Source: Armatimonadota bacterium (GTDB taxonomy: Bacteria; Armatimonadota; UBA5829; DSUL01). Taken from it: DNA of 64,000 nt. The stretch is from the NCBI GenBank assembly GCA_040769165.1, contig JAXGLP010000002.1:194657-258656 (forward strand). Direction: 5' to 3'. A program made the position numbers and the translations under genes. The notes below the pieces were generated by a model. That model was given only the letters and a program-made list of their open reading frames with translations, was not told the origin of the DNA and made no database searches. Numbering within the stretch: position 1 is the first letter of the stretch; the number at the start of each line of letters is the position of its first letter. This document shows, piece after piece, positions 1 through 64,000 of this stretch.

Positions 1-55
1 AGTTCAGGGTGACGTCTGGCGGCGGCCCGGGGACCCACGCCGCCAGAGCGCCCGC

Positions 56-1219
56 TCAGCCAGCGGCTTTCGGCGTAATCGTGAAAATCAGCTCCCCGGC
101 GCCTATCTCCGAATACCAGATATCCCCGCCGCCGGGCGAGTTGGACGTCGTGGCGCCGTAGATGGCGCGGTAGGTGTTGTTGCCCAGATACTCCATCTCA
201 CCCGTGCCGTCAATTGTCGAGATGCCCAGAAAGTAGCAGTTCCTGTTCTTGTCGTTGTCCTTGCTGCCGTCGAGCAACACGGGACCTTCATCGCCCGAGA
301 ACCACGCCATCCCGTCGCGTGAGAACTGCAGAGAGGGCACATGCCGTCCCGAAGCGTCACCCGTGAAGGTGATGCGCACAAAGAGCGGGCCGCCCGGCGC
401 CTGGCGGGCGTATGCAAGCTGGTTGCCGAGCTGCGAGAATGCCGCGCCCTTCTCGCGCAGACGCCAGTCGAACGAGCGGGGATCTGCGCTGCGAATACGG
501 CTGTACCCGGTGAAGACGCCGTCCAGATTCACTCCCACGTACAGCCAGAACGGCCGCCTGTCTTTGTCCCACGGCACATACACCAGTTCCTGATGGTGCA
601 GCGCTGTGCTCTCGGGAGCATCCATATTCACCACCACGCCCCGCGCGGCAAAGCGCGTCCAGTCGCTGCCGTTGCGGCTTGTAAACAGCTGGATGCGATC
701 CGCCCAGGCGGCGGCCTTCCTGCCCGGAATGTCTATGGGGCCGCCTTTGGTGATCTCCACCTGCGTGTACAGGTAGTATGTGCCGTTGACCTTCATCACC
801 TCGGGCTCGAGGCAATTGCCGGCGTACCACTCGCCGGGCTTGCCCTGTTCGGCTCCGTTCCAGAACTCGGGCCTGTCGCGGGGCATGGTCCAGGTGCCGC
901 CCGCGCCGGCCGGCGAGACATACTGCATCACGTGGTCGCCATCGGCGCGCTCCATGCCCGGTCTCTTCCAGCGCCCGCCCGTGTACATCCGGTACCGGTC
1001 GCCGTCGCGTATGATATGCACGCTGTAGTCGTATGCGGGCTCTCCGCCGGTCAGAGGACGGTTGACCGCGGATTTCGCGCCATGGAAGACGCTCTTGAAA
1101 GAGATGCTTTCGATCTCCGGCAGATTGCTGAAATGCAGAGTGCTCTGTTTGTACGCGGGCGCGGCCTGTGCCGGAAAGGCCATCAGCGCAAACAACAGTA
1201 AAAGCACAGAATCTTTCAT
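56..1219 (-). CDS. Secreted hypothetical protein (387 aa), possibly a beta-propeller glycoside-hydrolase-like fold; function not established
   Basis: N-terminal signal peptide MKDSVLLLLFALMAFPAQA. Long ORF on the same strand as the downstream efflux operon. No family recognised with confidence. Confidence 0.5.
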   Translation of the reverse strand: MKDSVLLLLFALMAFPAQAAPAYKQSTLHFSNLPEIESISFKSVFHGAKSAVNRPLTGGEPAYDYSVHIIRDGDRYRMYTGGRWKRPGMERADGDHVMQYVSPAGAGGTWTMPRDRPEFWNGAEQGKPGEWYAGNCLEPEVMKVNGTYYLYTQVEITKGGPIDIPGRKAAAWADRIQLFTSRNGSDWTRFAARGVVVNMDAPESTALHHQELVYVPWDKDRRPFWLYVGVNLDGVFTGYSRIRSADPRSFDWRLREKGAAFSQLGNQLAYARQAPGGPLFVRITFTGDASGRHVPSLQFSRDGMAWFSGDEGPVLLDGSKDNDKNRNCYFLGISTIDGTGEMEYLGNNTYRAIYGATTSNSPGGGDIWYSEIGAGELIFTITPKAAG

Positions 1220-1271
1220 ATCAAACCGCTCCTGTGTGGATTGCAGAATACCGACCCGACGGGTTGATGTG

Positions 1272-1410
1272 CCCCCATAGCTTCCCGCTCTCGCTCATGT
1301 AGTAGAGCACCGGCGCCGCCATGCGCGACAGAAGCGTCGAAGCGACCTCGCCCGCCATCAGCGAGATCGCCAGCCCCTGGAAAATCGGGTCCATCAGAAT
1401 CACCGCCGCG
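1272..1410 (-). pseudogene. Duplicated 3-prime fragment of the RND permease gene (remnant)
   Basis: ORF 1221..1625 (-) encodes ...[41 protein letters not shown], nearly identical to the C-terminus of the intact RND protein encoded at 2687..2830. About 85-90% nucleotide identity over roughly 140 bp. The stop codon is lost in this copy. Confidence 0.5.
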
Positions 1411-1480
1411 GCCCGATCTGCTGCCACCCGGCCAGCTTCCAGCCGTCCAGGATCGCTGTGAAGCCGTGTTCGATCGTGTC

Positions 1481-2650
1481 CTACTTCTCCTGCGCCTTCG
1501 TCTGTTTGTCCCGTGCCGCCGTGACACTCGCCGCGATGTCGAACCCGAGCGGCTGCCCTGACGAGATCTTGCGCCGGGCGGACCTGACCGCGCTCTCGAC
1601 CCCCGCGGGGATGTTGCCGTTCCACCAGTCCATCCGCTCGCTGTAGAACCAGGTGTACTCGTCGCAGCTCGCCAGCGCCCAGTACGTGTTATGCTCCAGC
1701 ATATCCCGCCGCTCGCGCGGGCTCATGAAGTGGCTGAGCTGGGGATCGGTTCGCAGGTCGAGCGCCTGGTCGAGGTACACGGACATTCCGGCCTGCGTGT
1801 TGCGCGCAACCGTTGCTGCGTTGCCCGGCTGCACAAGATGCAGCGCGTCGTGAACGATGAACCTCCTGCTCCGGGCGAACTCCTGCTGGCCGGTGAAGTA
1901 GTACGCCATTTCGTTGCCGTCAATCACCGAGTCGCGGGCGGCGGCGATGGTGATGCCTTCCACAAACGGCACAAGCAGCGCCCAGTCGTGGTTCGGCCAC
2001 TCCGCCTGTACCTTCGCCACGTCATCCCCTGGCCGGAACTGTAGCGGCATGCTGATGCCGAAGAAGGTCAGGAGCTTGATGTCCGGCTTGCTGGAACGCA
2101 ACGCTCGCATGAACTGCTCGCCGCGCTTGCGCACCAGCGCCGCGACCTCTTCGTAGCTCTGTTGCCCGTAGCTCTCGCGCCAGCGCCAGGGGTTCGGGCC
2201 ATACGGCTCCGGGTCGAAAACCACCCCGACGCAGCGCCCGTCTTTGACGGCTTTCGAGACAGCGCGGAGATTCTGCTCGATCACATTCCAGTGTTCATCG
2301 TTCGCGAACTGCATGCCGTGCTGGTTGGCAGCGAAGAGCACCAGGAAGTTGTCCGTGAACTTCCCCCACCGGATTGCCTTCAGCACCTCGGTCTGCTTAT
2401 TGAGAGCCTTCTCGTCCCAGAGCTTCGTGTCGAAGGCGTGATCGAGCCCTTGCGTACGGAACATGATCCCGTCGAAGGGCTTCATCTCCATCTCGCGGAT
2501 GTGCTCGCGCACGAACTCCGGCGTGGGCGTATCCCATCCGTATTCAATGAGCTTCTTCAACGGCGTCCGCTCGGCCGTGGCCGGACAGGCGGCAATGACC
2601 GACAGTAACGCTGGAAGCCCAAGCGTGAACACCAGCAGCGCAAGTTTCAT
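1481..2650 (-). CDS. Secreted hypothetical protein (389 aa)
   Basis: Signal peptide [21 protein letters not shown]. The ORF sits exactly between the intact RND 3-prime end and its duplicated fragment. Confidence 0.55.
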
Positions 2651-2686
2651 ATCATTCCCTCCCGATCACCGGTTGCCGATCTGCCC

Positions 2687-5600
2687 CTACAGCTTCCCGC
2701 TCTCGCTCATGTAGTAGAGCACCGGCACCGCCATCCTCGATAACAGCGTCGAGGCGACCTCGCCCGCCATCAGGGATATTGCCAGCCCCTGGAAAATGGG
2801 GTCCATCAGGATCACCGACGCGCCGACCATAACCGCCGCCGCGGTCAGAAGCATCGGGCGGAAGCGCACCGCCCCGGCGTCCACAACGGCCTCCTCGAGC
2901 GGCATCCCCTGCTTGCGCCGCAGCTCGATGAAGTCCACCAGAATAATCGAGTTGCGCACGATAATGCCCGCACCCGCAATGAAGCCGATCATGGACGTGG
3001 CGGTGAAGAACGCCCCCATCATCCAGTGCGCGGGCAGAATCCCCACCAGCGTCAGCGGTATGGGCGCCATAATCACAAGCGGCGTCCGGAACGACTGGAA
3101 CCAGGCGACGACCAGAATGTAGATCAGCACGAGCACCGCCGCGAACGCCAGCCCCATGTCGCGGAACACCTCGTACGTGATGTGCCACTCTCCGTCCCAC
3201 TTCATCGCGTAGCGCGTGGTGTCGAACGGAGCCGCCGTCGAGAACCGCTTCAGCTCGTAGCCCACCGGCGTCTTCATCTTGCTGATCGCCCGGTTCATCT
3301 TGAGGATGGCGTACACCGGGCTCTCCTGCGAGCCCGTGACGTCGCCCGTAACATAGACGACGGGCTTCAGGTTTTTGTGATAGATGCTGAGGTCCTGCGT
3401 GGTGTCGCGCACCTGCACAAGCTCGCCCAGCGGCACCAGGTTTCCCGAAACCCCCTGCACCTGGATGTTGAGGATGTCCTGAAGGCTCGAGCGCTGTTCC
3501 AGCGGCAGCTGCAGGTGGATGGGCACGTCCTCCCTTGCTTCGGGGATATGCGCCAGGTCTCCGCCGCCGCCGCCCACCGCCAGCGCGATGGTGCCCGCAA
3601 TCTGCTCGGCCGATATCCCGCTGAGCGCCGCCTTCTCCCTGTCGGGGATAAGCTCGTACTTCTTCTGGTCCGCTTCCACGAACCAGTCCACGTCCGTCAC
3701 GCCCTCCGTGCTCTCGAAGACGTCGCGCACCTGCTTTGCTATCTTCCATCGCATCTGGTCGTCCGGCCCGTACACCTCCGCGACCAGCGTCTGCAGCACG
3801 GGGGGCCCGGGCGGAACCTCCGCCACCTTCGCGTTCGCGCCGTACCTGTGCGCGATCTCGTGCACCTTCGGCCTCACGGCTTTGGCGATGGCGTGGCTCT
3901 GGCGCTTGCGATGGTGCTTGGGCGTCAGGTTCACCTGAATGTCCGCGACATTGCAGCCCCGCCGCAGGAAATAGTGCCGCACGAGCCCGTTGAAGTTGTA
4001 CGGGCTGGCCGTTCCGGCGTAGGTCTCGACGTCCGTCACTTCGGGTATCGTCCGCAGGTAGGCGGCGATAGCGCCGGTTGCGGCGGCGGTCTGCTCGAGC
4101 GTCGTGCCGGCGGGCATGTCCACCACCACCTGAAACTCGCTCTTGTTGTCGAACGGAAGCATCTTCACGGTCACGAGCTTCAGCGGAAGCAGGGCGATGG
4201 CGGCGAGCAGCAGCACCAGCACCAGCAGCAGGAATTGATGCCGCTTCACGGCGCTCGACACGAGAGAAGTCATGAGCCGGCGGTACCAGCGCGTCGCCGC
4301 GCCCTCTTTCGCCGGGTCATGCTCGTCAGAATGCCCGCCGCCGTCTCCGGTGGTGTGCGAGCGCAGAAGCCGCAGCGCCGCCCACGGCGAGATGATGAAC
4401 GCAATCAGCAGCGAGAAGATCATGGCCGCCGTCGCGCCGACGGGAATCGGGAGCATATACGGCCCCATCAGCCCGCCCACAAACGCAAGCGGCAGAATGG
4501 CGGCGATGACGGCGAATGTCGCCAGGATTGTCGGGTTGCCGACCTCGTCCACCGCCTCCGACGCCACGTCCATAAGCGCGCGGCCCCTGTTTTCGGGCAT
4601 GCGGAAGTGCCGCACGATGTTCTCGACCACCACAATCGCGTCGTCCACCAGAATACCGATGGAGAAGATCAGCGCGAACAGCGTGATGCGGTTCAGCGTG
4701 TAGCCGTACATGTAGAACACGAGCAGCGTGAGCGCGAGCGTCACCGGCACGGCTATCGCGACGACGATGGACTCGCGCCTGCCGAGCGCAAAGGCAATGA
4801 GCAGCGTAACCGAGACGATGGCGATCATCATGTGAAGCAGAAGCTCGTTCGACTTCTCGGTGGCGGTCTCGCCGTAGTTGCGCGTAATGGTGTAGTGGAC
4901 GTCCGGCGGGATAACCGTCCCCTCCAGCGTCTTCACTTTCGCCAGCACATGGTGGGCCACGTTGATGGCGTTCTTGCCCTGGCGTTTGGCGACGGAGAGG
5001 GTCACCGCCGGGTATGTGCCCTTCGCGTCCGGGTGCATCCCTTCCTCGTGCGCCGCCTCTCCAAACGCGATGTTGACGTAGCTGGCGGGCTCCTCCGGCC
5101 CGTCCTCTATGGAAGCGACATCGCGCAGAAACACCGGCCCGCCGCTTCCCGCGCCCACCACTACGCTGCCCACGTCCTCCGGCGTCCTCAGGAATTCGCC
5201 CGTCTGCACGGCGAAGTTGTAGTTGCCGCTGGCGATGTGCCCGGTCGGGTACTGCGTGTTCGCGCCCTTCAACGCCTGCTGCACCGCTCCCGGCGAAAGG
5301 CCGTGCCCGGAGAGCTTCGACGCGTCGAGCGTCACCCGCACCTGCCGCCTCTGCCCGCCGATGATCGCCGTTTCCGAGACATCGGCGACTGCCTTCACCT
5401 CCGAGTCCACCCGCGACGCGAGCCGCCTGAGCTGGTATCCGTTGTAGCCCTTGCCCCAGAACGTGAGGGCAAGAATCGGGACGTCGTCAATGGATCGCGG
5501 CTTGACGAGAGGCTGGCTCACGCCCGGCGGAATTTTGTCGAAGTTCGAGTAGAGCTTGTTGTAGATCTTGACGATGCTGTCTTCGTTGTCCTGGCCCACC

Positions 5601-5908
5601 AGAAACCGGACGATCGTCATGGAGCCGCCCGCGCTCGAAGTCGAGTAGACGTACTCCACCCCCGGAATCTCCCAGATCAGCTTCTCCATCGGGGTGGTGA
5701 CGCGCTGCTCCACCTCCTTCGCGCTCGCGCCGGGGAACTGCACGAACACATCCACCATCGGCACAATGATCTGCGGCTCTTCTTCGCGGGGGGTCATCAC
5801 GACCGCAAAGAGCCCCAGAAGCACGGATGCCGTGATGATAAGGGGCGTCAGCTTGGAGTCTATGAAGTAGTGGGCGATTCTGCCCGCGAGGCCGAGGCGG
5901 TGCTGCAT
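2687..5908 (-). CDS. Efflux RND transporter permease subunit (AcrB/CzcA superfamily), 1073 aa
   Basis: Length, 12-TM architecture with two large periplasmic loops, and the conserved N-terminal TM1 region. It directly follows the MFP gene with a 1-nt overlap. Confidence 0.9.
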
Positions 5909-7368
5909 TATCTGTCCTCGGCCCGCACCGGGACGCCATCATCGAGCACGCCGGTGTTTTCGACAATGACGCGGTCATCGGGTTCGAGGCCCGATAGAAT
6001 CTCGATGCCGTCCCCGGCCCGCCGTCCGATCTTCACGTTGCGCATCCGCGCCCTGTCTTCGCCGTCCACGATAAAGACCGTGGGCAGGCCGCCCGTGTCG
6101 CGAAGCGCTTCTTCGGGAAGGATGAATCCGCTCGAGTAGCCTGCCGGGAAGCTGATGCGCCCGAACTCGCCCGAGCGCGCGCCGAGATCATCCGGCAGTT
6201 CCACCTTCACGACGAACTTCCGGCTCGACGGGTCTCCGGCCGGCGAAACGACCGCCACCGTGCCTTCGCCCGCCCTGCCCGCCGCTCCGATTCGAACCTG
6301 CACCTTCCTGCCGGGGCGAATGAGCGCCGCCGAGCTTGCGGGCACGTCTGCCTCGAGCCGGAACTTCGAGTCGGCCTGCACCGCGATGACCGGCACGCCG
6401 GGGGAAACCGTGTCGCCCGGATCAACCATCCGCCGGGAGACCACCCCGGACATGGGCGATGTGATGGTCGCGTAGCTGAGCTGCGTCCGCGAAAGCTCGA
6501 CCGCCGCGCGCGCCTGTTTTACCTGCGACTCGGCGACACGGGCGTTGCTGACGCTCATTTTGTCCTGCGCGGCCGATGCCCTTGCCAGGCGCAGGGCCTC
6601 CTCGGCCTGGCGCACCTGCTGCTCGGCTGCCCTGATCTCCTGCTGGCGCGAGCCTTCTTCTGTGAGGCTGGCCTGCTCCTGAGCCGCTTCGAACTGCGCC
6701 TTTGCGACATCGTAGGCGGTCTGCGCTGCGTCCAGCCTCTGCCGCGGGACGACATCCTGCGCCTGCAGGCGCTTCATCCTGTCGAGCTCGGTCTCAGCGT
6801 TCTTGAGCTGCGCCTCGGCCTGCACGACTCCCAGCCTCGCCTGCGCCCGCTGCTGCGAACGCGGCCCCGCCCTGACAAGCGAAAGCTGCTCCCGCGCTGC
6901 TTTCAGCGCGGCCTCGGCGGTGGCGATTCCGGTGCTGGTCTGGGCGGTCTGAAGCTCAATGGCGGTCCTTGCGCGGCCCGCCCCGGCGATGGCCGCGCTC
7001 AGGCCGGCCTCGGCCTGCGCAAGCTGCGCCCGCAGATCGCGCGACTCCAGCCGCACCAGCACCTGCCCCGCACGCACCCGATCGCCCTCGCGCACCAGCA
7101 CCGCCGCCACGTTGCTCATAATCTTGGGCGCGATTGTGGACTCGGTCACCGGGCGCACCGTGCCCGATGCTGTCACCTCGTCCGGCAGGGCGGATTTGCC
7201 GACGGTCACCGTCTGAACCGAGATCGCTTCTTGCGGAACGGCCTCGCCTTCGTGTTTGCCACCGCCGCGACCGAAGATCGCCCACGCGAGTATCGCGAGC
7301 ACAACAGCGCCCGCCGCCCAGAGCCACTTCCTGGCCCGGGCGGAAGGCGTACGAGAGCTTGAAGTCAA
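5908..7368 (-). CDS. Efflux RND transporter periplasmic adaptor subunit (membrane fusion protein, HlyD family)
   Basis: N-terminal TM anchor followed by long coiled-coil segments (repeated [10 protein letters not shown]..., QLKNAETEL) and a C-terminal beta-barrel. Positioned between DUF2892/OMF and the RND gene. Confidence 0.85.
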
Positions 7369-7381
7369 AGGTTTTTCTCCC

Positions 7382-7567
7382 CTATTTGAGACCAGCGGCC
7401 CTGAGAATGGCCATCATCGGGCACCAGTTCGTGAAGCCGGATTGAAACAGGTTCAGCCCGACGAACGCGGTGAACCAGTACCAGTTCGGGTTCACGGTGT
7501 AGCCCAGCACGACACTCAGCATTATGAAGACGCCCGCGATCAGGCGCAGCGCTCTTTCAACCGTCAT
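7382..7567 (-). CDS. DUF2892 family small inner-membrane protein (61 aa)
   Basis: Sequence MTVERALRLIAGVFIMLSVVLGYTVNPNWYWFTAFVGLNLFQSGFTNWCPMMAIL matches the DUF2892 (YgaP C-terminal-like) two-TM pattern. Tightly spaced between tolC-like and MFP genes. Confidence 0.6.
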   Translation of the reverse strand: MTVERALRLIAGVFIMLSVVLGYTVNPNWYWFTAFVGLNLFQSGFTNWCPMMAILRAAGLK

Positions 7568-7569
7568 TG

Positions 7570-8877
7570 TCAGTTCCTTCCCTTTGCTGTCAGGGCGCCG
7601 GTCTGCCCGAACGCCCGCAGGAGGTTCACTTCCGCGATTTTGACGTCATACTCCGCCGCCAGCCTTCCCGCCCTGGCCCCTGTGAGCGCCGCCTCGCCCG
7701 AGAGCACGTCGGTGAGCGGGGTGAAGCCTTCTTTGTAGCCGGCTTCCAGCGCCCGCAGGCTCTCCTCAGCGGAGGAAACCTGCGTGGCCGTGGCGTCGAG
7801 GCGGGCTTGCGCCGATTCGAGATTGAGCCGCGCCGAGCGCTGCTCGAACTCCACGTTTCGCTTCTGCGCTTCCAGATCTTGCCCGGCTTTGCGCGCGGCC
7901 GCTTGGGCCTCGCTGATGCTGGCGCGCGTCAGTCCGCCATCGAAGACGTTCAGCTTTGCGACGACGCCGGCCAGAAAAGTGTTGGATGTGCGGGGGAACC
8001 CGGCCCCGGAAGGCTCGTGGTAGTAGTCCGCGGCGAGCGCCACCGTCGGCAGCCGGCTCGCCTTTGCCGCCCGGACGCCCTCATCGGCCGCGCGCGCGGA
8101 CGCCTCCGCCGCCGCGATCTCCGGCCGCGATTCCAGCGCATCGCCGCCCGCCGGGCCCGGAACCTCGTCGGACGCCCCACTGGCGAGGGAGATCGCCGTA
8201 TCCGCCGGCAGACCGATGGCCGTCCGCAGAGCGGCGAGCGCAACGGCTGAGTTGTTCTCCGCCGCAATCAGGTCGGCCCTGGCGCCCGCAAGCGCCACCT
8301 CGGCGCGAAGGACGTCGGTCTTCGTCGCGACTCCTGTTTCGTGGCGCTTCTTCGCGGCATCGTAGCTTGCTTCCAGAGAGCGCACGCTCGCTTTGTGGAC
8401 GGCGGTCATCTCGCTGGCCTGCCGGGCGCGGAAGTAGGCCACAGCCACGTTCGCCGTGACGCCGGCCTGCGCGGCTCTCAGGCCGTGGCCGGCCGCCAGG
8501 TGGCCCTGCTCGGCGCGCCTGACGTTTGCCTGCGCCTGCCCGCCCGAGTAGAGCAACTGCTGCAGCTCGACGCGGTTCACGACGGTGCTGCGCTCCCAGA
8601 CGGGCGTCGCCCCGAACATTGTCGGGTCGCTCAGATAGCTGTAGCCGCTCTGCAGGCCGAGTGTCGGGTAGAGGGCACTTCTTGCTTTGCCGACGCCAGC
8701 CTCCGCGGCGTCGGCCGCCGCGCCCGCGCCGCCGATGAGCGGGCTCTTCTCCAGCGCCATCCGCACGGCGGTGGCCAGATCGAGCCCGGCCGCAGTGTCG
8801 GCGGCACGACAGACTGGCGCAACCGTGCACAAACCGGCAGCTATTACAGCGGCGATGAACAGGCGCATAGAGCTCAC
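7570..8877 (-). CDS. TolC family outer membrane efflux protein (OMF)
   Basis: Signal peptide, 435 aa, duplicated alpha/beta repeat structure typical of OMFs (LYPTLGLQSGYSY..., tandem coiled coils). First gene of the OMF-MFP-RND set. Confidence 0.85.
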   Translation of the reverse strand: MSSMRLFIAAVIAAGLCTVAPVCRAADTAAGLDLATAVRMALEKSPLIGGAGAAADAAEAGVGKARSALYPTLGLQSGYSYLSDPTMFGATPVWERSTVVNRVELQQLLYSGGQAQANVRRAEQGHLAAGHGLRAAQAGVTANVAVAYFRARQASEMTAVHKASVRSLEASYDAAKKRHETGVATKTDVLRAEVALAGARADLIAAENNSAVALAALRTAIGLPADTAISLASGASDEVPGPAGGDALESRPEIAAAEASARAADEGVRAAKASRLPTVALAADYYHEPSGAGFPRTSNTFLAGVVAKLNVFDGGLTRASISEAQAAARKAGQDLEAQKRNVEFEQRSARLNLESAQARLDATATQVSSAEESLRALEAGYKEGFTPLTDVLSGEAALTGARAGRLAAEYDVKIAEVNLLRAFGQTGALTAKGRN

Positions 8878-8980
8878 TCTCCAATCACAGGGATTGTTCT
8901 GGCTTGTTACCCTGCGTGACGCAGATTTCCTGCTTCCCGCAGGCTGATGGATGCAGGCGCAGGCCGCGGAGGCCAGGCAA

Positions 8981-9020
8981 GGAAAAGGCCGGGCCGGGGT
9001 GCGTAACCCACGGCCCGGCC
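8981..9020 (-). terminator. Candidate rho-independent terminator downstream of the second LTXXQ gene
   Basis: Perfect 10-bp GC stem GGCCGGGCCG ... CGGCCCGGCC with a 14-nt loop, followed on the minus strand by TTTTCCTT. Lies between the LTXXQ gene (ends 9046) and the tolC-like start (8877). Confidence 0.4.
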
Positions 9021-9045
9021 GGAAGTTTCACGAAACGATCGGAAT

Positions 9046-9678
9046 CTAGCGAGCCTGGCGGCCAGCGCCCTGTCCAGCTCCGCATGGGCCGCGGCCCATG
9101 CCCTGTCCGGCTCCGCAGGCGCCTTTGCCCTTACCCTGGGCCATTCCGGCGCAGCAGGGGCCTTTGCCCATGCCCTGGCCGGCGATGCAGGCTCCCGCGC
9201 CCTGGCCGAGCCCCGCGCCGCAGGGACCGCGCCCCAGGGCGGGTCCGCCGATCCCGGCGCCGGTGCCACAGCCATACTGGGCGCACTTGGCGCGCTGTTC
9301 CGGCGTGAGCACGTTCTGAACCGCAGCCTGCGCGCCGGCGCACCGCTCGGAAACCTGCGCGCGGATCTGGTTGGCCTCAGCCGTCTTCTGGTTGATCAGC
9401 GCCACGTTCGGGTGGGGCTGCGCCTGAAGCTGGGCTATCTCTCTCATGCGGGCCTGGAGATCGGCCCGAAGGTCCGCCGTGTCATTCATGCAGGCATTGC
9501 GAATGCCCGCGATCTGGTCAATCTGGGCCTGCGAAAGCCCGAGCGCCGTCTGGCAGGCGAGCGGCGCGCCGGCAGGCGGTCCCTGCTGCTGCTTTCCAGC
9601 GCGCCCCTGCGCCATCGCCGCGACGGCGCTGAGAGCGACCAGCAATACCAGTGCGTAGATAAGAGTCTTCTTGCTCAT
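9046..9678 (-). CDS. Spy/CpxP/ZraP-like periplasmic LTXXQ-motif protein with Gly/Cys-rich repetitive C-terminal tail
   Basis: Signal peptide. LTXXQ-like motifs (LSQAQIDQI, LTPEQRAKC). C-terminal tail of repeats GxGxGPCGAGQGMG. Confidence 0.7.
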   Translation of the reverse strand: MSKKTLIYALVLLVALSAVAAMAQGRAGKQQQGPPAGAPLACQTALGLSQAQIDQIAGIRNACMNDTADLRADLQARMREIAQLQAQPHPNVALINQKTAEANQIRAQVSERCAGAQAAVQNVLTPEQRAKCAQYGCGTGAGIGGPALGRGPCGAGLGQGAGACIAGQGMGKGPCCAGMAQGKGKGACGAGQGMGRGPCGAGQGAGRQAR

Positions 9679-9693
9679 TGGTTGATATGTCCT

Positions 9694-10218
9694 TTACTTG
9701 AGATGTCTCATCCATCCGGGACCCCCACCGTGTCCCTGTCCTCCGCCGAATCGCCCCATGCCGCCGCAGGCGCCCTGCTGGCAGAACCGCTGTCCGACCG
9801 TATCGAACAGCTTCGCCTGCTGTGCCTCCGAAAGCACGGGCTTGATATTCAGCAAGTACTCCGCGGCGCCGCGCTGTATGCGGGACTGAACCCGTCCGAC
9901 GTCTTCCAGCGCCGCGTCAATGTCTTCCCGGTCAGGCCGGGGCTGTCTGAGCGCGTCCATCAGCCTCGCGCGGGCTTCCTGCAAGTCCCCGCGGTCGGCC
10001 AACTGCTGCCTGCAGTAGTCCTCGCATACGGGCGCGATGCGCTTCTGCTGCTCGGGCGTGAGATCGAGAAAGCTCATCAGCGCCGTATTGCAGCGGCACT
10101 CGGCCGGGGGCACGCCATCGGCGGCACGGCGGGAAGTGATCGCCGCCGATACCCCGAACGATGCCGCCGCCAGGATGGCGAGCACAAGTGCGCCTGCAAC
10201 CCATCGAGTGGCGTTCAT
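9694..10218 (-). CDS. Spy/CpxP/ZraP-like periplasmic LTXXQ-motif protein (paralog 2), Gly-rich C-terminus
   Basis: Signal peptide. Motifs LTPEQQKRI and LSEAQQAKL. C-terminal GGMGRFGGGQGHGGGPGW. Overlaps the anti-sigma gene by 4 nt. Confidence 0.7.
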   Translation of the reverse strand: MNATRWVAGALVLAILAAASFGVSAAITSRRAADGVPPAECRCNTALMSFLDLTPEQQKRIAPVCEDYCRQQLADRGDLQEARARLMDALRQPRPDREDIDAALEDVGRVQSRIQRGAAEYLLNIKPVLSEAQQAKLFDTVGQRFCQQGACGGMGRFGGGQGHGGGPGWMRHLK

Positions 10219-10802
10219 TGCGTCACCTGCCCTTCGGTTTCCAGCCCGGCGTCACTAATATGCAACGCCTCGGCCAGCCCGCTGTCAAAAGCATCGAGTC
10301 CGAGTGACGTCGCAACGGTGTCGGCGGACACGGTGAGAGCCGGCTGGTTACGGGCAGCGCTCCCGGCGCCGTAATAGACGCCCGAGAGGCTGCCGCCGGC
10401 AACCGCGGCAATCGCCATGGCCGCCGCCGCGAGTCTCGAAACGGGAGGAAAGAGCGACATCAGCGGGCTGTGGCTGCGAAGGCTTGCGCGTTCACGAATG
10501 TCTGCCATTGTGAACGCAGGCGCTATCTCGGGGACAACCCCGAGCGCGTCCGATGCACGCCGCAGAGACTGGCTCAGTCCCCGGCAAGAGTTGCACGATT
10601 CCAGATGGCTCCGCAGAAGCTCGGTCTTCGGGCTGTCAAGCTCGCCATCAATGTGCGCCGGGATAAGTTTTCTCGCAGATTTGCAGTTCATTTCCGCGTC
10701 TCTCACTATCTGTAACGTCACGGGCCCCCCGAAACTTGCGGCTCGCCCGCGTTTTTCTTCAGTCTTTCTTGCCGCCCGCGGGGTGCTCCGCCGCTTCGAC
10801 AT
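10215..10802 (-). CDS. Anti-sigma factor, zf-HC2 (putative zinc-finger) family, single TM
   Basis: C...H...H-x3-C-x2-C signature (CKSARKLIPAHIDGE...LRSHLESCNSC), followed by a hydrophobic TM segment (LAAAAMAIAAVAGG). Immediately downstream of the ECF sigma. True start may be the internal Met (MNCKS, about 10694), since the listed ORF overlaps the sigma gene by 44 nt. Confidence 0.65.
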   Translation of the reverse strand: MSKRRSTPRAARKTEEKRGRAASFGGPVTLQIVRDAEMNCKSARKLIPAHIDGELDSPKTELLRSHLESCNSCRGLSQSLRRASDALGVVPEIAPAFTMADIRERASLRSHSPLMSLFPPVSRLAAAAMAIAAVAGGSLSGVYYGAGSAARNQPALTVSADTVATSLGLDAFDSGLAEALHISDAGLETEGQVTQ

Positions 10803-11340
10803 AGCCGGACAGCGCCCGCCTCAGAGCGTCTTTCGCCCGGAAGAGCAGCGATTCCACGGCCGGGACGCTCGTGTTGAGCACAGCGGCGATCTGCCTGTAG
10901 GAGAGTTCCTCGTACCGCTGAAGCACGACGGCCATCCGCTGGTTTGGGGGCAGCGACGCGATCGCCGCGCGCACCTGCCGCGCAAGCTCGTCCGATGCGG
11001 CCTGAGCCTCCGGCGAGGCGGACTCGTCCGCGGGCATCTGTGTCAGTTCCGCCTCGGGCGCCAGCCGCCACCGGCGCCGCTTTCTCAGCGCGTCCACGCA
11101 GGCGTTCGCGGTGACGCGGTAGAGCCAGGTGGAGAACTCGGCGTCCGGGCGATAGTCCCGCGCCGACGTGTAGAGCCTGACGAAGACTTCCTGAGCTGCA
11201 TCCTGGGCGGCATCGGCATCTCCCAAAAAGCGCCAGGCGATGTTGACGACGCGCGCGCGATACCGCTCGAAGAGCGCCTGAAAGGCGGCCTCGTCTCCGC
11301 GCTGCCACGCAGCGATCAGTTGACTGTCGGGAGTCGGCAT
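10759..11340 (-). CDS. RNA polymerase sigma-70 factor, ECF subfamily
   Basis: Region 2 (FQALFERYRARVVNIAWRFLGDADAAQDAAQEVFVRLY) and region 4 (RMAVVLQRYEELSYRQIAAVLNTSVPAVESLLFRAKDALR) signatures. 193 aa. Confidence 0.85.
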   Translation of the reverse strand: MPTPDSQLIAAWQRGDEAAFQALFERYRARVVNIAWRFLGDADAAQDAAQEVFVRLYTSARDYRPDAEFSTWLYRVTANACVDALRKRRRWRLAPEAELTQMPADESASPEAQAASDELARQVRAAIASLPPNQRMAVVLQRYEELSYRQIAAVLNTSVPAVESLLFRAKDALRRALSGYVEAAEHPAGGKKD

Positions 11341-11615
11341 TCGCGTATGCTCGATTCAGCGGACGGCGTCACCGCATACTATCACGATTTGCGGACGGGT
11401 GCGGCACGGCCCATCTGAACCGCGGATGTGATGACATCAGGCCTTCCTCAAGTAATCGTGAGTTATTCGCAGGCTCTGGCGGTCTTGCCGCAACGCCCGA
11501 GTGCTATGATTAGTGTCAGGTTCGCCGCTGACTCCCGGCAACGGGGTGGGACACATCCTTTTGGCAGGCCCGTTCGCGCGGGGCAGCGGCGGAAACATCA
11601 AAGGAGAGTAATAAC

Positions 11616-12599
11616 ATGTCTTTCTCAGGGGTCTTTCGCGCGGCACTCTCTGTCGCGCTCGTGCTGTCGGTTTCGGTGGCGGCCGGAGCTGCGGTGTTTG
11701 TCTCGTCCGGCGACACGGTGTGGCGCATGGACGACGGGCTCACCGCCATCGAGGCGACGCAGAGCGGGTTCACCGATCTGGCTTCCCTGGCGACCCAGCC
11801 GATCGGCAGTGTCCTGATCGGCTCGGCTGGCAGTCTGCAGCGCTGGGACGCGAACCTTACGGGCATGCTCGGGAGCGCGAATTTCGGCGGCACCGTGGCC
11901 GCCCTCGCGGTGTGGCCTGACAGTACGGTCGGCGCGGCCGCAACCAACGGAGACGTGGTGAGGATGGATCCCGCAGTCAGCACCACGCTTGCCATCACCG
12001 GCGGCGCGGGTTCGCCGGCGGGCATTGCGGTTATGCCGGATGGCAGCTTCGTCCTTGCCAGCGCCTCCTTTGGGATGGTGTTCCACATGGACTCCGCCAT
12101 AACCACGTCTCACTGGACCGGCGGGTACGGCGTGCTTGACGGAATTGACACCACCTCCGACAGTCAGTCGGTCATCGGAGGAAGCGGTCTGAACATGGTC
12201 TGGCGGCTCGACCCGACCTGCACCTTCTTCACGGGGTCAACCGGCGGGTTCCCCGGCGTCACGACCGTCAAGGTCGGAGCGGATGACTCGATCTACATCG
12301 GCACATCGGGTGACACGCTCTACCGGCTGGATACCGCCTTCTCGTCGTTCCTCGGCATGCAGACAGGCGTCGGCTCGATCACAGCCATGGACCTCATGCT
12401 CGATGGCTCGGTGCTCGTCGGGAACGCGGCGGGCAGGGTGACCCGGTACGACGCGGGCCTCACCACGGTGCTCGGCCAGTACGATTTCGGCGTCCCCATC
12501 ACCAGTCTCGCTGGTGAGGTGGTGCCGGAGCCGGCCTCGCTGACAGCCCTCGCGGCCGGGCTTGCGGGGCTTCTGGGCTTGAGGAGGCGCAGGAGCTAG
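11616..12599 (+). CDS. PEP-CTERM sorting domain-containing secreted protein
   Basis: Signal peptide. C-terminus VPEPASLTALAAGLAGLLGLRRRRS matches the PEP motif + TM + basic tail of exosortase substrates. Strong RBS AAAGGAGAG upstream of the ATG. Confidence 0.75.
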   Translation: MSFSGVFRAALSVALVLSVSVAAGAAVFVSSGDTVWRMDDGLTAIEATQSGFTDLASLATQPIGSVLIGSAGSLQRWDANLTGMLGSANFGGTVAALAVWPDSTVGAAATNGDVVRMDPAVSTTLAITGGAGSPAGIAVMPDGSFVLASASFGMVFHMDSAITTSHWTGGYGVLDGIDTTSDSQSVIGGSGLNMVWRLDPTCTFFTGSTGGFPGVTTVKVGADDSIYIGTSGDTLYRLDTAFSSFLGMQTGVGSITAMDLMLDGSVLVGNAAGRVTRYDAGLTTVLGQYDFGVPITSLAGEVVPEPASLTALAAGLAGLLGLRRRRS

Positions 12600-12634
12600 G
12601 CTCGCCCTGGTCTCACTGCTTGCGACGAAATACG

Positions 12635-12662
12635 GGGGCGGCCCGGCGTGACGGGCCGCCCC
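12635..12662. terminator. Candidate bidirectional terminator hairpin between convergent genes
   Basis: Perfect inverted repeat GGGGCGGCCC-ggcgtgac-GGGCCGCCCC, followed by TTCGCATTC. Located between the PEP-CTERM gene end (12599) and the deacetylase gene end (12670). Confidence 0.4.
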
Positions 12663-12669
12663 TTCGCAT

Positions 12670-14778
12670 TCAAGGTTGTGCCGAGGCCGAGGTGACGAGA
12701 ATCCGCGGCTGGAGCCGGTCGCCGTCGCGCCAGCAGGACGATACGCCGGTGAGCAGGACATGAGTGAGGCCGGGGTCCACCGCAACGCCTTCTTCCCACA
12801 TGCAGCGCGTGGGGCTGCCCGAGCCGTCGTCTATGACCATCTCTCCAACTTCGGGGTCCATTGTCAGCACGCGGCCCCAGGCGCGGACAAGCAGCCCCAC
12901 GTTGTTCGGGCCCGCCTCCGGTGACCCGACGGCCTCCTGAAGACCGGCGGACGCCCCTCCGAGCGACGAGCATCGGATTGTGAGCGGAAGCGCCGGGGCC
13001 TGCCCGTCTGTCTTCGCCGATCCCGCCATCAGGCAGCGCTCTCCCTCCACGTTCGTGTCCATTCTGCCCGCAACGTCCACGCGCGATCCCGCCGCGATAG
13101 AGTGGCCCGGCATCTCTACCCGCAGGCCGCGCGAGCGACCCGCGTTCTGGATGTAGAACGCACCGTCGAATGCGGCGCTGGCGGCGTTGCCTCGAAGGGT
13201 CACGTATTCCCCGGCCGCCGCGCCCACCACGTCCGAGAGCGTACGCTCGCTTGATGTCAGCGTAAGAAGCTGCGCCGGCCCGGTTCTGTGGAAGCCGAGC
13301 ACACACAGCGGGTCTTGGAAGCGCACCGTCAGCCAGCAGGGCCCGGCCGGAGCGTCAACGGGCGGCGTCCAGACCCATTCGAACACAGCCTGCCCGGACC
13401 AGCCGGAGACCGAAACGTCCTGCGGCGTGGGCGCCAGGTGGCTGTCATAGATTGCGCCGTTCGTCGCATCGCTGTCGCTGTCCACGACAAGCCGCGCACA
13501 GGCCGAGGCTGTCACGCCCGAGTTGTTCGCCGTCACCCGGATGCGCATGCTCTGCCCCAGGTGCGCCTGACCCGAGGGCAGGGGAATTCCGCTGGCGGCG
13601 TCCACAAGCTCGATGGATGTCACGGCGATGGTGGGAACGGGGAGCGGGTCGCCGATCTGCCGGAAGAAGAACGAAGACGGCGCGGCGGGGTTGTAGTCGG
13701 TGGTTGTGTCCCAGTAAATCGGCACGCGCTTCAGCGCGTATTTGTCGGCGCAGTTAGGCTCCACTCCGCCCCAGGCCCCGAACGCAGCGAAGTAGCCCGC
13801 GTCCCGGACGGCCCGCTTGACCGTGTCGTTGTATGCGCCGTACGGATAGCAGAAGTAGTCCACTGGCGCGCCGTAGCGGGTCTGGAGTTCGGTGCGCGAG
13901 TTCACCAGTTCCGCCGCGCGCGCCGCGCTCGATGAATAGCGCAGGTCGGGATGCGTGACGCTGTGGCTCTGCAGGTCCATATAGCCCGTGTTGTACGCCG
14001 ACGTGACTTCGTCCCATGTCATGAACATGATGACCGGGTTGTTGTCGCCATCCCACGAGTTGTCGGTGCCCATGACCCCCGTCAGCAGGAACATGACGGC
14101 GCGGTAGTCGTGCTGCATCAGAATGGGGATCGCGTCGAGCCAGAAGTTCTGGTAGCCTCCGTCGAAGGTGAGCAGAATCGGTTTGGCGGGCGCGGGGGCG
14201 AGGCCCGCGCGGATGTCCATCAGCTCCTGGCAGGTGAGCGCGGTGTAGCCGTAAGCCCTCAGCGCCGCAAGCTGAGCGCGGAGCATGTCCGTCGTGTTCC
14301 AGTACTGCGAATACAGCGCGTCGCCGATCTTGTGGTACATCAGAATCGGCACGCGCACGGGCATCGGCGCCAGCATCTTCAGGATGTCGCTGCGCTTAAG
14401 GCTGGCCGACTCGCTCGCATCCCAGCGCACGACGTACGTGATGTCGTAGAACACGGAAGCGCCGCTGCTGGCGTAGGGAGGGAGGTTGATCCTGAACTGC
14501 CGGTAGTACCAGTTTGTGCCGGGCTGAACCGCGACGGACACGCCCGCGGGGATATCGTCCTTCACCACCTCGGATGCCGGGCCGGTCATCGAGGCGCCCA
14601 GGAGCGCGGTCAGGGCAGAATCGCTGGTGATCTGGTAGCCGAGCGTCACCATCACCCCGTCGCGCGCCTCGACGGCCGAAACGGTCGTGTCCGCTATGGA
14701 AAGCGTGGCCGCCGGAGCGCTGGAACAGGCGGCTATGGCGGCGGCAATTGCGAAAGCGGCAATGCGAAACGTGTTCAT
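12670..14778 (-). CDS. Polysaccharide deacetylase family (CE4 / NodB homology) secreted protein with a C-terminal domain shared with the 33661..35688 protein
   Basis: Start chosen at the internal ATG (MNTFRIAAFAIAAAIAA signal peptide), 60 codons into the listed 12670..14958 ORF. NodB-type motifs (LLTFDGGYQNF..., HSVTHPDL). The C-terminal roughly 190 aa align to the C-terminus of the 675-aa repeat protein. Confidence 0.75.
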   Translation of the reverse strand: MNTFRIAAFAIAAAIAACSSAPAATLSIADTTVSAVEARDGVMVTLGYQITSDSALTALLGASMTGPASEVVKDDIPAGVSVAVQPGTNWYYRQFRINLPPYASSGASVFYDITYVVRWDASESASLKRSDILKMLAPMPVRVPILMYHKIGDALYSQYWNTTDMLRAQLAALRAYGYTALTCQELMDIRAGLAPAPAKPILLTFDGGYQNFWLDAIPILMQHDYRAVMFLLTGVMGTDNSWDGDNNPVIMFMTWDEVTSAYNTGYMDLQSHSVTHPDLRYSSSAARAAELVNSRTELQTRYGAPVDYFCYPYGAYNDTVKRAVRDAGYFAAFGAWGGVEPNCADKYALKRVPIYWDTTTDYNPAAPSSFFFRQIGDPLPVPTIAVTSIELVDAASGIPLPSGQAHLGQSMRIRVTANNSGVTASACARLVVDSDSDATNGAIYDSHLAPTPQDVSVSGWSGQAVFEWVWTPPVDAPAGPCWLTVRFQDPLCVLGFHRTGPAQLLTLTSSERTLSDVVGAAAGEYVTLRGNAASAAFDGAFYIQNAGRSRGLRVEMPGHSIAAGSRVDVAGRMDTNVEGERCLMAGSAKTDGQAPALPLTIRCSSLGGASAGLQEAVGSPEAGPNNVGLLVRAWGRVLTMDPEVGEMVIDDGSGSPTRCMWEEGVAVDPGLTHVLLTGVSSCWRDGDRLQPRILVTSASAQP

Positions 14779-14837
14779 GGGGCGGTCAAGCCTCCTTTGC
14801 AGGCTCCATTCTAGCACGGGCGGGGTATACTGGCGGC

Positions 14838-15527
14838 ATGGCGAAGAAATCGGAAACGAGCGCGCCCCGGTGGCACGAGGAGTGGGCCGGCCGGGTCTGC
14901 ACCCCGGAGGCCATGGTGCGTTTCGTGAACGCGGTGGGCGTGTGCACCACGAGGCCACTGGCCGGGTTTGCCGGGTTCCCCTGCCAGTCGGAGGCGCTTG
15001 GCCCCGTCCCTCCCGGGGCGTCCGACCCCTGGTTCTGGAAGGACGACCTGCACGTAGAGAAGCGGATCTACTACACCCGTGTTTTCAAGGGCGAGCCGGG
15101 TTTTCTGTCGCTGGAGATGCTGCCCGCATTCATCGCGACGAACGGGATGGTCGTGGATGAGCTTCTCTACTGCGGCGCCATGACCCCCGAAGCGCAGCAG
15201 ATCTACGCGGCTATCGAGGCACAGGGGCCGATTCCCATTCGCGACCTGAAGCGAATGCTGACGCCGGATGCCGCGCGTTCGGTTGACCGGGAGCTGCACG
15301 CTCTGGAGCGCAGGTTCATCATCACCAAGACAGCCATCAGCGGGCGCACGCGGCATACGTATGGCTATGTGTGGGACCTGGTGGAGCGCTGGATGCCCGA
15401 GATGCTCGCCGCCGCCGACCGCATGGGGCACACAAAGGCGCGGGCACGGATCCGCAAGCATCTGGCGGCTTACGGCATCGGCGCGGACTCGCCGTTCTAC
15501 GGCCGGGTGCTCGGCTGGCAGGAGTGA
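14838..15527 (+). CDS. Hypothetical protein (229 aa), possible winged-helix DNA-binding / YcaQ-like fold
   Basis: ORF 14748..15527. The ATG at 14838 (MAKKSETSAPRW) lies just after the divergent deacetylase start. No confident family assignment. Confidence 0.4.
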   Translation: MAKKSETSAPRWHEEWAGRVCTPEAMVRFVNAVGVCTTRPLAGFAGFPCQSEALGPVPPGASDPWFWKDDLHVEKRIYYTRVFKGEPGFLSLEMLPAFIATNGMVVDELLYCGAMTPEAQQIYAAIEAQGPIPIRDLKRMLTPDAARSVDRELHALERRFIITKTAISGRTRHTYGYVWDLVERWMPEMLAAADRMGHTKARARIRKHLAAYGIGADSPFYGRVLGWQE

Positions 15528-15536
15528 CCGGGCGCC

Positions 15537-16229
15537 TCAGCCCGGCTTGCGCCCGGCCACGAGGAAGACCGTGAACTCGCGGAGCCCTTTTCCCTTCGCG
15601 GGCTTCTCGAGCGTATGGGCAGTCTCGCAAGTGACATCCTCGAGCCCGCAAGTCACAAACAGCCCCGCCATCCCGGCCCGCTCGAACCCTTTGTGATACA
15701 CCCCGGTGGGGTCCTCGTGAAACTCGCCATCATCCGGGTCGATGTCGGCCACGGCAAGCCAGCCGCCCGGCCGCAGCATCAAGGTGAGTGCCGCAACGAG
15801 CGCGGGCACGTCCTGGATATGGTGCATGGTCATTGCCGAAACGATGAGGCCGAACTGGTCGCCGGGCGGCGGCTCGCGTTCGAGGTCGAGCAGCAGCGTC
15901 CTGACCCCTGCCAGCCCGCTCGCCGCGATCTTCCCCTCGATCTGCGCGAGCATTCCGGGCGAGCTGTCGGCGGCGGCAATGCTCCCCACGTGCGGCTGTA
16001 TGCCAAGCGTGATCAGGCCGGTGCCGGCGCCGTAATCGAGCGCGTGCACGCCGGGTGTAGTCGGGACGCGCTCGAGTATCGCCTGTGTGATGGCTCGCGC
16101 GAGCGCGATGCGGGCAGGAACGTTGTCCCACGCGCCGGCCTCGGTGTCGAAATCTCGTCTGGACGTAATGGTCAAGAGGATTATCCCCGTTATTGATTCG
16201 CGCCCGGTCCGCGGCACTCCTGCGGACAC
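15537..16229 (-). CDS. Class I SAM-dependent methyltransferase
   Basis: Motif I LDYGAGTGLITLGI and post-I acidic residue. Small Rossmann-fold methyltransferase length. Confidence 0.65.
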   Translation of the reverse strand: MSAGVPRTGRESITGIILLTITSRRDFDTEAGAWDNVPARIALARAITQAILERVPTTPGVHALDYGAGTGLITLGIQPHVGSIAAADSSPGMLAQIEGKIAASGLAGVRTLLLDLEREPPPGDQFGLIVSAMTMHHIQDVPALVAALTLMLRPGGWLAVADIDPDDGEFHEDPTGVYHKGFERAGMAGLFVTCGLEDVTCETAHTLEKPAKGKGLREFTVFLVAGRKPG

Positions 16230-16351
16230 TGCGGAGACGCCGTTCCCGGGCAGGGCGCCCGTCGGGTGACAGTGAGCATTTGCGCAGGCGGCGGCGTGCG
16301 GCTAAGATGCGGCTGTGCGGGCCTGCCGCTCGCCGGGATCGAGGAAGTACG

Positions 16352-18025
16352 ATGTGTGTCTGCGTTATTGCCTGCCTTGCGGTCTTTGCGGCAACGGGAG
16401 TCTCCGCCGCCCCGGTGGAGATGTACGGCGTGTACGAGGCCTCCTTCACCAGCAGCCGCGCGTATGAGAACCCGTCGCAAGATGTCGAGACCGCGGTCGA
16501 GTTCGTCTCCCCCGCGGGCAAACGGACTGGCGCCGACACGTTCTGGGACGGCGGCGGCGTCTGGCGGGTGCGCTTCAGCCCGGATGAGACGGGAACGTGG
16601 CGGTGGACGTCCCGCTGCTCAGACGCCTCGAACGCCGGGCTTCACGGGCGCTCAGGCTCGTTTCAGTGCAAACCGTACCGGGGAAGCAACCCGCTTCGCC
16701 TCCACGGCCCGCTGAAGCTTTCGCCAACGCGACGATACCTTGCTCACGTGGACGGGACGCCGTTCTTCTGGCTTGCCGATACAGCCTGGAACGGGGTGCT
16801 GAAGGCGAACCCGGACGACTGGGAAAAGTATCTGTCCTCGCGCCGAAAGCAGGGCTTCACCGCCGTGCAGTTTGTCTCGACCCCCTGGCGGTCGTTCGAT
16901 GTGGATTCGCACGGCGAAACGGCGTTCACCGGAACGGAGGATTTCCGCATCAATCCGGGTTTCTTCCGCCGCCTTGACGGCAGGGTGCAGGCGATCAACA
17001 GCCACGGGATGGTTGCCGCTCCCGTGGTGCTTTGGGCCGTCGGCAAGAGCGATCCGGGGCAGGCTCTGAGCGAGAAGAACGCGATCAGGCTCTCGAAGTA
17101 CATCGTGGCGCGGTGGGGAGCGCACAACGTCGTCTGGATGCTCGGTGGTGACGGGAACTACGGCGGCGAGCGGGCCGGGCGCTGGAAGACGATTGGGCGA
17201 GCGGTATTTGGTGACAGGCCAGCGCGTCTGGCAACCATGCACCCCGGCGGGCTGCAGTGGCCTGTGGAGGAGTTCCGCGGTGAAGCCTGGTACGGCATCG
17301 CCGGCTACCAGAGCGGTCACGGCGATTCTGCCCGCGCCGTGCGTTGGCTGGTGGAGGGTCCTCCGGCAACAGAATGGGACAGGCGCCCGGCGCTTCCGTT
17401 CATCAACCTGGAGCCAAATTACGAGGCGATACTCGCTTACGAATCGAAGAAGGCCCACAATGCCCTGAGCGTGCGGAAGGCGCTCTACCGCAGCCTGCTC
17501 ATTTCGCCGGCATCTGGCGTCACTTACGGGCATCATGCAATCTGGTTCTGGACGGACACGCCGATGGTTCCCTCAAAGCATCCTGGTTCGGGCATCGCCA
17601 TTGCCTGGCGCGAGGCTGTAGAAAGCGAAGGCGCCGGCTCGGTGCGGCATCTTGCCGGTCTCTTCAACTCGATCCGATGGTGGACGCTGCGGCCCGATGC
17701 TTCGCTGGTGCTGAACCGTCCCGATGATCCCCTCCGTTTCATCGCTTCGGCGCGCAGCGACGACGGGGCGCTGGCGATGGTATATCTGCCGGAGGGCGGG
17801 GCACTGAAACTGAACACGAGCAAGCTGAAGCCCGGCTCGCGCCTGCGATGGTTCGACCCGGCAACGGGCGCGTTCACATCCGCGGGTGAGATTACCGCCG
17901 GGGATCTGCAGCTTACCGCCCCCGGTCAGGGCGACCGCGTGCTTCTGATCGGGGACAGTGACGAGAGGGGCGCCGGTTGGCCCCGAACAACCCGGAACGA
18001 AAGCGAGGAACGACAATGCTTATGA
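16352..18025 (+). CDS. GH140-like glycoside hydrolase (DUF5060 N-terminal domain + DUF4038 catalytic TIM barrel), secreted, paralog 1
   Basis: Start at the internal ATG (MCVCVIACLAVFAATGVSAA signal peptide). N-terminal MYGVYEASFTSSRAYENP...VEFVSPAGKR (DUF5060-like), then GTPFFWLADTAWN...RRKQGFTAVQ (DUF4038-like). Confidence 0.75.
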   Translation: MCVCVIACLAVFAATGVSAAPVEMYGVYEASFTSSRAYENPSQDVETAVEFVSPAGKRTGADTFWDGGGVWRVRFSPDETGTWRWTSRCSDASNAGLHGRSGSFQCKPYRGSNPLRLHGPLKLSPTRRYLAHVDGTPFFWLADTAWNGVLKANPDDWEKYLSSRRKQGFTAVQFVSTPWRSFDVDSHGETAFTGTEDFRINPGFFRRLDGRVQAINSHGMVAAPVVLWAVGKSDPGQALSEKNAIRLSKYIVARWGAHNVVWMLGGDGNYGGERAGRWKTIGRAVFGDRPARLATMHPGGLQWPVEEFRGEAWYGIAGYQSGHGDSARAVRWLVEGPPATEWDRRPALPFINLEPNYEAILAYESKKAHNALSVRKALYRSLLISPASGVTYGHHAIWFWTDTPMVPSKHPGSGIAIAWREAVESEGAGSVRHLAGLFNSIRWWTLRPDASLVLNRPDDPLRFIASARSDDGALAMVYLPEGGALKLNTSKLKPGSRLRWFDPATGAFTSAGEITAGDLQLTAPGQGDRVLLIGDSDERGAGWPRTTRNESEERQCL

Positions 18026-19623
18026 CTATTACTGCCTGCCTGCTGGTTATGGCCGCGGCAGGAATTCCAGCCGCGGCGGTGGAGATGCACGGCGTGTACG
18101 AAGCGTCCTTCACCAGCAGCCGAGCTTATGAAAACCCGTCGCTGGATGTCGGGGCAGCGGTCGAGTTCGTCTCCCCGTCGGGCAAACGGGCAAGCGCGGA
18201 CGCGTTCTGGGACGGCGGCGGCGTCTGGCGGGTGCGCTTCAGCCCCACCGAGACCGGAGACTGGCGCTGGACGTCGGAGTGCACCGACCCGGCCAACTCC
18301 GGGCTTCACGGGCGCTCCGGCTCGTTCGAGTGCAAGCCATACCGGGGCAGTAACCCGCTGCGCGTTCACGGCCCGCTGAAGCTCTCGGCCACGGGGCGTC
18401 ACATGGCTCACATGGACGGGACGCCGTTTTTCTGGCTTGCCGACACGGCCTGGAACGGGGTTCTGAAGGCGAAGCCGGACGACTGGAACAAGTACCTGTC
18501 CACGCGCCGCAAGCAGGGCTTCACCGCGGCGCAGTTTGTGGCAACGCACTGGGTGGCGCTGGACAAGGATTCCCACGGGGAGACCGCGTTCACGGGCAAA
18601 GAGGACATCCGCATCAATCCGGAGTTCTACAAGAGGTTGGACGCGAAGGTCGCCGCCATGAACGAGCACGGGCTGGTGGCCGCGCCGGTGATGCTCTGGG
18701 CGATATGGCGCACCGAGCCGGGACAGGCGCTGAGCGAGAAGGATGCCATCCGGCTCTGCAGGTACCTGGTGGCGCGCTGGGGTGCGTACAACGTCGTTTG
18801 GATTCTGGGCGGCGACGGCAGCTATCTGGGCAAGTATGCGCCGCGCTGGAAGAACATCGGGCGCGGGGTGTTCGGCGACGCTCCCGCGCGGCCGGTGACG
18901 ATGCACCCGGGTTCGCGGCAGTGGACCGGCGGCGACTTCCGCGCGGAGAAATGGTTCTCGTTCATCGGCTATCAGAGCGGTCACAACGATTCGGAGGAAG
19001 CGGTGAAGTGGCTGGTGGAGGGTCCGCCCGCGACCGAGTGGAGCACGCGTCCGGCACGGCCCATCGTCAACATGGAGCCGAACTACGAAGAGATCACGAG
19101 CCCTCAGACGGGCACGCACTTCGATGCGCTCGCGGTCCGAAAAGCGATGTATCGCAGCCTGCTCGTGTCGCCGACGGCGGGGGCAACCTACGGGCACCAC
19201 GGTGTCTGGAGCTGGGCCGAGACGTGGGAAGTGCCGCTCAATCACGACAAGTTCGGCAAAGCCCGGCCGTGGTACGAGGCCGTGAACAGCGAGGGGTCGC
19301 AGTCGGTGAAGCATCTGGCGCAGTTGTTCGGCTCCATCCGGTGGTGGACGCTGCGCCCGGATCGGGAGATGGTGCAAAACCAGCCGTCCACCGCGCTGCA
19401 GTTCATCGCGTCGGCGCGAAGCGAGGACGGGTCGCTGGCGATGGTGTATCTGCCGGAGAGCGGCGAGGTTGAGCTGGACGCCAGCAAGCTGAAACCCGGC
19501 GCGCGCATGCGATGGTTCGACCCGGCGGCGGGCACGTACACCTCGGCGGGAGAACTCGGCGCGGGCACGCTCAAGCTTACCGCATCGGGCAAGGGTGACC
19601 GGGTGCTGGTTGTCGGAGAGTAG
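18016..19623 (+). CDS. GH140-like glycoside hydrolase (DUF5060 + DUF4038), secreted, paralog 2 (tandem duplicate)
   Basis: About 75% amino-acid identity to the upstream paralog over the full length. Start at the internal ATG (MLMTITACLLVMAAAGIPAAA), overlapping the upstream gene by 10 nt. Confidence 0.75.
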   Translation: MLMTITACLLVMAAAGIPAAAVEMHGVYEASFTSSRAYENPSLDVGAAVEFVSPSGKRASADAFWDGGGVWRVRFSPTETGDWRWTSECTDPANSGLHGRSGSFECKPYRGSNPLRVHGPLKLSATGRHMAHMDGTPFFWLADTAWNGVLKAKPDDWNKYLSTRRKQGFTAAQFVATHWVALDKDSHGETAFTGKEDIRINPEFYKRLDAKVAAMNEHGLVAAPVMLWAIWRTEPGQALSEKDAIRLCRYLVARWGAYNVVWILGGDGSYLGKYAPRWKNIGRGVFGDAPARPVTMHPGSRQWTGGDFRAEKWFSFIGYQSGHNDSEEAVKWLVEGPPATEWSTRPARPIVNMEPNYEEITSPQTGTHFDALAVRKAMYRSLLVSPTAGATYGHHGVWSWAETWEVPLNHDKFGKARPWYEAVNSEGSQSVKHLAQLFGSIRWWTLRPDREMVQNQPSTALQFIASARSEDGSLAMVYLPESGEVELDASKLKPGARMRWFDPAAGTYTSAGELGAGTLKLTASGKGDRVLVVGE

Positions 19624-19734
19624 CAGGAACGCCTGAAGGTCTGCGCTGCCTGCCGGGTCAGCCAGTAGCACAACTGGCCGACCCGGTTGAAGGACTCCAA
19701 TGCTGTCGCGCTCCAAACACCAGGAGGGGAACGC

Positions 19735-21210
19735 ATGCGAAAGTCAGTGCTCTCGTGTTTGGGCGCCCTGTTGCTTGCCAGCGGCGCGCACGCTGCAGTT
19801 TCCGGACTGGTAGTAGACGATGCGTCCGCGCCCGTCGGCGGTGCTTGGGTTCAGATCATCGAGGGCGAAAAGCTCTTGCCGCCGATCAAGGCGGACTCAG
19901 TTGGCCGCTTCCACTTCGGCACGTCCGCCGGAGAGATTCTGCTGCGCGCCTCCGCGCCCGGCTACCACGCAGCCTACCTCAGCTGGAAGGCTGGCGAGGA
20001 GCCGACGCTGCTTCTGAAGCGGGCAGAAACACTCCAGATTCCTATCCGGGTGGTGGACGAGAACGGCCAGCCACGCCCCGGCGTTCGCGTGATTTGCGAA
20101 GAGGACATGGACATGGCGCAGGTGCCGCGGCCCCTCGACGGCACAAAGTTTGCGTTTCGGCGCCTCTCCATACCTGCAAACCCGCTGAAGCCGCACCCGC
20201 CCGTAACCACCGCCGCGGATGGGACGGCAAAGCTTAGCATCAACAGATACGCCGGCGCCCGCCTCAGGCTCTTTTACGACCGGAGGCTCGGCTGGGTCGA
20301 ACGTACCGTCAGACCCGAGACAGCCGAGACCATTGTGCTGAACGTCGGCAGCGCCGCGGACGTGCAGGGAAGCGTTATCACCCCCAGCGGCTGCGCGCTG
20401 CACGAAGGAAGCGCCACGAGCTGGGTACGCAAGAACGGCAGCGTGCCAATGTCGAGGACCCTGCAACTGCGCGCCGACGGAAGCTTCGACTCGTCCAGAG
20501 AATATATGAATCCCTTCCGCGAGGCGGCGGACGGACCGGTGCAGTTGGCTGGCCCCGCACCCTTTGACCCCGGTCCCGTGGAGGCTGGTGACTACCAAGT
20601 GATCATCGGTCTATCCAGCCTGAAGACCCTTCAGCGAGACGTTGCTCTCAAGGCGGGCGAGAATCAGATTCAGATCAATATCCCTGATATCGGCCGGCTG
20701 GCGCTCGACGTGCCGGAAGGCGTGAACCCGCAAGGCGCCGAGATCCGCACGAACGGGATCTCCACCAGCGTCAAGCCGCAGCAGGCCAACGCGCGCGAGA
20801 TCGACCTCGGCTGCATGGAGGCGGGGGCGAAGACGCTGCTCTTCTGGAGCCAGGACGCCGGATGGGACCGGCAGCGCGTGAAGGTCGATCCCGCCCTGAC
20901 TACACGTGTTAAGCTCAGTTTGCGGCCGGGAGGGACAATCCGCGGCCTGTGGGAGGAGGCCGGCTTCATCCCGTACAGCATCATCGCCAGGAACGAGGCT
21001 GTCAGCTTCAGCGTGCGGCCTGACGAGCGCGGCAGCTTCGTGTTCGGTAACCTGCCGCCGGGTGAGTGGGAGGTGCGGGGTGCGCTTGGCAAGACAGGAA
21101 AGCAAAGCGAAATGGTCAGGGTAAGCCTTGTCGAAGGCCAGACGCGGACCATCAAACTCGGGTACCTTCAGGACCAGGCTGTCCCCCGGTCACCCGTGGC
21201 CGCGGATTGA
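19735..21210 (+). CDS. Secreted protein with carboxypeptidase-regulatory-like (Ig-like) N-terminal domain; function unknown
   Basis: Start at the internal ATG (MRKSVLSCLGALLLASGAHA signal peptide). VSGLVVDDASAPVGGAWVQI resembles CarbopepD_reg-like domains. Confidence 0.5.
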   Translation: MRKSVLSCLGALLLASGAHAAVSGLVVDDASAPVGGAWVQIIEGEKLLPPIKADSVGRFHFGTSAGEILLRASAPGYHAAYLSWKAGEEPTLLLKRAETLQIPIRVVDENGQPRPGVRVICEEDMDMAQVPRPLDGTKFAFRRLSIPANPLKPHPPVTTAADGTAKLSINRYAGARLRLFYDRRLGWVERTVRPETAETIVLNVGSAADVQGSVITPSGCALHEGSATSWVRKNGSVPMSRTLQLRADGSFDSSREYMNPFREAADGPVQLAGPAPFDPGPVEAGDYQVIIGLSSLKTLQRDVALKAGENQIQINIPDIGRLALDVPEGVNPQGAEIRTNGISTSVKPQQANAREIDLGCMEAGAKTLLFWSQDAGWDRQRVKVDPALTTRVKLSLRPGGTIRGLWEEAGFIPYSIIARNEAVSFSVRPDERGSFVFGNLPPGEWEVRGALGKTGKQSEMVRVSLVEGQTRTIKLGYLQDQAVPRSPVAAD

Positions 21211-21369
21211 GCCGTGATCCCGTGATCCATGATCGGGCTGCCCATTCTGGGCTGCCCGAAACAGGAAGCAGGCCCTTGCAGGGCCGCAACCCGCCTGAGA
21301 CGCTTCAGAGTGGTGGACGGGGCTATCTTGCCAGCACCATCGTCAAGCTCGGAGGGCTCAATGGCGCTC

Positions 21370-22392
21370 TCAGGCTGCGAAGAAGAAGTCTTCCGGCTCC
21401 CGCAGGCCCGCGCCGGATAGAAACCCCCGGATGTCCTCCCGGGCGCCCGGCGCTCCCACCGCGCCCAGCACCGTCTCGCCGGGGCTGCGCAGCGACAGCA
21501 GTTCGTCCGGCGAGATCACCCGGCAGCCGTGGATCGTCTGCCCGATCCGGTCCGGATCAATGTCCACAAGCGCCGCCGGGTTCAGCCCCTCGGCCTGCAG
21601 CGCGAGCAGCAGCTTCTTGCCGACGCTCCCCGCCCCCCACAGATAGAAGCCGCACTCGAGCGCGCCGGTCTGCCGGAGGTAGCGTGCCTTGAGCGCCCGG
21701 AATCGCTCGAGGCCGTACGTCTGCCGCGTCCGTGACGCTCGCCCGGGCCGGTCGGTCCACTCCAGCAGCGTCTCCGGAACCTTGCCGAACCGGTACCCCT
21801 GAGCATGAAGCCGCAGAACCAGTTCGTAGTCCTCGGGCTCGTCCTCCCGCGTGTATCCTCCCTCACGCGCCAGAAGCTCGCGGCGGACGAAGAACGAAGG
21901 GTGCGGCACAGGGCAGTCCACGAACATCTCCCGCGCGATATCCCGGGGGGTCACGAGCGCATTGGCCCAGTTCACGAAGCGCTGCATGCCCGGCTCGCGG
22001 GCGGGAGGCATCTCGGAGACAAGCCGCACGAGGCACCCGGTCAGGGCGAGATCCGGGTGCGAAGCCGCGAATTCGAGCTGGGCTTGCAGACGCCGGGGCA
22101 GCATACGGTCGTCGGCATCCATCCGCGCAATCCACTCGCCGCGCGCGGCGGCAATGCCCTGGTTCAGAGCGGCCGCGATGCCCACGTGAGAAAGCCTGAT
22201 GGGGCGGATGCGGGAGTCGGATGCGGCAAAGCGCGCCAGAATGTCCGGGGTCTCATCGCTGGAGCCGTCGTCGAGCGCAACAAGCTCCCAACCGCCGAAC
22301 GTCTGGGCGAGAATGCTCTGGACAGCGCGCTCAATATGCTCCGCCGCCTGGTACGCGGGCATTACGACCGAGATCAGCGGGAGGGACGACAT
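21370..22392 (-). CDS. Glycosyltransferase family 2 with an extra C-terminal Rossmann-like domain
   Basis: [26 protein letters not shown]...[12 protein letters not shown] motif with DAD (MDADD). C-terminal [10 protein letters not shown] segment. Confidence 0.8.
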
Positions 22393-22449
22393 CGCTCCTG
22401 CGCCGGAAGGAGGCTCCTTTCGGAGGCGCCTGGTGCTCGAGAGCCGCCC

Positions 22450-24678
<2,229 letters not shown>

Positions 24679-24878
24679 TCAGCCAGCACGAGATGCGACT
24701 GGCTGCCTTACGCACAGAAAACCGCTTGCCCTGCCGCGGCATCCGGTGGTAGTATTGTTCTGTATCCGGTTACGCCACCACCCCGGCAGCACTGCTGCTG
24801 CCCGCTTTGCCGTCCGTCCGGGGCGGCCAGGGCTTCGGTGGATGCCCGGAGGACTCTTCCGGTTTGGAGGACACTTAC

Positions 24879-25631
24879 ATGACTCGAAAGAACAGCGGCT
24901 TCACCCTGATCGAACTGCTTGTCGTCATAGCCATCATAGCGATACTTGCCGCCATTCTTTTCCCTGTGTTCGCCGCCGCGCGCGAGCGCGGGCGAACGGC
25001 CTCGTGCCTCAACAACGTGGGGCAGATCGCAAAAGCGATCATCATGTACAGCGAGGACTGGAAAGGCTTCTACCCGTTCAACGCCGACTTCGAGGACAAG
25101 AACGACTACGCGGGGGTCTATCTTAATGCGCCGTATCCGCAGGTGGTGCTCGAGCGCTACACGTCCGGGCGCAACGTCTGGCGCTGCCCGTCGGACAAAG
25201 GGCTGACCTGGCGGAACGGCGGAGGCCCAATCGCCAGCAAGACCGGCAACCCCGTGAAACACTGCTACGACATGTGGAAGAAGGCGCCGAACGACCCGCA
25301 GATAGCGCCGCTCTGGTCGAGCTATGTCACCAACCGCCCGGCGGCGTGGAACGCCTCGAACCAGCCTAGCCCGGTCAAGATGGACCAGGTGCGGAACCCG
25401 ATGCTCGCCGCCGCTCTGCTTGATGTTTACCAGCTCGGCTCGTCGGCGCCGAGCGCAAACTCTCAGAACTCGCAGTGGCACTTCAGGAAGTTTCCCACCG
25501 GGTCGTGGAACGTCGCGTTCTTTGACGGACACGCGAAGAACCTGACCTGGGAGGAGTTGCGGAACCCGGACGGCACGGGCCAGAGCCTCTGGCATGCCGG
25601 CCGCGTCCGCTCGGATGTGAGTTTCCCATAG
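24879..25631 (+). CDS. Prepilin-type N-terminal cleavage/methylation domain protein, DUF1559 (H-X9-DG) family
   Basis: N-terminus MTRKNSGFTLIELLVVIAIIAILAAILFPVF (type IV pilin-like signal). C-terminal FFDGHAKNL (DG motif). Start at the internal ATG of ORF 24807..25631. Confidence 0.8.
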   Translation: MTRKNSGFTLIELLVVIAIIAILAAILFPVFAAARERGRTASCLNNVGQIAKAIIMYSEDWKGFYPFNADFEDKNDYAGVYLNAPYPQVVLERYTSGRNVWRCPSDKGLTWRNGGGPIASKTGNPVKHCYDMWKKAPNDPQIAPLWSSYVTNRPAAWNASNQPSPVKMDQVRNPMLAAALLDVYQLGSSAPSANSQNSQWHFRKFPTGSWNVAFFDGHAKNLTWEELRNPDGTGQSLWHAGRVRSDVSFP

Positions 25632-25661
25632 CCACGCCGTACAGTCAGGAAGGACCAGTTA

Positions 25662-26516
25662 TTGTCTAAGAGCACGCAGACTCTTCGCGCCCTCACGATA
25701 TCAAAGAACGTCGTAAACGTGCACCTCGAGCCCGACGGGGGCACGGAGCTTGTCACACAGGCCATTCTGGGGCAACCCGCCCGCCTGCTGGAAACACGCG
25801 ACAAGTGGCTGCGGGTGGAACTCTGGGACTCGTACACGGGCTGGCTGCAGGCGCGGTTCACGCAGGAACGCGACAAGGGCGCCGCGTACCCCGCCCAGAA
25901 GCCGTTCGGGCGCGTCAAGGCCCTCATCTGCGACCTCCGCAAGGACCCGAAGCCGTTCTCAGACATACTGACAAAGCTGGTCGTCTCCACCGAGTTCGAC
26001 ATCGGCGACCGTATGGGCGGGCTCATCGAGGCGAAGCTGCCGGACGGCCGCGCGGGCTGGATTCCCGTCCGCGACATCGCGATCGTTGACGCGGCGCCTG
26101 AAGCGCCCAGAAACCCGAAGGGCGACGCCCTGGTGCGGCAGGCGCGGCGGTTCATCGGCACGCCGTATCTGTGGGGCGGCACCACGCCGTTCGGCATTGA
26201 CTGCAGCGGCTTCGTGCAGCTCGTCTATCACGTCAACGGCTGCCAGCTTCTGCGCGATGCGGGGATCCAGGCGCACGATCCGCGGGCGCTGCCCGTTGAT
26301 CCGGACGACCTCGCGCCGGGAGACCTGGTCTATTTCTGCGGCCCGAACGACACCGAGCGCAAGAAAATCACGCACACCGGGCTGTATCTCGGCGAAGGGG
26401 AGTTCCTCCACGCCGCCGGCCAGAGCGTGGGCGTCACCATCTCGCCGCTGTTCAGCGGATACTACTGGGACGTCTTCTGGGGCGCCCGGCGGATGGAATT
26501 CGAAAAAGCGGGCTGA
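25662..26516 (+). CDS. C40 family peptidase (NlpC/P60) with N-terminal SH3-like domains
   Basis: Catalytic region RFIGTPYLWGGTTPFGIDCSGFVQLVYHVNG...HTGLYLGEGEFLHAA (Cys-His-His/Asn). Confidence 0.8.
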   Translation: MSKSTQTLRALTISKNVVNVHLEPDGGTELVTQAILGQPARLLETRDKWLRVELWDSYTGWLQARFTQERDKGAAYPAQKPFGRVKALICDLRKDPKPFSDILTKLVVSTEFDIGDRMGGLIEAKLPDGRAGWIPVRDIAIVDAAPEAPRNPKGDALVRQARRFIGTPYLWGGTTPFGIDCSGFVQLVYHVNGCQLLRDAGIQAHDPRALPVDPDDLAPGDLVYFCGPNDTERKKITHTGLYLGEGEFLHAAGQSVGVTISPLFSGYYWDVFWGARRMEFEKAG

Positions 26517-26530
26517 AGTGACGGCAAGAC

Positions 26531-27079
26531 TTACTCTGTAAACGTCTTCTTAAGCAGCACGAAGACCTCGCGCTGCACGGCGCGGGGTGCGCGGCGGATG
26601 CGCGCTATCAAGTTCCGAGCTGACTCGCTGGGCGTCTGGATGTTGCCACGCGCCTGATTGCACACGCTGCATACAACGCGGAGGTTGTCGAGAGTGCACC
26701 CGCCGCCCTGTTGCTGGGGCACAATGTGATCGATATGCAAACGCACTTTCCGGGACGGGTTGTATGGGTCTGGATCCCCGGCGCCGTGACCGCAGAGCTG
26801 GCATGTGAAGCCGTTCCGCTCAAGAACCTGCATCCTGAGTTGGGGGTTCACGGCACTGGAGAAGGCTGGTTTGCGCTTCAGGCTCGCAAGCAGGTACTCC
26901 CCTGGCTTCAAGCCAGCACGATCCTTGTGCGTTAGGATATCCATCCCCTCGATGTCGCGGAGTTCGCGTATGCGGCGGGCGTACTCGCTTATGCCGCCTA
27001 CTTCCCGGAGCGTCTTCGTGGAGACAACCTCCCCGGCATGGGCCTCGAAATACTCGCGCAGTCTGTCTCGTGCACTCAA
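26531..27079 (-). CDS. HNH endonuclease (wHTH N-terminus + HNH nuclease), candidate restriction endonuclease partner of the adjacent m5C methyltransferase
   Basis: HNH motif CQLCGHGAGDPDPYNPSRKVRLHIDHIVPQQQGGGCTLDNLRVVCSVCN. Divergently arranged 55 bp from the methyltransferase gene. Confidence 0.75.
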   Translation of the reverse strand: MSARDRLREYFEAHAGEVVSTKTLREVGGISEYARRIRELRDIEGMDILTHKDRAGLKPGEYLLASLKRKPAFSSAVNPQLRMQVLERNGFTCQLCGHGAGDPDPYNPSRKVRLHIDHIVPQQQGGGCTLDNLRVVCSVCNQARGNIQTPSESARNLIARIRRAPRAVQREVFVLLKKTFTE

Positions 27080-27134
27080 AGCGATTACCGCCCTCTATCC
27101 AAATACCCGAACTAATGCTAAACTCAGATGAACC

Positions 27135-28193
27135 ATGGGCACGCAGCAACTGATACTTTATGAACAGCCGCGATTTGTCCTCCCGGAGTCTGAACGGGCT
27201 CATCTGCAAGGTGGCGGCCCCCTGCGTAGCCTGGAGATATGCGCAGGGGCAGGTGGTCAGGCGCTCGGCCTCGAACAGGCTGGCTTCCAACACGTGGCGC
27301 TTGTCGAGGTTGACGAAGATGCTTGCGAGACTCTTCGGCGTAACAGACCGCACTGGAATGTGCTCTGCGCAGACGTGCGCTCCATCGACGCACGTGCTTT
27401 TCAAGGCATCGACCTGCTTGCCGGAGGGGTCCCGTGCCCGCCTTTTTCTATTGCAGGGAAACAGCTTGGCACTGAGGATGAGAGGGATCTCTTTCCCCAG
27501 GTGATACGGCTTGCGTCCGAATGCACTCCCCGGGCGATCATGATTGAGAATGTGCGCGGGATACTGAGTTCACGGTTTCTGGACTATCGGCGCGCTGTGT
27601 GCCACGCGCTTCGCGCCCTCGGTTACGTTACGGCGTGGGAACTGGTGAACTCCTGTGACTATGGCGTGCCGCAATTGCGGCCGCGTGCCGTCCTTGTTGC
27701 TGTCAGGGCTGACACCGGCGCGCGCTTTGTCTGGCCAGTAGGCCGGAAGCAGAGCACGAATGTGGGTGACGCCCTCCACGACATGATGGCGTCCGAAGGC
27801 TGGCCGGGCGCGGATCGCTGGCGCCGGCACGCCCAGTCCATCGCGCCAACGATTGTCGGCGGCTCCAAGAAGCACGGGGGGCCAGATCTGGGCCCGACGC
27901 GGGCTCGCCGGGATTGGGCGGCTCTGGGCGTGGATGGTCTGGGCATTGCGGACAACCCACCCGGCCCCTCGTTTGAAGGCAACCCCCGCCTTACCATCCC
28001 TATGGTTGCCCGGATTCAAGGCTTCCCCGATGATTGGGCCTTTGCTGGCCGGAAGACTTCGGCGTACAGACAGGTCGGCAATGCCTTCCCACCGCCAGTT
28101 GCCAGGGCGATAGGGCTCGCTATTGCCGCTTGCCTGGGGGCAGCCGACCGGGTGGCTCTACACCAGGCCTCCAGTGGACACCCTTCCGCCTGA
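27135..28193 (+). CDS. DNA (cytosine-5)-methyltransferase
   Basis: Motif I LEICAGAGGQALGLEQAG (FxGxGG), motif IV GVPCPPFSIAG (PC), motif VI ENV (IMIENVRGIL), C-terminal QVGNAFPPPVA. Confidence 0.85.
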   Translation: MGTQQLILYEQPRFVLPESERAHLQGGGPLRSLEICAGAGGQALGLEQAGFQHVALVEVDEDACETLRRNRPHWNVLCADVRSIDARAFQGIDLLAGGVPCPPFSIAGKQLGTEDERDLFPQVIRLASECTPRAIMIENVRGILSSRFLDYRRAVCHALRALGYVTAWELVNSCDYGVPQLRPRAVLVAVRADTGARFVWPVGRKQSTNVGDALHDMMASEGWPGADRWRRHAQSIAPTIVGGSKKHGGPDLGPTRARRDWAALGVDGLGIADNPPGPSFEGNPRLTIPMVARIQGFPDDWAFAGRKTSAYRQVGNAFPPPVARAIGLAIAACLGAADRVALHQASSGHPSA

Positions 28194-28209
28194 GCGGCGC
28201 AGCAACAAC

Positions 28210-28587
28210 ATGCGCCGCATACGAAGCTCTGGTATGAAACCGGAACTGATGGTGCGCCGCATGCTTCACCGGTTCGGGTACCGATACAGAATCCACGTTT
28301 CGTCTCTGCCTGGCAAGCCAGACATTGTCTTCACAAGACGGCGGAAGGCGGTCTTTGTGCACGGCTGTTTCTGGCACCAGCACACTTCCTGCGTGGATGG
28401 GCGCATGCCGCTGACCCGCAGGGAATACTGGGGGCCCAAACTGACCGGCAATGTTACGCGGGACGCCACGGTGCAGGAGAGGCTGCGTGCTCTAGGGTGG
28501 CAGATAATGGTTGTCTGGGAATGTGAATGCGAAGCGGCGTGGCTACCCGATGCACTCCGTGACTTCCTTGGCTCACCCCGGTTGTAG
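28210..28587 (+). CDS. vsr: Very short patch repair endonuclease
   Basis: PELMVRRMLHRFGYRYRIH...PGKPDIVFTRRRKAVFVHGCFWHQH...YWGPKLTGNVTRD matches the Vsr family. Immediately downstream of the m5C methyltransferase, as in dcm-vsr modules. Start at the internal ATG. Confidence 0.8.
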   Translation: MRRIRSSGMKPELMVRRMLHRFGYRYRIHVSSLPGKPDIVFTRRRKAVFVHGCFWHQHTSCVDGRMPLTRREYWGPKLTGNVTRDATVQERLRALGWQIMVVWECECEAAWLPDALRDFLGSPRL

Positions 28588-28677
28588 GCATTCGTCCCCA
28601 GTTCGCGACGTTCTGGTATAATCCACTCCTGAACGCCGCGCGGATAGCGTAGCAGTCTGCAAAGGAACCCTAATCCA

Positions 28678-30060
28678 TTGTTTGAGTTGGACACCATCGT
28701 CTCGCTGTGCAAACGGCGCGGCTTCATCTTTCAGTCAAGCGAGATTTACGGCGGAATGCAGGGCGCCTACGACTACGGCCCCCTGGGCGTCGAACTCAAG
28801 AACAACCTGAAGCGCCTCTGGTGGCAGCACAACGTCTATGAGCGTGACGATATGGAGGGGATAGACGCCGCCATCATCATGCACCGCCTCGTCTGGAAGT
28901 ACTCCGGGCACGAAGAGCAGTTCATTGACCCGATGATTGACTGCAAGGTCTGCAAGGGCCGCTTCCGCGCCGACAAGCTCGAAGAAGCCGTCTGCCTGAA
29001 GCACCCGAACAAGCGCCCCGGCGAGTGCGAAGGCGTCTTCACCGAGCCGCGCAGCTTCAACATGATGTTCAAGACGCAGGTGGGGCCGGTGGAGGACGCC
29101 GAGTCGTTCGCGTACCTGCGGCCGGAGACAGCGCAGGGGATCTTCGTCAACTTCCGCAACGTCCTGGACTCGACGAACCGCAAGCTCCCGTTCGGCATCG
29201 CTCAGACCGGCAAGGCGTTCCGCAACGAGATTACGCCCCGCAACTTCCTGTTTCGCGTGCGCGAGTTCGAGCAGATGGAGATCGAGTACTTCGTCCGCCC
29301 GGGCGACGACGAAGAAGAGCACGACCGCTGGATTCAGGACCACCTGAAATGGTGGACCGACGAGATCGGCCTGAAGCCGGAGAATCTGAAGCTCTACGAG
29401 CACCCGAAAGAGAAGCTGTCGCACTATTCAAAGCGCACGGTGGACGTGCTCTACAACTTCCCGACGCTCGGGTACGACGAGCTGGAAGGCATCGCCAACC
29501 GCACCGACTTTGACCTGGGGTCGCACTCACGCGATCAGGGCAGCCTGGGGCTGACGGCAAGGGTCATCGAGAACAGCCAGTCCAACGAGAAGCTCACCTA
29601 TTTCGACCATGTGACGAACAAGCACATCATCCCGTTCGTCATCGAGCCCTCGGCTGGCGTGGACCGCGGCTTTCTGGCGGCCATCTGCGCCGCCTATGAC
29701 GAGGAGGCGCTGGAGAACGGCGAGACGCGCGTCGTGTTGCGCCTGCCGCCGCGCCTCGCGCCCATCAAGGTCGCCGTGCTGCCGCTCAAGAAGAACGCCC
29801 CGGAGATCGTCGCGACCGCCAAAGAGATCAAGAACCTGCTGCAGTCCTCCGGCGAGATGCGGGCGGTGTACGATGACACCGCCGGCATCGGCAAGCTCTA
29901 TCGCCGCCAGGACGAGGTCGGCACGCCCTGGTGCGTCACGGTGGACTTCCAGACGCTGACGGACCGCACGGTCACGCTGCGCGACCGCGACACCATGCAA
30001 CAGGAGCGCCTGGCGATTGACGATCTGCTGGCGGTCATACGCGCGCGGCTGCTGGCTTAG
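28678..30060 (+). CDS. glyQS: Glycine--tRNA ligase (dimeric class II type)
   Basis: [45 protein letters not shown]. Class II motifs and C-terminal anticodon-binding domain. 460 aa. Confidence 0.9.
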
Positions 30061-30063
30061 GCT

Positions 30064-30396
30064 TTACTCCGCCGGGGCCGCCTCCCAAGAGCGGAACATC
30101 GTCAGAAGCATAACGACGTCATCCTCGGCCTGAATGGCATGGTTGAGCCCGGGCGGCATGAAGAACCAGCTTCCCGGCCCGGCGTCGTGCCACGTGTCAC
30201 CGAGCAGGACCTTTGCGGGCCCGCTCAGAATATGGATGATGGCGGGCATGCTGGCCGTGTGCTCCGAGAGCGACTGGCCCTTTGCGAACCCGAACAGAAT
30301 GACCTTCGAGAACGGCTCTTCGACGAGCGTCTTGCTGACGATGCCTTCGTCGGCGAACTCCGCCTTCGCGTTCAGATCGAGTGCTAATTTCTCCAC
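30064..30396 (-). CDS. Cupin domain protein (about 110 aa)
   Basis: Cupin-like core (FGFAKGQSLSEHTASMPAIIHILSGPAKVLLGD...GSWFFMPPGLNHAIQA). Start proposed at the GTG preceded by GGAG (VEKLALDL...), not the listed upstream ATG, whose N-terminal extension is Pro/Ala-rich. Confidence 0.5.
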   Translation of the reverse strand: MEKLALDLNAKAEFADEGIVSKTLVEEPFSKVILFGFAKGQSLSEHTASMPAIIHILSGPAKVLLGDTWHDAGPGSWFFMPPGLNHAIQAEDDVVMLLTMFRSWEAAPAE

Positions 30397-30567
30397 GGTT
30401 TCGTGTCTCCTTACCGGCGTTCGTGAGTCTGTGACACAATCATACCCCGCTGGCGGGGCCGCGGCCTTGACCGGAATCAAGAAAGAGCGGCCGGCCGGTG
30501 CTGTTTTTGACTTTTTGGGCGGCGGCCGTTACTATGACGGTGGCCCACTGGCCTCTGGGAAGCACGT

Positions 30568-31662
30568 TTGTCTATGACCTTCCGCGAACGCACGCTCCGA
30601 ATATTCCAGCACAAGCCCGTAGATAACATCGTCTACCAGCCCCGCATCGAGCACTGGTACGGCTACAACAAGGCGCGCGGGACGCTTCCGGAGCGCTACA
30701 GGGACATGGAGCTTCTGGACGTCTATGACGACCTGGGGTGCTCCATCAGGCCGTATCACTACTTCAACGAGTGCATTCGCATCCAGAACGCGGACGACGT
30801 CACGAACGAAATGATCCCCGAGCCGGGCGGCTACACCTGGATTACCCGCACGCCCGCCGGCACGATGACCGAGCGCCACACAACCAGCGATCTCGCCACC
30901 CACACCGCCGAGTATCCTGTTAAGACCGCAAAGGATGTGGACGTGCTCGAGTACATCCTGCGCACCCGAAAGGTCTGGTTCGATCACGACCTGTTCAGAC
31001 AGCGCGACGAGTTGATCGGCGACCGCGCCGAGCCGATGCTCTTCCTGCCCCGCGTCAATATGCAGCGGATACTCATCGAAATCGTCGGATGGCAGGAAAC
31101 GGCCTACATGCTCGCTGACGACCGGCCCCTGCTGGAGCGGCTGGTGCGCCTGATCAACGAGACCGACGAGCCGGTGCTCGAAGCCGTGCTGGGGTCGCCG
31201 ATGAACATCATCAACTTCGGCGACAATGTGGACCAGTATCTGCTCTCACCGCCGCTGTTCGAGGAGTTCGTGCTGCCGGTGTATCAGGACCGGGGCGACC
31301 GCTTCCGCGCCGCCGGGAAGTTCACGCAGACTCACTTCGACGGCAACGTGAAGCTGCTTCTCAAGTACACCCACGACTGCCGCCTGGACGGTTTCGAGGC
31401 GCTCACGCCGCTTCCGCAGGGCGACCTGACGCTGGAAGAGATGAAGCAAGCCCTGGGCGACGACCTGATCCTGCTGGACGGGATTCCGATGACGAGCTTC
31501 CTGCCCGATTCGGACTACGACGCGTTCGAGCGCTTGACGCGCGACGTCATCGAGACCTTCTCGCCGAATCTGATACTCGGTATCTCCGACGAGCCCTCGC
31601 CAGTCTGCGACATCGAGCGCGTCCGCAGGGTGGGCCAGATTCTGGAAGAGTACGCGAGTTGA
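30568..31662 (+). CDS. Uroporphyrinogen decarboxylase (URO-D)-like family protein (MtaA/CmuA-like fold)
   Basis: 364-aa cytoplasmic protein with overall URO-D family resemblance. Function assignment tentative. Confidence 0.5.
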   Translation: MSMTFRERTLRIFQHKPVDNIVYQPRIEHWYGYNKARGTLPERYRDMELLDVYDDLGCSIRPYHYFNECIRIQNADDVTNEMIPEPGGYTWITRTPAGTMTERHTTSDLATHTAEYPVKTAKDVDVLEYILRTRKVWFDHDLFRQRDELIGDRAEPMLFLPRVNMQRILIEIVGWQETAYMLADDRPLLERLVRLINETDEPVLEAVLGSPMNIINFGDNVDQYLLSPPLFEEFVLPVYQDRGDRFRAAGKFTQTHFDGNVKLLLKYTHDCRLDGFEALTPLPQGDLTLEEMKQALGDDLILLDGIPMTSFLPDSDYDAFERLTRDVIETFSPNLILGISDEPSPVCDIERVRRVGQILEEYAS

Positions 31663-32453
31663 GCGGCACGGGCTCCTGGACCAAGCTGCTTCTGATCGGC
31701 CTGGGAACGGGGTTTCTGGCGGGCCTCATGGGCGTTGGCGGAGGGGTCGTGATGATTCCCGCCATGGTGCTGCTGCTGAAGATAGACCAGCACACCGCGC
31801 ACGGCACCTCGCTCGCGATCATGATTGTGATTGCCACCGCGGCCGCGGCCGCCTATGCCCTGAACGGTGCAGTGAACTGGCCCATCGCGGCCACGCTCAT
31901 TCCCGGCACTCTCGCCGGCGCCTTCATCGGGGCGAGGCTTGCGAGCCGGGTTCCGGCCCGGCAGCTCACCCTGCTCTTCTCGGTCTTCGTGCTCATCACC
32001 GGCGCAACCATGGTTCACGAAGGCATGGCGGGCGCGGATGTGGCGGCGCCTGCGGGTGTTGCGGCGCACGCGGGAATTGTCTGGGGGCTTGCGGTGGGGC
32101 TTCTCAGCGGATGTCTGGGCGGGCTGCTCGGCGTCGGGGGAGGGATCGTCATGGTCCCGGCTCTGGCGCTTGGCCCCGGTTTTGCGCAGCAGATCTGCCA
32201 GGGCACATCGCTCGTCGCGATCATCGCCACCGCCATCAGCGGGGCGCTCACACACAACGCGGCGGGGAATATGGACCGCCGGGCCGCGATTGGCCTGGCC
32301 GCGGGCGGACTCCCGGGAAGTCTCGCCGGCTCCGCCGTTGCGATCAGCATGCCCGGCGCGCACCTGACAGCCACCTTCGGCGTCTTCCTTATCGTCATGT
32401 CGGCGCTGATCGCCTACCCCGCGCTGCGCGCGCAACGAGGAACAGGCCGCTGA
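31659..32453 (+). CDS. Sulfite exporter TauE/SafE family membrane protein
   Basis: Two internal repeats, each with a GxGGG motif (LMGVGGGVVMIPAMV and LLGVGGGIVMVPAL). About 8 TM segments. 4-nt overlap with the upstream gene. Confidence 0.8.
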   Translation: MSGTGSWTKLLLIGLGTGFLAGLMGVGGGVVMIPAMVLLLKIDQHTAHGTSLAIMIVIATAAAAAYALNGAVNWPIAATLIPGTLAGAFIGARLASRVPARQLTLLFSVFVLITGATMVHEGMAGADVAAPAGVAAHAGIVWGLAVGLLSGCLGGLLGVGGGIVMVPALALGPGFAQQICQGTSLVAIIATAISGALTHNAAGNMDRRAAIGLAAGGLPGSLAGSAVAISMPGAHLTATFGVFLIVMSALIAYPALRAQRGTGR

Positions 32454-32490
32454 CGCCCGCGCCTGAGGCGCCATAAGGCGGGAGCGCGCC

Positions 32491-33693
32491 ATGGCTGTCG
32501 AGCCAGAACAGATCGCCGATCTTATTGAATCACCCCTGCGCGAGCGCATTCCGCGCTGGGAGGATCTCCCCGCCGACCCCGTGCGGCGCGTCACCCTGCT
32601 GCGAAAGTCGTTTCCCCGGGAGGCAGTGCCCGCCGTGCTTGAGCTCGCCGACCTGCGCCGCCGCGCCGCCGCGAAGTTCTCGCGGCCGCTTGAGATGTTC
32701 TTCGACCGCGAGGCGCTGGAACAGGCCACCCACGAAGACATCGCGCGCGAGCGCGCCGCGCGGTTCATCGGGTGCGTCGAGACAATCGCGGACCTCACCT
32801 GCGGCATCGGCGGCGACGCGCTGGCGCTGGCGGCCCTGCCCGGCATCCGCCTCACCGCCCGCGACCTCTCCGCCGCCCGCGTGCGCATAGCCCGGGCGAA
32901 CATCGAAAGCCTGCTTCCGGAGAGGGCATGCAACGTGAGCTATCGCGCGTCCGCGGCAGAAGACTATCCGCCCGCGGACGCGTATTTCCTCGACCCCTCT
33001 CGCCGGGTCACGGGACGGCGCAGCCGCCACCTCGCGGGCATGTCCCCTTCGGCGGAACTCGTGCTCGAAATATCGCGCCGCGCGAAGGCCATGGCGGTGA
33101 AACTGTCGCCCGCAACGCCGGACGAAGAACTGGCTCAGCTCGGAGGGCGAGTGGAGTTCGTCTCATTCAAAGGCGAATGCAGAGAGGCGGTCGTATGGTT
33201 CGGCGCGGCCGGGCCGGATGCCGCCCGCACGGCCAGTCTCATCGGCGGCCCGTCCCTGTCGCCGTCGCCCGGCGTGCCCCGGCCCGAAGTCTCCCCGCCC
33301 CTGCGTTATCTGCTTGAGCCGGACCCGGCAATCGTCCGCGCGGGGCTCATCGCCGAACTGTGCGCAATGACGGGCGCGGCGGTGCTCGACGAGCGCGTGG
33401 CGTATCTGACCGCTGACGACCCCGGTCCCGCGCCGCTTGTGCGGCCGTACGAGATTCTCCGCAGCCTGCCGTTCTCGCTGAAGGCCGTTCGCGCCGCGCT
33501 GAGAGAGTTCGGGATCGGGAGCGTGGAAGTCAAGAAGCGCGCCTCGGCAGCGGACGTCCCGACGCTGCTCCGGCAGCTTCAGAGCCCACACCCCGGAACG
33601 GGCACGGTCATCCTCACCCGCATCGGCGAAAAGCCCTGGGCGTTCGTCTGCCGGGCCGCCCTACGGAGCTACAACGGCCACCTGAACATCTGA
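32491..33693 (+). CDS. Class I SAM-dependent methyltransferase with THUMP-like C-terminal domain
   Basis: Motif I IADLTCGIGGDALALA. About 400 aa, the length typical of the THUMP-like methyltransferase family. Confidence 0.6.
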   Translation: MAVEPEQIADLIESPLRERIPRWEDLPADPVRRVTLLRKSFPREAVPAVLELADLRRRAAAKFSRPLEMFFDREALEQATHEDIARERAARFIGCVETIADLTCGIGGDALALAALPGIRLTARDLSAARVRIARANIESLLPERACNVSYRASAAEDYPPADAYFLDPSRRVTGRRSRHLAGMSPSAELVLEISRRAKAMAVKLSPATPDEELAQLGGRVEFVSFKGECREAVVWFGAAGPDAARTASLIGGPSLSPSPGVPRPEVSPPLRYLLEPDPAIVRAGLIAELCAMTGAAVLDERVAYLTADDPGPAPLVRPYEILRSLPFSLKAVRAALREFGIGSVEVKKRASAADVPTLLRQLQSPHPGTGTVILTRIGEKPWAFVCRAALRSYNGHLNI

Positions 33694-35688
33694 AATGCTC
33701 CGCGTCAGAAGCACCGGCTCGCGGCCGGAAGCGCCCGCCTCGCACGACGCGATGCCCGTCGCCGTGATGTAATCCCCGACCGCGGCGGTCGAATCGGTAT
33801 AGACCCGCACCGTCGCGGAGCCGTCGCTGACCAGCAGCGACTGCGGCGGTCCGGCCTCCCTTGTGGTCACCCGTCCCCACACGCGCACAAGCAACCCCAG
33901 GTTGCTGAGGCCGTGAGATTCTCCCACGCCCTCTCCGCCAAGCGAGGCCGCCCGCACGCCCGGCGGCAGCGGAACCGGCGCGGTCGCCGTCTTTTCGACC
34001 AGCAGAGCGTTCAACAGCGGCTCGCAGCCCGTGCCTGTCACGCCGGAGACAGCCACCATATCGCCTGGTGACACCGCCGCCGCCGACACGACCTTCAGCC
34101 CCGAAGACCGGTCCGCCTCCTCGATGTAGAAGCTGCCGCTGAACGCAGCCGTCACGACCCTGGCCGGAATGCGCACAGCAGACCCGGACGGCAGAAGCTT
34201 CGCCTCGGCCGTGCTGCTCACGGGCGTCCACGGCGAGAGCCTCTGCGCGTAAACGTCCCAGTCGGCTGCGTTCCGGTTGTCCTCCCATGTGGTGTACGCC
34301 CCGCCAGAGCCGTCGGATTCTGTCTGATGCAGGCGCTGGTTGCTGCCGGGCAGAACCGCCACGGGGACCCCGAGCGCCGCCCACGCGGGCAACCCGTCCG
34401 CGCGCAGCATCTGCCCGTAGACGTCATAGAGCGCCGGCGACGACTCGTTGCGCGTGTCCATCCACGTGAGCATGACCGTCCCGGGAAGCGACGGTGCCAT
34501 GCGTATGCGCGTCTGAGATCCCGGAGCGAGGCAGGCCGCCGCGCCCTGCGGGGTCCAGAGGGGATTGCCCAGGGAGTCCAGCGCCTGCGCGTACAGATCG
34601 GTCTCGAGCGCGCTTGAGCGCGCATCCGTCCACGCCACAATGCACCCGCCGTTTCCGTCCACAGTCACCCGCGGCGTCCGCTGGTTGTTCGCGCTCGTGC
34701 AGACAGCCCGGCCGTTCGCGCCCCACGCGGGCGTTCCGGAGAGGTCGAGGCGCTGGGCATAGATGTCGAAATTGCCCGACCGCTTGTCCTCCCACACGAC
34801 AACGGCGCCGCTGCCATTGAGAGAGGTTATGTCGGGGTAGCTCTGCTCTCCCGTCGCGTTGCAGAGCATGATGCCGTTCGCCGCCCACGCGGCGCTTCCC
34901 GCCGCCGTCACCCTCTGCGCGTACAGGTCGTTGCCTGTCGAAACCGAGTTCCTGCCGTCCTGCCACACGATGACCGCTCCGCCCGACCCATCCGGCGCGA
35001 TAATCGGGTTGCGGGTTGCCCACTTCGTTCCGCTGAAGCCGAGGACCTTGACGCCGTCTGCAGTCCAGAGCGCGGCGCCGCTGCCGGCAATCCTCTGCGC
35101 GTAGATCTCGGTGTTGGCCAGAATCGGGTCCGAGCGCGTGTCGCGCCAGGCGACGATGGCCCCGCCGTTCAGATCGCTGCAGATCACGTGCGAGAAGGCG
35201 GTGGGCGGGTCCGTCAGGTCGGGGGCGTGCGAGCAGACAGGAACGCCGTCAGCAGCCCATGCCGCCGCGCCGTCCGGCCCCAGCCTCTGAGCGTATATCT
35301 CCATCCCGTCATCGCCCTTGCGCCCGTCCTGCCATACAACAATAACCCCGCCCGCGCCGTCGGCAACGGCCGCGGGAAACTGCTGGTCGTACTCCGCCCC
35401 GCACACGAGCACACCATACCCGGCCCAGAGGGGCGCCCCGTCCGGGCTCAGACGCTGGGCGTAGATGTCGTACTCACCGGATCTCGCGTCGGCCCATACG
35501 ACGACAGCCCCGCCGGTGCCGAGACTGACAAGCGCGGGGCTCTCCTGAGATGCCACCGCCGTGCACACCGGCGCTCCGTTTGGCGTCCAGACTGCGTCAG
35601 CGCCGCAGACGCAGGGCAAGCTCAGCAGAACGCAAGCGGACAGGCACGCCAAGGCGGCGAGAAGTGGACTGCTCTTAGATGAACGCAT
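33661..35688 (-). CDS. Secreted repeat protein: seven tandem ~50-aa DxYAQR repeats (probable 7-bladed beta-propeller) plus a C-terminal domain shared with the 12670..14778 deacetylase
   Basis: Signal peptide MRSSKSSPLLAALACLSACVLLSL. Repeats visible as ...VVWQDGRKGDDGMEIYAQRLGPDG..., ...EIYAQRIAGSG..., ...DLYAQRVTAAG..., ...FDIYAQRLDLSG..., ...DLYAQALDSLG..., ...YDVYGQMLRADG..., ...WDVYAQRLS. C-terminal 170 aa align to the deacetylase C-terminus. Confidence 0.65.
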   Translation of the reverse strand: MRSSKSSPLLAALACLSACVLLSLPCVCGADAVWTPNGAPVCTAVASQESPALVSLGTGGAVVVWADARSGEYDIYAQRLSPDGAPLWAGYGVLVCGAEYDQQFPAAVADGAGGVIVVWQDGRKGDDGMEIYAQRLGPDGAAAWAADGVPVCSHAPDLTDPPTAFSHVICSDLNGGAIVAWRDTRSDPILANTEIYAQRIAGSGAALWTADGVKVLGFSGTKWATRNPIIAPDGSGGAVIVWQDGRNSVSTGNDLYAQRVTAAGSAAWAANGIMLCNATGEQSYPDITSLNGSGAVVVWEDKRSGNFDIYAQRLDLSGTPAWGANGRAVCTSANNQRTPRVTVDGNGGCIVAWTDARSSALETDLYAQALDSLGNPLWTPQGAAACLAPGSQTRIRMAPSLPGTVMLTWMDTRNESSPALYDVYGQMLRADGLPAWAALGVPVAVLPGSNQRLHQTESDGSGGAYTTWEDNRNAADWDVYAQRLSPWTPVSSTAEAKLLPSGSAVRIPARVVTAAFSGSFYIEEADRSSGLKVVSAAAVSPGDMVAVSGVTGTGCEPLLNALLVEKTATAPVPLPPGVRAASLGGEGVGESHGLSNLGLLVRVWGRVTTREAGPPQSLLVSDGSATVRVYTDSTAAVGDYITATGIASCEAGASGREPVLLTRSISDVQVAVVAP

Positions 35689-35703
35689 AGTGACTCTTGT
35701 GTA

Positions 35704-36648
35704 TCAGCGGACGACGAGGCTGTCAACCCAACCGGCAATCTGCCGGAACGCAGGCTCCAGCCTCGTGTCCGCGGAGAACCGGAAGACCCGGTCAACGTTG
35801 TAGTCCACACCCCCCGACATCACCGATCCGCTCAGCGCTATCTCGAAGCCTCTTCCCTCGTCAACAAGCCGTCTCCGCCCGGACAGCAACACCCCACAGT
35901 CATCGGCGGCGCCGTTCAGAAACACCGTGCCCTCCTGCGCCAGCCCGTTTGAGGCGAGGCATGCGTAGTGACGGTCCGAGATCGCCATCCGAAGCACGGG
36001 CGAAGCCGCGGCGTGGCCGTCGGCAAATACGCAGTTCGCCACGTTCGTCGTCGTCAGGTCCATGCCGACGCGGCTTCGGTAGCCGTGCCAGCCGCTGCCA
36101 CAGTCTCGCAGAAGCATGCAATCCTGCGCCGGTTCGAGCGCGCCCAGCCTGCCGCCGTTGATCTGCAGCCCGTACTGCCCGTGCCGCGCTCCGCTCCAGA
36201 ACGCATAACTGCTGCCAGCACGCAAATGAACGCTGCCCTTCTCCGCGCCGAAGCCGAACTCGGGCGCCCCGTGGTCGTTGCCGCAGATGAGTATCCTGCT
36301 GTCACCGATATACCCCGCAAGCGCTTCGCGCAGACCGGTCGCGCTCGAGCCTTCCGGCAGATCCGGCGTGGGCGCGCTTCCGGCAAACGGCGTGCCGGAC
36401 ACGCGGGGAAGGCAGCCCTGCCAATCCTCGGAGTACGCCGTCAGCGCCAGTCCGAGCTGTTTGAGGTTCGAGAGGCAGGTCACGGCGCGCGAGCGGTTGC
36501 GCGCCTGCATGGCGACGGGAGTCAGGATGGCGACAAGGACCGTGATGATGGCGAGGGTGGTCAGCAGCTCCACCAGTGTGAAACCCCTGGCGCCGCGCGC
36601 TTCCGCGCCCCACCGCCGGCTCGTCTGATTGTACTGGCCTGTCACCAT
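35704..36648 (-). CDS. Prepilin-type N-terminal cleavage/methylation domain protein, DUF1559 (H-X9-DG) family, paralog 2
   Basis: GFTLVELLTTLAIITVLVAILTPV N-terminus. C-terminal VFADGHAAASP. Confidence 0.75.
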   Translation of the reverse strand: MVTGQYNQTSRRWGAEARGARGFTLVELLTTLAIITVLVAILTPVAMQARNRSRAVTCLSNLKQLGLALTAYSEDWQGCLPRVSGTPFAGSAPTPDLPEGSSATGLREALAGYIGDSRILICGNDHGAPEFGFGAEKGSVHLRAGSSYAFWSGARHGQYGLQINGGRLGALEPAQDCMLLRDCGSGWHGYRSRVGMDLTTTNVANCVFADGHAAASPVLRMAISDRHYACLASNGLAQEGTVFLNGAADDCGVLLSGRRRLVDEGRGFEIALSGSVMSGGVDYNVDRVFRFSADTRLEPAFRQIAGWVDSLVVR

Positions 36649-36674
36649 GTCTTTCGCGACGCCGCGTCTCCCTT

Positions 36675-37451
36675 TCAGAAGTCCAGCAGCTCCCTCAATT
36701 CGTGTGCCCGCGACCGCGACAGCGGTATGTAGTGCTCGCGCGGTTCGGTGATAAACAACTCATAGGTCCGCTGCCCGGCGTGCGATACCTCGCGCACCTT
36801 GTCCAGGTTGACCAGGCAGCCTTCGTTCGCCCGAAAGAACCTGTAATCGCGCAACTTCTGCTCCAGCTCCGCCAGCGTCAGATACGTCGCGTAGCTGTGC
36901 CGGGTGGTGTGTATCAGCACCCGCCTCCGCGATGTCTCGATGTAGCAGATGTCCTCCACGGGAACCAGCTTCGCCCCCTCCCGGTCCCGGATGACGAGCT
37001 TGCCGAGCACCTGCGTTCCGCCGCCAGAGGCGCCGTTCGCTGCCCCGTTGTGCCGCAGCCGCTCGCGCACCCGTGCGATGGCCTGCTCCACGCGCTCCTG
37101 GCTGCACGGCTTCATCACGTAGTCCGCCGCCGCCACCTCGAACGCGGGCACCGCGTACTCGTCGTAGCCTGTCACGAAGACGATCTGCGGGCCGCCGCTG
37201 ACGCGGGCAAGATCCTGAGCCAGCTCCATGCCGTTCTCGCCGGGCATGTTTATGTCCAGAAACAGCACGTCCGGGCGCTGAGCTGCCACCACCGCCAGGC
37301 ACTCCGCCGCCGCGCCGGCCTCGCCAGCGACCTCAACCCCCTCGATGCGGCCGAGCACGAGCTTGAGATACTCCCGCGCCGTAGGCTCGTCGTCCACCAC
37401 GACTGCCCGGATGGTTTCTAGTTTTACTGATTCCTGGGTACCTGGAGACAT
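36675..37451 (-). CDS. LytR/AlgR (LytTR) family two-component response regulator
   Basis: Receiver domain (VVDDEPTAREYL...DVLFLDINMPGENGMEL) and C-terminal LytTR DNA-binding domain (ICYIETSRRRVLIHTTRHSYATYLTLAELEQKL..FFRANEGCLVNLDKV). Confidence 0.85.
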   Translation of the reverse strand: MSPGTQESVKLETIRAVVVDDEPTAREYLKLVLGRIEGVEVAGEAGAAAECLAVVAAQRPDVLFLDINMPGENGMELAQDLARVSGGPQIVFVTGYDEYAVPAFEVAAADYVMKPCSQERVEQAIARVRERLRHNGAANGASGGGTQVLGKLVIRDREGAKLVPVEDICYIETSRRRVLIHTTRHSYATYLTLAELEQKLRDYRFFRANEGCLVNLDKVREVSHAGQRTYELFITEPREHYIPLSRSRAHELRELLDF

Positions 37452-39079
37452 ACCACCGTGCCCTCGTTCGCCTTAGTGCGAATTCTCAACCGGTAATCGC
37501 CGCCGTAGATCCTGTCCAGCCGGCCTTTCAGCATCGGAAGAGCATGACCTTCCCGGTCCGCCCAGTCGCCGCCGCCTTCCGGAAACCCGTTGCCGTTGTC
37601 CGCCACAAAGCAAAGCAGATGCCCGTTTCTGATGCGCGTCGCGATCCTCACCCGGCCCGGGCCGGCCTTGCGCGACACTCCGTGCACAATCGCGTTCTCC
37701 ACGAGCGGCTGAATGGAGAACGACGGTATCGAGCAGTCATCCGCCTCCCGGCAGGTCTCCTCGATCACCTCCAGACGATCGCCGAACCTTGCTTTCTCGA
37801 TCTCGAGATACACCCTGACCGTGTCCAGTTCTTCGCTCACACTCGACATCAGCGCGCGCTCCGATCTGAGGGAGCTTCGGAAGAACTCACCCAGCTTCAC
37901 CGTCAGCCGCGCAGCCTCACCGGGCGCGATTTCGCAGAGCCCTGCAAGCGTGTTGAGCGCGTTGAACAGAAAATGCGGATGAACCTGCGCCTGCAACGCC
38001 TTCAACTCCGCCCGCGAAGCCGCCTGCGCCTGCGTCTCGGCCTCAAGCACCCGCATCTGGTAGTTGACCAGAAACTGCGCCACCTCCGCCGCCAGATCCA
38101 CAACCTCCGGCCTGAAACGCGTCTGCCGCGTCTCGTAAAGAATCACCGAGCACCCGGGCCGCCCTTGGTGGGCAATCGGAATTGCCACGGCGGACCCGAA
38201 CGGACACCCCGGCCTCTCGCACCACCCCTCTCGCCTGTCCGTCGCATGACGCTCGCCGTCCGCCATCGCCTGCAGAGCAATCTCCGGAACCACGCCCGCT
38301 CTGAGGTGATGCTCCGCCGCTTCGCCGACGTGCGCCAGCATCTTCTCGGGCGTCGCCACCGCCACAGCCGCTACTCGCGTCAGCCGCTGAACCAGGGCCG
38401 CCGTGTGCGCCGCCGAAGCCTCGTCGCAGCCGCCCGACGCAACCGGAGGAAAGCGGTTTGCCTCCCCCAGCGCCCGCGCCAGTTCACTGCGCTCGATGCG
38501 TTCCCGCTGCGCCCGCATGTCTCCAACAATGAACAGAAACAGCGCCACCCCCACGCCGCTCAGAAACATCGGAAGCACGTACTGCACGGCGGCGGCGTCC
38601 CACGATCCTATCAGATAGTCCTGCTGAAGCCGGACCGCAAGCCAGATGCCGTGGCCGAGCATGCCCGCGAGGAATCCCGCCAGAACCCTCTGCGCGAACG
38701 CCGGGCTGAACTGGCAGACCCAGCCGCCGAGCGCCCCCACGATTACGGCCGGCAGGGCGTCACCCGGCGACCAGGAGGATCGCAGCAAGCTCGCGGCGGC
38801 GGCGCTTACGGCGCCCACGCCGATTCCCGGCCACAGGCCGCTCACAAGCCCCGCCGCCGCCGCGGAGACTATCCCCGCATCAAGCAGCGGATCGTGCGAC
38901 GAGAAAAGCGCCTCGGCCACCGCCAGCGCCGAGAAGAACAGGAAGGCGAACAGCCTGTCTCCGGGCCGGGCGGCAAACCGGAAAACTCTGGCGAAAAGCT
39001 CCGTGCGGCTGGCGAAGTATGTGATCGTCACCAGCGCGCATATCTTCTGCACGGAGTTCGCAAGGCCTTCATAAAGCAT
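37424..39079 (-). CDS. Sensor histidine kinase, LytS/YehU type (5TM-5TMR_LYT + GAF + His_kinase/HATPase)
   Basis: Multiple N-terminal TM segments, a GAF-like middle region, an H-box HPHFLFNALNTL and HATPase_c (IQPLVENAIVHG...DNGNGF). Overlaps the response-regulator gene by 28 nt. Confidence 0.8.
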   Translation of the reverse strand: MLYEGLANSVQKICALVTITYFASRTELFARVFRFAARPGDRLFAFLFFSALAVAEALFSSHDPLLDAGIVSAAAAGLVSGLWPGIGVGAVSAAAASLLRSSWSPGDALPAVIVGALGGWVCQFSPAFAQRVLAGFLAGMLGHGIWLAVRLQQDYLIGSWDAAAVQYVLPMFLSGVGVALFLFIVGDMRAQRERIERSELARALGEANRFPPVASGGCDEASAAHTAALVQRLTRVAAVAVATPEKMLAHVGEAAEHHLRAGVVPEIALQAMADGERHATDRREGWCERPGCPFGSAVAIPIAHQGRPGCSVILYETRQTRFRPEVVDLAAEVAQFLVNYQMRVLEAETQAQAASRAELKALQAQVHPHFLFNALNTLAGLCEIAPGEAARLTVKLGEFFRSSLRSERALMSSVSEELDTVRVYLEIEKARFGDRLEVIEETCREADDCSIPSFSIQPLVENAIVHGVSRKAGPGRVRIATRIRNGHLLCFVADNGNGFPEGGGDWADREGHALPMLKGRLDRIYGGDYRLRIRTKANEGTVVCLQVPRNQ

Positions 39080-39241
39080 GCGCTCTTCCGGGCGGCCTCA
39101 CCGCGACTTCCTCGCGGCCGCGCCGCCCCTGCCTCCTCTGCGAATCTCTGCCCCGCGCGCGGGGCAGATGCGATTATGTGGAACCGCCCAGGCCAGGCAA
39201 GGGCGGCTCCACGTTCACACGAGGCTTCTGTCAGCCCGGTT

Positions 39242-39619
39242 TCAGTTCGCGATCTGACTCTCGATCCACGAAACAACCGTGTACCACACGGCCTTGCGCG
39301 GCCCGTTCTTGAATGTGAAGTCCCTGTCGACCTCAATCACTCCGTCCGGGGTCGTGATCGTTCCCCAGATCTCCACGAACGTGACGGGCCTTCTGTCACC
39401 GACTCTCTCGTAGGCGCCTTCGACCGCCACGGTCGCGTAGTCGTCGTCCCTGGTGATGACCAGCGTGCCGGAAGCGTTGGGATCCTCAGGATCGTCCGCC
39501 GTCACCGTTACGGTGTAGCCCATGCACTCCCAGGAACCCGGCTGGATGGCCAGCGCCGGACCGGCGGCAAGAACCAGTGCCAGCAACGATACGAACAGTG
39601 CCTTCTTCACCTCTATCAC
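39242..39619 (-). CDS. Small secreted hypothetical protein (125 aa)
   Basis: Signal peptide MIEVKKALFVSLLALVLAAGPALA. Located immediately upstream of the LytS/LytTR pair and downstream of the 22-bp direct repeats. Confidence 0.4.
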   Translation of the reverse strand: MIEVKKALFVSLLALVLAAGPALAIQPGSWECMGYTVTVTADDPEDPNASGTLVITRDDDYATVAVEGAYERVGDRRPVTFVEIWGTITTPDGVIEVDRDFTFKNGPRKAVWYTVVSWIESQIAN

Positions 39620-39733
39620 CTCCTGTCCTGTGAGTTGCTCAGGACAGTATCAGTCTATCTGTTCTGACGCGCGCCAACGCCGTTAATGCGTGATTTGTAC
39701 AGGTCCCTGTCCGTTCCGGCCAACTGGCCGCTC

Positions 39734-39799
39734 AAGCGGAACCGAGCGCTTGTTCAAGCGCAACCGAGCTCTTGTTCAAGCGCAACCGAGCGCTTGTTC
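39734..39799 (-). promoter_or_regulatory. Three tandem 22-bp direct repeats (AAGCGSAACCGAGCKCTTGTTC); candidate LytTR-type operator array
   Basis: Sequence aagcggaaccgagcgcttgttc / aagcgcaaccgagctcttgttc / aagcgcaaccgagcgcttgttc read directly. The 22-bp periodicity matches the 12-bp-spaced direct-repeat geometry bound by LytTR regulators. Lies upstream of the small secreted gene and the LytS/LytTR pair. The third unit overlaps the last codons of the isomerase gene. Confidence 0.45.
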
Positions 39800-40648
39800 C
39801 CAGACCTTCTTCAGCGCGGACCCGGCGTATGATACGGCCTCGGCCGGGGACATCTCTTTCAGCTTCGCGCTGAATGGTTCGGGCGTGACAGGGCCAGAGT
39901 AACCGGCATCCCTGAGCGCGCGCAGGAACCCGGTGAGGTCAATAACTCCCGTCTCGCCCATGATTTCCCGCACGCTGTCCACCTGCTCGTCCACGGGAAC
40001 ACCGGACGGTGCGTCGTTGATGTGCACCTGAACGATATCCGCGTCCGTCAGTTTCTTCAGATCTCCGAGCGTGCCGTGCGACGTGTACCAGTGCCACGAA
40101 TCGAGCAGCAGCCCCACATTGCCCGTCCCGACGGCTTCGCAAAGCTCCAGCATCCCCTCCATCGTGTGGATGAACGGATACTTCCTCGAGCGCAGAAACG
40201 TCCGCGGGCCGATAAACTCCAGCCCCAGCCGGCAGCCGTGCTCCCCCAGCGTCTCCGCGACCGGCCGCAGCCTCTGGAGGTGAAACGCCAGGTTCTCTGA
40301 AAAAGGCCGCTCGTCGGAGCAGGAAGGAATCCAGGTGGCGCAGCGCGTCGCGCCCACCGAAGCAGCTGCCGCGGCCGTCGGGCCAAGCCTGTCCAGCGCC
40401 GCGCGATACTGCTCGCCGCCAGCCTGCAGCGGCACCGGCAGGCCCCAGCCGCCCACTCTCAGGCCACGCTCTTCGTAAGGCCGCAGAAAAGCTGCCGGCC
40501 CGAGTTCGGCCACCTGACCCAGATCCGGATCAAGCCCATCGAAACCCGCCTCCCGCGCTGCGCTGAAAACGTCGAGCGCGTTCCGGTCCACCCCTATTGC
40601 CCCCGGCCCCAGATTCCTGAACATGAGCGTTCCTGCTCCTCTCTGCAT
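39776..40648 (-). CDS. Sugar phosphate isomerase/epimerase (xylose isomerase-like TIM barrel)
   Basis: AP-endonuclease-2/xylose-isomerase-like TIM barrel family pattern (...VGLLLDSWHWY...). Start set at the ATG (MQRGAGTLMF) preceded by GGGGAG; the listed ORF extends a further 42 codons upstream. Confidence 0.65.
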   Translation of the reverse strand: MQRGAGTLMFRNLGPGAIGVDRNALDVFSAAREAGFDGLDPDLGQVAELGPAAFLRPYEERGLRVGGWGLPVPLQAGGEQYRAALDRLGPTAAAAASVGATRCATWIPSCSDERPFSENLAFHLQRLRPVAETLGEHGCRLGLEFIGPRTFLRSRKYPFIHTMEGMLELCEAVGTGNVGLLLDSWHWYTSHGTLGDLKKLTDADIVQVHINDAPSGVPVDEQVDSVREIMGETGVIDLTGFLRALRDAGYSGPVTPEPFSAKLKEMSPAEAVSYAGSALKKVWEQALGCA

Positions 40649-41034
40649 AGACTCCCCGGCCGGCGCCGGTTCGCACCCTGATGGTACCCCCTGGCGCACT
40701 CCCCGGTCAAGAAGATTCGCCTCAGAAGTGCGGGCCACCTGCGGAGGATTCGGCCGCCCGGTGAGGTTTGACATGCCCCAAACCCGGGGATAGAATACAA
40801 AAGGTCACTTCGGCGGTTCAGTGTTCCGGGCTGTGTGTGCCAGTGGGACCTTATCGGCGCAGCAACGGAGGGCGCGCGATCCCACTCCTTCTTTATTACC
40901 CCCGGGGATACGAGGGTGGCGATCCGTTTCACGGTAAGGTGACAGGTGGATTAGGAGTACCGGGTGTACCATAACTTGAACTATACGGAACGATCGACTG
41001 GTCAGACCGGCAACCACCAGGGAGAGTTCACGGT

Positions 41035-42339
41035 ATGAATCTCAGTGATAGAATCGCTGCTCGCGATGTGAGAATCACCGTCGTCGGCCTGGGGTATGTC
41101 GGGCTTCCGCTGGCGGTTGAGTTCGCGCAGGCAGGTGTCCGGGTCAGCGGCTACGAGATCGACCCGCTCAAACTGGAGATTCTGCGCCAGGGCGAGAGCT
41201 ACATCGGCGACGTCCCGTCCGATCGCATCCGGCCGCTGGTCGAGTCGGGCAGCTTCACTCCCACGCGCGACCCCGGATGCATCAGCCAGTCCGATGTCGT
41301 CATCATCTGCGTCCCCACGCCGTGCGTCAACGGGCACGAGCCGGACCTGTCTTTCGTGCAGTGCGCGGGGCGCACCGTGTCGGAGAATCTCAGGGCCGGG
41401 CAACTCGTCATCCTCGAGTCCACGTCGTTCCCCGGCACCACCGAAGAGATGCTCCAGCCGATTCTGGAGAAGTCCGGGCTCAAGGCCGGGCAGGATTTTC
41501 ACCTGGCATTCTCGCCGGAGCGCATTGACCCGGGCAACCCTACCTACGGGATCCGCAACACCCCGAAGGTCGTCGCCGGCACCCTGCCGGACGCCACCGC
41601 CCTCGCGGAGCAGGTTTACCGGATTGTCGCGGAAGAAGTGCGGTGCGTCAGCAGCCCCCGCGTCGCCGAGATGAGCAAGCTTTACGAGAACACCTTCCGG
41701 CATGTCAACATCGCCTTCGCCAACGAGATGGCCCTGCTGTGCGAGGAGATGGGAATACCGATCTGGGAGGTCGTCGAGGCCGCTGCGACCAAACCGTTCG
41801 GGTTCATGCCGTTTCATCCGGGCCCGGGCGTGGGCGGACACTGCATTCCCGTTGATCCGCAGTACCTGCTCTACAAGGCGCGCCAGTGCGGCTGCGACCT
41901 GAAGTTCGTCGAGCTTGCGAACGAGATCAACGAGAAGATGCCGGTCCGGGTCGTCGAGAAGGTCAAGGATGCGCTGCACGAACGCGGAAAGTCGCTCGAC
42001 GGGGCGAACGTGCTGGTGCTCGGCGTCGCCTACAAGAAGGACATTGACGATGTCCGCGAATCGCCCGCCATCAAGGTGATCGCGAGGCTGCTCAAGGCGG
42101 GGGCCAGGGTTCGATATCACGACCCGCTTGTCGGCAGCTTCGACAACGGCGTCGGCCGGTTCGAGTCGGTGGAGTTGACGCCGGCGGCTCTGCGCGAGTC
42201 CGACTGCGCCGTCATCTGCACGGACCATACGGACGTGAACTACGATCTGGTGGTTGCTCACGCCAGCCTGGTCATTGACACCCGGGACACTCTGCGCAGG
42301 CGAGCGAGCGACGGCAAGAGAACCTTTCTGGACGTCTGA
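41035..42339 (+). CDS. Nucleotide sugar dehydrogenase (UDP-N-acetyl-D-glucosamine/mannosamine dehydrogenase family, WbpA/WecC-like)
   Basis: N-terminal Rossmann VVGLGYVGLPLAVEFA. Catalytic Cys region GGHCIPVDP. UDP-binding C-terminal domain. 434 aa. Confidence 0.85.
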   Translation: MNLSDRIAARDVRITVVGLGYVGLPLAVEFAQAGVRVSGYEIDPLKLEILRQGESYIGDVPSDRIRPLVESGSFTPTRDPGCISQSDVVIICVPTPCVNGHEPDLSFVQCAGRTVSENLRAGQLVILESTSFPGTTEEMLQPILEKSGLKAGQDFHLAFSPERIDPGNPTYGIRNTPKVVAGTLPDATALAEQVYRIVAEEVRCVSSPRVAEMSKLYENTFRHVNIAFANEMALLCEEMGIPIWEVVEAAATKPFGFMPFHPGPGVGGHCIPVDPQYLLYKARQCGCDLKFVELANEINEKMPVRVVEKVKDALHERGKSLDGANVLVLGVAYKKDIDDVRESPAIKVIARLLKAGARVRYHDPLVGSFDNGVGRFESVELTPAALRESDCAVICTDHTDVNYDLVVAHASLVIDTRDTLRRRASDGKRTFLDV

Positions 42340-42352
42340 GGTCCGGCTCCGG

Positions 42353-43282
42353 TCAGTACTGCCCGGCGGCTATCAGCGCCCGCAGAATGAGGTTGTCGAG
42401 CGCCGTCTGCCGCCACACGTCCATCGCCGCCGCATACGCAAGCCGCGCCCGCAGGCTCCTGCCGCTGTCCACGAACCGCTCCAGAACGCGCCGCTTCTCG
42501 TCCGGGAGGCTCTCGCCATACGCCGCGCGGTATGCCACGGCCTGGTCGCGATAGCGCACGGGCTTTTCGCGGCGGCTCACAAACCGCACCGTGCGCCGCG
42601 CAAGCTGCCCCGCCATGCCCGGAGACCCGCCGATGGTGTTCGCCCCATGCTGCCTGTAGAGCACCGCCGGGCGCGGGTCGTAGACAGCCTCGCCCGCGCC
42701 CGTGACCACTAGATACGCCCAGCTATCGTGCATCATCGCGCCAGCCCACGAGTGCCGCAGCAGAAGCTCGCGTGCCGCCCGGTTCATCACGATGGTGCAC
42801 CCGGTGGCGACATTCTCCACGAGCGCGTTTCCGAACCCGAGCGCGCGGGGCAGCGGCGACAGCCCGATGCGTGAGAGATCGGCGGCCACGTAGTCCAGGC
42901 GCGCGCAGCAGAGCAGGGGCTGGTCCTGCCGTCGTCCGGCGAGCGTCTGCACGGCATTTGCCAGCTTGTCCGGAAGCCAGACATCATCCTGATCGCAGAA
43001 GGCGTAGAGATCGCACTCCGGAGCCTGCCGCAGGAGAGTCTCGAAGCTCGCAACCGGCCCAAGATTCGCGCCGCCCGAAACGGTGAACCTGCCATCGTCC
43101 GCGGCGTATCGTGCCAGAATGGCTTCCGTCTGGTCGCTGGACCCGTCGTCGCGGACGATGACGCGCGCCGGAGCGTGACTTTGCGCGAGCACGCTGTCGA
43201 GCTGTTCCGCCAGGAAGCGCTCGCCGTTGTATGTGGAGAGCAGGACGGCGATCTCAGGCGTCATCGGCGCCTCCGGAGGCAC
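42353..43282 (-). CDS. Glycosyltransferase family 2
   Basis: IAVLLSTYNGERFLAEQLDSVLAQ...VIVRDDGSSD...CDQDD GT-A signatures. Start likely the internal Met (MTPEIAVLL). Confidence 0.75.
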   Translation of the reverse strand: MPPEAPMTPEIAVLLSTYNGERFLAEQLDSVLAQSHAPARVIVRDDGSSDQTEAILARYAADDGRFTVSGGANLGPVASFETLLRQAPECDLYAFCDQDDVWLPDKLANAVQTLAGRRQDQPLLCCARLDYVAADLSRIGLSPLPRALGFGNALVENVATGCTIVMNRAARELLLRHSWAGAMMHDSWAYLVVTGAGEAVYDPRPAVLYRQHGANTIGGSPGMAGQLARRTVRFVSRREKPVRYRDQAVAYRAAYGESLPDEKRRVLERFVDSGRSLRARLAYAAAMDVWRQTALDNLILRALIAAGQY

Positions 43283-44459
43283 GCAGCGCGGCCACGATGA
43301 TCATCAGCGAGACGGGGCTGAGCAGCACGGGGTTCGTTCCCGCCGCCAGAAAGCTCGCCGCCACCGCCGCCGCCACGGCGCGTTTCTCCGCATCCCCGCT
43401 GCGGAACAGCCTCCACGCGGCCGTGAACACGAGCGCCGTGAACGCAAGCAGCCACGGCAGCCCGAACTTGCGCGCCGCGTTCAGGTGGTCCACCTCAATG
43501 TTGGCCACCCAGCCGCCCTCCCCCTCGGAGTAGAACTCCGTCCCCGCGCCCGCGCCCAGAATCAGATACTCGGGGTTGTCGGCGAACAGATCAACAACGC
43601 TCCCGAGATGCCGCACCCTCAGCGCAACCGTCTCGCTTTCGCCCGTCGCGGACGAGAAGATCAGGTTCAGATAAGTCGGAGACACCTGCGCGAGCGCCAC
43701 CGCGCCCGCGGCGACGGCGGCCAGCACCACCGCCTTCTGCACGATGCCTGCCCTGCGCTGCACCAGCAGATACACGGCGAAGAATGCAAGCGTGATGAGG
43801 AGCCCCGCCTTCGAAAGGCAGACGAGCAGAGCAAAGGCAAGCGCCAGCGCTCTCCATGCGCGCCCGGTGATCAGGTAATAGACCGCCGCGGGAACGTAGA
43901 ACAGCGTCGCCCTGAAGTACACGTTCGGGATCAGCACCGGGCCCATCATCCTCATTCCGAAGTAGCCGTGACCGGGATCCGACGAGAGATAACCCATGAT
44001 CGCGTTGAAGATGCCGTTTCCGGGAAGCGTCAGGCCGGCCAGCACGAACGCGATGGAGAAGACAGCCAGCGCAAGCAGCGTCGCGAAAAGCACTCTCAGC
44101 GCCCACATGCTCCTGTTTGGGCTCAGCAGAAAGTAGAACAGGAGCGCGGCCGCAAACGCCGTGGACTGGCTGACAGCCAGCCCGATGTCCGCGCCAGCGT
44201 ATATCCCGCGCGCAAGCGCAAACGCCGGCCACACGGCAAACAGAAGCCACACCGCAAGCAGCTCGCCCCTCGGCGCCCGCACGTGAAACAGCTCGGGAAG
44301 GGCAAACAGCAGCGCGCACGCGTACGACACGTACTTGACCCCGACCGCGCCGCCCATGTCGAACACGTTAGCGGCGATGAGGAAGAACAGAACAGCCCTG
44401 ATGCGCAGGGTCCTGTCGAAGGTTATGGCGCGCGGGCGCGGCCCGGTCTGCGGGATCAT
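43254..44459 (-). CDS. O-antigen ligase / Wzy-like polysaccharide polymerase family membrane protein
   Basis: About 10-12 TM segments with a large periplasmic loop, the pattern of the O-antigen ligase (Wzy_C) family. Start placed at the internal Met (MIPQTGP) to avoid a 185-nt overlap with the upstream gene. Confidence 0.55.
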   Translation of the reverse strand: MIPQTGPRPRAITFDRTLRIRAVLFFLIAANVFDMGGAVGVKYVSYACALLFALPELFHVRAPRGELLAVWLLFAVWPAFALARGIYAGADIGLAVSQSTAFAAALLFYFLLSPNRSMWALRVLFATLLALAVFSIAFVLAGLTLPGNGIFNAIMGYLSSDPGHGYFGMRMMGPVLIPNVYFRATLFYVPAAVYYLITGRAWRALALAFALLVCLSKAGLLITLAFFAVYLLVQRRAGIVQKAVVLAAVAAGAVALAQVSPTYLNLIFSSATGESETVALRVRHLGSVVDLFADNPEYLILGAGAGTEFYSEGEGGWVANIEVDHLNAARKFGLPWLLAFTALVFTAAWRLFRSGDAEKRAVAAAVAASFLAAGTNPVLLSPVSLMIIVAALRASGGADDA

Positions 44460-44493
44460 TACACAGGGAGTGTTCGCGCCATGCGTCCGGTTT

Positions 44494-45801
44494 TCATTCC
44501 GGCCGCGCTGCATCCAGCGCCGCCGTGAATACGCGCGACAGCGCCTCGTCCGAGAAGCGTTCCGGAACGGCTGTCCGGGCGGGAGCCTCATGGCACATCG
44601 CAAGGAACCGGGACGCAAGCGGGGCATGGCTGTCCCGGCCGGACGGATCAACGCAGACGGCCTGCGGGATGTCCGCAACAGCCCGCGCGAGGGCGCTCGT
44701 TGCGGGGGTTACGCAGAAAATCGGCCGCCGGGTGGGTATGTAGTCGAAGAGCTTGCTCGGGATGGGCGCTCGCGACGCGCAGAGCAGCAGCAGCCCGTCC
44801 GCCATCCGCAGCCGCTCCTGCATCTCGGCATAAGGGACCGCCGCGTGGTGCGACAGCGTCCAGCCGGCCGCCTCGAATACCGGGCGCATTCTCTCCATCT
44901 CCGCAAGATCGTCCGTGTTCAGCGACCCCACCATCTGCACGTCGGCTTTCCAGGGGTCGCCGAGCGACGCCATGAGCGGCGAGACGAGCGCTCCCATAGT
45001 CTGCGTGTTGCGCGAGCCCGCCAGCCTTCCCGCGTGAATCAGTTTCAGGCGCTCCCGCTTCGGAAGGGGCGGCGGTTCGGGGTGCGGCCCGGGCGGGTAG
45101 GCGTTCGTCAGCACCGCTGTCTTGCCGCGGGTGAACGGTAGCCTGTTGTTGAGGAGTTCCATCCAGACATCCGAAGTCACGAACACCTGCTCCGCCCGCC
45201 GCAGAACGCGCGACTCCCAGCGCCCCTCCAGCCAGCGCCGCCACGCCCACCGCTGCAGCAGCGGCTTCAGAGGCTCGTCCAGCCAGCCGTCCCGCATGTC
45301 CACGCAGAGCCGCGCCCCTGTCTGCCGGGAAATCCAGTACGACGCGAGATGGCAGGCCTCCGGCGGACTCGAAGCGACCACCCACTCCGCGCCCCGGCAG
45401 TGCTCCGCCACCGATGCGTCGCCTGCCGCCTTGCGCGCCCACGCGGCGGTGGCGTCGGGGTTGAACGCGAGGGTCACCAGCGAACTCTTCCATCCCGTTG
45501 TCGTGCGCGACGCTCCTTCCGGCCCCGGCGACCCCGCGCTGCCCATATACACCTTCAGGCCCAGCGGGTCGCGCACGGTTACCACGCGGCCGCACGTGTC
45601 CGCGGGCGCCTCGGCGCACGGAGTAGAAGAGAGGTCAGGCCGCAGCAAACGAACGCTGCTTTCCGGCCCGGCGCGAACGATGACCAGCTCGCGCCCCGAA
45701 GCGACGATCCACCGCGCGAACCGCGCGGCCCTCTTGAACCCGACATGCCCCGGCGATTCCCAGTACGGCGCCACGAGCACGGCTTTCCCCTGAGCTCTCA
45801 A
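44494..45801 (-). CDS. Putative glycosyltransferase (GT-B fold, GT4-like)
   Basis: Long ORF in a same-strand operon between Wzy and GT4 genes. C-terminal P.K..DYI...RPIF resembles GT-B donor-binding motifs. Assignment tentative. Confidence 0.5.
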   Translation of the reverse strand: MRAQGKAVLVAPYWESPGHVGFKRAARFARWIVASGRELVIVRAGPESSVRLLRPDLSSTPCAEAPADTCGRVVTVRDPLGLKVYMGSAGSPGPEGASRTTTGWKSSLVTLAFNPDATAAWARKAAGDASVAEHCRGAEWVVASSPPEACHLASYWISRQTGARLCVDMRDGWLDEPLKPLLQRWAWRRWLEGRWESRVLRRAEQVFVTSDVWMELLNNRLPFTRGKTAVLTNAYPPGPHPEPPPLPKRERLKLIHAGRLAGSRNTQTMGALVSPLMASLGDPWKADVQMVGSLNTDDLAEMERMRPVFEAAGWTLSHHAAVPYAEMQERLRMADGLLLLCASRAPIPSKLFDYIPTRRPIFCVTPATSALARAVADIPQAVCVDPSGRDSHAPLASRFLAMCHEAPARTAVPERFSDEALSRVFTAALDAARPE

Positions 45802-46955
45802 CTCCGCGTCAACTCCCTGTAAAACTCCGCCAGCTTCCGCCCCTGAGTCCGGGCGTCAAAGTTCTCCTCGATATGCCTCCGCCCGGCGTCCTGCATGGCG
45901 CGCCAGCCGCCGGGGTCTTCAATGAGCCTGAGCAGGCAGCCAGCGAGAGCATCCACATCGCCCTCGGGCGCAAGATAGCCCGTCACGCCGTCCAGAATTA
46001 CCCCGGGAATGTCGCAGTGCCGCGTGCTGACGATCGCCATTCCGCTCGCCGCCATCTCGATGATGCTGACGGGCGCGCCGCCTTCCGTGTCGCCGTCCGA
46101 AGCGGTGATGCTCGGGGAGAGAAACACATGCGCGCGCGACGCCTCCTGACGCAGTTCCTCCCGTGTCAGAAAGCCCGCAAGCCGCACCCGCGCGCCGAGG
46201 CCGGTCTCCTCGATGGCGGCCAGTATTCTGCGCTCCTCCGCGCGGCTGCGCTCCTCGCCCGTCGCCCCGCCCACGATTGTGACTTCCAGTTCCGCCTCGT
46301 TCTGAACGCGCCCGAGCGCCCGGACCGCATCCGGGATCCCCTTCTTCTCCCGGAAGGACGCCGCAATGAGCACACGCAAGGGCTCGTCCGGCCGCCATGA
46401 TCGCGGCTCGCAGGGGATCTCGTCCAGCGTCACCCCCAGGTGGTGCACGGCGGCCTTCTCCGGCGGGCATCCGAGCGCGACGACCTCCTCGCGCATGTGC
46501 GGCCCCTCGCAGAGGACCCTGTCAACGATCTGAAACATCTCGATATACCGGCCACGCCAGCGGGGGTCCTTGCGCGGGTTCAGCGTCACATCCGCGCCGT
46601 AGAAGGTCACGACGTGCGCCATTTTGCAGGCCCGGGCCGCGCGGCGGTTCGCCCAGCCGATGTTGCCGAAGTGCGAATGGAGCAGACGAGCGCCCGTGCG
46701 CTTGGCCACGCTCGTGAGAAACGAAAGGTGGTCTCTGAGGCCGAGCTTCCTGATGCCCCTGTCGCACACGGATACCGGCAGCGGGCGGCGGGAGCTGACA
46801 TGCATGTTCGGCAATCCGAACTCGTCCGCGTTCTCCACGGTCTCGCAGACGATGTGGCTCTCGATGTCCTCCGGAAGGCAGCGCACCTGCGTGTGCATCC
46901 ACCCCTGAGTGCAGGGAAGCCAGATCGGATAGCTGTGAATGACCCGCAGGCTCAA
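45798..46955 (-). CDS. Glycosyltransferase family 4
   Basis: C-terminal GT1/GT4 domain (FLGF-like ...VFLSPS...EGGAPVSIIEMAASGMAIVSTRHCDIPGVILDGVTGYL). Start assigned to the TTG that overlaps the TGA stop of the upstream flippase gene (TTGA); the listed ORF runs on into the flippase gene. Confidence 0.7.
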   Translation of the reverse strand: MSLRVIHSYPIWLPCTQGWMHTQVRCLPEDIESHIVCETVENADEFGLPNMHVSSRRPLPVSVCDRGIRKLGLRDHLSFLTSVAKRTGARLLHSHFGNIGWANRRAARACKMAHVVTFYGADVTLNPRKDPRWRGRYIEMFQIVDRVLCEGPHMREEVVALGCPPEKAAVHHLGVTLDEIPCEPRSWRPDEPLRVLIAASFREKKGIPDAVRALGRVQNEAELEVTIVGGATGEERSRAEERRILAAIEETGLGARVRLAGFLTREELRQEASRAHVFLSPSITASDGDTEGGAPVSIIEMAASGMAIVSTRHCDIPGVILDGVTGYLAPEGDVDALAGCLLRLIEDPGGWRAMQDAGRRHIEENFDARTQGRKLAEFYRELTRS

Positions 46956-48409
46956 CGCTGTTTCCCCATCGCCGCCAGAAGCTCGCGCATCTGATGGCGG
47001 TTGATCAGCAGGCTGAAGCCTGTGTAAATAAGCGCGCCCGCCGGAACGAGCAGCAGAAGCTCCTGCCAGTCCATCATCCTGCCGCCAAGAAGGCGGGACG
47101 CGCCAACCAGCAGGGCGCACATAGCCAGCGCCGACGCCATCGGACGCCAGAGCGATTCGAAGAACGCCGCAAGCCGAAGCTGCACCAGCGAGAACGGGAT
47201 GGCGAGTCCGGGAATCGTCAGCAGAGTGGTCACGGCGGCGTACGCCGCCGCCACTCCGATGACGCCCCAGCGCAGGCCCACCGCAAACGCAATGAGCACC
47301 GCAACGCCCGCGCCGGCGCCCCACCGGAACAGCCAGTCGGCGCGTCCTTTTGCCTGATAGATCGGCCCCACCGTCGCCGTGACGGACTGCAGCATTCCCG
47401 CGGGCGCAAGGATCATCAGAGGGATCACCGACGGCCCCCACTGCGCCCCGAAAACCGTCGTGATGAGCGGCCGCGCAAGCGCCGCCATACCCAGCATCAG
47501 CGGGAAGCTCAGCGTCGCGATGCCGCTTACAGCCTTCAGGTAGGCGCGGCGGAAGCGTTCGTGGTCGTCCTGAAGCTCGCTGCACACGGGGAAGAGCACC
47601 CGGCTGGTGACGTCCGTGATGATCTGCAGCGGGAACAGCAGAAGCCTGTACGCCAGCGAATAGTATCCCAGCGGCCCCGCCCCGAGGAACTTGCCGATGA
47701 GCAGGTTGTCCGCGTTGCGGATGAAGTAGTTGAAGACGTTGAAGCTGGTGAGATTGAGGCTGTAGCTGCTGACCTGCTTCACCTCGCCCCAGTGAAACTC
47801 GAACGCGGGGCGCACCGGGCTCACCACCCACAACAGCACGGTCGAAACCAGCGCCAGCACCAGCGCCTGATAAACGAGGCTCCACACACCCGCGCCCGCC
47901 ATTGCGAAGCCGATGCCCGCCACCGCCGATACGAACGCCGAGACCAGATCCACCACCGCCAGCCCGCGGAACTGCAGCGACCGCTGCAGCATCGCCTGAT
48001 GCACCACCCCCAGGCCCGCCATCACGAAGCTGGCCGATAGCGCCCGGAGGATGCCCGTGAGAGGCGGCTGCTTGAAGAAGGCCGCCACCAGCGGGCTTGC
48101 GGCGAACACCATCACGGCGGCCGTGAGACCGAGCCCGGCGTTGATCCAGAACACGCTGGAGACCAGCCCGCGCGAGAGATCCCTGCGCTGTATTATCGCC
48201 GCCGACGTCCCGAGATCTCTCAGCAGGCTCGCGAACCCGGTCACAATCAGCGCCATCCCGAGAAGCCCGAAGTCCTTTGGCGAAAGCAGGCGCGCGAGGA
48301 TGGCGTTCGAGACGAACTGGATGCCGCTGCGGCCGGCCTGCGACGTGGACGCCCAGCGGAACCCGCTCGAGGCTCTCTGGGCCAGGCTCAGTTCCCCCGG
48401 GTCACCCAT
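46952..48409 (-). CDS. Polysaccharide/O-antigen flippase Wzx (MOP superfamily, PST family)
   Basis: About 12-14 TM segments. N-terminal GFASLLRDLGTSAAIIQR... pattern of polysaccharide biosynthesis (Wzx) proteins. Start at the internal Met (MGDPGELSL) is approximate. Confidence 0.7.
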   Translation of the reverse strand: MGDPGELSLAQRASSGFRWASTSQAGRSGIQFVSNAILARLLSPKDFGLLGMALIVTGFASLLRDLGTSAAIIQRRDLSRGLVSSVFWINAGLGLTAAVMVFAASPLVAAFFKQPPLTGILRALSASFVMAGLGVVHQAMLQRSLQFRGLAVVDLVSAFVSAVAGIGFAMAGAGVWSLVYQALVLALVSTVLLWVVSPVRPAFEFHWGEVKQVSSYSLNLTSFNVFNYFIRNADNLLIGKFLGAGPLGYYSLAYRLLLFPLQIITDVTSRVLFPVCSELQDDHERFRRAYLKAVSGIATLSFPLMLGMAALARPLITTVFGAQWGPSVIPLMILAPAGMLQSVTATVGPIYQAKGRADWLFRWGAGAGVAVLIAFAVGLRWGVIGVAAAYAAVTTLLTIPGLAIPFSLVQLRLAAFFESLWRPMASALAMCALLVGASRLLGGRMMDWQELLLLVPAGALIYTGFSLLINRHQMRELLAAMGKQR

Positions 48410-49254
48410 AGGTCCATAGTCTTCTCTTCCCGGCCTGTCTTCGCAAGCCCGATAAGGCCGTTTCTGACCCCGCACAGCGCATCCGCCATCGCGACAGCCG
48501 CCCCGGAGCGCAGAGGCGCGGGGAGCTTCCGCCGGATCCGGTCTACCCGGTCCCGCGCGTACCAGCGCCGGTTGTCTTCAATGAGCGCGCGCGGGTCGAG
48601 TTCGCGGATGTCGCGCCTCACCCCCCGCCCGGTGACCCAGTTGAGCGTGTTCAGTCCCTCCACTGGCCGCCCGAGAGCCTTCAGATAGGCCGCAGCAACG
48701 CGCCTGTTCATGCGCGGCAGAAAAGGCAGGCGGTAGTGCGGCTCGAAGAAACTGTTGTAGTCGGGCGCGCGCGCGTAGAGAACTCCCCCCGGCTTCAGCA
48801 CTCGAAGCATCTCGGAGAGGCACTGCCTCACATCCCGCACGTGCTCCAGAGTCTGGTACGTCGTCACCAGATCGAAGCTCGCATCCGGGAAGGGAAGCTC
48901 CTCCCCGACTCCCTCAACAAGGCGCTCGCGCCAGGCGTCCGGGTATCCGGCGGCGGCACTCTTGCGGTGGAAGTATTCGCGCTTCCACCCCTCCGGCTCG
49001 ATCCCCACCACGTCGCGCCCCGCGTGCAGCCCGTACAGAACGAACGTGCCGCAGCCCGCCGCCATATCCAGAATCCGCCCGCCGGCCGCGCCGCGCTGTT
49101 CGATCAGCGCCCAGCGCCCATCATAGTTCGCCGCGTCATTGAACCAGTTGTCCGTCACCCGCTCCAGCCACGCGCCCGGCGTCAGGCCGAACATACTCGC
49201 GGCCTCCTGGCGGATGTGCGCTTCCAGAAACTCCCGGACCTCTTGCAGAGTCAA
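48388..49254 (-). CDS. Class I SAM-dependent methyltransferase (MT1)
   Basis: Motif I ILDMAAGCGTF. Methyltransf_11-like region (DASFDLVTTYQTLEHVRDVRQCLSEMLRVLKPGGVLY). Start assigned to the TTG overlapping the TGA stop of the upstream methyltransferase (TTGA). Confidence 0.65.
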   Translation of the reverse strand: MTLQEVREFLEAHIRQEAASMFGLTPGAWLERVTDNWFNDAANYDGRWALIEQRGAAGGRILDMAAGCGTFVLYGLHAGRDVVGIEPEGWKREYFHRKSAAAGYPDAWRERLVEGVGEELPFPDASFDLVTTYQTLEHVRDVRQCLSEMLRVLKPGGVLYARAPDYNSFFEPHYRLPFLPRMNRRVAAAYLKALGRPVEGLNTLNWVTGRGVRRDIRELDPRALIEDNRRWYARDRVDRIRRKLPAPLRSGAAVAMADALCGVRNGLIGLAKTGREEKTMDLWVTRGN

Positions 49255-49937
49255 GGCTTCCTCGCGACAACCAGGTACATCCAGGTCCACTGCTCGGCGC
49301 GGTCGAGCCGGTCCATCAGCCCCGCCACAGACTGCGTCACGGCGCCCAGCGCGTCCACGAACCGCAGCCAGCGAAGGGGGCCCCGGTTCATCGACTGCAT
49401 TTTGTAGACAAGAAGCACGCCGAACGTCGTCCAGAAGCCCGACAGCGCTTTCAGTTCGACGATCTCGAACCCCGCCTTCTTGAAGAGATACTCCAGCCCG
49501 TATCTGCTGTAGCGATAGAAGTCCCGCGGCTCCTCGTGCACGTGCCAGATGAACGGCGCGGTATAGACGGCATGACCGCCCGGCTTCAGGATGCGCCAGC
49601 ACTCGCGAATCGCCTGTTCGGGCTCCTCGAGATGCTCCAGCACCGCCGTGCAGATAGCGCTGTCGAACGATGCGTCCGCCGCCGGGATGTCGTAGGCCGT
49701 TCCTGTCAGATCAACCCGGGACCGGTCGTGCTGGGTCCCTTCGTGGTCAATCCCGACATGCTCCTCGACGAACGGGGCGAGAAGATCGCTGTAGGGCTTA
49801 TCGCCGCAGCCGATGTCCGCCAGCCTGCCTTTCAGATACTGCCCGGCGCACCGCTTCAGCTCACGGTCGTGTATGCGCGCGGTGAGCAGGTTCGACCGCT
49901 TCCGGGCCCCCTGTGTTCCCCCGCGCATGGCGCTCAC
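49251..49937 (-). CDS. Class I SAM-dependent methyltransferase (MT2)
   Basis: Motif I LADIGCGDKPYS and region ADASFDSAICTAVLEHLEEPEQAIRECWRILKPGGHAVY. 4-nt overlap with the upstream ACP gene. Confidence 0.7.
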   Translation of the reverse strand: MSAMRGGTQGARKRSNLLTARIHDRELKRCAGQYLKGRLADIGCGDKPYSDLLAPFVEEHVGIDHEGTQHDRSRVDLTGTAYDIPAADASFDSAICTAVLEHLEEPEQAIRECWRILKPGGHAVYTAPFIWHVHEEPRDFYRYSRYGLEYLFKKAGFEIVELKALSGFWTTFGVLLVYKMQSMNRGPLRWLRFVDALGAVTQSVAGLMDRLDRAEQWTWMYLVVARKP

Positions 49938-50158
49938 ACCAGCTCCGCCAGCGTCTCGCGAATCTCCCGGTAGCTCGTCAGCTCGACCACCTGGTCATCG
50001 CTGAACTCGACGTCGAACTCCTCCTCCAGCGCAAGGATGAGATTCATATGCTTGAGCGAGTCCCACGACTCGACGGTGTTCGGCGAGGTATCGTCCTCGA
50101 TCTCGTCTTCTTCCAGGCCCAGAATGGCCGCCATCACTTCCCTGACTCGTTCTTCCAA
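49934..50158 (-). CDS. Acyl carrier protein (discrete, 74 aa)
   Basis: Phosphopantetheine-attachment site ESWDSLKHMNLILALEEEF (DSL). Acidic 4-helix ACP length. Confidence 0.8.
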   Translation of the reverse strand: MEERVREVMAAILGLEEDEIEDDTSPNTVESWDSLKHMNLILALEEEFDVEFSDDQVVELTSYREIRETLAELV

Positions 50159-51936
50159 AGCTGCTCCTCGGCAAATGATATTTCAACCAGGTCTTTCGTA
50201 TAGCGCACCCGGCGGCTGGCCGCCACTGTCAGGAACGTTTCGTCTCCGTCCTCGGCGGTAACAGAAAACCCGAACGACTGCCAGAACCCGGCCACCTGAG
50301 CGTTCTTGAGCGTGGCGATGTAGCTCGCCCGCCAGTCGCTGTTGCCCCACAACCGCTCGAGCGCCGACATCACCGTCTCCGCAAACGCATACTCCAGCTC
50401 GCGCCCCAGAATGCGGCAGCTCAGCAGATACGTGTCAATCACGCCCACGCTCCCGTCGCGCCGCGCGATCAGCACTCCCGTCAACCCCATGTCGCCGAAG
50501 CTGTCCCGCGCCGAAAGCGTCCACACCGACCAGTCCGGCGATGCCGCCATGGCCGCGACCTGCGCCTCGGTGTAGCGGCGCGTTGTGAGGTTGAACTGAT
50601 TCGTCTTCTGCGTGAGCTGCGCCGCGCGTGGCAGCTCCTCCGGCCGCACCGGATGGATGTCGGCCCGAATCTTGAGCGACCGCAGATATCCGTCCAGATC
50701 GCCGAATTTCGTCCGTGCCTCCCTGCGCCTGGCTTCTGTCTGATAGAGCGCGGCGCGCTGGCGGTCTTCGTCCGTCGCGCCCAGAGTATCGAACAGCCCG
50801 TCCCGCAGAAGCAGATCCGCGTAGGTGTACAACTTCGCGGGCGTCTGAAGCACCTCCACCTCCGGCAGCGCCTGGCGGATCAGTTCGCACTGAGCGGGGT
50901 CGTCATCAACAAAGACGAAGCTGTCGAGCCCGAGATTCAGCTCCTCCGCCAGCCCCGCGATGCCCGTCGCCTTGTCCTGCCAGTTTACCCTCCACCCCGC
51001 GAGATGCGACCGCTTCACAAGGCAGTCCGGATGGTTGTCGAGAACCTCCCAGACGTCTTCCTCGTTGTTCTTGCTGCACAGGCAGATGAGCACTCCCCGC
51101 TCGGCCAGATTCAGCACCGACCTCTGAAAGTCGAAATACGCTTTTCCGGGATACTCGTTGCGGTCGAGCTGTATGCCCTGCAGGCCTTCCTCCCCGACCA
51201 CGCCGCCCCACAGGGTGTTGTCGCAGTCCAGCACCAGGCACTTCTTGGTTCGCCCTTTCAGCGCCCGCGCGAGCTTCACGATCTCCAGCGCATACGCCTC
51301 CAGAAACGCCCGCCGGAACGGCGCCTTCGCCAGATACCAGTAACGCCGGTCCAGGCTCTCCTGCTCGCCCAGTACGCGCAGCAGGCGTTCCCAGTCCGCC
51401 ACGAAGAACCGGTCCGGCCGCTCCCGCGCGAACTCCCTGACAGATCGGTTCGTCTGGAGAATCTGCTCCTCGGCGCAGGATGTTGCACGTGAAACAATCG
51501 TGCCCCCGGCGGGATAGGACGGCGGGAGAAAGGTGTTGAGGACGATGAGCGCGTCCGTCTTCGAAGCTGCCATCTCCCACAAACCCGCAAGCCGGTCGCG
51601 AAGGCCCTCCGCGCTCCATCCGGGCGCGTTCCAGTCCGGCTCCAGGATGTCCAGCATCAGCGAGAGGACCAGAATGTCCGGCGCGGGCTCGAGCAGCCCC
51701 GAGCCTGCATCCATCAAATCCTGCGCCACGGTGTCGTACCCGCCGAACCGCACGTCCGGCCGGATGCCGGCGCGGTAGAGCTGGCTCTTCAGAAACGGCT
51801 CGACCGGCTCGATGGTGTAGTTGCGCAGAATGCTGATGCGGGCCGAAACGGCGGGCTGCTCCGGCGACCCCTCGGCCCGCGCGACGGCCGCGACAATTTC
51901 GGCAAGGCTCTCCCGTGCGTCCGGCGCGGCGCTCAC
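50134..51936 (-). CDS. HAD-IIIC family phosphatase, FkbH-like domain protein with C-terminal GNAT-like domain
   Basis: HAD motif I LVLDCDNTLWGGVVGEEG, the hallmark of the FkbH-like/HAD-IIIC subfamily. 600 aa. Followed immediately by a discrete ACP. Confidence 0.8.
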   Translation of the reverse strand: MSAAPDARESLAEIVAAVARAEGSPEQPAVSARISILRNYTIEPVEPFLKSQLYRAGIRPDVRFGGYDTVAQDLMDAGSGLLEPAPDILVLSLMLDILEPDWNAPGWSAEGLRDRLAGLWEMAASKTDALIVLNTFLPPSYPAGGTIVSRATSCAEEQILQTNRSVREFARERPDRFFVADWERLLRVLGEQESLDRRYWYLAKAPFRRAFLEAYALEIVKLARALKGRTKKCLVLDCDNTLWGGVVGEEGLQGIQLDRNEYPGKAYFDFQRSVLNLAERGVLICLCSKNNEEDVWEVLDNHPDCLVKRSHLAGWRVNWQDKATGIAGLAEELNLGLDSFVFVDDDPAQCELIRQALPEVEVLQTPAKLYTYADLLLRDGLFDTLGATDEDRQRAALYQTEARRREARTKFGDLDGYLRSLKIRADIHPVRPEELPRAAQLTQKTNQFNLTTRRYTEAQVAAMAASPDWSVWTLSARDSFGDMGLTGVLIARRDGSVGVIDTYLLSCRILGRELEYAFAETVMSALERLWGNSDWRASYIATLKNAQVAGFWQSFGFSVTAEDGDETFLTVAASRRVRYTKDLVEISFAEEQLWKNESGK

Positions 51937-52346
51937 TGCTCCTCCACAATCTCAATCAGCCCGAAGCCGCTGACATGGTAGAAGCTCACCTTCCGCCCGC
52001 CGAAAAGCGGCGCATCCTTCGCTGGGGACACAGGCAGCACGCGGTGGCCATCCGCTTTCAGGTTCGCCAGGGCCACCTGCGCATCGGGAGTGCTGTAGCA
52101 GATGTGATACACCATCTCGGGGTATCGGGACAGAATCGAGTCGAGCGGGCCCGGGCCGTCCGCCGGAAAGATGATCTCGACGGCCGGTTGACCGGGCGCC
52201 TCGCACCAGATCAGATTCACGTTCTGGCCCTCGTCGAACTGCCGCTCCCCTGCCGTGTATCCCATCCCTTCCAGAAACCGCACGGCGCGCTCGGGCTTGC
52301 TCACCGCCAGCCCCAGATGATGAAATGTCAGTCCGCAGCCGTTCAT
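51933..52346 (-). CDS. VOC family protein (glyoxalase/bleomycin-resistance/epimerase-like fold)
   Basis: Paired beta-alpha-beta-beta-beta modules (HHLGLAV...HICYST...). 137 aa. 4-nt overlap with the FkbH-like gene. Confidence 0.65.
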   Translation of the reverse strand: MNGCGLTFHHLGLAVSKPERAVRFLEGMGYTAGERQFDEGQNVNLIWCEAPGQPAVEIIFPADGPGPLDSILSRYPEMVYHICYSTPDAQVALANLKADGHRVLPVSPAKDAPLFGGRKVSFYHVSGFGLIEIVEEQ

Positions 52347-52349
52347 CGC

Positions 52350-53276
52350 CTACGTGCCGAGCACCAGCGCCAGATTGACCGGCAGCCGCCGCTCCTCGCA
52401 CTCCTCCAGCGAGAGTCCCGTATACGGAAACACCTCCTCATCCTCGATGCGCAGACCCGCCTCCTCCGTCATCCGCCGCACCGGCTCCACCGAATCGAAC
52501 AGATAGATATGATCGATCTCCGGGGCGTTGATCGCCGTCGTTACGTAGATGAAAGCATCCGGAGCGGCCAGTTCGTGCAACTTTCGCAGAAATGCGAGCG
52601 GCTGCTCGACATGCTCCAGCACCTCGCCAGCCACCAGAGCGCCGTACTTCCCCGGCGGCGCTTCGCACTCCAGAAAGTCCTGGCACACGAGCTCGTAGTT
52701 CTCCCACCTTCCGAAGAACCCGCTCTCGATGATGCTCCGGGTCATCTCGACGCTCTTCGGGCTGATATCAACGCCGGTGAACGTTTCGTACGCCGAGAGC
52801 CTCATGGCGCTCATCATATGGAACCCGTGCCCCGGCCCAACCTCCAGATAGTGCCCCCCGCGTTCGCGGGGCAGCTTCCGCAGGAACGATTTCCGCATCT
52901 TTCGATGGTTCGGCCACAGAAACGCCGTCAGCGCCAGGCCCGCCATATACTGCTCCATGTACTCCGGGTTCTGATACACGGCATCGGACACTTCGCTGTA
53001 CGTCGAGCAGCGATAGCGGCCGTGACGCTGAAAGTACATCTGCTCGCGCATCGTGTCTTTGACGAGCAGATTGTAGCAGGCCGCAAGGCTGGCCAGACTC
53101 TGCCCGGTGGCGAGGCAGTAGTCGAGATACGCCCCGAACCAATCCCGCTCCTCACCGTCGAGACCGGCCGCGGAGTTGCGGACGAACTGCTGCTGAAGCG
53201 GGTTCTGCGCGCCGATCTCCTGCACAAGCGCGGCGATGTTCTGCTGTGCCGGATTCTTCACGACCTGGCCGGGCAA
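52350..53276 (-). CDS. Class I SAM-dependent methyltransferase (MT3)
   Basis: Motif I YLEVGPGHGFHM, DISPKSV, and post-II ALVAGEVLEHVEQPLAFLRKLHELAAPDAFIYV. Confidence 0.65.
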   Translation of the reverse strand: MPGQVVKNPAQQNIAALVQEIGAQNPLQQQFVRNSAAGLDGEERDWFGAYLDYCLATGQSLASLAACYNLLVKDTMREQMYFQRHGRYRCSTYSEVSDAVYQNPEYMEQYMAGLALTAFLWPNHRKMRKSFLRKLPRERGGHYLEVGPGHGFHMMSAMRLSAYETFTGVDISPKSVEMTRSIIESGFFGRWENYELVCQDFLECEAPPGKYGALVAGEVLEHVEQPLAFLRKLHELAAPDAFIYVTTAINAPEIDHIYLFDSVEPVRRMTEEAGLRIEDEEVFPYTGLSLEECEERRLPVNLALVLGT

Positions 53277-53282
53277 ACCGCG

Positions 53283-53891
53283 CTACTCCTTCGCTTCCCC
53301 GGATCGGCGCCAGTCCAGCGACATCCGCGCGGGGTTGCCGACGAGCACGCCCGCTCTGTCGTACGTTCCCCGCGTGACGGACCCCGCCGAGACGAGAGTT
53401 CCCGGCTGCAGCACTGTCGGGTAGAGCACCATGCTGCCCGCCGCGAGCACGACGTCATCGGGGATGATGATATCGCCCGCTTCCGGCGGATACTTCTCGC
53501 TGAGCGCGCTGTCGCCCAGGTTCTGGTGCGTCAGAATGCGCGAGTACATCCCTATCCCGGCGCGATTGCCGATCGTCACCCTGCCGGTCAGGTCAATCAG
53601 CACATGCTTGCCGATATGCACATCGTCGCCGATTGTCAGATTCCGGAAGCTCCCGCGCGACTCGTGGATCGTGAGCCAGCGGTTGATGCGCGTGTTACGG
53701 CCGAGCTTTGCCCCGCCTATCTGAAGCACAAGGGCCGGGAACAGGCTGTCGTGAAGCACGTATGCCAGCGCCTCGTCGCCCGCAATCAGCCTCAGAAGCG
53801 CGGCTTTTGCGCGGTAGAAGACGCGGAGGTATGCGAAGAGCGCTCCTGTAATGAGCCTGCGCATGGCGTCCTCAGCCGAGCGACCTTTCAA
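53283..53891 (-). CDS. Sugar N/O-acetyltransferase, left-handed beta-helix (hexapeptide repeat) family
   Basis: Hexapeptide repeats (IGDDVHIGKHVLIDLTGRVTIGNRAGIGMYSRILT). 202 aa. Adjacent to the DegT aminotransferase, a WbpD/PglD-like arrangement. Confidence 0.7.
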   Translation of the reverse strand: MKGRSAEDAMRRLITGALFAYLRVFYRAKAALLRLIAGDEALAYVLHDSLFPALVLQIGGAKLGRNTRINRWLTIHESRGSFRNLTIGDDVHIGKHVLIDLTGRVTIGNRAGIGMYSRILTHQNLGDSALSEKYPPEAGDIIIPDDVVLAAGSMVLYPTVLQPGTLVSAGSVTRGTYDRAGVLVGNPARMSLDWRRSGEAKE

Positions 53892-55059
53892 CCGCGGCGA
53901 TCACGTCTTCCACGTCCTCGTCCGACAGCTTCGCCGACAGCGGAAGGCTCACGGTCTGACGTCCGATCGCCATGGCGTTCGGATAGTCCTCGGGCCGCCA
54001 CCCGTAGCGCTCCTGATAGTAGGGATGCTCGGCGATGCTCTGATAGTGCACGCCCACCCCTATGTTGTGAGCCGTCATCCTGTCCAGGAATGCGTCCCTG
54101 CCGGCCCCCGCGCGCGCCTCGTCCACAAGGATGGTGTAGAGATGATGCGCGTGCCTCGTGTCCGGCTCCGGATCGGCCGGCAGCCCGAGCGGCAGAGAGC
54201 GGAAGGCCGTGTTATAGCGCTCGCATATCTGACTGCGCCGCTGCCAGTACGGCTCCACGCGCTGGAGCTGATGGATCCCGATGGCCGCCTGGATGTCCAT
54301 CATGTTGTACTTGAAGCCGCACTCCACCACCTGATAGTGCCGGTACCCGGAATCCCCGAACCGCTTCCAGGCGTCCTTCGTCATCCCGTGAAGCGCCAGA
54401 ATCTTGACGCGTGCCGCATCCTCCTCGCGCTGCGTCACCACCATTCCGCCCTCGCCCGTGACGACGTTTTTCGTCACATAGAAGCTGAAGCACCCGAAGT
54501 CGCCGATCGTCCCCGCGGGACGCCCGTGATACTCCGTCTCGATGGCGTGCGCGCAGTCCTCGATGACCTTCAGCCCGTGCTCCTCAGCCAGGCTCCCGAG
54601 AGCGTCCATGTCGCATGCTCTTCCCGCGAAGTGCACCGGCACAATCGCCCGGGTCCTCTCCGTCACGCGGCGGGCGGCATCCGCGGGGTCCAGGTTCATG
54701 CTGCGCGGGTCGACATCGGCAATGACCGGCGTGCCGCCAGCGTGGATGATGGCGTTGACCGTGGCGCAGAACGTGAGCGCGGTGGTGATGACCTCGTCGC
54801 CCGGCTGGATTCCCGCCGCGAGCATGCTCAGATGCAGCGCCGCCGTGCACGAGTTGACCGCCACCGCCTGCTGTGCGCGGCGGTACGCTCGGAAGTCTTC
54901 CTCGAAGCGCGCGACCTTGGGACCCGTGCCGAGCCATCCGCTGCGCATGCAGCGGACGACTTCATCTACCTCGGCTTCTTCTATGGCCGGCGAGCCGAAT
55001 ACGAGGAACCTGTCTTTCGGGCGGACTGGCGGGCCTGTAAAGGTCTTTTCTGTTGCCAT
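53872..55059 (-). CDS. DegT/DnrJ/EryC1/StrS family PLP-dependent sugar aminotransferase
   Basis: DFRAYRRAQQAVAVNSCTAALHLSM...VIEDCAHA...SFYVTKNVVTGEGGMVV (PLP-binding Lys region). 395 aa. Confidence 0.85.
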   Translation of the reverse strand: MATEKTFTGPPVRPKDRFLVFGSPAIEEAEVDEVVRCMRSGWLGTGPKVARFEEDFRAYRRAQQAVAVNSCTAALHLSMLAAGIQPGDEVITTALTFCATVNAIIHAGGTPVIADVDPRSMNLDPADAARRVTERTRAIVPVHFAGRACDMDALGSLAEEHGLKVIEDCAHAIETEYHGRPAGTIGDFGCFSFYVTKNVVTGEGGMVVTQREEDAARVKILALHGMTKDAWKRFGDSGYRHYQVVECGFKYNMMDIQAAIGIHQLQRVEPYWQRRSQICERYNTAFRSLPLGLPADPEPDTRHAHHLYTILVDEARAGAGRDAFLDRMTAHNIGVGVHYQSIAEHPYYQERYGWRPEDYPNAMAIGRQTVSLPLSAKLSDEDVEDVIAAVERSLG

Positions 55060-55166
55060 GGAGGGTCTGCGATTTGACAGTCGGGCGCGGCCATTATACC
55101 ATGACGTTCCGGGGGACGCGATTGGCGCGCGGTGCTGGCGCCGGGGCGGTCTCCACCCGACTGAAC

Positions 55167-56279
55167 ATGCAGCAAACAGAGAAAAGACACTCCTCCCGGC
55201 GCAGCCGGATCGGCGAAGTGAGCAGGTGGGCGCTTGTCATCCTCGCTTCGGTTCTGGTCTGCCTGCTGGCGGGGTGGATCATCTCGGCGCGCACCGAAAA
55301 GCAGTACCAGGCCCGCGCAAGCATCTTCGTGCGCGGAAACTCCCGCGCAATCGCCCTTCCGTCCGAGCTCAGTTCGCTCGCCTCGATGATGCAGGGGCCG
55401 GAGCCGACCAGCTACGCGATGGCGCTGCTGGAGAGCGCCGACTTCGCCCGCGAGATCGTCAAGAAGCTTTCGCTGCTCTCGAACCCGGATTTCACGGACG
55501 GGCGGGCGTTCACAATCTCGACAGCGCCGCGCACTCTGCAGAAGATGACCCGCGTCGAGGACAACCGCAAAGGGCTGATCAGTGTTCAGGCCACGAGCAA
55601 GTCGCCGGAGCTTGCCGCCGAACTCGCCAACGGCTACGTTGACCACCTGATGAGCAAAGTCGCAAGCGCCAACGCGCGCAAGCGCATCTACATCGGCGGC
55701 AAAATCGGCGATCTGGAGGCCGAACTGAACGCCCTCGAAGAGCGCCAGCGCGAGCTGAGCTCCCGCGAGTCCATCGTCAATCTCCCCGAGCAGACCCGGG
55801 CCGCCGTGCAGGCTCTGGCCCAGCTCGAGAGCCGCCTGCAGGAGATCGAAACATCGCTGAAGGGCGTCAACAGCGACCTGACGAACACCGGCCAGCTTCC
55901 GGAGCTGGCCAAGCTCAAGGCGAAGAAAAGCTCCCTCGAAGCTCAGCAGGCCGAGGTGCGGCGCGCAATCGCGGACAGCAACGCGCGCCTGAAGTCGGTG
56001 CCGGCCGCCGCTCTCGAACAGGCGCGCCTGCAGCGCGAGATAGACCTGAAAGCCAAGCTCTTCCAGAGCCTCTCCGAACAGCACCAGCTCGCGCAGATAG
56101 ACGAGCAATCCGACGCCAGAGTGTACCAGGTCGTTGACCGCGCCCACGTGCCCGTCCGCCCGGCGCGCCCGAATCTCCCCGTCAACCTCGCGCTGTCTCT
56201 GATTCTTGGCGCCGCGCTCGGAATCGCCATCAACATCCTGATCTCCGACCTCGCGAGCGAGGCGGCGGGTGACTTCTGA
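55167..56279 (+). CDS. Polysaccharide chain-length determinant / polysaccharide co-polymerase (Wzz/GumC-like)
   Basis: N-terminal TM (VSRWALVILASVLVCLLAGWIISA), long periplasmic coiled coil (LEAELNALEERQRELS..., LQEIETSLKG...), C-terminal TM (LALSLILGAALGIAINIL). Start at the internal ATG (MQQTEKR). Confidence 0.65.
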   Translation: MQQTEKRHSSRRSRIGEVSRWALVILASVLVCLLAGWIISARTEKQYQARASIFVRGNSRAIALPSELSSLASMMQGPEPTSYAMALLESADFAREIVKKLSLLSNPDFTDGRAFTISTAPRTLQKMTRVEDNRKGLISVQATSKSPELAAELANGYVDHLMSKVASANARKRIYIGGKIGDLEAELNALEERQRELSSRESIVNLPEQTRAAVQALAQLESRLQEIETSLKGVNSDLTNTGQLPELAKLKAKKSSLEAQQAEVRRAIADSNARLKSVPAAALEQARLQREIDLKAKLFQSLSEQHQLAQIDEQSDARVYQVVDRAHVPVRPARPNLPVNLALSLILGAALGIAINILISDLASEAAGDF

Positions 56280-57450
56280 GCCAGCTCTGCGCGTCGAGCG
56301 CGTCATCGCGCGCCTCAACATCGGCGGCCCCGCAATCTACACTATCCTGCTGACGAGCCGCCTGCGCGAGCGGGGAATAGACACCGAGCTCATCACCGGC
56401 GTCGAAGCCCCCCACGAGGGGAACATGCTCGCGCTCGCAGAGGCAAACGGCGTCAAGCCGCACATCATTCCGGCGCTCGGCCGCGAGCTGTCGCCCGTGC
56501 GCGACCCGGCCGTCGTCTTCAAGCTCTACAGGCGCTTCAGGCAGACGCGGCCGCACATCGTTGACACGCACACGGCCAAGGCCGGCGCGGTCGGCAGGAC
56601 GGCCGCCTGGCTCGCCCGCGTGCCCATCCGCATCCACACGTTCCACGGCCACGTCTTCCACGGATACTTCTCTCCCGCGAAGACACGGCTGTTCGTCCGG
56701 CTCGAAACAGATCTCGCGCGCATCTCCACGCGTATTGTCGTGCTGGGGCAGCGCCAGAGAGACGAGATTCTCGGCCTCGGGATCGGCCGCCCGGAGCAGT
56801 TCGAGGTCATCCCGCTCGGGCTCGATCTCACGCGCTTCTACTCGGCCGAAGCGCACGCGGGCGAGCTGCGGAGCGAGCTCGGGCTCGGCCCCGGCGCAAG
56901 AGTCGTCTCCATTGTGGCGCGCCTCGTGCCGATCAAGGCACACGACGTCTTCCTCGACGCCGCCGCCCGCATCCACGGTCAGATGCCCGAAACCGTGTTC
57001 GCCGTCGCGGGCGACGGTCCGGAGCGCGAACGGCTGGAAGCACGCACGAAAGAGATGGGCCTCGACTCGTGCGTCCGCTTCCTCGGCTTCCGCGAAGACC
57101 TGCCGCGCTTATACGCCGGCTCGGACGCGACGGTGCTGTGCTCGGACAACGAGGGGATGCCCGTCGCGCTGATCGAATCGCTCGCATCCGCTACCCCCGC
57201 CGTCGCCACGGACGCAGGCGAGACGCGTGAGATCATCCGCGATGGCGTCACGGGATTCGTGGTTCCGCCGGGAAACCCGGAAGCGCTGGCAGGCGCGGTT
57301 GTGCGGCTGCTGGATTCGGGCGAGCGCGAGGCGATGGGCTTGGCCGGACGGGAGCACGTGCGAGAGCGCTTCTCAATCGAACGCCTCTGCGCGGACATCG
57401 AAGCGCTGTACAGGCGGCTTGCGGCGGAAAGGTTGCGCCCGGCGGCCTAA
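56269..57450 (+). CDS. Glycosyltransferase family 4
   Basis: GT-B with C-terminal EGMPVALIESLASATPAVATDAGETREIIRDGVTGFVV (E-x7-E region). Confidence 0.8.
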   Translation: MTSEPALRVERVIARLNIGGPAIYTILLTSRLRERGIDTELITGVEAPHEGNMLALAEANGVKPHIIPALGRELSPVRDPAVVFKLYRRFRQTRPHIVDTHTAKAGAVGRTAAWLARVPIRIHTFHGHVFHGYFSPAKTRLFVRLETDLARISTRIVVLGQRQRDEILGLGIGRPEQFEVIPLGLDLTRFYSAEAHAGELRSELGLGPGARVVSIVARLVPIKAHDVFLDAAARIHGQMPETVFAVAGDGPERERLEARTKEMGLDSCVRFLGFREDLPRLYAGSDATVLCSDNEGMPVALIESLASATPAVATDAGETREIIRDGVTGFVVPPGNPEALAGAVVRLLDSGEREAMGLAGREHVRERFSIERLCADIEALYRRLAAERLRPAA

Positions 57451-57519
57451 TCAAGGTTTACTGCGTTGTGCTGCCGCGGACGCCACACAACAACACCGCG
57501 GCAAACTGAAGGCTGTTTT

Positions 57520-58467
57520 ATGAAAGTACTGGTAACCGGAGGAGCCGGGTTCATCGGCTCTCACCTCGTCGAAGGTCTTCTTCAGAAGGACTACGAGGTT
57601 GTGGTGGCCGACAACCTGGCCACGGGAAAGAAAGAGAACCTTGCGGCGGTCGCGGACAGAATCGAGTTCCGGGAACTTGACCTTGCCGACGTCGAGCAGG
57701 CCGTCAGCGCCGTGGAAGGCGTGGAGGCCGTTCTGCACGCGGCCGCAATTCCGTCCGTTCCGCGATCGGTTTCGGATCCGATGCTGTCCAACAACGCCAG
57801 CATCAACGCAACCCTGAACACGCTCATCGCCGCCCGCGATGCCGAACTCTCCCGCTTCGTTTACGCCGCTTCTTCGGCGGTATATGGCGACGACCCGGCC
57901 CTGCCCAAAACAGAGGACATGCCCGCCCACCCGATGAGCCCTTATGCAATCGGCAAGCTCACGGGCGAGTATTACTGCTCGGTGTTCTATCAACTCTACG
58001 GGCTCCCGGCGATGAGCCTGCGCTACTTCAACGTGTACGGGCCGCGGCAGGACCCCAACTCGGAGTACGCCGCAGTCATCCCAAGGTTTATCACCACGCT
58101 GCTCAAGGGGGAGCAGCCCACGATCTACGGCGACGGCGAGCAGTCGCGCGACTTTACCTACGTCGAGGATATCGTGCAGGCGAACATCCTCGCTCTTGAG
58201 TCCTCGCGCGGCTTCGGCGAAACCATGAATGTCGCGTCCGGGGATCGCGTGTCGCTGAACGAACTCTTCGCGAGGCTCCGCGTTCTGACCGGCTCCGACC
58301 AGTCGCCAGTGTACGCGCCCGCCAGGGCCGGAGACGTGAAGCACTCACGCGCTGACATCTCGAAGGCGAGAGAGATGCTCGGCTATGAGCCGCGCATCAG
58401 CTTCGCCGAGGGTATGGACCGCACTGCGTCCTGGTTCAGAAAGCAGATGGAGACGGCAGGGGGGTGA
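57520..58467 (+). CDS. NAD-dependent epimerase/dehydratase (SDR family, UDP-hexose/HexNAc 4-epimerase-like)
   Basis: MKVLVTGGAGFIGSHLV Rossmann motif and catalytic YAIGK (YxxxK). Start at the internal ATG. Confidence 0.85.
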   Translation: MKVLVTGGAGFIGSHLVEGLLQKDYEVVVADNLATGKKENLAAVADRIEFRELDLADVEQAVSAVEGVEAVLHAAAIPSVPRSVSDPMLSNNASINATLNTLIAARDAELSRFVYAASSAVYGDDPALPKTEDMPAHPMSPYAIGKLTGEYYCSVFYQLYGLPAMSLRYFNVYGPRQDPNSEYAAVIPRFITTLLKGEQPTIYGDGEQSRDFTYVEDIVQANILALESSRGFGETMNVASGDRVSLNELFARLRVLTGSDQSPVYAPARAGDVKHSRADISKAREMLGYEPRISFAEGMDRTASWFRKQMETAGG

Positions 58468-59993
58468 CACCCGAAGCTGTGGTCCTGCGGGCTGGCGCGG
58501 CCGCCCTGGTCGCCTTCCCAACAGGCCTCTTGCTTATCCCGGTCATGATCGCGCTCGCGCGCAGACTCAACTTCGTCGCGGCCCCGCGCAAAGACCGCTG
58601 GGGCAGCAGGCCGACGGCGCTCATGGGGGGCGTCGCTATCTACGCGGCCGCGTCTCTTGCCGTGTTCGCGGCTGTGCCGGACTTCAGGCCGCTTGCGGGT
58701 CTGTATCTCGCGGGCACGGCCATGTTCGTCGTCGGGCTGATTGACGACATCTTCACCCTCGGACCGCACTACAAGCTGCTTGCGCAGGTTGTGGCGGCTT
58801 GCATCCTTGTGGCCTTCGGCGTCCATTTCGCCTTCGCGGGACACCCGCTGTTCTCCATCGCGCTCACCCTTCTATTTGTGGTTGGCATCACCAACGCCAT
58901 CAACCTGCTGGACAACATGGACGGTCTCGCGGCGGGGATTGCGCTCGTTTCTTCGCTCGTGCTGGTGGCGGGAGGAGCGTTGACGGGGCGGCCGATGAGC
59001 GCGATCACCGCCGGCGCCCTGGCCGGAGCCCTGCTCGCCTTTCTTATCTTCAACTTCTACCCGGCGCGGGTGTATATGGGCGACTGCGGCAGCCTGTTTC
59101 TCGGACTGATGCTGGCCGGGCTAGCTATTCGAACTTCGGGCTCCATTACAACGATGTCCGGCGCCATCCTTTTTCCGGCCATCGTCCTCGCGATACCCAT
59201 CTTCGATACCGCCTTCGTGACCATCGTCCGCACCATCAACGGGCGCGCGATATCGGAAGGCGGCTGCGACCATACCTCGCACCGCCTTGTGAGGCTCGGG
59301 CTGTCCGAGCCGCAGACCGTGCTGCTGTTGTGCGCCGCCAGCCTGCTGTTCGGCTGGCTGGGGGTGCTCGCGATGACGTACCGCTCGGTGGCCCTGTTCG
59401 TCACCGGCGCGCTCGCCGCCGCCCTGCTGCTCACCTCCGGCCACGTGCTCGCTCAGGTGCGGGTCTATCAGGACCCGGAGGGCGCTCAGCCGCCTGACGA
59501 ACCCTCGGCTTTCGATCCTGTCCGGCTGTACAAAAAGCACTTCGCCGCCGCTCTCGTGGATGTGCTGCTTGCGGTTGCAGCTTTTCTAGCGGCTGTCGAG
59601 GCGTTGCGGGTCAGCGGTATCGGCGATATCAGGCACACGTTGATGATCACATCCCCCGCCGCAATCGCGGGCGCCGCCGTGGGAATGGGCGTTGCGGGAG
59701 TCTATCGCGAAGTGCGAGCGGGTCTTTGGAAACGGCTGCTGATGCGGCTGGCCGCCGGGGCGGCGATCGCGGGAGCGGCTTCTTTTGCCGCATGCGCGCT
59801 GGTGACGGGAGTTGAACTGGCGGCCGTTCTCTGCCTCCTCTACTGCACCCTGCTTCTGGCGCTTTGTGCGTCCGTGCGAGGGCTCTACAGAATCGCCGGC
59901 GACGCCATCGTCCGGGCGAACAGCGTGCAGCCCGGGCCGGTGGATGGGGGCGAACCTCCGCTGGAACCACAGACGCAGGAAGGAACTGTATGA
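58464..59993 (+). CDS. Polyprenol-phosphate:N-acetylhexosamine-1-phosphate transferase (MraY/WecA/WbpL family, GT4 of the PNPT superfamily), with extended C-terminal TM region
   Basis: VGLIDDIFTL, NAINLLDNMDGLAAG, FYPARVYMGDCGSLFLG motifs of the MraY-like family. 509 aa, about 11+ TM segments. Confidence 0.85.
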   Translation: MTPEAVVLRAGAAALVAFPTGLLLIPVMIALARRLNFVAAPRKDRWGSRPTALMGGVAIYAAASLAVFAAVPDFRPLAGLYLAGTAMFVVGLIDDIFTLGPHYKLLAQVVAACILVAFGVHFAFAGHPLFSIALTLLFVVGITNAINLLDNMDGLAAGIALVSSLVLVAGGALTGRPMSAITAGALAGALLAFLIFNFYPARVYMGDCGSLFLGLMLAGLAIRTSGSITTMSGAILFPAIVLAIPIFDTAFVTIVRTINGRAISEGGCDHTSHRLVRLGLSEPQTVLLLCAASLLFGWLGVLAMTYRSVALFVTGALAAALLLTSGHVLAQVRVYQDPEGAQPPDEPSAFDPVRLYKKHFAAALVDVLLAVAAFLAAVEALRVSGIGDIRHTLMITSPAAIAGAAVGMGVAGVYREVRAGLWKRLLMRLAAGAAIAGAASFAACALVTGVELAAVLCLLYCTLLLALCASVRGLYRIAGDAIVRANSVQPGPVDGGEPPLEPQTQEGTV

Positions 59994-60955
59994 GAGCATT
60001 CGTTACCGGAGGCGCGGGCTTCATCGGCTCGCACCTCGTGGACAGCCTGCTGGCCGGCGGGTTTCAGGTCACCGTTCTCGATGACTTCTCGACCGGCTCC
60101 CGGCACAACCTTGCGCACATTCCGTCCACGGCCCCGCTGAGTGTTGTCGAAGGCAGCGTTCTCGACGCGCCGCTCGTCGAAGACCTCCTCGCTCAGGCCG
60201 ATTGCGTCTATCACCTGGCGGCGGCGGTGGGGGTGCGGCGCATTCTGGACCGGCCCCTCGAATCCATACGGGTGAACCTGAAAGGGACCGAGAACGTCCT
60301 GGAGGCCCTGAAGCCGGGCGTGCCGGTTCTGCTCGCGTCCACATCCGAAGTGTACGGCAAGAACGGCAAGGGCGCGCTTGCCGAGACCGACGACAGCATC
60401 ATAGGCGCCACCAGCATCCGGCGCTGGCTCTATGCCACAAGCAAGGCGATGGACGAGTTCCTGGCGCTCGCGCATCACAGGGAGAGGGACATCCACGCGG
60501 TCATCGTGCGGTTCTTCAACACGGTGGGGCCCAGGCAGACCGGGATGTACGGCATGGTGCTCCCCAACTTCGTGCAGAAGGCGCTGAAAGGCGAGCCGAT
60601 CCAGATCTACGGCGACGGCCGTCAGCGCCGCAACTTCACGTATGTGGACGATGCCATTACCGGAATCCGGCGGCTGATGGAAACACCGGACGCGCGGGGG
60701 CAGGTATTCAACATGGGCGGCGGCGAGGAGATCACCATCGAGGGCCTCGCCATACGGGTGCGCGAGATCACCGGGTCGAAGTCGCCCCTGCAGTACGTCC
60801 CTTACACCTGCGCCTACAGCGACGGGTTCGAGGACATGCGCCGTCGCGTGCCCGACACCACGCGGCTGAAGGAGCTTACCGGCTTTGCCCCGGCGACCCC
60901 CATTGATACCATCATCGCCCGCGTGGCCGATCATTTCAGAGGCGCCTCCGGCTGA
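59990..60955 (+). CDS. NAD-dependent epimerase/dehydratase (SDR; UDP-sugar 4,6-dehydratase/decarboxylase-like)
   Basis: MRAFVTGGAGFIGSHLVDSLL Rossmann motif and YATSK catalytic dyad region. Start at the ATG overlapping the upstream stop (ATGA). Confidence 0.85.
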   Translation: MRAFVTGGAGFIGSHLVDSLLAGGFQVTVLDDFSTGSRHNLAHIPSTAPLSVVEGSVLDAPLVEDLLAQADCVYHLAAAVGVRRILDRPLESIRVNLKGTENVLEALKPGVPVLLASTSEVYGKNGKGALAETDDSIIGATSIRRWLYATSKAMDEFLALAHHRERDIHAVIVRFFNTVGPRQTGMYGMVLPNFVQKALKGEPIQIYGDGRQRRNFTYVDDAITGIRRLMETPDARGQVFNMGGGEEITIEGLAIRVREITGSKSPLQYVPYTCAYSDGFEDMRRRVPDTTRLKELTGFAPATPIDTIIARVADHFRGASG

Positions 60956-60970
60956 AAGGCCGAGACCCGG

Positions 60971-61047
60971 CCCCGGAGGGATTATGATCCCCGGAGGGAT
61001 TATGATCCCCGGAGGGATTATGATCCCCGGAGGGATTGTGCCCCCCG
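60971..61047 (+). repeat. Tandem array (about 4 units) of an 18-nt element CCCCGGAGGGATTATGAT in the rmlA leader; each unit contains GGAGGG + ATG
   Basis: ccccggagggattatgat x3 then the degenerate ccccggagggattgtgcc, read directly. Each unit has a near-palindromic core GGGAT-tatg-ATCCC. The array ends about 45 nt upstream of the rmlA ATG. Confidence 0.6.
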
Positions 61048-61093
61048 GCGGCGCATACTACAGGAAGTCCGGGTAACAGGAAGGTCTGATACG

Positions 61094-62158
61094 ATGAAAG
61101 CACTCATTCTGAGCGGTGGAAAAGGCACGCGGCTGCGGCCGATTACGCACACGAGCGCCAAGCAACTCGTGCCCGTCGCAAACAAGCCCATCCTGTTCTA
61201 CACCATCGAAGCCGTCCGCGAAGCGGGCATCACCGACGTCGGCATCATCGTCGGCGATACGCACGAAGAGATCAAAGCCGCCTGCGGCGATGGCTCGCAG
61301 TGGGGCGTCAAGATCACCTACATCAAGCAGGACGAGCCGCTCGGCCTCGCACACGCGGTCAAAATCGCCGAGGACTACATCGCCGGCGACACCTTCGTGA
61401 TGTACCTCGGCGACAACCTCATCCGCGACGGCATCACCGACCTGGTGGAGCGCTTCAAAGAAGAGACCCCGAACTCCCAGATCCTGCTCGCGCACGTGCC
61501 GAATCCCTGCAGCTTCGGCGTCGCCGAGCTCGACGGCGACCGCATCGTCCGCCTGGTCGAAAAGCCGAAGGAGCCGAAGTCCGACCTGGCGCTCGTCGGC
61601 GTCTATATGTTCGACAGCACCGTGTTCGAGGCCGTCAACGCCATCAAGCCGAGCTGGCGCGGCGAGCTGGAAATAACCGACGCCATCCAGTACCTCGTGG
61701 ACACCAACCGCCGCGTCAATGCCCACATCATCCGCGGCTGGTGGAAGGACACCGGCAAGCGCGACGATATGCTCGAGGCCAACCGCATCGTCCTCGAAGA
61801 CATCGAAACGCTCGTGGAGGGCGAGGTGGACCAGCAGTCCGTCATACACGGCCGCGTGCGCATCGGCGAGGGCTCCACAGTCACCGGCAGCACCATCCGC
61901 GGACCCGCCGTCATCGGGCGCAACTGCCGCGTCCTGGACGCCTACATCGGGCCGTTCACCTCGATCAACGACAACACCATCATCGAGCGAAGCGAAATCG
62001 AGCACTCCATCATCCTGGAAGACTGCGTCATCGAAGACCTGCAGGGCCGCATGGTGGACAGTCTGCTCGGACGCAGCGTCCGCGTCACCCGCAGCGACCT
62101 CAAACCGCGCGCCTACCGCTTCATGCTGGGCGACTCGAGCGACGTTTCCGTGCTGTAG
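61094..62158 (+). CDS. rmlA: Glucose-1-phosphate thymidylyltransferase (long form with C-terminal LbH domain)
   Basis: MKALILSGGKGTRLRPITHTSAKQLVPVANKPILFY and LGDN signature. 354 aa, the long RmlA type. Confidence 0.85.
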   Translation: MKALILSGGKGTRLRPITHTSAKQLVPVANKPILFYTIEAVREAGITDVGIIVGDTHEEIKAACGDGSQWGVKITYIKQDEPLGLAHAVKIAEDYIAGDTFVMYLGDNLIRDGITDLVERFKEETPNSQILLAHVPNPCSFGVAELDGDRIVRLVEKPKEPKSDLALVGVYMFDSTVFEAVNAIKPSWRGELEITDAIQYLVDTNRRVNAHIIRGWWKDTGKRDDMLEANRIVLEDIETLVEGEVDQQSVIHGRVRIGEGSTVTGSTIRGPAVIGRNCRVLDAYIGPFTSINDNTIIERSEIEHSIILEDCVIEDLQGRMVDSLLGRSVRVTRSDLKPRAYRFMLGDSSDVSVL

Positions 62159-62177
62159 CAGGCCGCGCGGGCGCTCT

Positions 62178-62615
62178 TTAGAGCCGCGTCTCGCTGTCGT
62201 AGATCTCATACAGGTCCGCATAAGGATAGCGCCGCCGCGCGCGGCGTATCAGCCCGTACGCCCTCTCGAGCCGCGACGCAACCGACGTGCGCGGCACGCC
62301 CAGCTCCCGCGAGATCTCGGACGGACCGTACCCCCGCGCCGCCATCGCCACCAGACGCCGCTGATCATCCGACAGACCGGCCAACTCAATCAACTCCTCA
62401 AGCTCCCGCCGCAGCAGATACGGCCTTCCGGCGCACGGCGGGCTCCCCACGCCAAACCGCTGTGCCTGACGCCTCTCAAGCGCCATCTTGCGCGCAAGCT
62501 GCGCCTCCGTGTACGCCTCCCTGCGCCTGCCACCGCACAGCAGACCCGCCGCAAGCGCCCAGACAACAAGCTGCTCCTCATCCTCGCCCAACCGCGGGGC
62601 GTCAAACGTCTCCAT
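62178..62615 (-). CDS. Small DNA-binding protein with sigma-70 region-4-like HTH (145 aa)
   Basis: LSDDQRRLVAMAARGYGPSEISRELGVPRTSVASRLERAYGLIRRA matches sigma-70 region 4 / ECF r4. RBS GAGGAG 8 nt upstream of the ATG. Preceded by a promoter and palindromic operator. Confidence 0.5.
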   Translation of the reverse strand: METFDAPRLGEDEEQLVVWALAAGLLCGGRRREAYTEAQLARKMALERRQAQRFGVGSPPCAGRPYLLRRELEELIELAGLSDDQRRLVAMAARGYGPSEISRELGVPRTSVASRLERAYGLIRRARRRYPYADLYEIYDSETRL

Positions 62616-62630
62616 GACCGCTTCTCCTCG

Positions 62631-62682
62631 CTGTATAACAGAACGTATGTTCGATTATACAGGCAAGGAGTAGCTCTTGCAA
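62631..62682 (-). promoter_or_regulatory. Sigma-70-type promoter (-35 TTGCAA, 17-nt spacer, -10 TATAAT) overlapped by a 32-bp palindrome containing a Cheo-type GAAC-N4-GTTC box (candidate LexA/SOS operator)
   Basis: Minus-strand reading: TTGCAA-gagctactccttgcctg-TATAAT-CGAACATACGTTCTG-TTATACAG-cGAGGAGaagcggtcATG. Plus-strand palindrome CTGTATAAcaGAACGTATGTTCgaTTATACAG at 62631-62662. The flanking 62616-62719 region is unusually AT-rich for this sequence. Confidence 0.45.
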
Positions 62683-62719
62683 GTATTTTATGCAAAAGTT
62701 TACAAAAGAAAGAGAGGGG

Positions 62720-63970
62720 TCAGCCCGCCGACAGCTTCTCCACCAGCGCCCGAACCTCGCCCGCGTCCGCCGCGTCCGGGCTCGCGGCAAGGTACGCCCT
62801 CAGAGAGCGCGCCGCGTCCTGGTAGTTGCGCAACCGGTGCAGCGCGTATCCCAGATCCCGCTCAACCTCGGGCGCGTCCGGCAGCAGCTTGCGCGCCCGC
62901 CGAAGCTCCTCCGCCGCTTCTTTCGCCCGCCCGGCGCCCAGCATCGCGCGGCCGTAAGCGTAGCTGACGTCTCCGCGGCGCTCCGGCGAGCGGCTCAGCG
63001 CTTCGCGCAGGCTTTCCATGGCAAGCAGCGGCTTCTCCATTCGCAGATGAGCCTCGCCCAGCCAGTAGAAGGCATCCGCTGACGCCCCGGCCAGGCCGGT
63101 TGCCTGCTTGAGTGTCCGCGCGGCTTCTTTCACCTGGCCCGAAGCGAGCATCGTGCGCCCGAGCTGCGTCAGCGCCGACGCCGAAGACCGGTCCATCTGG
63201 ACAGCCGACTGGAAGCGCTGCAGCGCTGCGTCAGAATCGCCGCTGGCTTCCATCGCGAGTCCGAGTTCCAGAAGCGCTTCCGCCGATCTGGGGTTGTCGC
63301 GCACAGCAGCCTCTGCCTCGGAGATCGCCTCATCCAGCCGGCCTTCCAGTCTCAGCGACCGCGCCAGCTTCACCCGGGCGGAGTCACTCTCGGGAGCCAG
63401 TTCCGCCGTCAGCGACAGATACGCCCGCGCGTCTTCGGTCCGGCCTTTCTTTTCGAGCGCCTCGGCGACAAGCTGCGCCAGATCAGCGTCCGGGTGCTCA
63501 TCCACAATCGGCCTGGCGAAAGAGATTACCTCGTCGCTGCGTCCCGCCGCCGCCAGAGCAGCAGTGTAGTTGAAGGCAAGGTCGCGGTTCTCCGGGTCGG
63601 CCTTCACAGCCTCGAGGAGATCCCGTACGGCTTCGGCGTTGTTGCCCTTCTGGTAGTGCAAACGTCCCCGCGCCGCGCGAGCCAGCGCGAGCCCCGGCGC
63701 AAGCGACAGGGCTTCGTCCAGGTGCGAGGCGGCGTTCTGCGCCTTGCCTTGCGCAAGCTGCACTTCCCCGAGCGCCCCGTGAGCGGCCGCCAGTCCCTCG
63801 TCCATCGCCACGGCCGTCGTGAGCTGCTTCTCGGCCCGGTCGTACTGCCCCAGTTCGGCGTACGCGCCCCCCAGCGCAAGCCTCAGCGCCGCCGAATCCG
63901 CGCCCGCGTCGGCCGCCTTAAGCAGCGACTGCGCCGCTTCCGCCGTCTGTCCTGTCATCCCCTGGCACAC
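62720..63970 (-). CDS. Tetratricopeptide repeat (TPR) protein; N-terminus may extend beyond the window edge
   Basis: More than 10 tandem TPR-like 34-aa units (AxxxLxxA....GxYDxAxxxL). The ORF starts 30 nt from the window end. Confidence 0.65.
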   Translation of the reverse strand: MCQGMTGQTAEAAQSLLKAADAGADSAALRLALGGAYAELGQYDRAEKQLTTAVAMDEGLAAAHGALGEVQLAQGKAQNAASHLDEALSLAPGLALARAARGRLHYQKGNNAEAVRDLLEAVKADPENRDLAFNYTAALAAAGRSDEVISFARPIVDEHPDADLAQLVAEALEKKGRTEDARAYLSLTAELAPESDSARVKLARSLRLEGRLDEAISEAEAAVRDNPRSAEALLELGLAMEASGDSDAALQRFQSAVQMDRSSASALTQLGRTMLASGQVKEAARTLKQATGLAGASADAFYWLGEAHLRMEKPLLAMESLREALSRSPERRGDVSYAYGRAMLGAGRAKEAAEELRRARKLLPDAPEVERDLGYALHRLRNYQDAARSLRAYLAASPDAADAGEVRALVEKLSAG

Positions 63971-64000
63971 GCCGAGGGTGTACCAGGCCGCGCCCGAAGG

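What the first reader, a model, noticed from the sequence alone, without database searches (positions are those of the whole stretch)
48388..55059. FkbH-like glyceryl-ACP module with three methyltransferases inside a Wzx/Wzy polysaccharide locus: candidate O-methylated glyceroyl (or related) acyl decoration of an amino sugar
Ten genes lie on one strand, mostly with 4-nt overlaps: Wzx flippase, MT1, MT2, discrete ACP, FkbH-like HAD-IIIC protein (motif LVLDCDNTLWGG) with a GNAT-like C-terminus, VOC-fold enzyme, MT3, LbH acetyltransferase and DegT aminotransferase. In polyketide pathways the FkbH/ACP pair is the established route from 1,3-bisphosphoglycerate to glyceryl-ACP, the precursor of methoxymalonyl-ACP. 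Pairing it with three SAM methyltransferases and a VOC enzyme, next to enzymes that make an N-acyl amino sugar, suggests a dedicated pathway. That pathway would build a small methylated hydroxy-acyl group, for example a mono- or di-O-methylglyceroyl group, on ACP and transfer it to a sugar of the repeat unit. Such decorations are rare and biochemically poorly characterised, and none is predictable for this lineage.
Basis: partly seen in the sequence, partly recalled or inferred. Interest (0 to 1): 0.7.

Follow-up and report, generated by a model that had tools for sequence, protein, structure and literature searches.

The report
Glycerate-derived acyl cassette decorating a polysaccharide
Inside an O-antigen-type polysaccharide gene cluster of an uncultured Armatimonadota bacterium sits a conserved gene unit that most likely loads a glycolysis-derived glyceryl group onto a carrier protein, methylates it and attaches it to an amino sugar. 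This route is widespread but has never been tested, and it could explain "glyceroyl" sugar decorations whose genes are still unknown.

Summary
The genes are real and lie as described, with small errors in gene count, overlaps and coordinates.

**What is there.** The unit DegT–LbH–MT–VOC–FkbH–ACP–MT–MT opens a 13-gene minus-strand operon that continues into Wzx, three GTs and Wzy.
- The 600-aa protein is a true FkbH-family member. It scores 272 bits on TIGR01686 (cut-off 147).
- It keeps the DxDxT/S/K/D HAD motifs and the SCR cysteine shared with PKS-linked FkbH proteins.
- Its predicted fold is SGNH-like + HAD + GNAT.
- The ACP keeps its WDS serine.
- No FkbK/FkbI dehydrogenases, KS or PKS are present, so this is not methoxymalonate or tetronate chemistry.

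**Comparative evidence.**
- FkbH–ACP is a near-obligate pair, directly adjacent in 73 of 80 genomes from at least 17 phyla.
- The UbiG-like MT-A and the VOC are recurrent optional partners.
- The LbH belongs to a small clade that sits after an orthologous DegT and beside a carrier-protein acyl module. That module is either FkbH-based or adenylating-ligase-based.
- This points to an acyl-carrier-dependent N-acyltransferase with swappable acyl donors.

**Interpretation.** Only one of the three MTs is cassette-linked, and the module is common rather than rare. C. jejuni cj1299–cj1302, linked to 2,3-di-O-methylglyceroyl-Pse, is the nearest precedent. Nothing has been shown biochemically.

The parts
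53872..55059 (-). DegT-family PLP aminotransferase of C4-aminotransferase type. It is closest to ArnB, PseC and perosamine synthases. It is the first gene of the operon.
   Evidence: PF01041 scores 421 bits. The NCBIfam ArnB model gives 359 bits and the PseC model 348 bits, both below their cut-offs. The best PDB match is ArnB 8sng at 283 bits. Orthologues of 72% and 68% identity precede the same LbH clade in L095 and L097.
53283..53864 (-). Left-handed beta-helix acyltransferase (193 aa). It is the proposed acyl-carrier-protein-dependent N-acyltransferase.
   Evidence: - It carries a Hexapep domain, and the WcaF-family model gives 42 bits.
- The AF2 model has pLDDT 95.6, with a long N-terminal helix followed by the LbH.
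- Foldseek neighbours are MAT/GAT O-acetyltransferases and the sugar N-acyltransferases AntD, Pcryo_0619 and WlbB.
- The clade is small: 6 representatives at E<=1e-30 among 1.84 billion.
- Members sit beside carrier-protein acyl modules.
52350..53276 (-). MT-A, a class I SAM methyltransferase (308 aa, UbiG-like) with a conserved N-terminal extension of about 120 aa. It is proposed to O-methylate the ACP-bound glyceryl group.
   Evidence: Methyltransf_23 scores 62 bits and the UbiG model gives E = 1e-8. A homologue lies adjacent to FkbH-ACP in 24 of 80 genomes and in a Paenibacillus flagellin island. Conserved motifs are shown.
51933..52346 (-). VOC-fold metalloenzyme (137 aa, Glyoxalase_4). 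It is proposed to be a C2 epimerase or isomerase acting on the 2-hydroxyacyl thioester.
   Evidence: PF13669 scores 62 bits. The methylmalonyl-CoA epimerase model gives 35.7 bits, below its cut-off of 115. PDB neighbours are glyoxalase I and MCE. H10, E57, H81 and E132 are conserved in 30 homologues. A homologue lies directly upstream of FkbH in 22 of 80 genomes.
50134..51936 (-). FkbH-like three-domain enzyme (600 aa): SGNH-like N-domain, HAD-IIIC phosphatase domain, and a GNAT-fold C-domain carrying Cys507.
   Evidence: - TIGR01686 scores 272 bits against a cut-off of 146.65, and TIGR01681 scores 57 against 35.75.
- D237, D239, T241, S288, K322, D338, T445, N446, Q447, N449 and S506-C507-R508 are invariant (residues 445-449 read TNQFN). 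The alignment includes a methoxymalonyl-type and a tetronate-type FkbH.
- A 53-sequence alignment agrees for all of these except T445, which is only nearly invariant there.
49934..50158 (-). Discrete acyl carrier protein (74 aa, or 66 aa from the internal ATG).
   Evidence: PF00550 scores 36 bits against a cut-off of 20.8. The WDS serine is conserved at 90% or more in 81 homologues. An ACP lies directly downstream of FkbH in 73 of 80 genomes.
49251..49937 (-). MT-B, a class I SAM methyltransferase (228 aa). Its target is unknown: the second hydroxyl of the acyl group or a sugar hydroxyl.
   Evidence: Methyltransf_11 scores 64 bits, and the DVU_1556-family model gives 51 bits, below its cut-off. 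Across the session's loci, tblastn homologues occur in only 4.
48388..49194 (-). MT-C, a class I SAM methyltransferase (268 aa). Its target is unknown.
   Evidence: Methyltransf_11 scores 66 bits. The 268-aa gene call comes from identical contigs. Weak homologues lie near FkbH-ACP in 6 loci.
46952..48409 (-). Wzx/MOP flippase.
   Evidence: Polysacc_synt_3 scores 308 bits, and the MOP flippase model NF007773 scores 336 bits against a cut-off of 273.
42353..46898 (-). Rest of the operon: GT4 (45798-46898), GT4-like (44494-45780), Wzy-like polymerase (43254-44459) and GT2 (42353-43264).
   Evidence: Pfam hits. Gene calls on identical contigs.
55074..62158 (+). Divergent sugar-supply and assembly operon:
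- Wzz-like chain-length protein (55074-56279)
- GT4 (56269-57450)
- TviC-like 4-epimerase (57517-58467)
- WecA/MraY-family initiating transferase (58464-59993)
- UXS/ArnA-like SDR (59990-60955)
- RmlA-long nucleotidylyltransferase (61094-62158)
   Evidence: Pfam and NCBIfam hits; the rmlA_long model scores 500 bits against a cut-off of 320. The SDR's best PDB match is UDP-glucuronate decarboxylase at 170 bits, and it carries the motif LLASTSEVYG. The same arrangement is seen in L004.
41035..42339 (+). NDP-sugar 6-dehydrogenase (WecC/TviB-like), convergent with the end of the operon.
   Evidence: TIGR03026 scores 430 bits against a cut-off of 190.

Best explanation
The unit DegT-LbH-MT-A-VOC-FkbH-ACP (plus MT-B and MT-C) is a self-contained pathway that puts a small, O-methylated, glycerate-derived N-acyl group on an amino sugar of a Wzx/Wzy-assembled surface polysaccharide.

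Proposed steps:
1. The FkbH-like enzyme takes 1,3-bisphosphoglycerate, removes the 3-phosphate in its HAD domain, holds the glyceryl group on Cys507 of its GNAT-fold domain, and passes it to the phosphopantetheine arm of the adjacent ACP. This is inferred from family membership.
2. The VOC metalloenzyme epimerises or isomerises C2 of the 2-hydroxyacyl thioester. This inference is weak.
3. MT-A O-methylates the ACP-bound glyceryl group. MT-B and/or MT-C add a second O-methyl or methylate sugar hydroxyls. Both points are inferred.
4. DegT makes an NDP-4-amino sugar from a 4-keto intermediate. The product is either a 4-amino-4-deoxy-pentose of the L-Ara4N type or a 4-amino-4,6-dideoxyhexose. The family assignment is shown; the sugar identity is unresolved.
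5. The LbH enzyme transfers the acyl group from the carrier protein to that amine. This is inferred from synteny.
6. The glycosyltransferases build the repeat unit on undecaprenyl phosphate, starting from the WecA-like enzyme. Wzx flips it, Wzy polymerises it, and the Wzz-like protein sets chain length. These are standard family roles.
For: **FkbH membership**
- HMM scores lie above the curated cut-offs.
- The HAD motifs and the TNQFN and S-C-R motifs are invariant across glycan-type, tetronate-type (Methylosinus pOB3b3) and methoxymalonyl-type (S. canus) FkbH proteins.
- The predicted fold is SGNH-like + HAD + GNAT.

**ACP**
- It passes the PP-binding model, and its serine is conserved.
- FkbH-ACP adjacency holds in 73 of 80 species-representative genomes.

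**Not polyketide chemistry**
- No FkbK/FkbI-type dehydrogenase, KS, PKS or NRPS is present anywhere in the 64 kb.

**Cassette conservation**
- LbH-MT-A-VOC-FkbH-ACP recurs in unrelated taxa and contexts: L004, L005, L008, L019, L025, L096 and the P0261 locus.
- A Paenibacillus flagellin/Maf/nonulosonate island carries GNAT-MT-FkbH-ACP.

**LbH as the coupling enzyme**
- Its narrow clade follows an orthologous DegT of 68-84% identity in L004, L095 and L097.
- In 7 of the 8 distinct loci examined it lies beside a carrier-protein acyl module. In five of these the module is FkbH-ACP: the window, L004, L005, the P0261 locus and L096.
- In L093 the module reads as unannotated gene fragments that I take to be a broken FkbH, followed by ACP, MaoC and SDR.
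- In L097 the module is an adenylating ligase with a small carrier protein that passes the PP-binding cut-off.
- In L095 the putative carrier scores below that cut-off (14 bits against 20.8) and is called from its LLDSL motif.
- The eighth locus, L094, shows no identified carrier.
- The operon holds no other enzyme that could unload the ACP or N-acylate the DegT product.

**Precedents in the literature**
- FkbH plus ACP gives glyceryl-ACP (PMC7489565).
- An FkbH domain plus an O-methyltransferase domain gives 2-O-methylglyceric acid in suomilides (PMC13122637).
- C. jejuni 11168 makes 2,3-di-O-methylglyceroyl nonulosonates (PMC3068675; bioRxiv 10.64898/2026.04.20.719630).
- Its glycosylation locus is annotated with an ACP (Cj1299), a UbiG-like MT (Cj1300), an 'epimerase' (cj1301) and an fkbH-domain gene (cj1302) (PMC6109747, PMC8405632, PMC7099621).
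Against: - There are no chemical or biochemical data for this organism or for any glycan-locus FkbH.
- This FkbH clade is only 28-33% identical to PKS-linked members, so use of 1,3-BPG is an extrapolation.
- The LbH's closest solved folds are acetyl-CoA-dependent O-acetyltransferases. Every solved sugar LbH N-acyltransferase uses a CoA donor. Use of an acyl-ACP rests on gene neighbourhood only.
- One LbH-clade member (L094) shows no identified carrier nearby.
- MT-A regiochemistry and the VOC reaction are guesses. MT-A and VOC occur independently of one another in most genomes.
- MT-B and MT-C are not conserved partners.
- The acceptor sugar is ambiguous. RmlA-long suggests dTDP-hexose chemistry, whereas the SDR (TSE motif, best match UXS) and DegT (best match ArnB) suggest UDP-GlcA to 4-keto-pentose to Ara4N chemistry.
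- Homology to the C. jejuni genes could not be tested at sequence level.
Confidence: 0.55

Rival explanations
1. The LbH enzyme is an ordinary acetyl-CoA-dependent N-acetyltransferase, or a WcaF-like O-acetyltransferase, acting on the DegT product or the repeat unit. The FkbH/ACP/MT-A/VOC product would then go to a different acceptor through an unidentified transferase. That acceptor could be an O-ester on another sugar, a lipid or a protein.
For: The best NCBIfam similarity is to WcaF-family acetyltransferases. The Foldseek top hits are acetyl-CoA O-acetyltransferases such as VCA0836, MAT and GAT, with TM 0.65-0.69. A catalytic-type His113 is conserved. In L008 the cassette is not near a DegT and lies beside FemAB-like and MprF-like genes.
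Against: The operon encodes no other acyltransferase that could unload the ACP. This narrow LbH clade lies next to a carrier-protein acyl module in 7 of the 8 loci examined, whichever loading chemistry is used. The LbH position is conserved immediately upstream of MT-A even where its sequence is replaced (L008, L019, L025).
Confidence: 0.2
2. The acyl group is plain glyceroyl, possibly C2-epimerised, and is not methylated. All three methyltransferases would then O-methylate sugar hydroxyls of the repeat unit, as is common in environmental O-antigens.
For: MT-B and MT-C are generic Methyltransf_11 enzymes that are not conserved with the cassette. N-glyceroyl without methylation is known, as in T. 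forsythia Pse5Am7Gra (PMC5378307). Most FkbH-ACP loci lack an MT-A homologue (56 of 80).
Against: MT-A is tightly packed between LbH and VOC-FkbH, with gaps of 6 and 3 nt. Its homologues flank FkbH-ACP in 24 of 80 genomes, in otherwise unrelated loci, including a flagellin glycosylation island. The C. jejuni locus, which makes a di-O-methylglyceroyl group, has a UbiG-like MT between its ACP and FkbH genes.
Confidence: 0.12
3. This FkbH-like clade loads something other than glycerate, for example another phosphorylated or activated small hydroxy acid. The decoration would then be a different acyl group.
For: Identity to characterised-type FkbH proteins is only 28-33%. The extra SGNH-like N-domain has no known role. 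Partner enzymes are diverse across loci: MaoC-SDR, sulfotransferase and radical SAM.
Against: All catalytic motifs are invariant across the clades. The tetronate-type FkbH proteins, which are accepted as glyceryl-ACP synthases, have the same three-domain length class (L012, 633 aa). Every FkbH-family enzyme described in the papers read uses 1,3-BPG (PMC7489565, PMC13122637).
Confidence: 0.08
4. The FkbH/ACP genes belong to secondary metabolism, supplying a methoxymalonyl-ACP extender or a tetronate building block, and merely happen to lie in a polysaccharide locus.
For: FkbH/ACP is best known from PKS pathways. Plasmid-borne homologues lie in such clusters.
Against: The 64-kb window has no FkbK-like or FkbI-like dehydrogenase, no FabH-like KS and no PKS or NRPS. 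The genes are packed inside a DegT-to-Wzx/Wzy operon. That synteny is conserved in a relative whose FkbH is 68% identical.
Confidence: 0.02

Closest known systems
FkbH/FkbJ (OzmB/OzmE, ZmaN/ZmaD): the glyceryl-ACP-forming first step of the methoxymalonyl- or hydroxymalonyl-ACP pathways
   Same: The HAD-IIIC and C-terminal domains are homologous and share invariant DxDxT, S, K, D, TNQFN and S-C-R motifs. A dedicated discrete ACP lies adjacent.
   Different: No FkbK/FkbI dehydrogenases, no FkbG-type O-methyltransferase and no PKS are present. The protein has an extra N-terminal SGNH-like domain of about 225 aa, whereas the S. canus FkbH is 341 aa. The product would be transferred to a sugar rather than used as a polyketide extender.
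Tetronate 'glycerate-utilisation' FkbH-like/ACP pairs (for example Mad7/Mad8; the Methylosinus OB3b pOB3b3 cluster)
   Same: The FkbH-like protein has the same three-domain, roughly 600-aa architecture (33% identity over residues 31-560), followed directly by an ACP (PMC7489565).
   Different: There is no FabH-like condensing enzyme, no Agg4/Agg5-like pair and no PKS. The partners here are a methyltransferase, a VOC enzyme, an LbH acyltransferase and a sugar aminotransferase.
Campylobacter jejuni NCTC 11168 flagellin-glycosylation genes cj1299 (acpP2), cj1300 (UbiG-like MT), cj1301 ('epimerase') and cj1302 (fkbH-domain), together with the 2,3-di-O-methylglyceroyl pseudaminic/legionaminic acid glycoforms
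   Same: The same four protein types lie next to each other in a glycan locus. The strain's known product is exactly the kind of O-methylated glyceroyl decoration predicted here.
   Different: The acceptor there is a nonulosonic acid on flagellin (Maf-dependent), not a Wzx/Wzy polysaccharide. Gene order differs. No paper found assigns these genes to the modification. Sequence homology to the window proteins could not be tested with the tools available. That cj1301 is a VOC-fold protein is my assumption.
FkbH-OMT(-ST) loading modules of aeruginosin-type NRPSs (suomilide/banyaside BslA)
   Same: FkbH-type loading of glycerate from 1,3-BPG onto a carrier is followed by O-methylation, giving 2-O-methylglyceric acid (PMC13122637). 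Sulfotransferases also accompany FkbH-ACP in 20 acidobacterial loci.
   Different: In BslA the domains are fused into an NRPS and the acyl group starts a peptide. Here the proteins are discrete and the proposed acceptor is an amino sugar.
LbH amino-sugar N-acyltransferases with unusual acyl donors (AntD of the anthrose pathway; VioB, QdtC, WlbB). From my own knowledge, also the ACP/KS/KR-containing 'viosamine island' of Pseudomonas syringae and the RfbK-O tetronate module of Vibrio cholerae O1.
   Same: There is a DegT aminotransferase plus LbH acyltransferase pair making an N-acyl 4-amino sugar. The LbH fold is similar to AntD (TM 0.5-0.58). The concept of building a non-acetyl acyl group with dedicated carrier-protein enzymes is shared.
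   Different: AntD and its relatives use acyl-CoA donors. The LbH here belongs to a separate small clade with a long N-terminal helix, and its donor is inferred to be an acyl carrier protein. The acyl-building chemistry (FkbH) is different.
N-glyceroyl nonulosonate of Tannerella forsythia (Pse5Am7Gra)
   Same: It is a glycerate-derived N-acyl decoration on a surface glycan (PMC5378307).
   Different: The genes responsible are unknown; that paper calls their identification 'a major challenge'. No methylation is involved, and the sugar is different.

Membership tests
FkbH family (TIGR01686 / HAD-IIIC TIGR01681) | Profile score above the curated cut-off over the whole FkbH domain | tested here: met
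   TIGR01686 scores 272 bits against a cut-off of 146.65, covering model positions 2-320 of 323. TIGR01681 scores 57.3 against 35.75.
FkbH family (TIGR01686 / HAD-IIIC TIGR01681) | HAD catalytic motifs (DxDxT, Ser/Thr, Lys, Asp) | tested here: met
   D237, D239, T241, S288, K322 and D338 are invariant in an alignment with PKS-linked FkbH proteins and in 53 homologues.
FkbH family (TIGR01686 / HAD-IIIC TIGR01681) | Conserved cysteine of the C-terminal acyl-transfer domain. That it is the glyceryl-S-enzyme site is my recollection of the OzmB work and was not re-read here. | tested here: met
   [not shown]
FkbH family (TIGR01686 / HAD-IIIC TIGR01681) | Dedicated carrier protein with a phosphopantetheine serine next to the gene | tested here: met
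   PF00550 scores 36 bits. The WDS serine is conserved at 90% or more. An ACP lies directly downstream in 73 of 80 genomes.
FkbH family (TIGR01686 / HAD-IIIC TIGR01681) | Converts 1,3-bisphosphoglycerate into glyceryl-S-ACP | not testable with these tools
   This needs an enzyme assay or intact-protein MS.
Methoxymalonyl-ACP pathway (FkbG-FkbK type) | FkbK-like 3-hydroxyacyl-CoA dehydrogenase and FkbI-like acyl-CoA dehydrogenase next to FkbH/ACP, with a PKS that uses the extender | tested here: not met
   None is present in the operon or elsewhere in the 64-kb window. Compare the S. canus cassette 3HADH-ACP-ACAD-FkbH.
Tetronate glycerate-utilisation operon | FabH-like condensing enzyme plus an acyltransferase/dehydratase pair and a PKS | tested here: not met
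   These are absent from the window. Compare Methylosinus pOB3b3.
C. jejuni cj1299-cj1302-type glycan modification cassette | Adjacent ACP, UbiG-like methyltransferase, 'epimerase' and FkbH-domain genes inside a glycan locus | tested here: met
   This holds at the level of published annotation only (PMC6109747, PMC8405632, PMC7099621). The window has MT-A, VOC, FkbH and ACP.
C. jejuni cj1299-cj1302-type glycan modification cassette | Sequence orthology to the C. jejuni proteins, and a 2,3-di-O-methylglyceroyl product | not testable with these tools
   No C. jejuni chromosome sequence is reachable through the collections. Product chemistry needs MS or NMR.
Wzx/Wzy-dependent polysaccharide locus | Flippase, polymerase, chain-length protein, initiating phosphoglycosyl transferase and glycosyltransferases | tested here: met
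   The locus has Wzx (336 bits against a cut-off of 273), a weak Wzy_C hit on a 401-aa polytopic protein, a Wzz/GNVR protein, a WecA/MraY-family transferase, and GT4 and GT2 genes.
LbH amino-sugar N-acyltransferases (AntD/QdtC/WlbB/VioB type) | Left-handed beta-helix fold and pairing with a DegT aminotransferase | tested here: met
   The AF2 model has pLDDT 95.6, and Foldseek hits AntD, WlbB and Pcryo_0619. DegT lies immediately upstream here and in L004, L005, L095, L097 and the P0261 locus.
LbH amino-sugar N-acyltransferases (AntD/QdtC/WlbB/VioB type) | Acyl-CoA as donor; N- rather than O-acylation | tested here: inconclusive
   Sequence similarity to the solved members is marginal (E of 1e-3 or weaker). 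The best structural neighbours are O-acetyltransferases. Gene context points to a carrier-protein donor.
Methylmalonyl-CoA epimerase (VOC superfamily) | Equivalog-level profile match | tested here: not met
   TIGR03081 scores 35.7 bits against a cut-off of 114.95. Only superfamily membership holds: Glyoxalase_4 scores 62 bits, and the H/E/H/E metal ligands are conserved.

The most novel reading that the evidence does not exclude
The window holds one example of a large and unrecognised class of glycan-tailoring systems. In these, an FkbH-ACP pair diverts 1,3-bisphosphoglycerate into carrier-bound C3 acyl groups. Interchangeable partners then diversify those groups:
- O-methyltransferase
- VOC epimerase
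- MaoC-SDR dehydratase/reductase
- sulfotransferase
- radical SAM enzymes

Dedicated acyltransferases then move the products onto sugars. The LbH clade found here would be the first amino-sugar N-acyltransferase family shown to take its acyl group from a carrier protein rather than from CoA. Its donor modules would be swappable between FkbH and adenylating-ligase types. If so, this would supply the missing genetics for N-glyceroyl, di-O-methylglyceroyl and related decorations, such as lactyl-like or sulfated ones, on flagellins, S-layers and O-antigens.
Probability: 0.4. Interest if true: 0.65.

Novelty: new variant of a known kind. Interest (0 to 1): 0.5.

Why it matters
- **An open question becomes testable.** Non-acetyl N-acyl groups on bacterial surface sugars shape antigenicity, phage recognition and immune evasion. 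The genes for glyceroyl-type groups are still unassigned: for T. forsythia Pse5Am7Gra this was called "a major challenge", and no paper found assigns the C. jejuni di-O-methylglyceroyl genes.
- **A defined candidate gene set.** The analysis gives a testable unit (FkbH, ACP, UbiG-like MT, VOC, and an LbH or GNAT transferase) and shows it across at least 17 phyla.
- **A new donor type for sugar N-acylation.** It suggests a small LbH clade that uses carrier-protein-bound donors, which would be a new donor type for sugar N-acylation outside lipid A.
- **A correction to genome mining.** FkbH/ACP hits are routinely read as polyketide markers, yet many of them lie in glycan loci.

Tried and rejected
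- **Methoxymalonyl or tetronate secondary metabolism.** Rejected. There are no FkbK/FkbI dehydrogenases, FabH-like KS, PKS or NRPS in the 64 kb.
- **Sequence test against C. jejuni cj1298-cj1302.** Not possible. The single genome-contig scan returned the 80 best loci, none of them Campylobacter. No other collection holds that chromosome. I relied on published annotations instead.
- **Literature on FkbH in glycans.** Nine searches found only one open-access paper that mentions both FkbH and glycan, and only as a gene-content note. The search was too loose and returned noise.
- **PDB sequence searches.**
  - The FkbH-like protein hits only the uncharacterised B. fragilis BF1531 fragment 3slr.
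  - MT-A hits only Hen1 weakly.
  - VOC hits only structural-genomics 'glyoxalase I' entries and MCE.
  - None of these gives a function.
- **Fold search of the LbH.** It could not separate N- from O-acyltransferase or CoA from ACP donors.
- **Deciding the acceptor sugar.** Unresolved. RmlA-long is above its cut-off, but the adjacent SDR is UXS/ArnA-like with a TSE motif, and DegT scores about equally on the ArnB and PseC models.
- **Terminator and promoter scan.** Site counts are at background, so the scan gives only weak support for a single transcript.
- **S. meliloti pSymB homologue (L011).** The record is unannotated and was not pursued.
- **Long antisense ORFs (51915-54314 +, 54981-56321 -).** Dismissed as high-GC shadow frames that fail the third-position GC test.

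Full report
**1. Observation**

The window is about 65% G+C, so mechanical ORF lists are full of shadow frames. A third-position GC filter, together with gene calls on identical public contigs, gives a clean map.

On the minus strand, transcribed from high to low coordinates, lie:
- DegT, 53872-55059
- LbH, 53283-53864
- MT-A, 52350-53276
- VOC, 51933-52346
- FkbH-like, 50134-51936
- ACP, 49934-50158
- MT-B, 49251-49937
- MT-C, 48388-49194
- Wzx, 46952-48409
- two GT4-type genes, a Wzy-like polymerase and a GT2, ending at 42353

The quoted motif is present as CLVLDCDNTLWGG at residues 233-245.

Junctions are tight: gaps of 7, 6 and 3 nt; overlaps of 4, 25 and 4 nt; then a 56-nt gap and a 22-nt overlap. 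Terminator-like sites are at background.

- nine genes are named, not ten
- only two junctions are 4-nt overlaps
- Wzx lies outside the stated coordinates
- the listed order is the reverse of transcription

The substance is confirmed. The same locus occurs on several independent metagenome contigs. A relative whose FkbH is 68% identical keeps the whole 20-kb arrangement.

**2. Surroundings and organism**

A divergent plus-strand operon (55074-62158) encodes:
- a Wzz/GNVR chain-length protein
- a GT4
- a TviC-like 4-epimerase
- a WecA/MraY-family initiating transferase
- an SDR
- an RmlA-long nucleotidylyltransferase

An NDP-sugar dehydrogenase lies at 41035-42339. This is therefore a complete Wzx/Wzy-type polysaccharide locus.

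GyrB (22450-24678) is 77-78% identical to Armatimonadota MAG proteins. DUF1559 pilin-like genes are present. The organism recurs in many metagenomes and in NCBI MAGs, and carries only generic annotation. No PKS, NRPS, KS or FkbK/FkbI-type gene occurs anywhere in the 64 kb.

**3. Is the HAD-IIIC protein a real FkbH?**

- It scores 272 bits on TIGR01686 (cut-off 146.65) over the full model, and 57 bits on TIGR01681.
- tblastn against plasmids recovered two bona fide natural-product contexts:
  - a canonical methoxymalonyl cassette in Streptomyces canus (3-hydroxyacyl-CoA DH, ACP, acyl-CoA DH, FkbH)
  - a tetronate-type cluster in Methylosinus trichosporium pOB3b3 (FabH-like, a 633-aa FkbH-like protein, ACP and an E2-like acyltransferase, next to a PKS)
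- These two were aligned with the window protein and four glycan-locus homologues. The alignment shows invariant D237-x-D239-x-T241, S288, K322, D338, the TNQFN motif at 445-449 and S506-C507-R508.
- The same columns are invariant in 53 homologues, apart from T445, which is nearly invariant.

- The ACP passes PF00550 and keeps its WDS serine, which is conserved at 90% or more in 81 homologues.

**4. Comparative genomics of the module**

The family is very large: at least 8000 hits, mostly around 600 aa, annotated 'HAD-IIIC family phosphatase' or 'FkbH-like protein'.

A scan of species-representative genomes gave 80 loci from at least 17 phyla, with a best identity of only 53-54%. tblastn of the window's proteins against these loci gave:

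| Feature relative to FkbH | Loci (of 80) |
|---|---|
| ACP directly downstream | 73 |
| ACP somewhere in the locus | 77 |
| MT-A homologue adjacent | 24 |
| VOC directly upstream | 22 |
| MT-A and VOC both present | 4 |
| DegT within 8 kb | 20 |

The full LbH-MT-A-VOC-FkbH-ACP cassette recurs in L004, L005, L008/L009, L019, L025, L096 and the P0261 locus, in otherwise different contexts. A Paenibacillus flagellin/Maf/nonulosonate island has GNAT-MT-FkbH-ACP.

Clustering of neighbouring ORFs shows other recurrent partners:
- a MaoC-dehydratase/SDR fusion, 33 loci
- a sulfotransferase, 20 loci
- an adenylating ligase, 13 loci
- an unannotatable protein of about 376 aa directly after the ACP, 22 loci

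FkbH-ACP is therefore a conserved core, and tailoring enzymes are exchanged around it.

**5. The acyltransferase step**

The LbH is the only enzyme in the operon that could either unload the ACP or N-acylate the DegT product.

Its clade is narrow:
- About 60 proteins share 45% identity or more in the word-indexed search.
- An exhaustive HMMER scan of 1.84 billion representatives finds only 6 at E<=1e-30.

I looked at eight distinct loci that carry clade members.
- Five have FkbH-ACP next to the LbH: the window, L004, L005, the P0261 locus and L096.
- L093 has unannotated gene fragments that I read as a broken FkbH, followed by ACP, MaoC and SDR.
- L095 and L097 have an adenylating ligase instead, with a small putative carrier protein (LLDSL and LIDSI motifs). 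The L097 protein passes the PP-binding cut-off at 23.2 bits against 20.8; the L095 protein does not (14 bits, E 0.063). An SDR or an acyl-CoA dehydrogenase accompanies them.
- L094 has no identified carrier.

In L095 and L097 the upstream DegT is 72% and 68% identical to the window's DegT, and the LbH is 55% and 53% identical. So the same DegT-LbH pair is coupled to different carrier-based acyl-building modules. This is the strongest argument that the LbH clade transfers a carrier-protein-bound acyl group to the DegT-made amine.

Structure does not settle the matter. The AF2 model (pLDDT 95.6) is closest to the acetyl-CoA O-acetyltransferases VCA0836, MAT and GAT (TM 0.65-0.69). The amino-sugar N-acyltransferases AntD, Pcryo_0619 and WlbB come just behind.

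**6. The other enzymes**

- **MT-A** is UbiG-like. It has a conserved N-terminal extension of about 120 aa and a conserved N-x-P-x-x-D-H motif. Its recurrent adjacency to FkbH-ACP supports action on the carrier-bound acyl group.
- **VOC** keeps an H10/E57/H81/E132 metal tetrad and resembles glyoxalase I and methylmalonyl-CoA epimerase. Both of those act next to a thioester. C2 epimerisation of glyceryl-ACP is the most economical guess, but it remains a guess.
- **MT-B and MT-C** are generic Methyltransf_11 enzymes that are not conserved with the cassette. However, the gene tables and tblastn hits of L004, L005, L008, L019, L025 and the P0261 locus each show at least one extra class I methyltransferase nearby. 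A second O-methylation therefore remains possible.

**7. Acceptor sugar**

- DegT is closest to C4 aminotransferases. It scores 359 bits on the ArnB model, 348 on PseC, and 283 bits against PDB ArnB.
- The SDR beside RmlA-long starts at M43. It carries LLASTSEVYG, the TSE motif of UXS and ArnA, not the TDE of RmlB. Its best PDB match is UDP-glucuronate decarboxylase at 170 bits.
- RmlA-long is above its equivalog cut-off.

The acceptor is either a 4-amino-4-deoxy-pentose of the L-Ara4N type or a 4-amino-4,6-dideoxyhexose. I could not decide between them.

**8. Comparison with what is known**

- The first step works like FkbH/FkbJ, but the locus fails the membership tests for the methoxymalonyl and tetronate pathways.
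- The closest functional precedent is C. jejuni NCTC 11168.
  - Its flagellin-glycosylation locus is annotated with acpP2 (Cj1299), a UbiG-like MT (Cj1300), an 'epimerase' (cj1301) and an fkbH-domain gene (cj1302).
  - The strain makes 2,3-di-O-methylglyceroyl nonulosonates.
  - No paper I could search connects those genes to the modification. Only one open-access paper mentions FkbH and glycan together.
- For T. forsythia Pse5Am7Gra, the genetic basis of the N-glyceroyl group was explicitly called an open challenge.
- In natural products, an FkbH domain plus an O-methyltransferase domain gives 2-O-methylglyceric acid in suomilides.
- AntD and VioB show the DegT plus LbH logic with CoA donors.

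**9. Verdict**

- only one of the three methyltransferases is demonstrably part of the module
- the module is widespread rather than rare
- the acceptor sugar is uncertain

The new element from this analysis is a narrow LbH clade that couples an orthologous DegT to interchangeable carrier-protein acyl modules.

Everything mechanistic is inference from homology and synteny. My confidence in the overall model is about 0.55. It is a new variant of known kinds of system (FkbH/ACP loading, and DegT plus LbH N-acylation). Interest is moderate, because it makes a long-standing gap in glycan biosynthesis directly testable, preferably in C. jejuni.

Noticed in passing
L013-L092 (for example L022 6796-7989, L068 5065-6129, L062 10011-11390, L077 10098-11234, L096 8711-11072): FkbH-ACP pairs in genomes of at least 17 phyla carry alternative partner sets:
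- a MaoC-dehydratase/SDR fusion (33 loci), which could turn glyceryl-ACP into a pyruvoyl- or lactyl-type group
- a sulfotransferase (20 loci, Acidobacteriota)
- an adenylating ligase (13 loci)
- B12-radical SAM enzymes
- a protein of about 376 aa with no Pfam hit, sitting directly after the ACP in 22 loci
   Followed up: partly
L095 1439-5590 and L097 3-4188: Orthologues of the window's DegT (72% and 68% identity) and LbH (55% and 53%) are coupled to an adenylating ligase rather than to FkbH. A small putative carrier protein accompanies it (LLDSL and LIDSI motifs); only the L097 one passes the PP-binding cut-off. An SDR or an acyl-CoA dehydrogenase is also present. The same acceptor chemistry thus appears with a different acyl donor module.
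   Followed up: partly
window 59990-62158 (+): An RmlA-long glucose-1-phosphate thymidylyltransferase (above its equivalog cut-off) sits next to an SDR. The SDR's best matches are UDP-glucuronate decarboxylases, and it carries the UXS/ArnA-type LLASTSEVYG motif, not an RmlB-type 4,6-dehydratase motif. This is an odd pairing, and it leaves the nucleotide-sugar route unclear.
   Followed up: partly
[not shown]
   Followed up: partly
window 51915-54314 (+) and 54981-56321 (-): Very long antisense ORFs (799 aa and 446 aa) overlap MT-A/LbH/DegT and the Wzz gene. They fail the third-position GC test and have no family hits, so they are shadow frames of a high-GC genome.
   Followed up: yes
window 55060-55166: The start of the Wzz-like gene is ambiguous: TTG at 55074 in public gene calls, or ATG at 55167. 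A sigma-70-like TTGACA-17-TACCAT at 55074-55102 would fit the later start and a 107-nt divergent promoter region.
   Followed up: no
L011 8524-10410 (Sinorhizobium meliloti pSymB; 40 records): Many S. meliloti pSymB megaplasmids encode an FkbH-like protein (about 36% identity over residues 117-573) that is unannotated in several records. Its context was not examined.
   Followed up: no
window 36675-39097 (-), 24753-25631 (+), 35704-36759 (-), 17962-19623 (+): A LytTR-type two-component pair lies a few kb from the polysaccharide locus. Elsewhere in the window there are two DUF1559/N-methyl pilin-like proteins, typical of Armatimonadota and the PVC group, and an apiosidase-like glycoside hydrolase.
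   Followed up: no
[not shown]
   Followed up: partly
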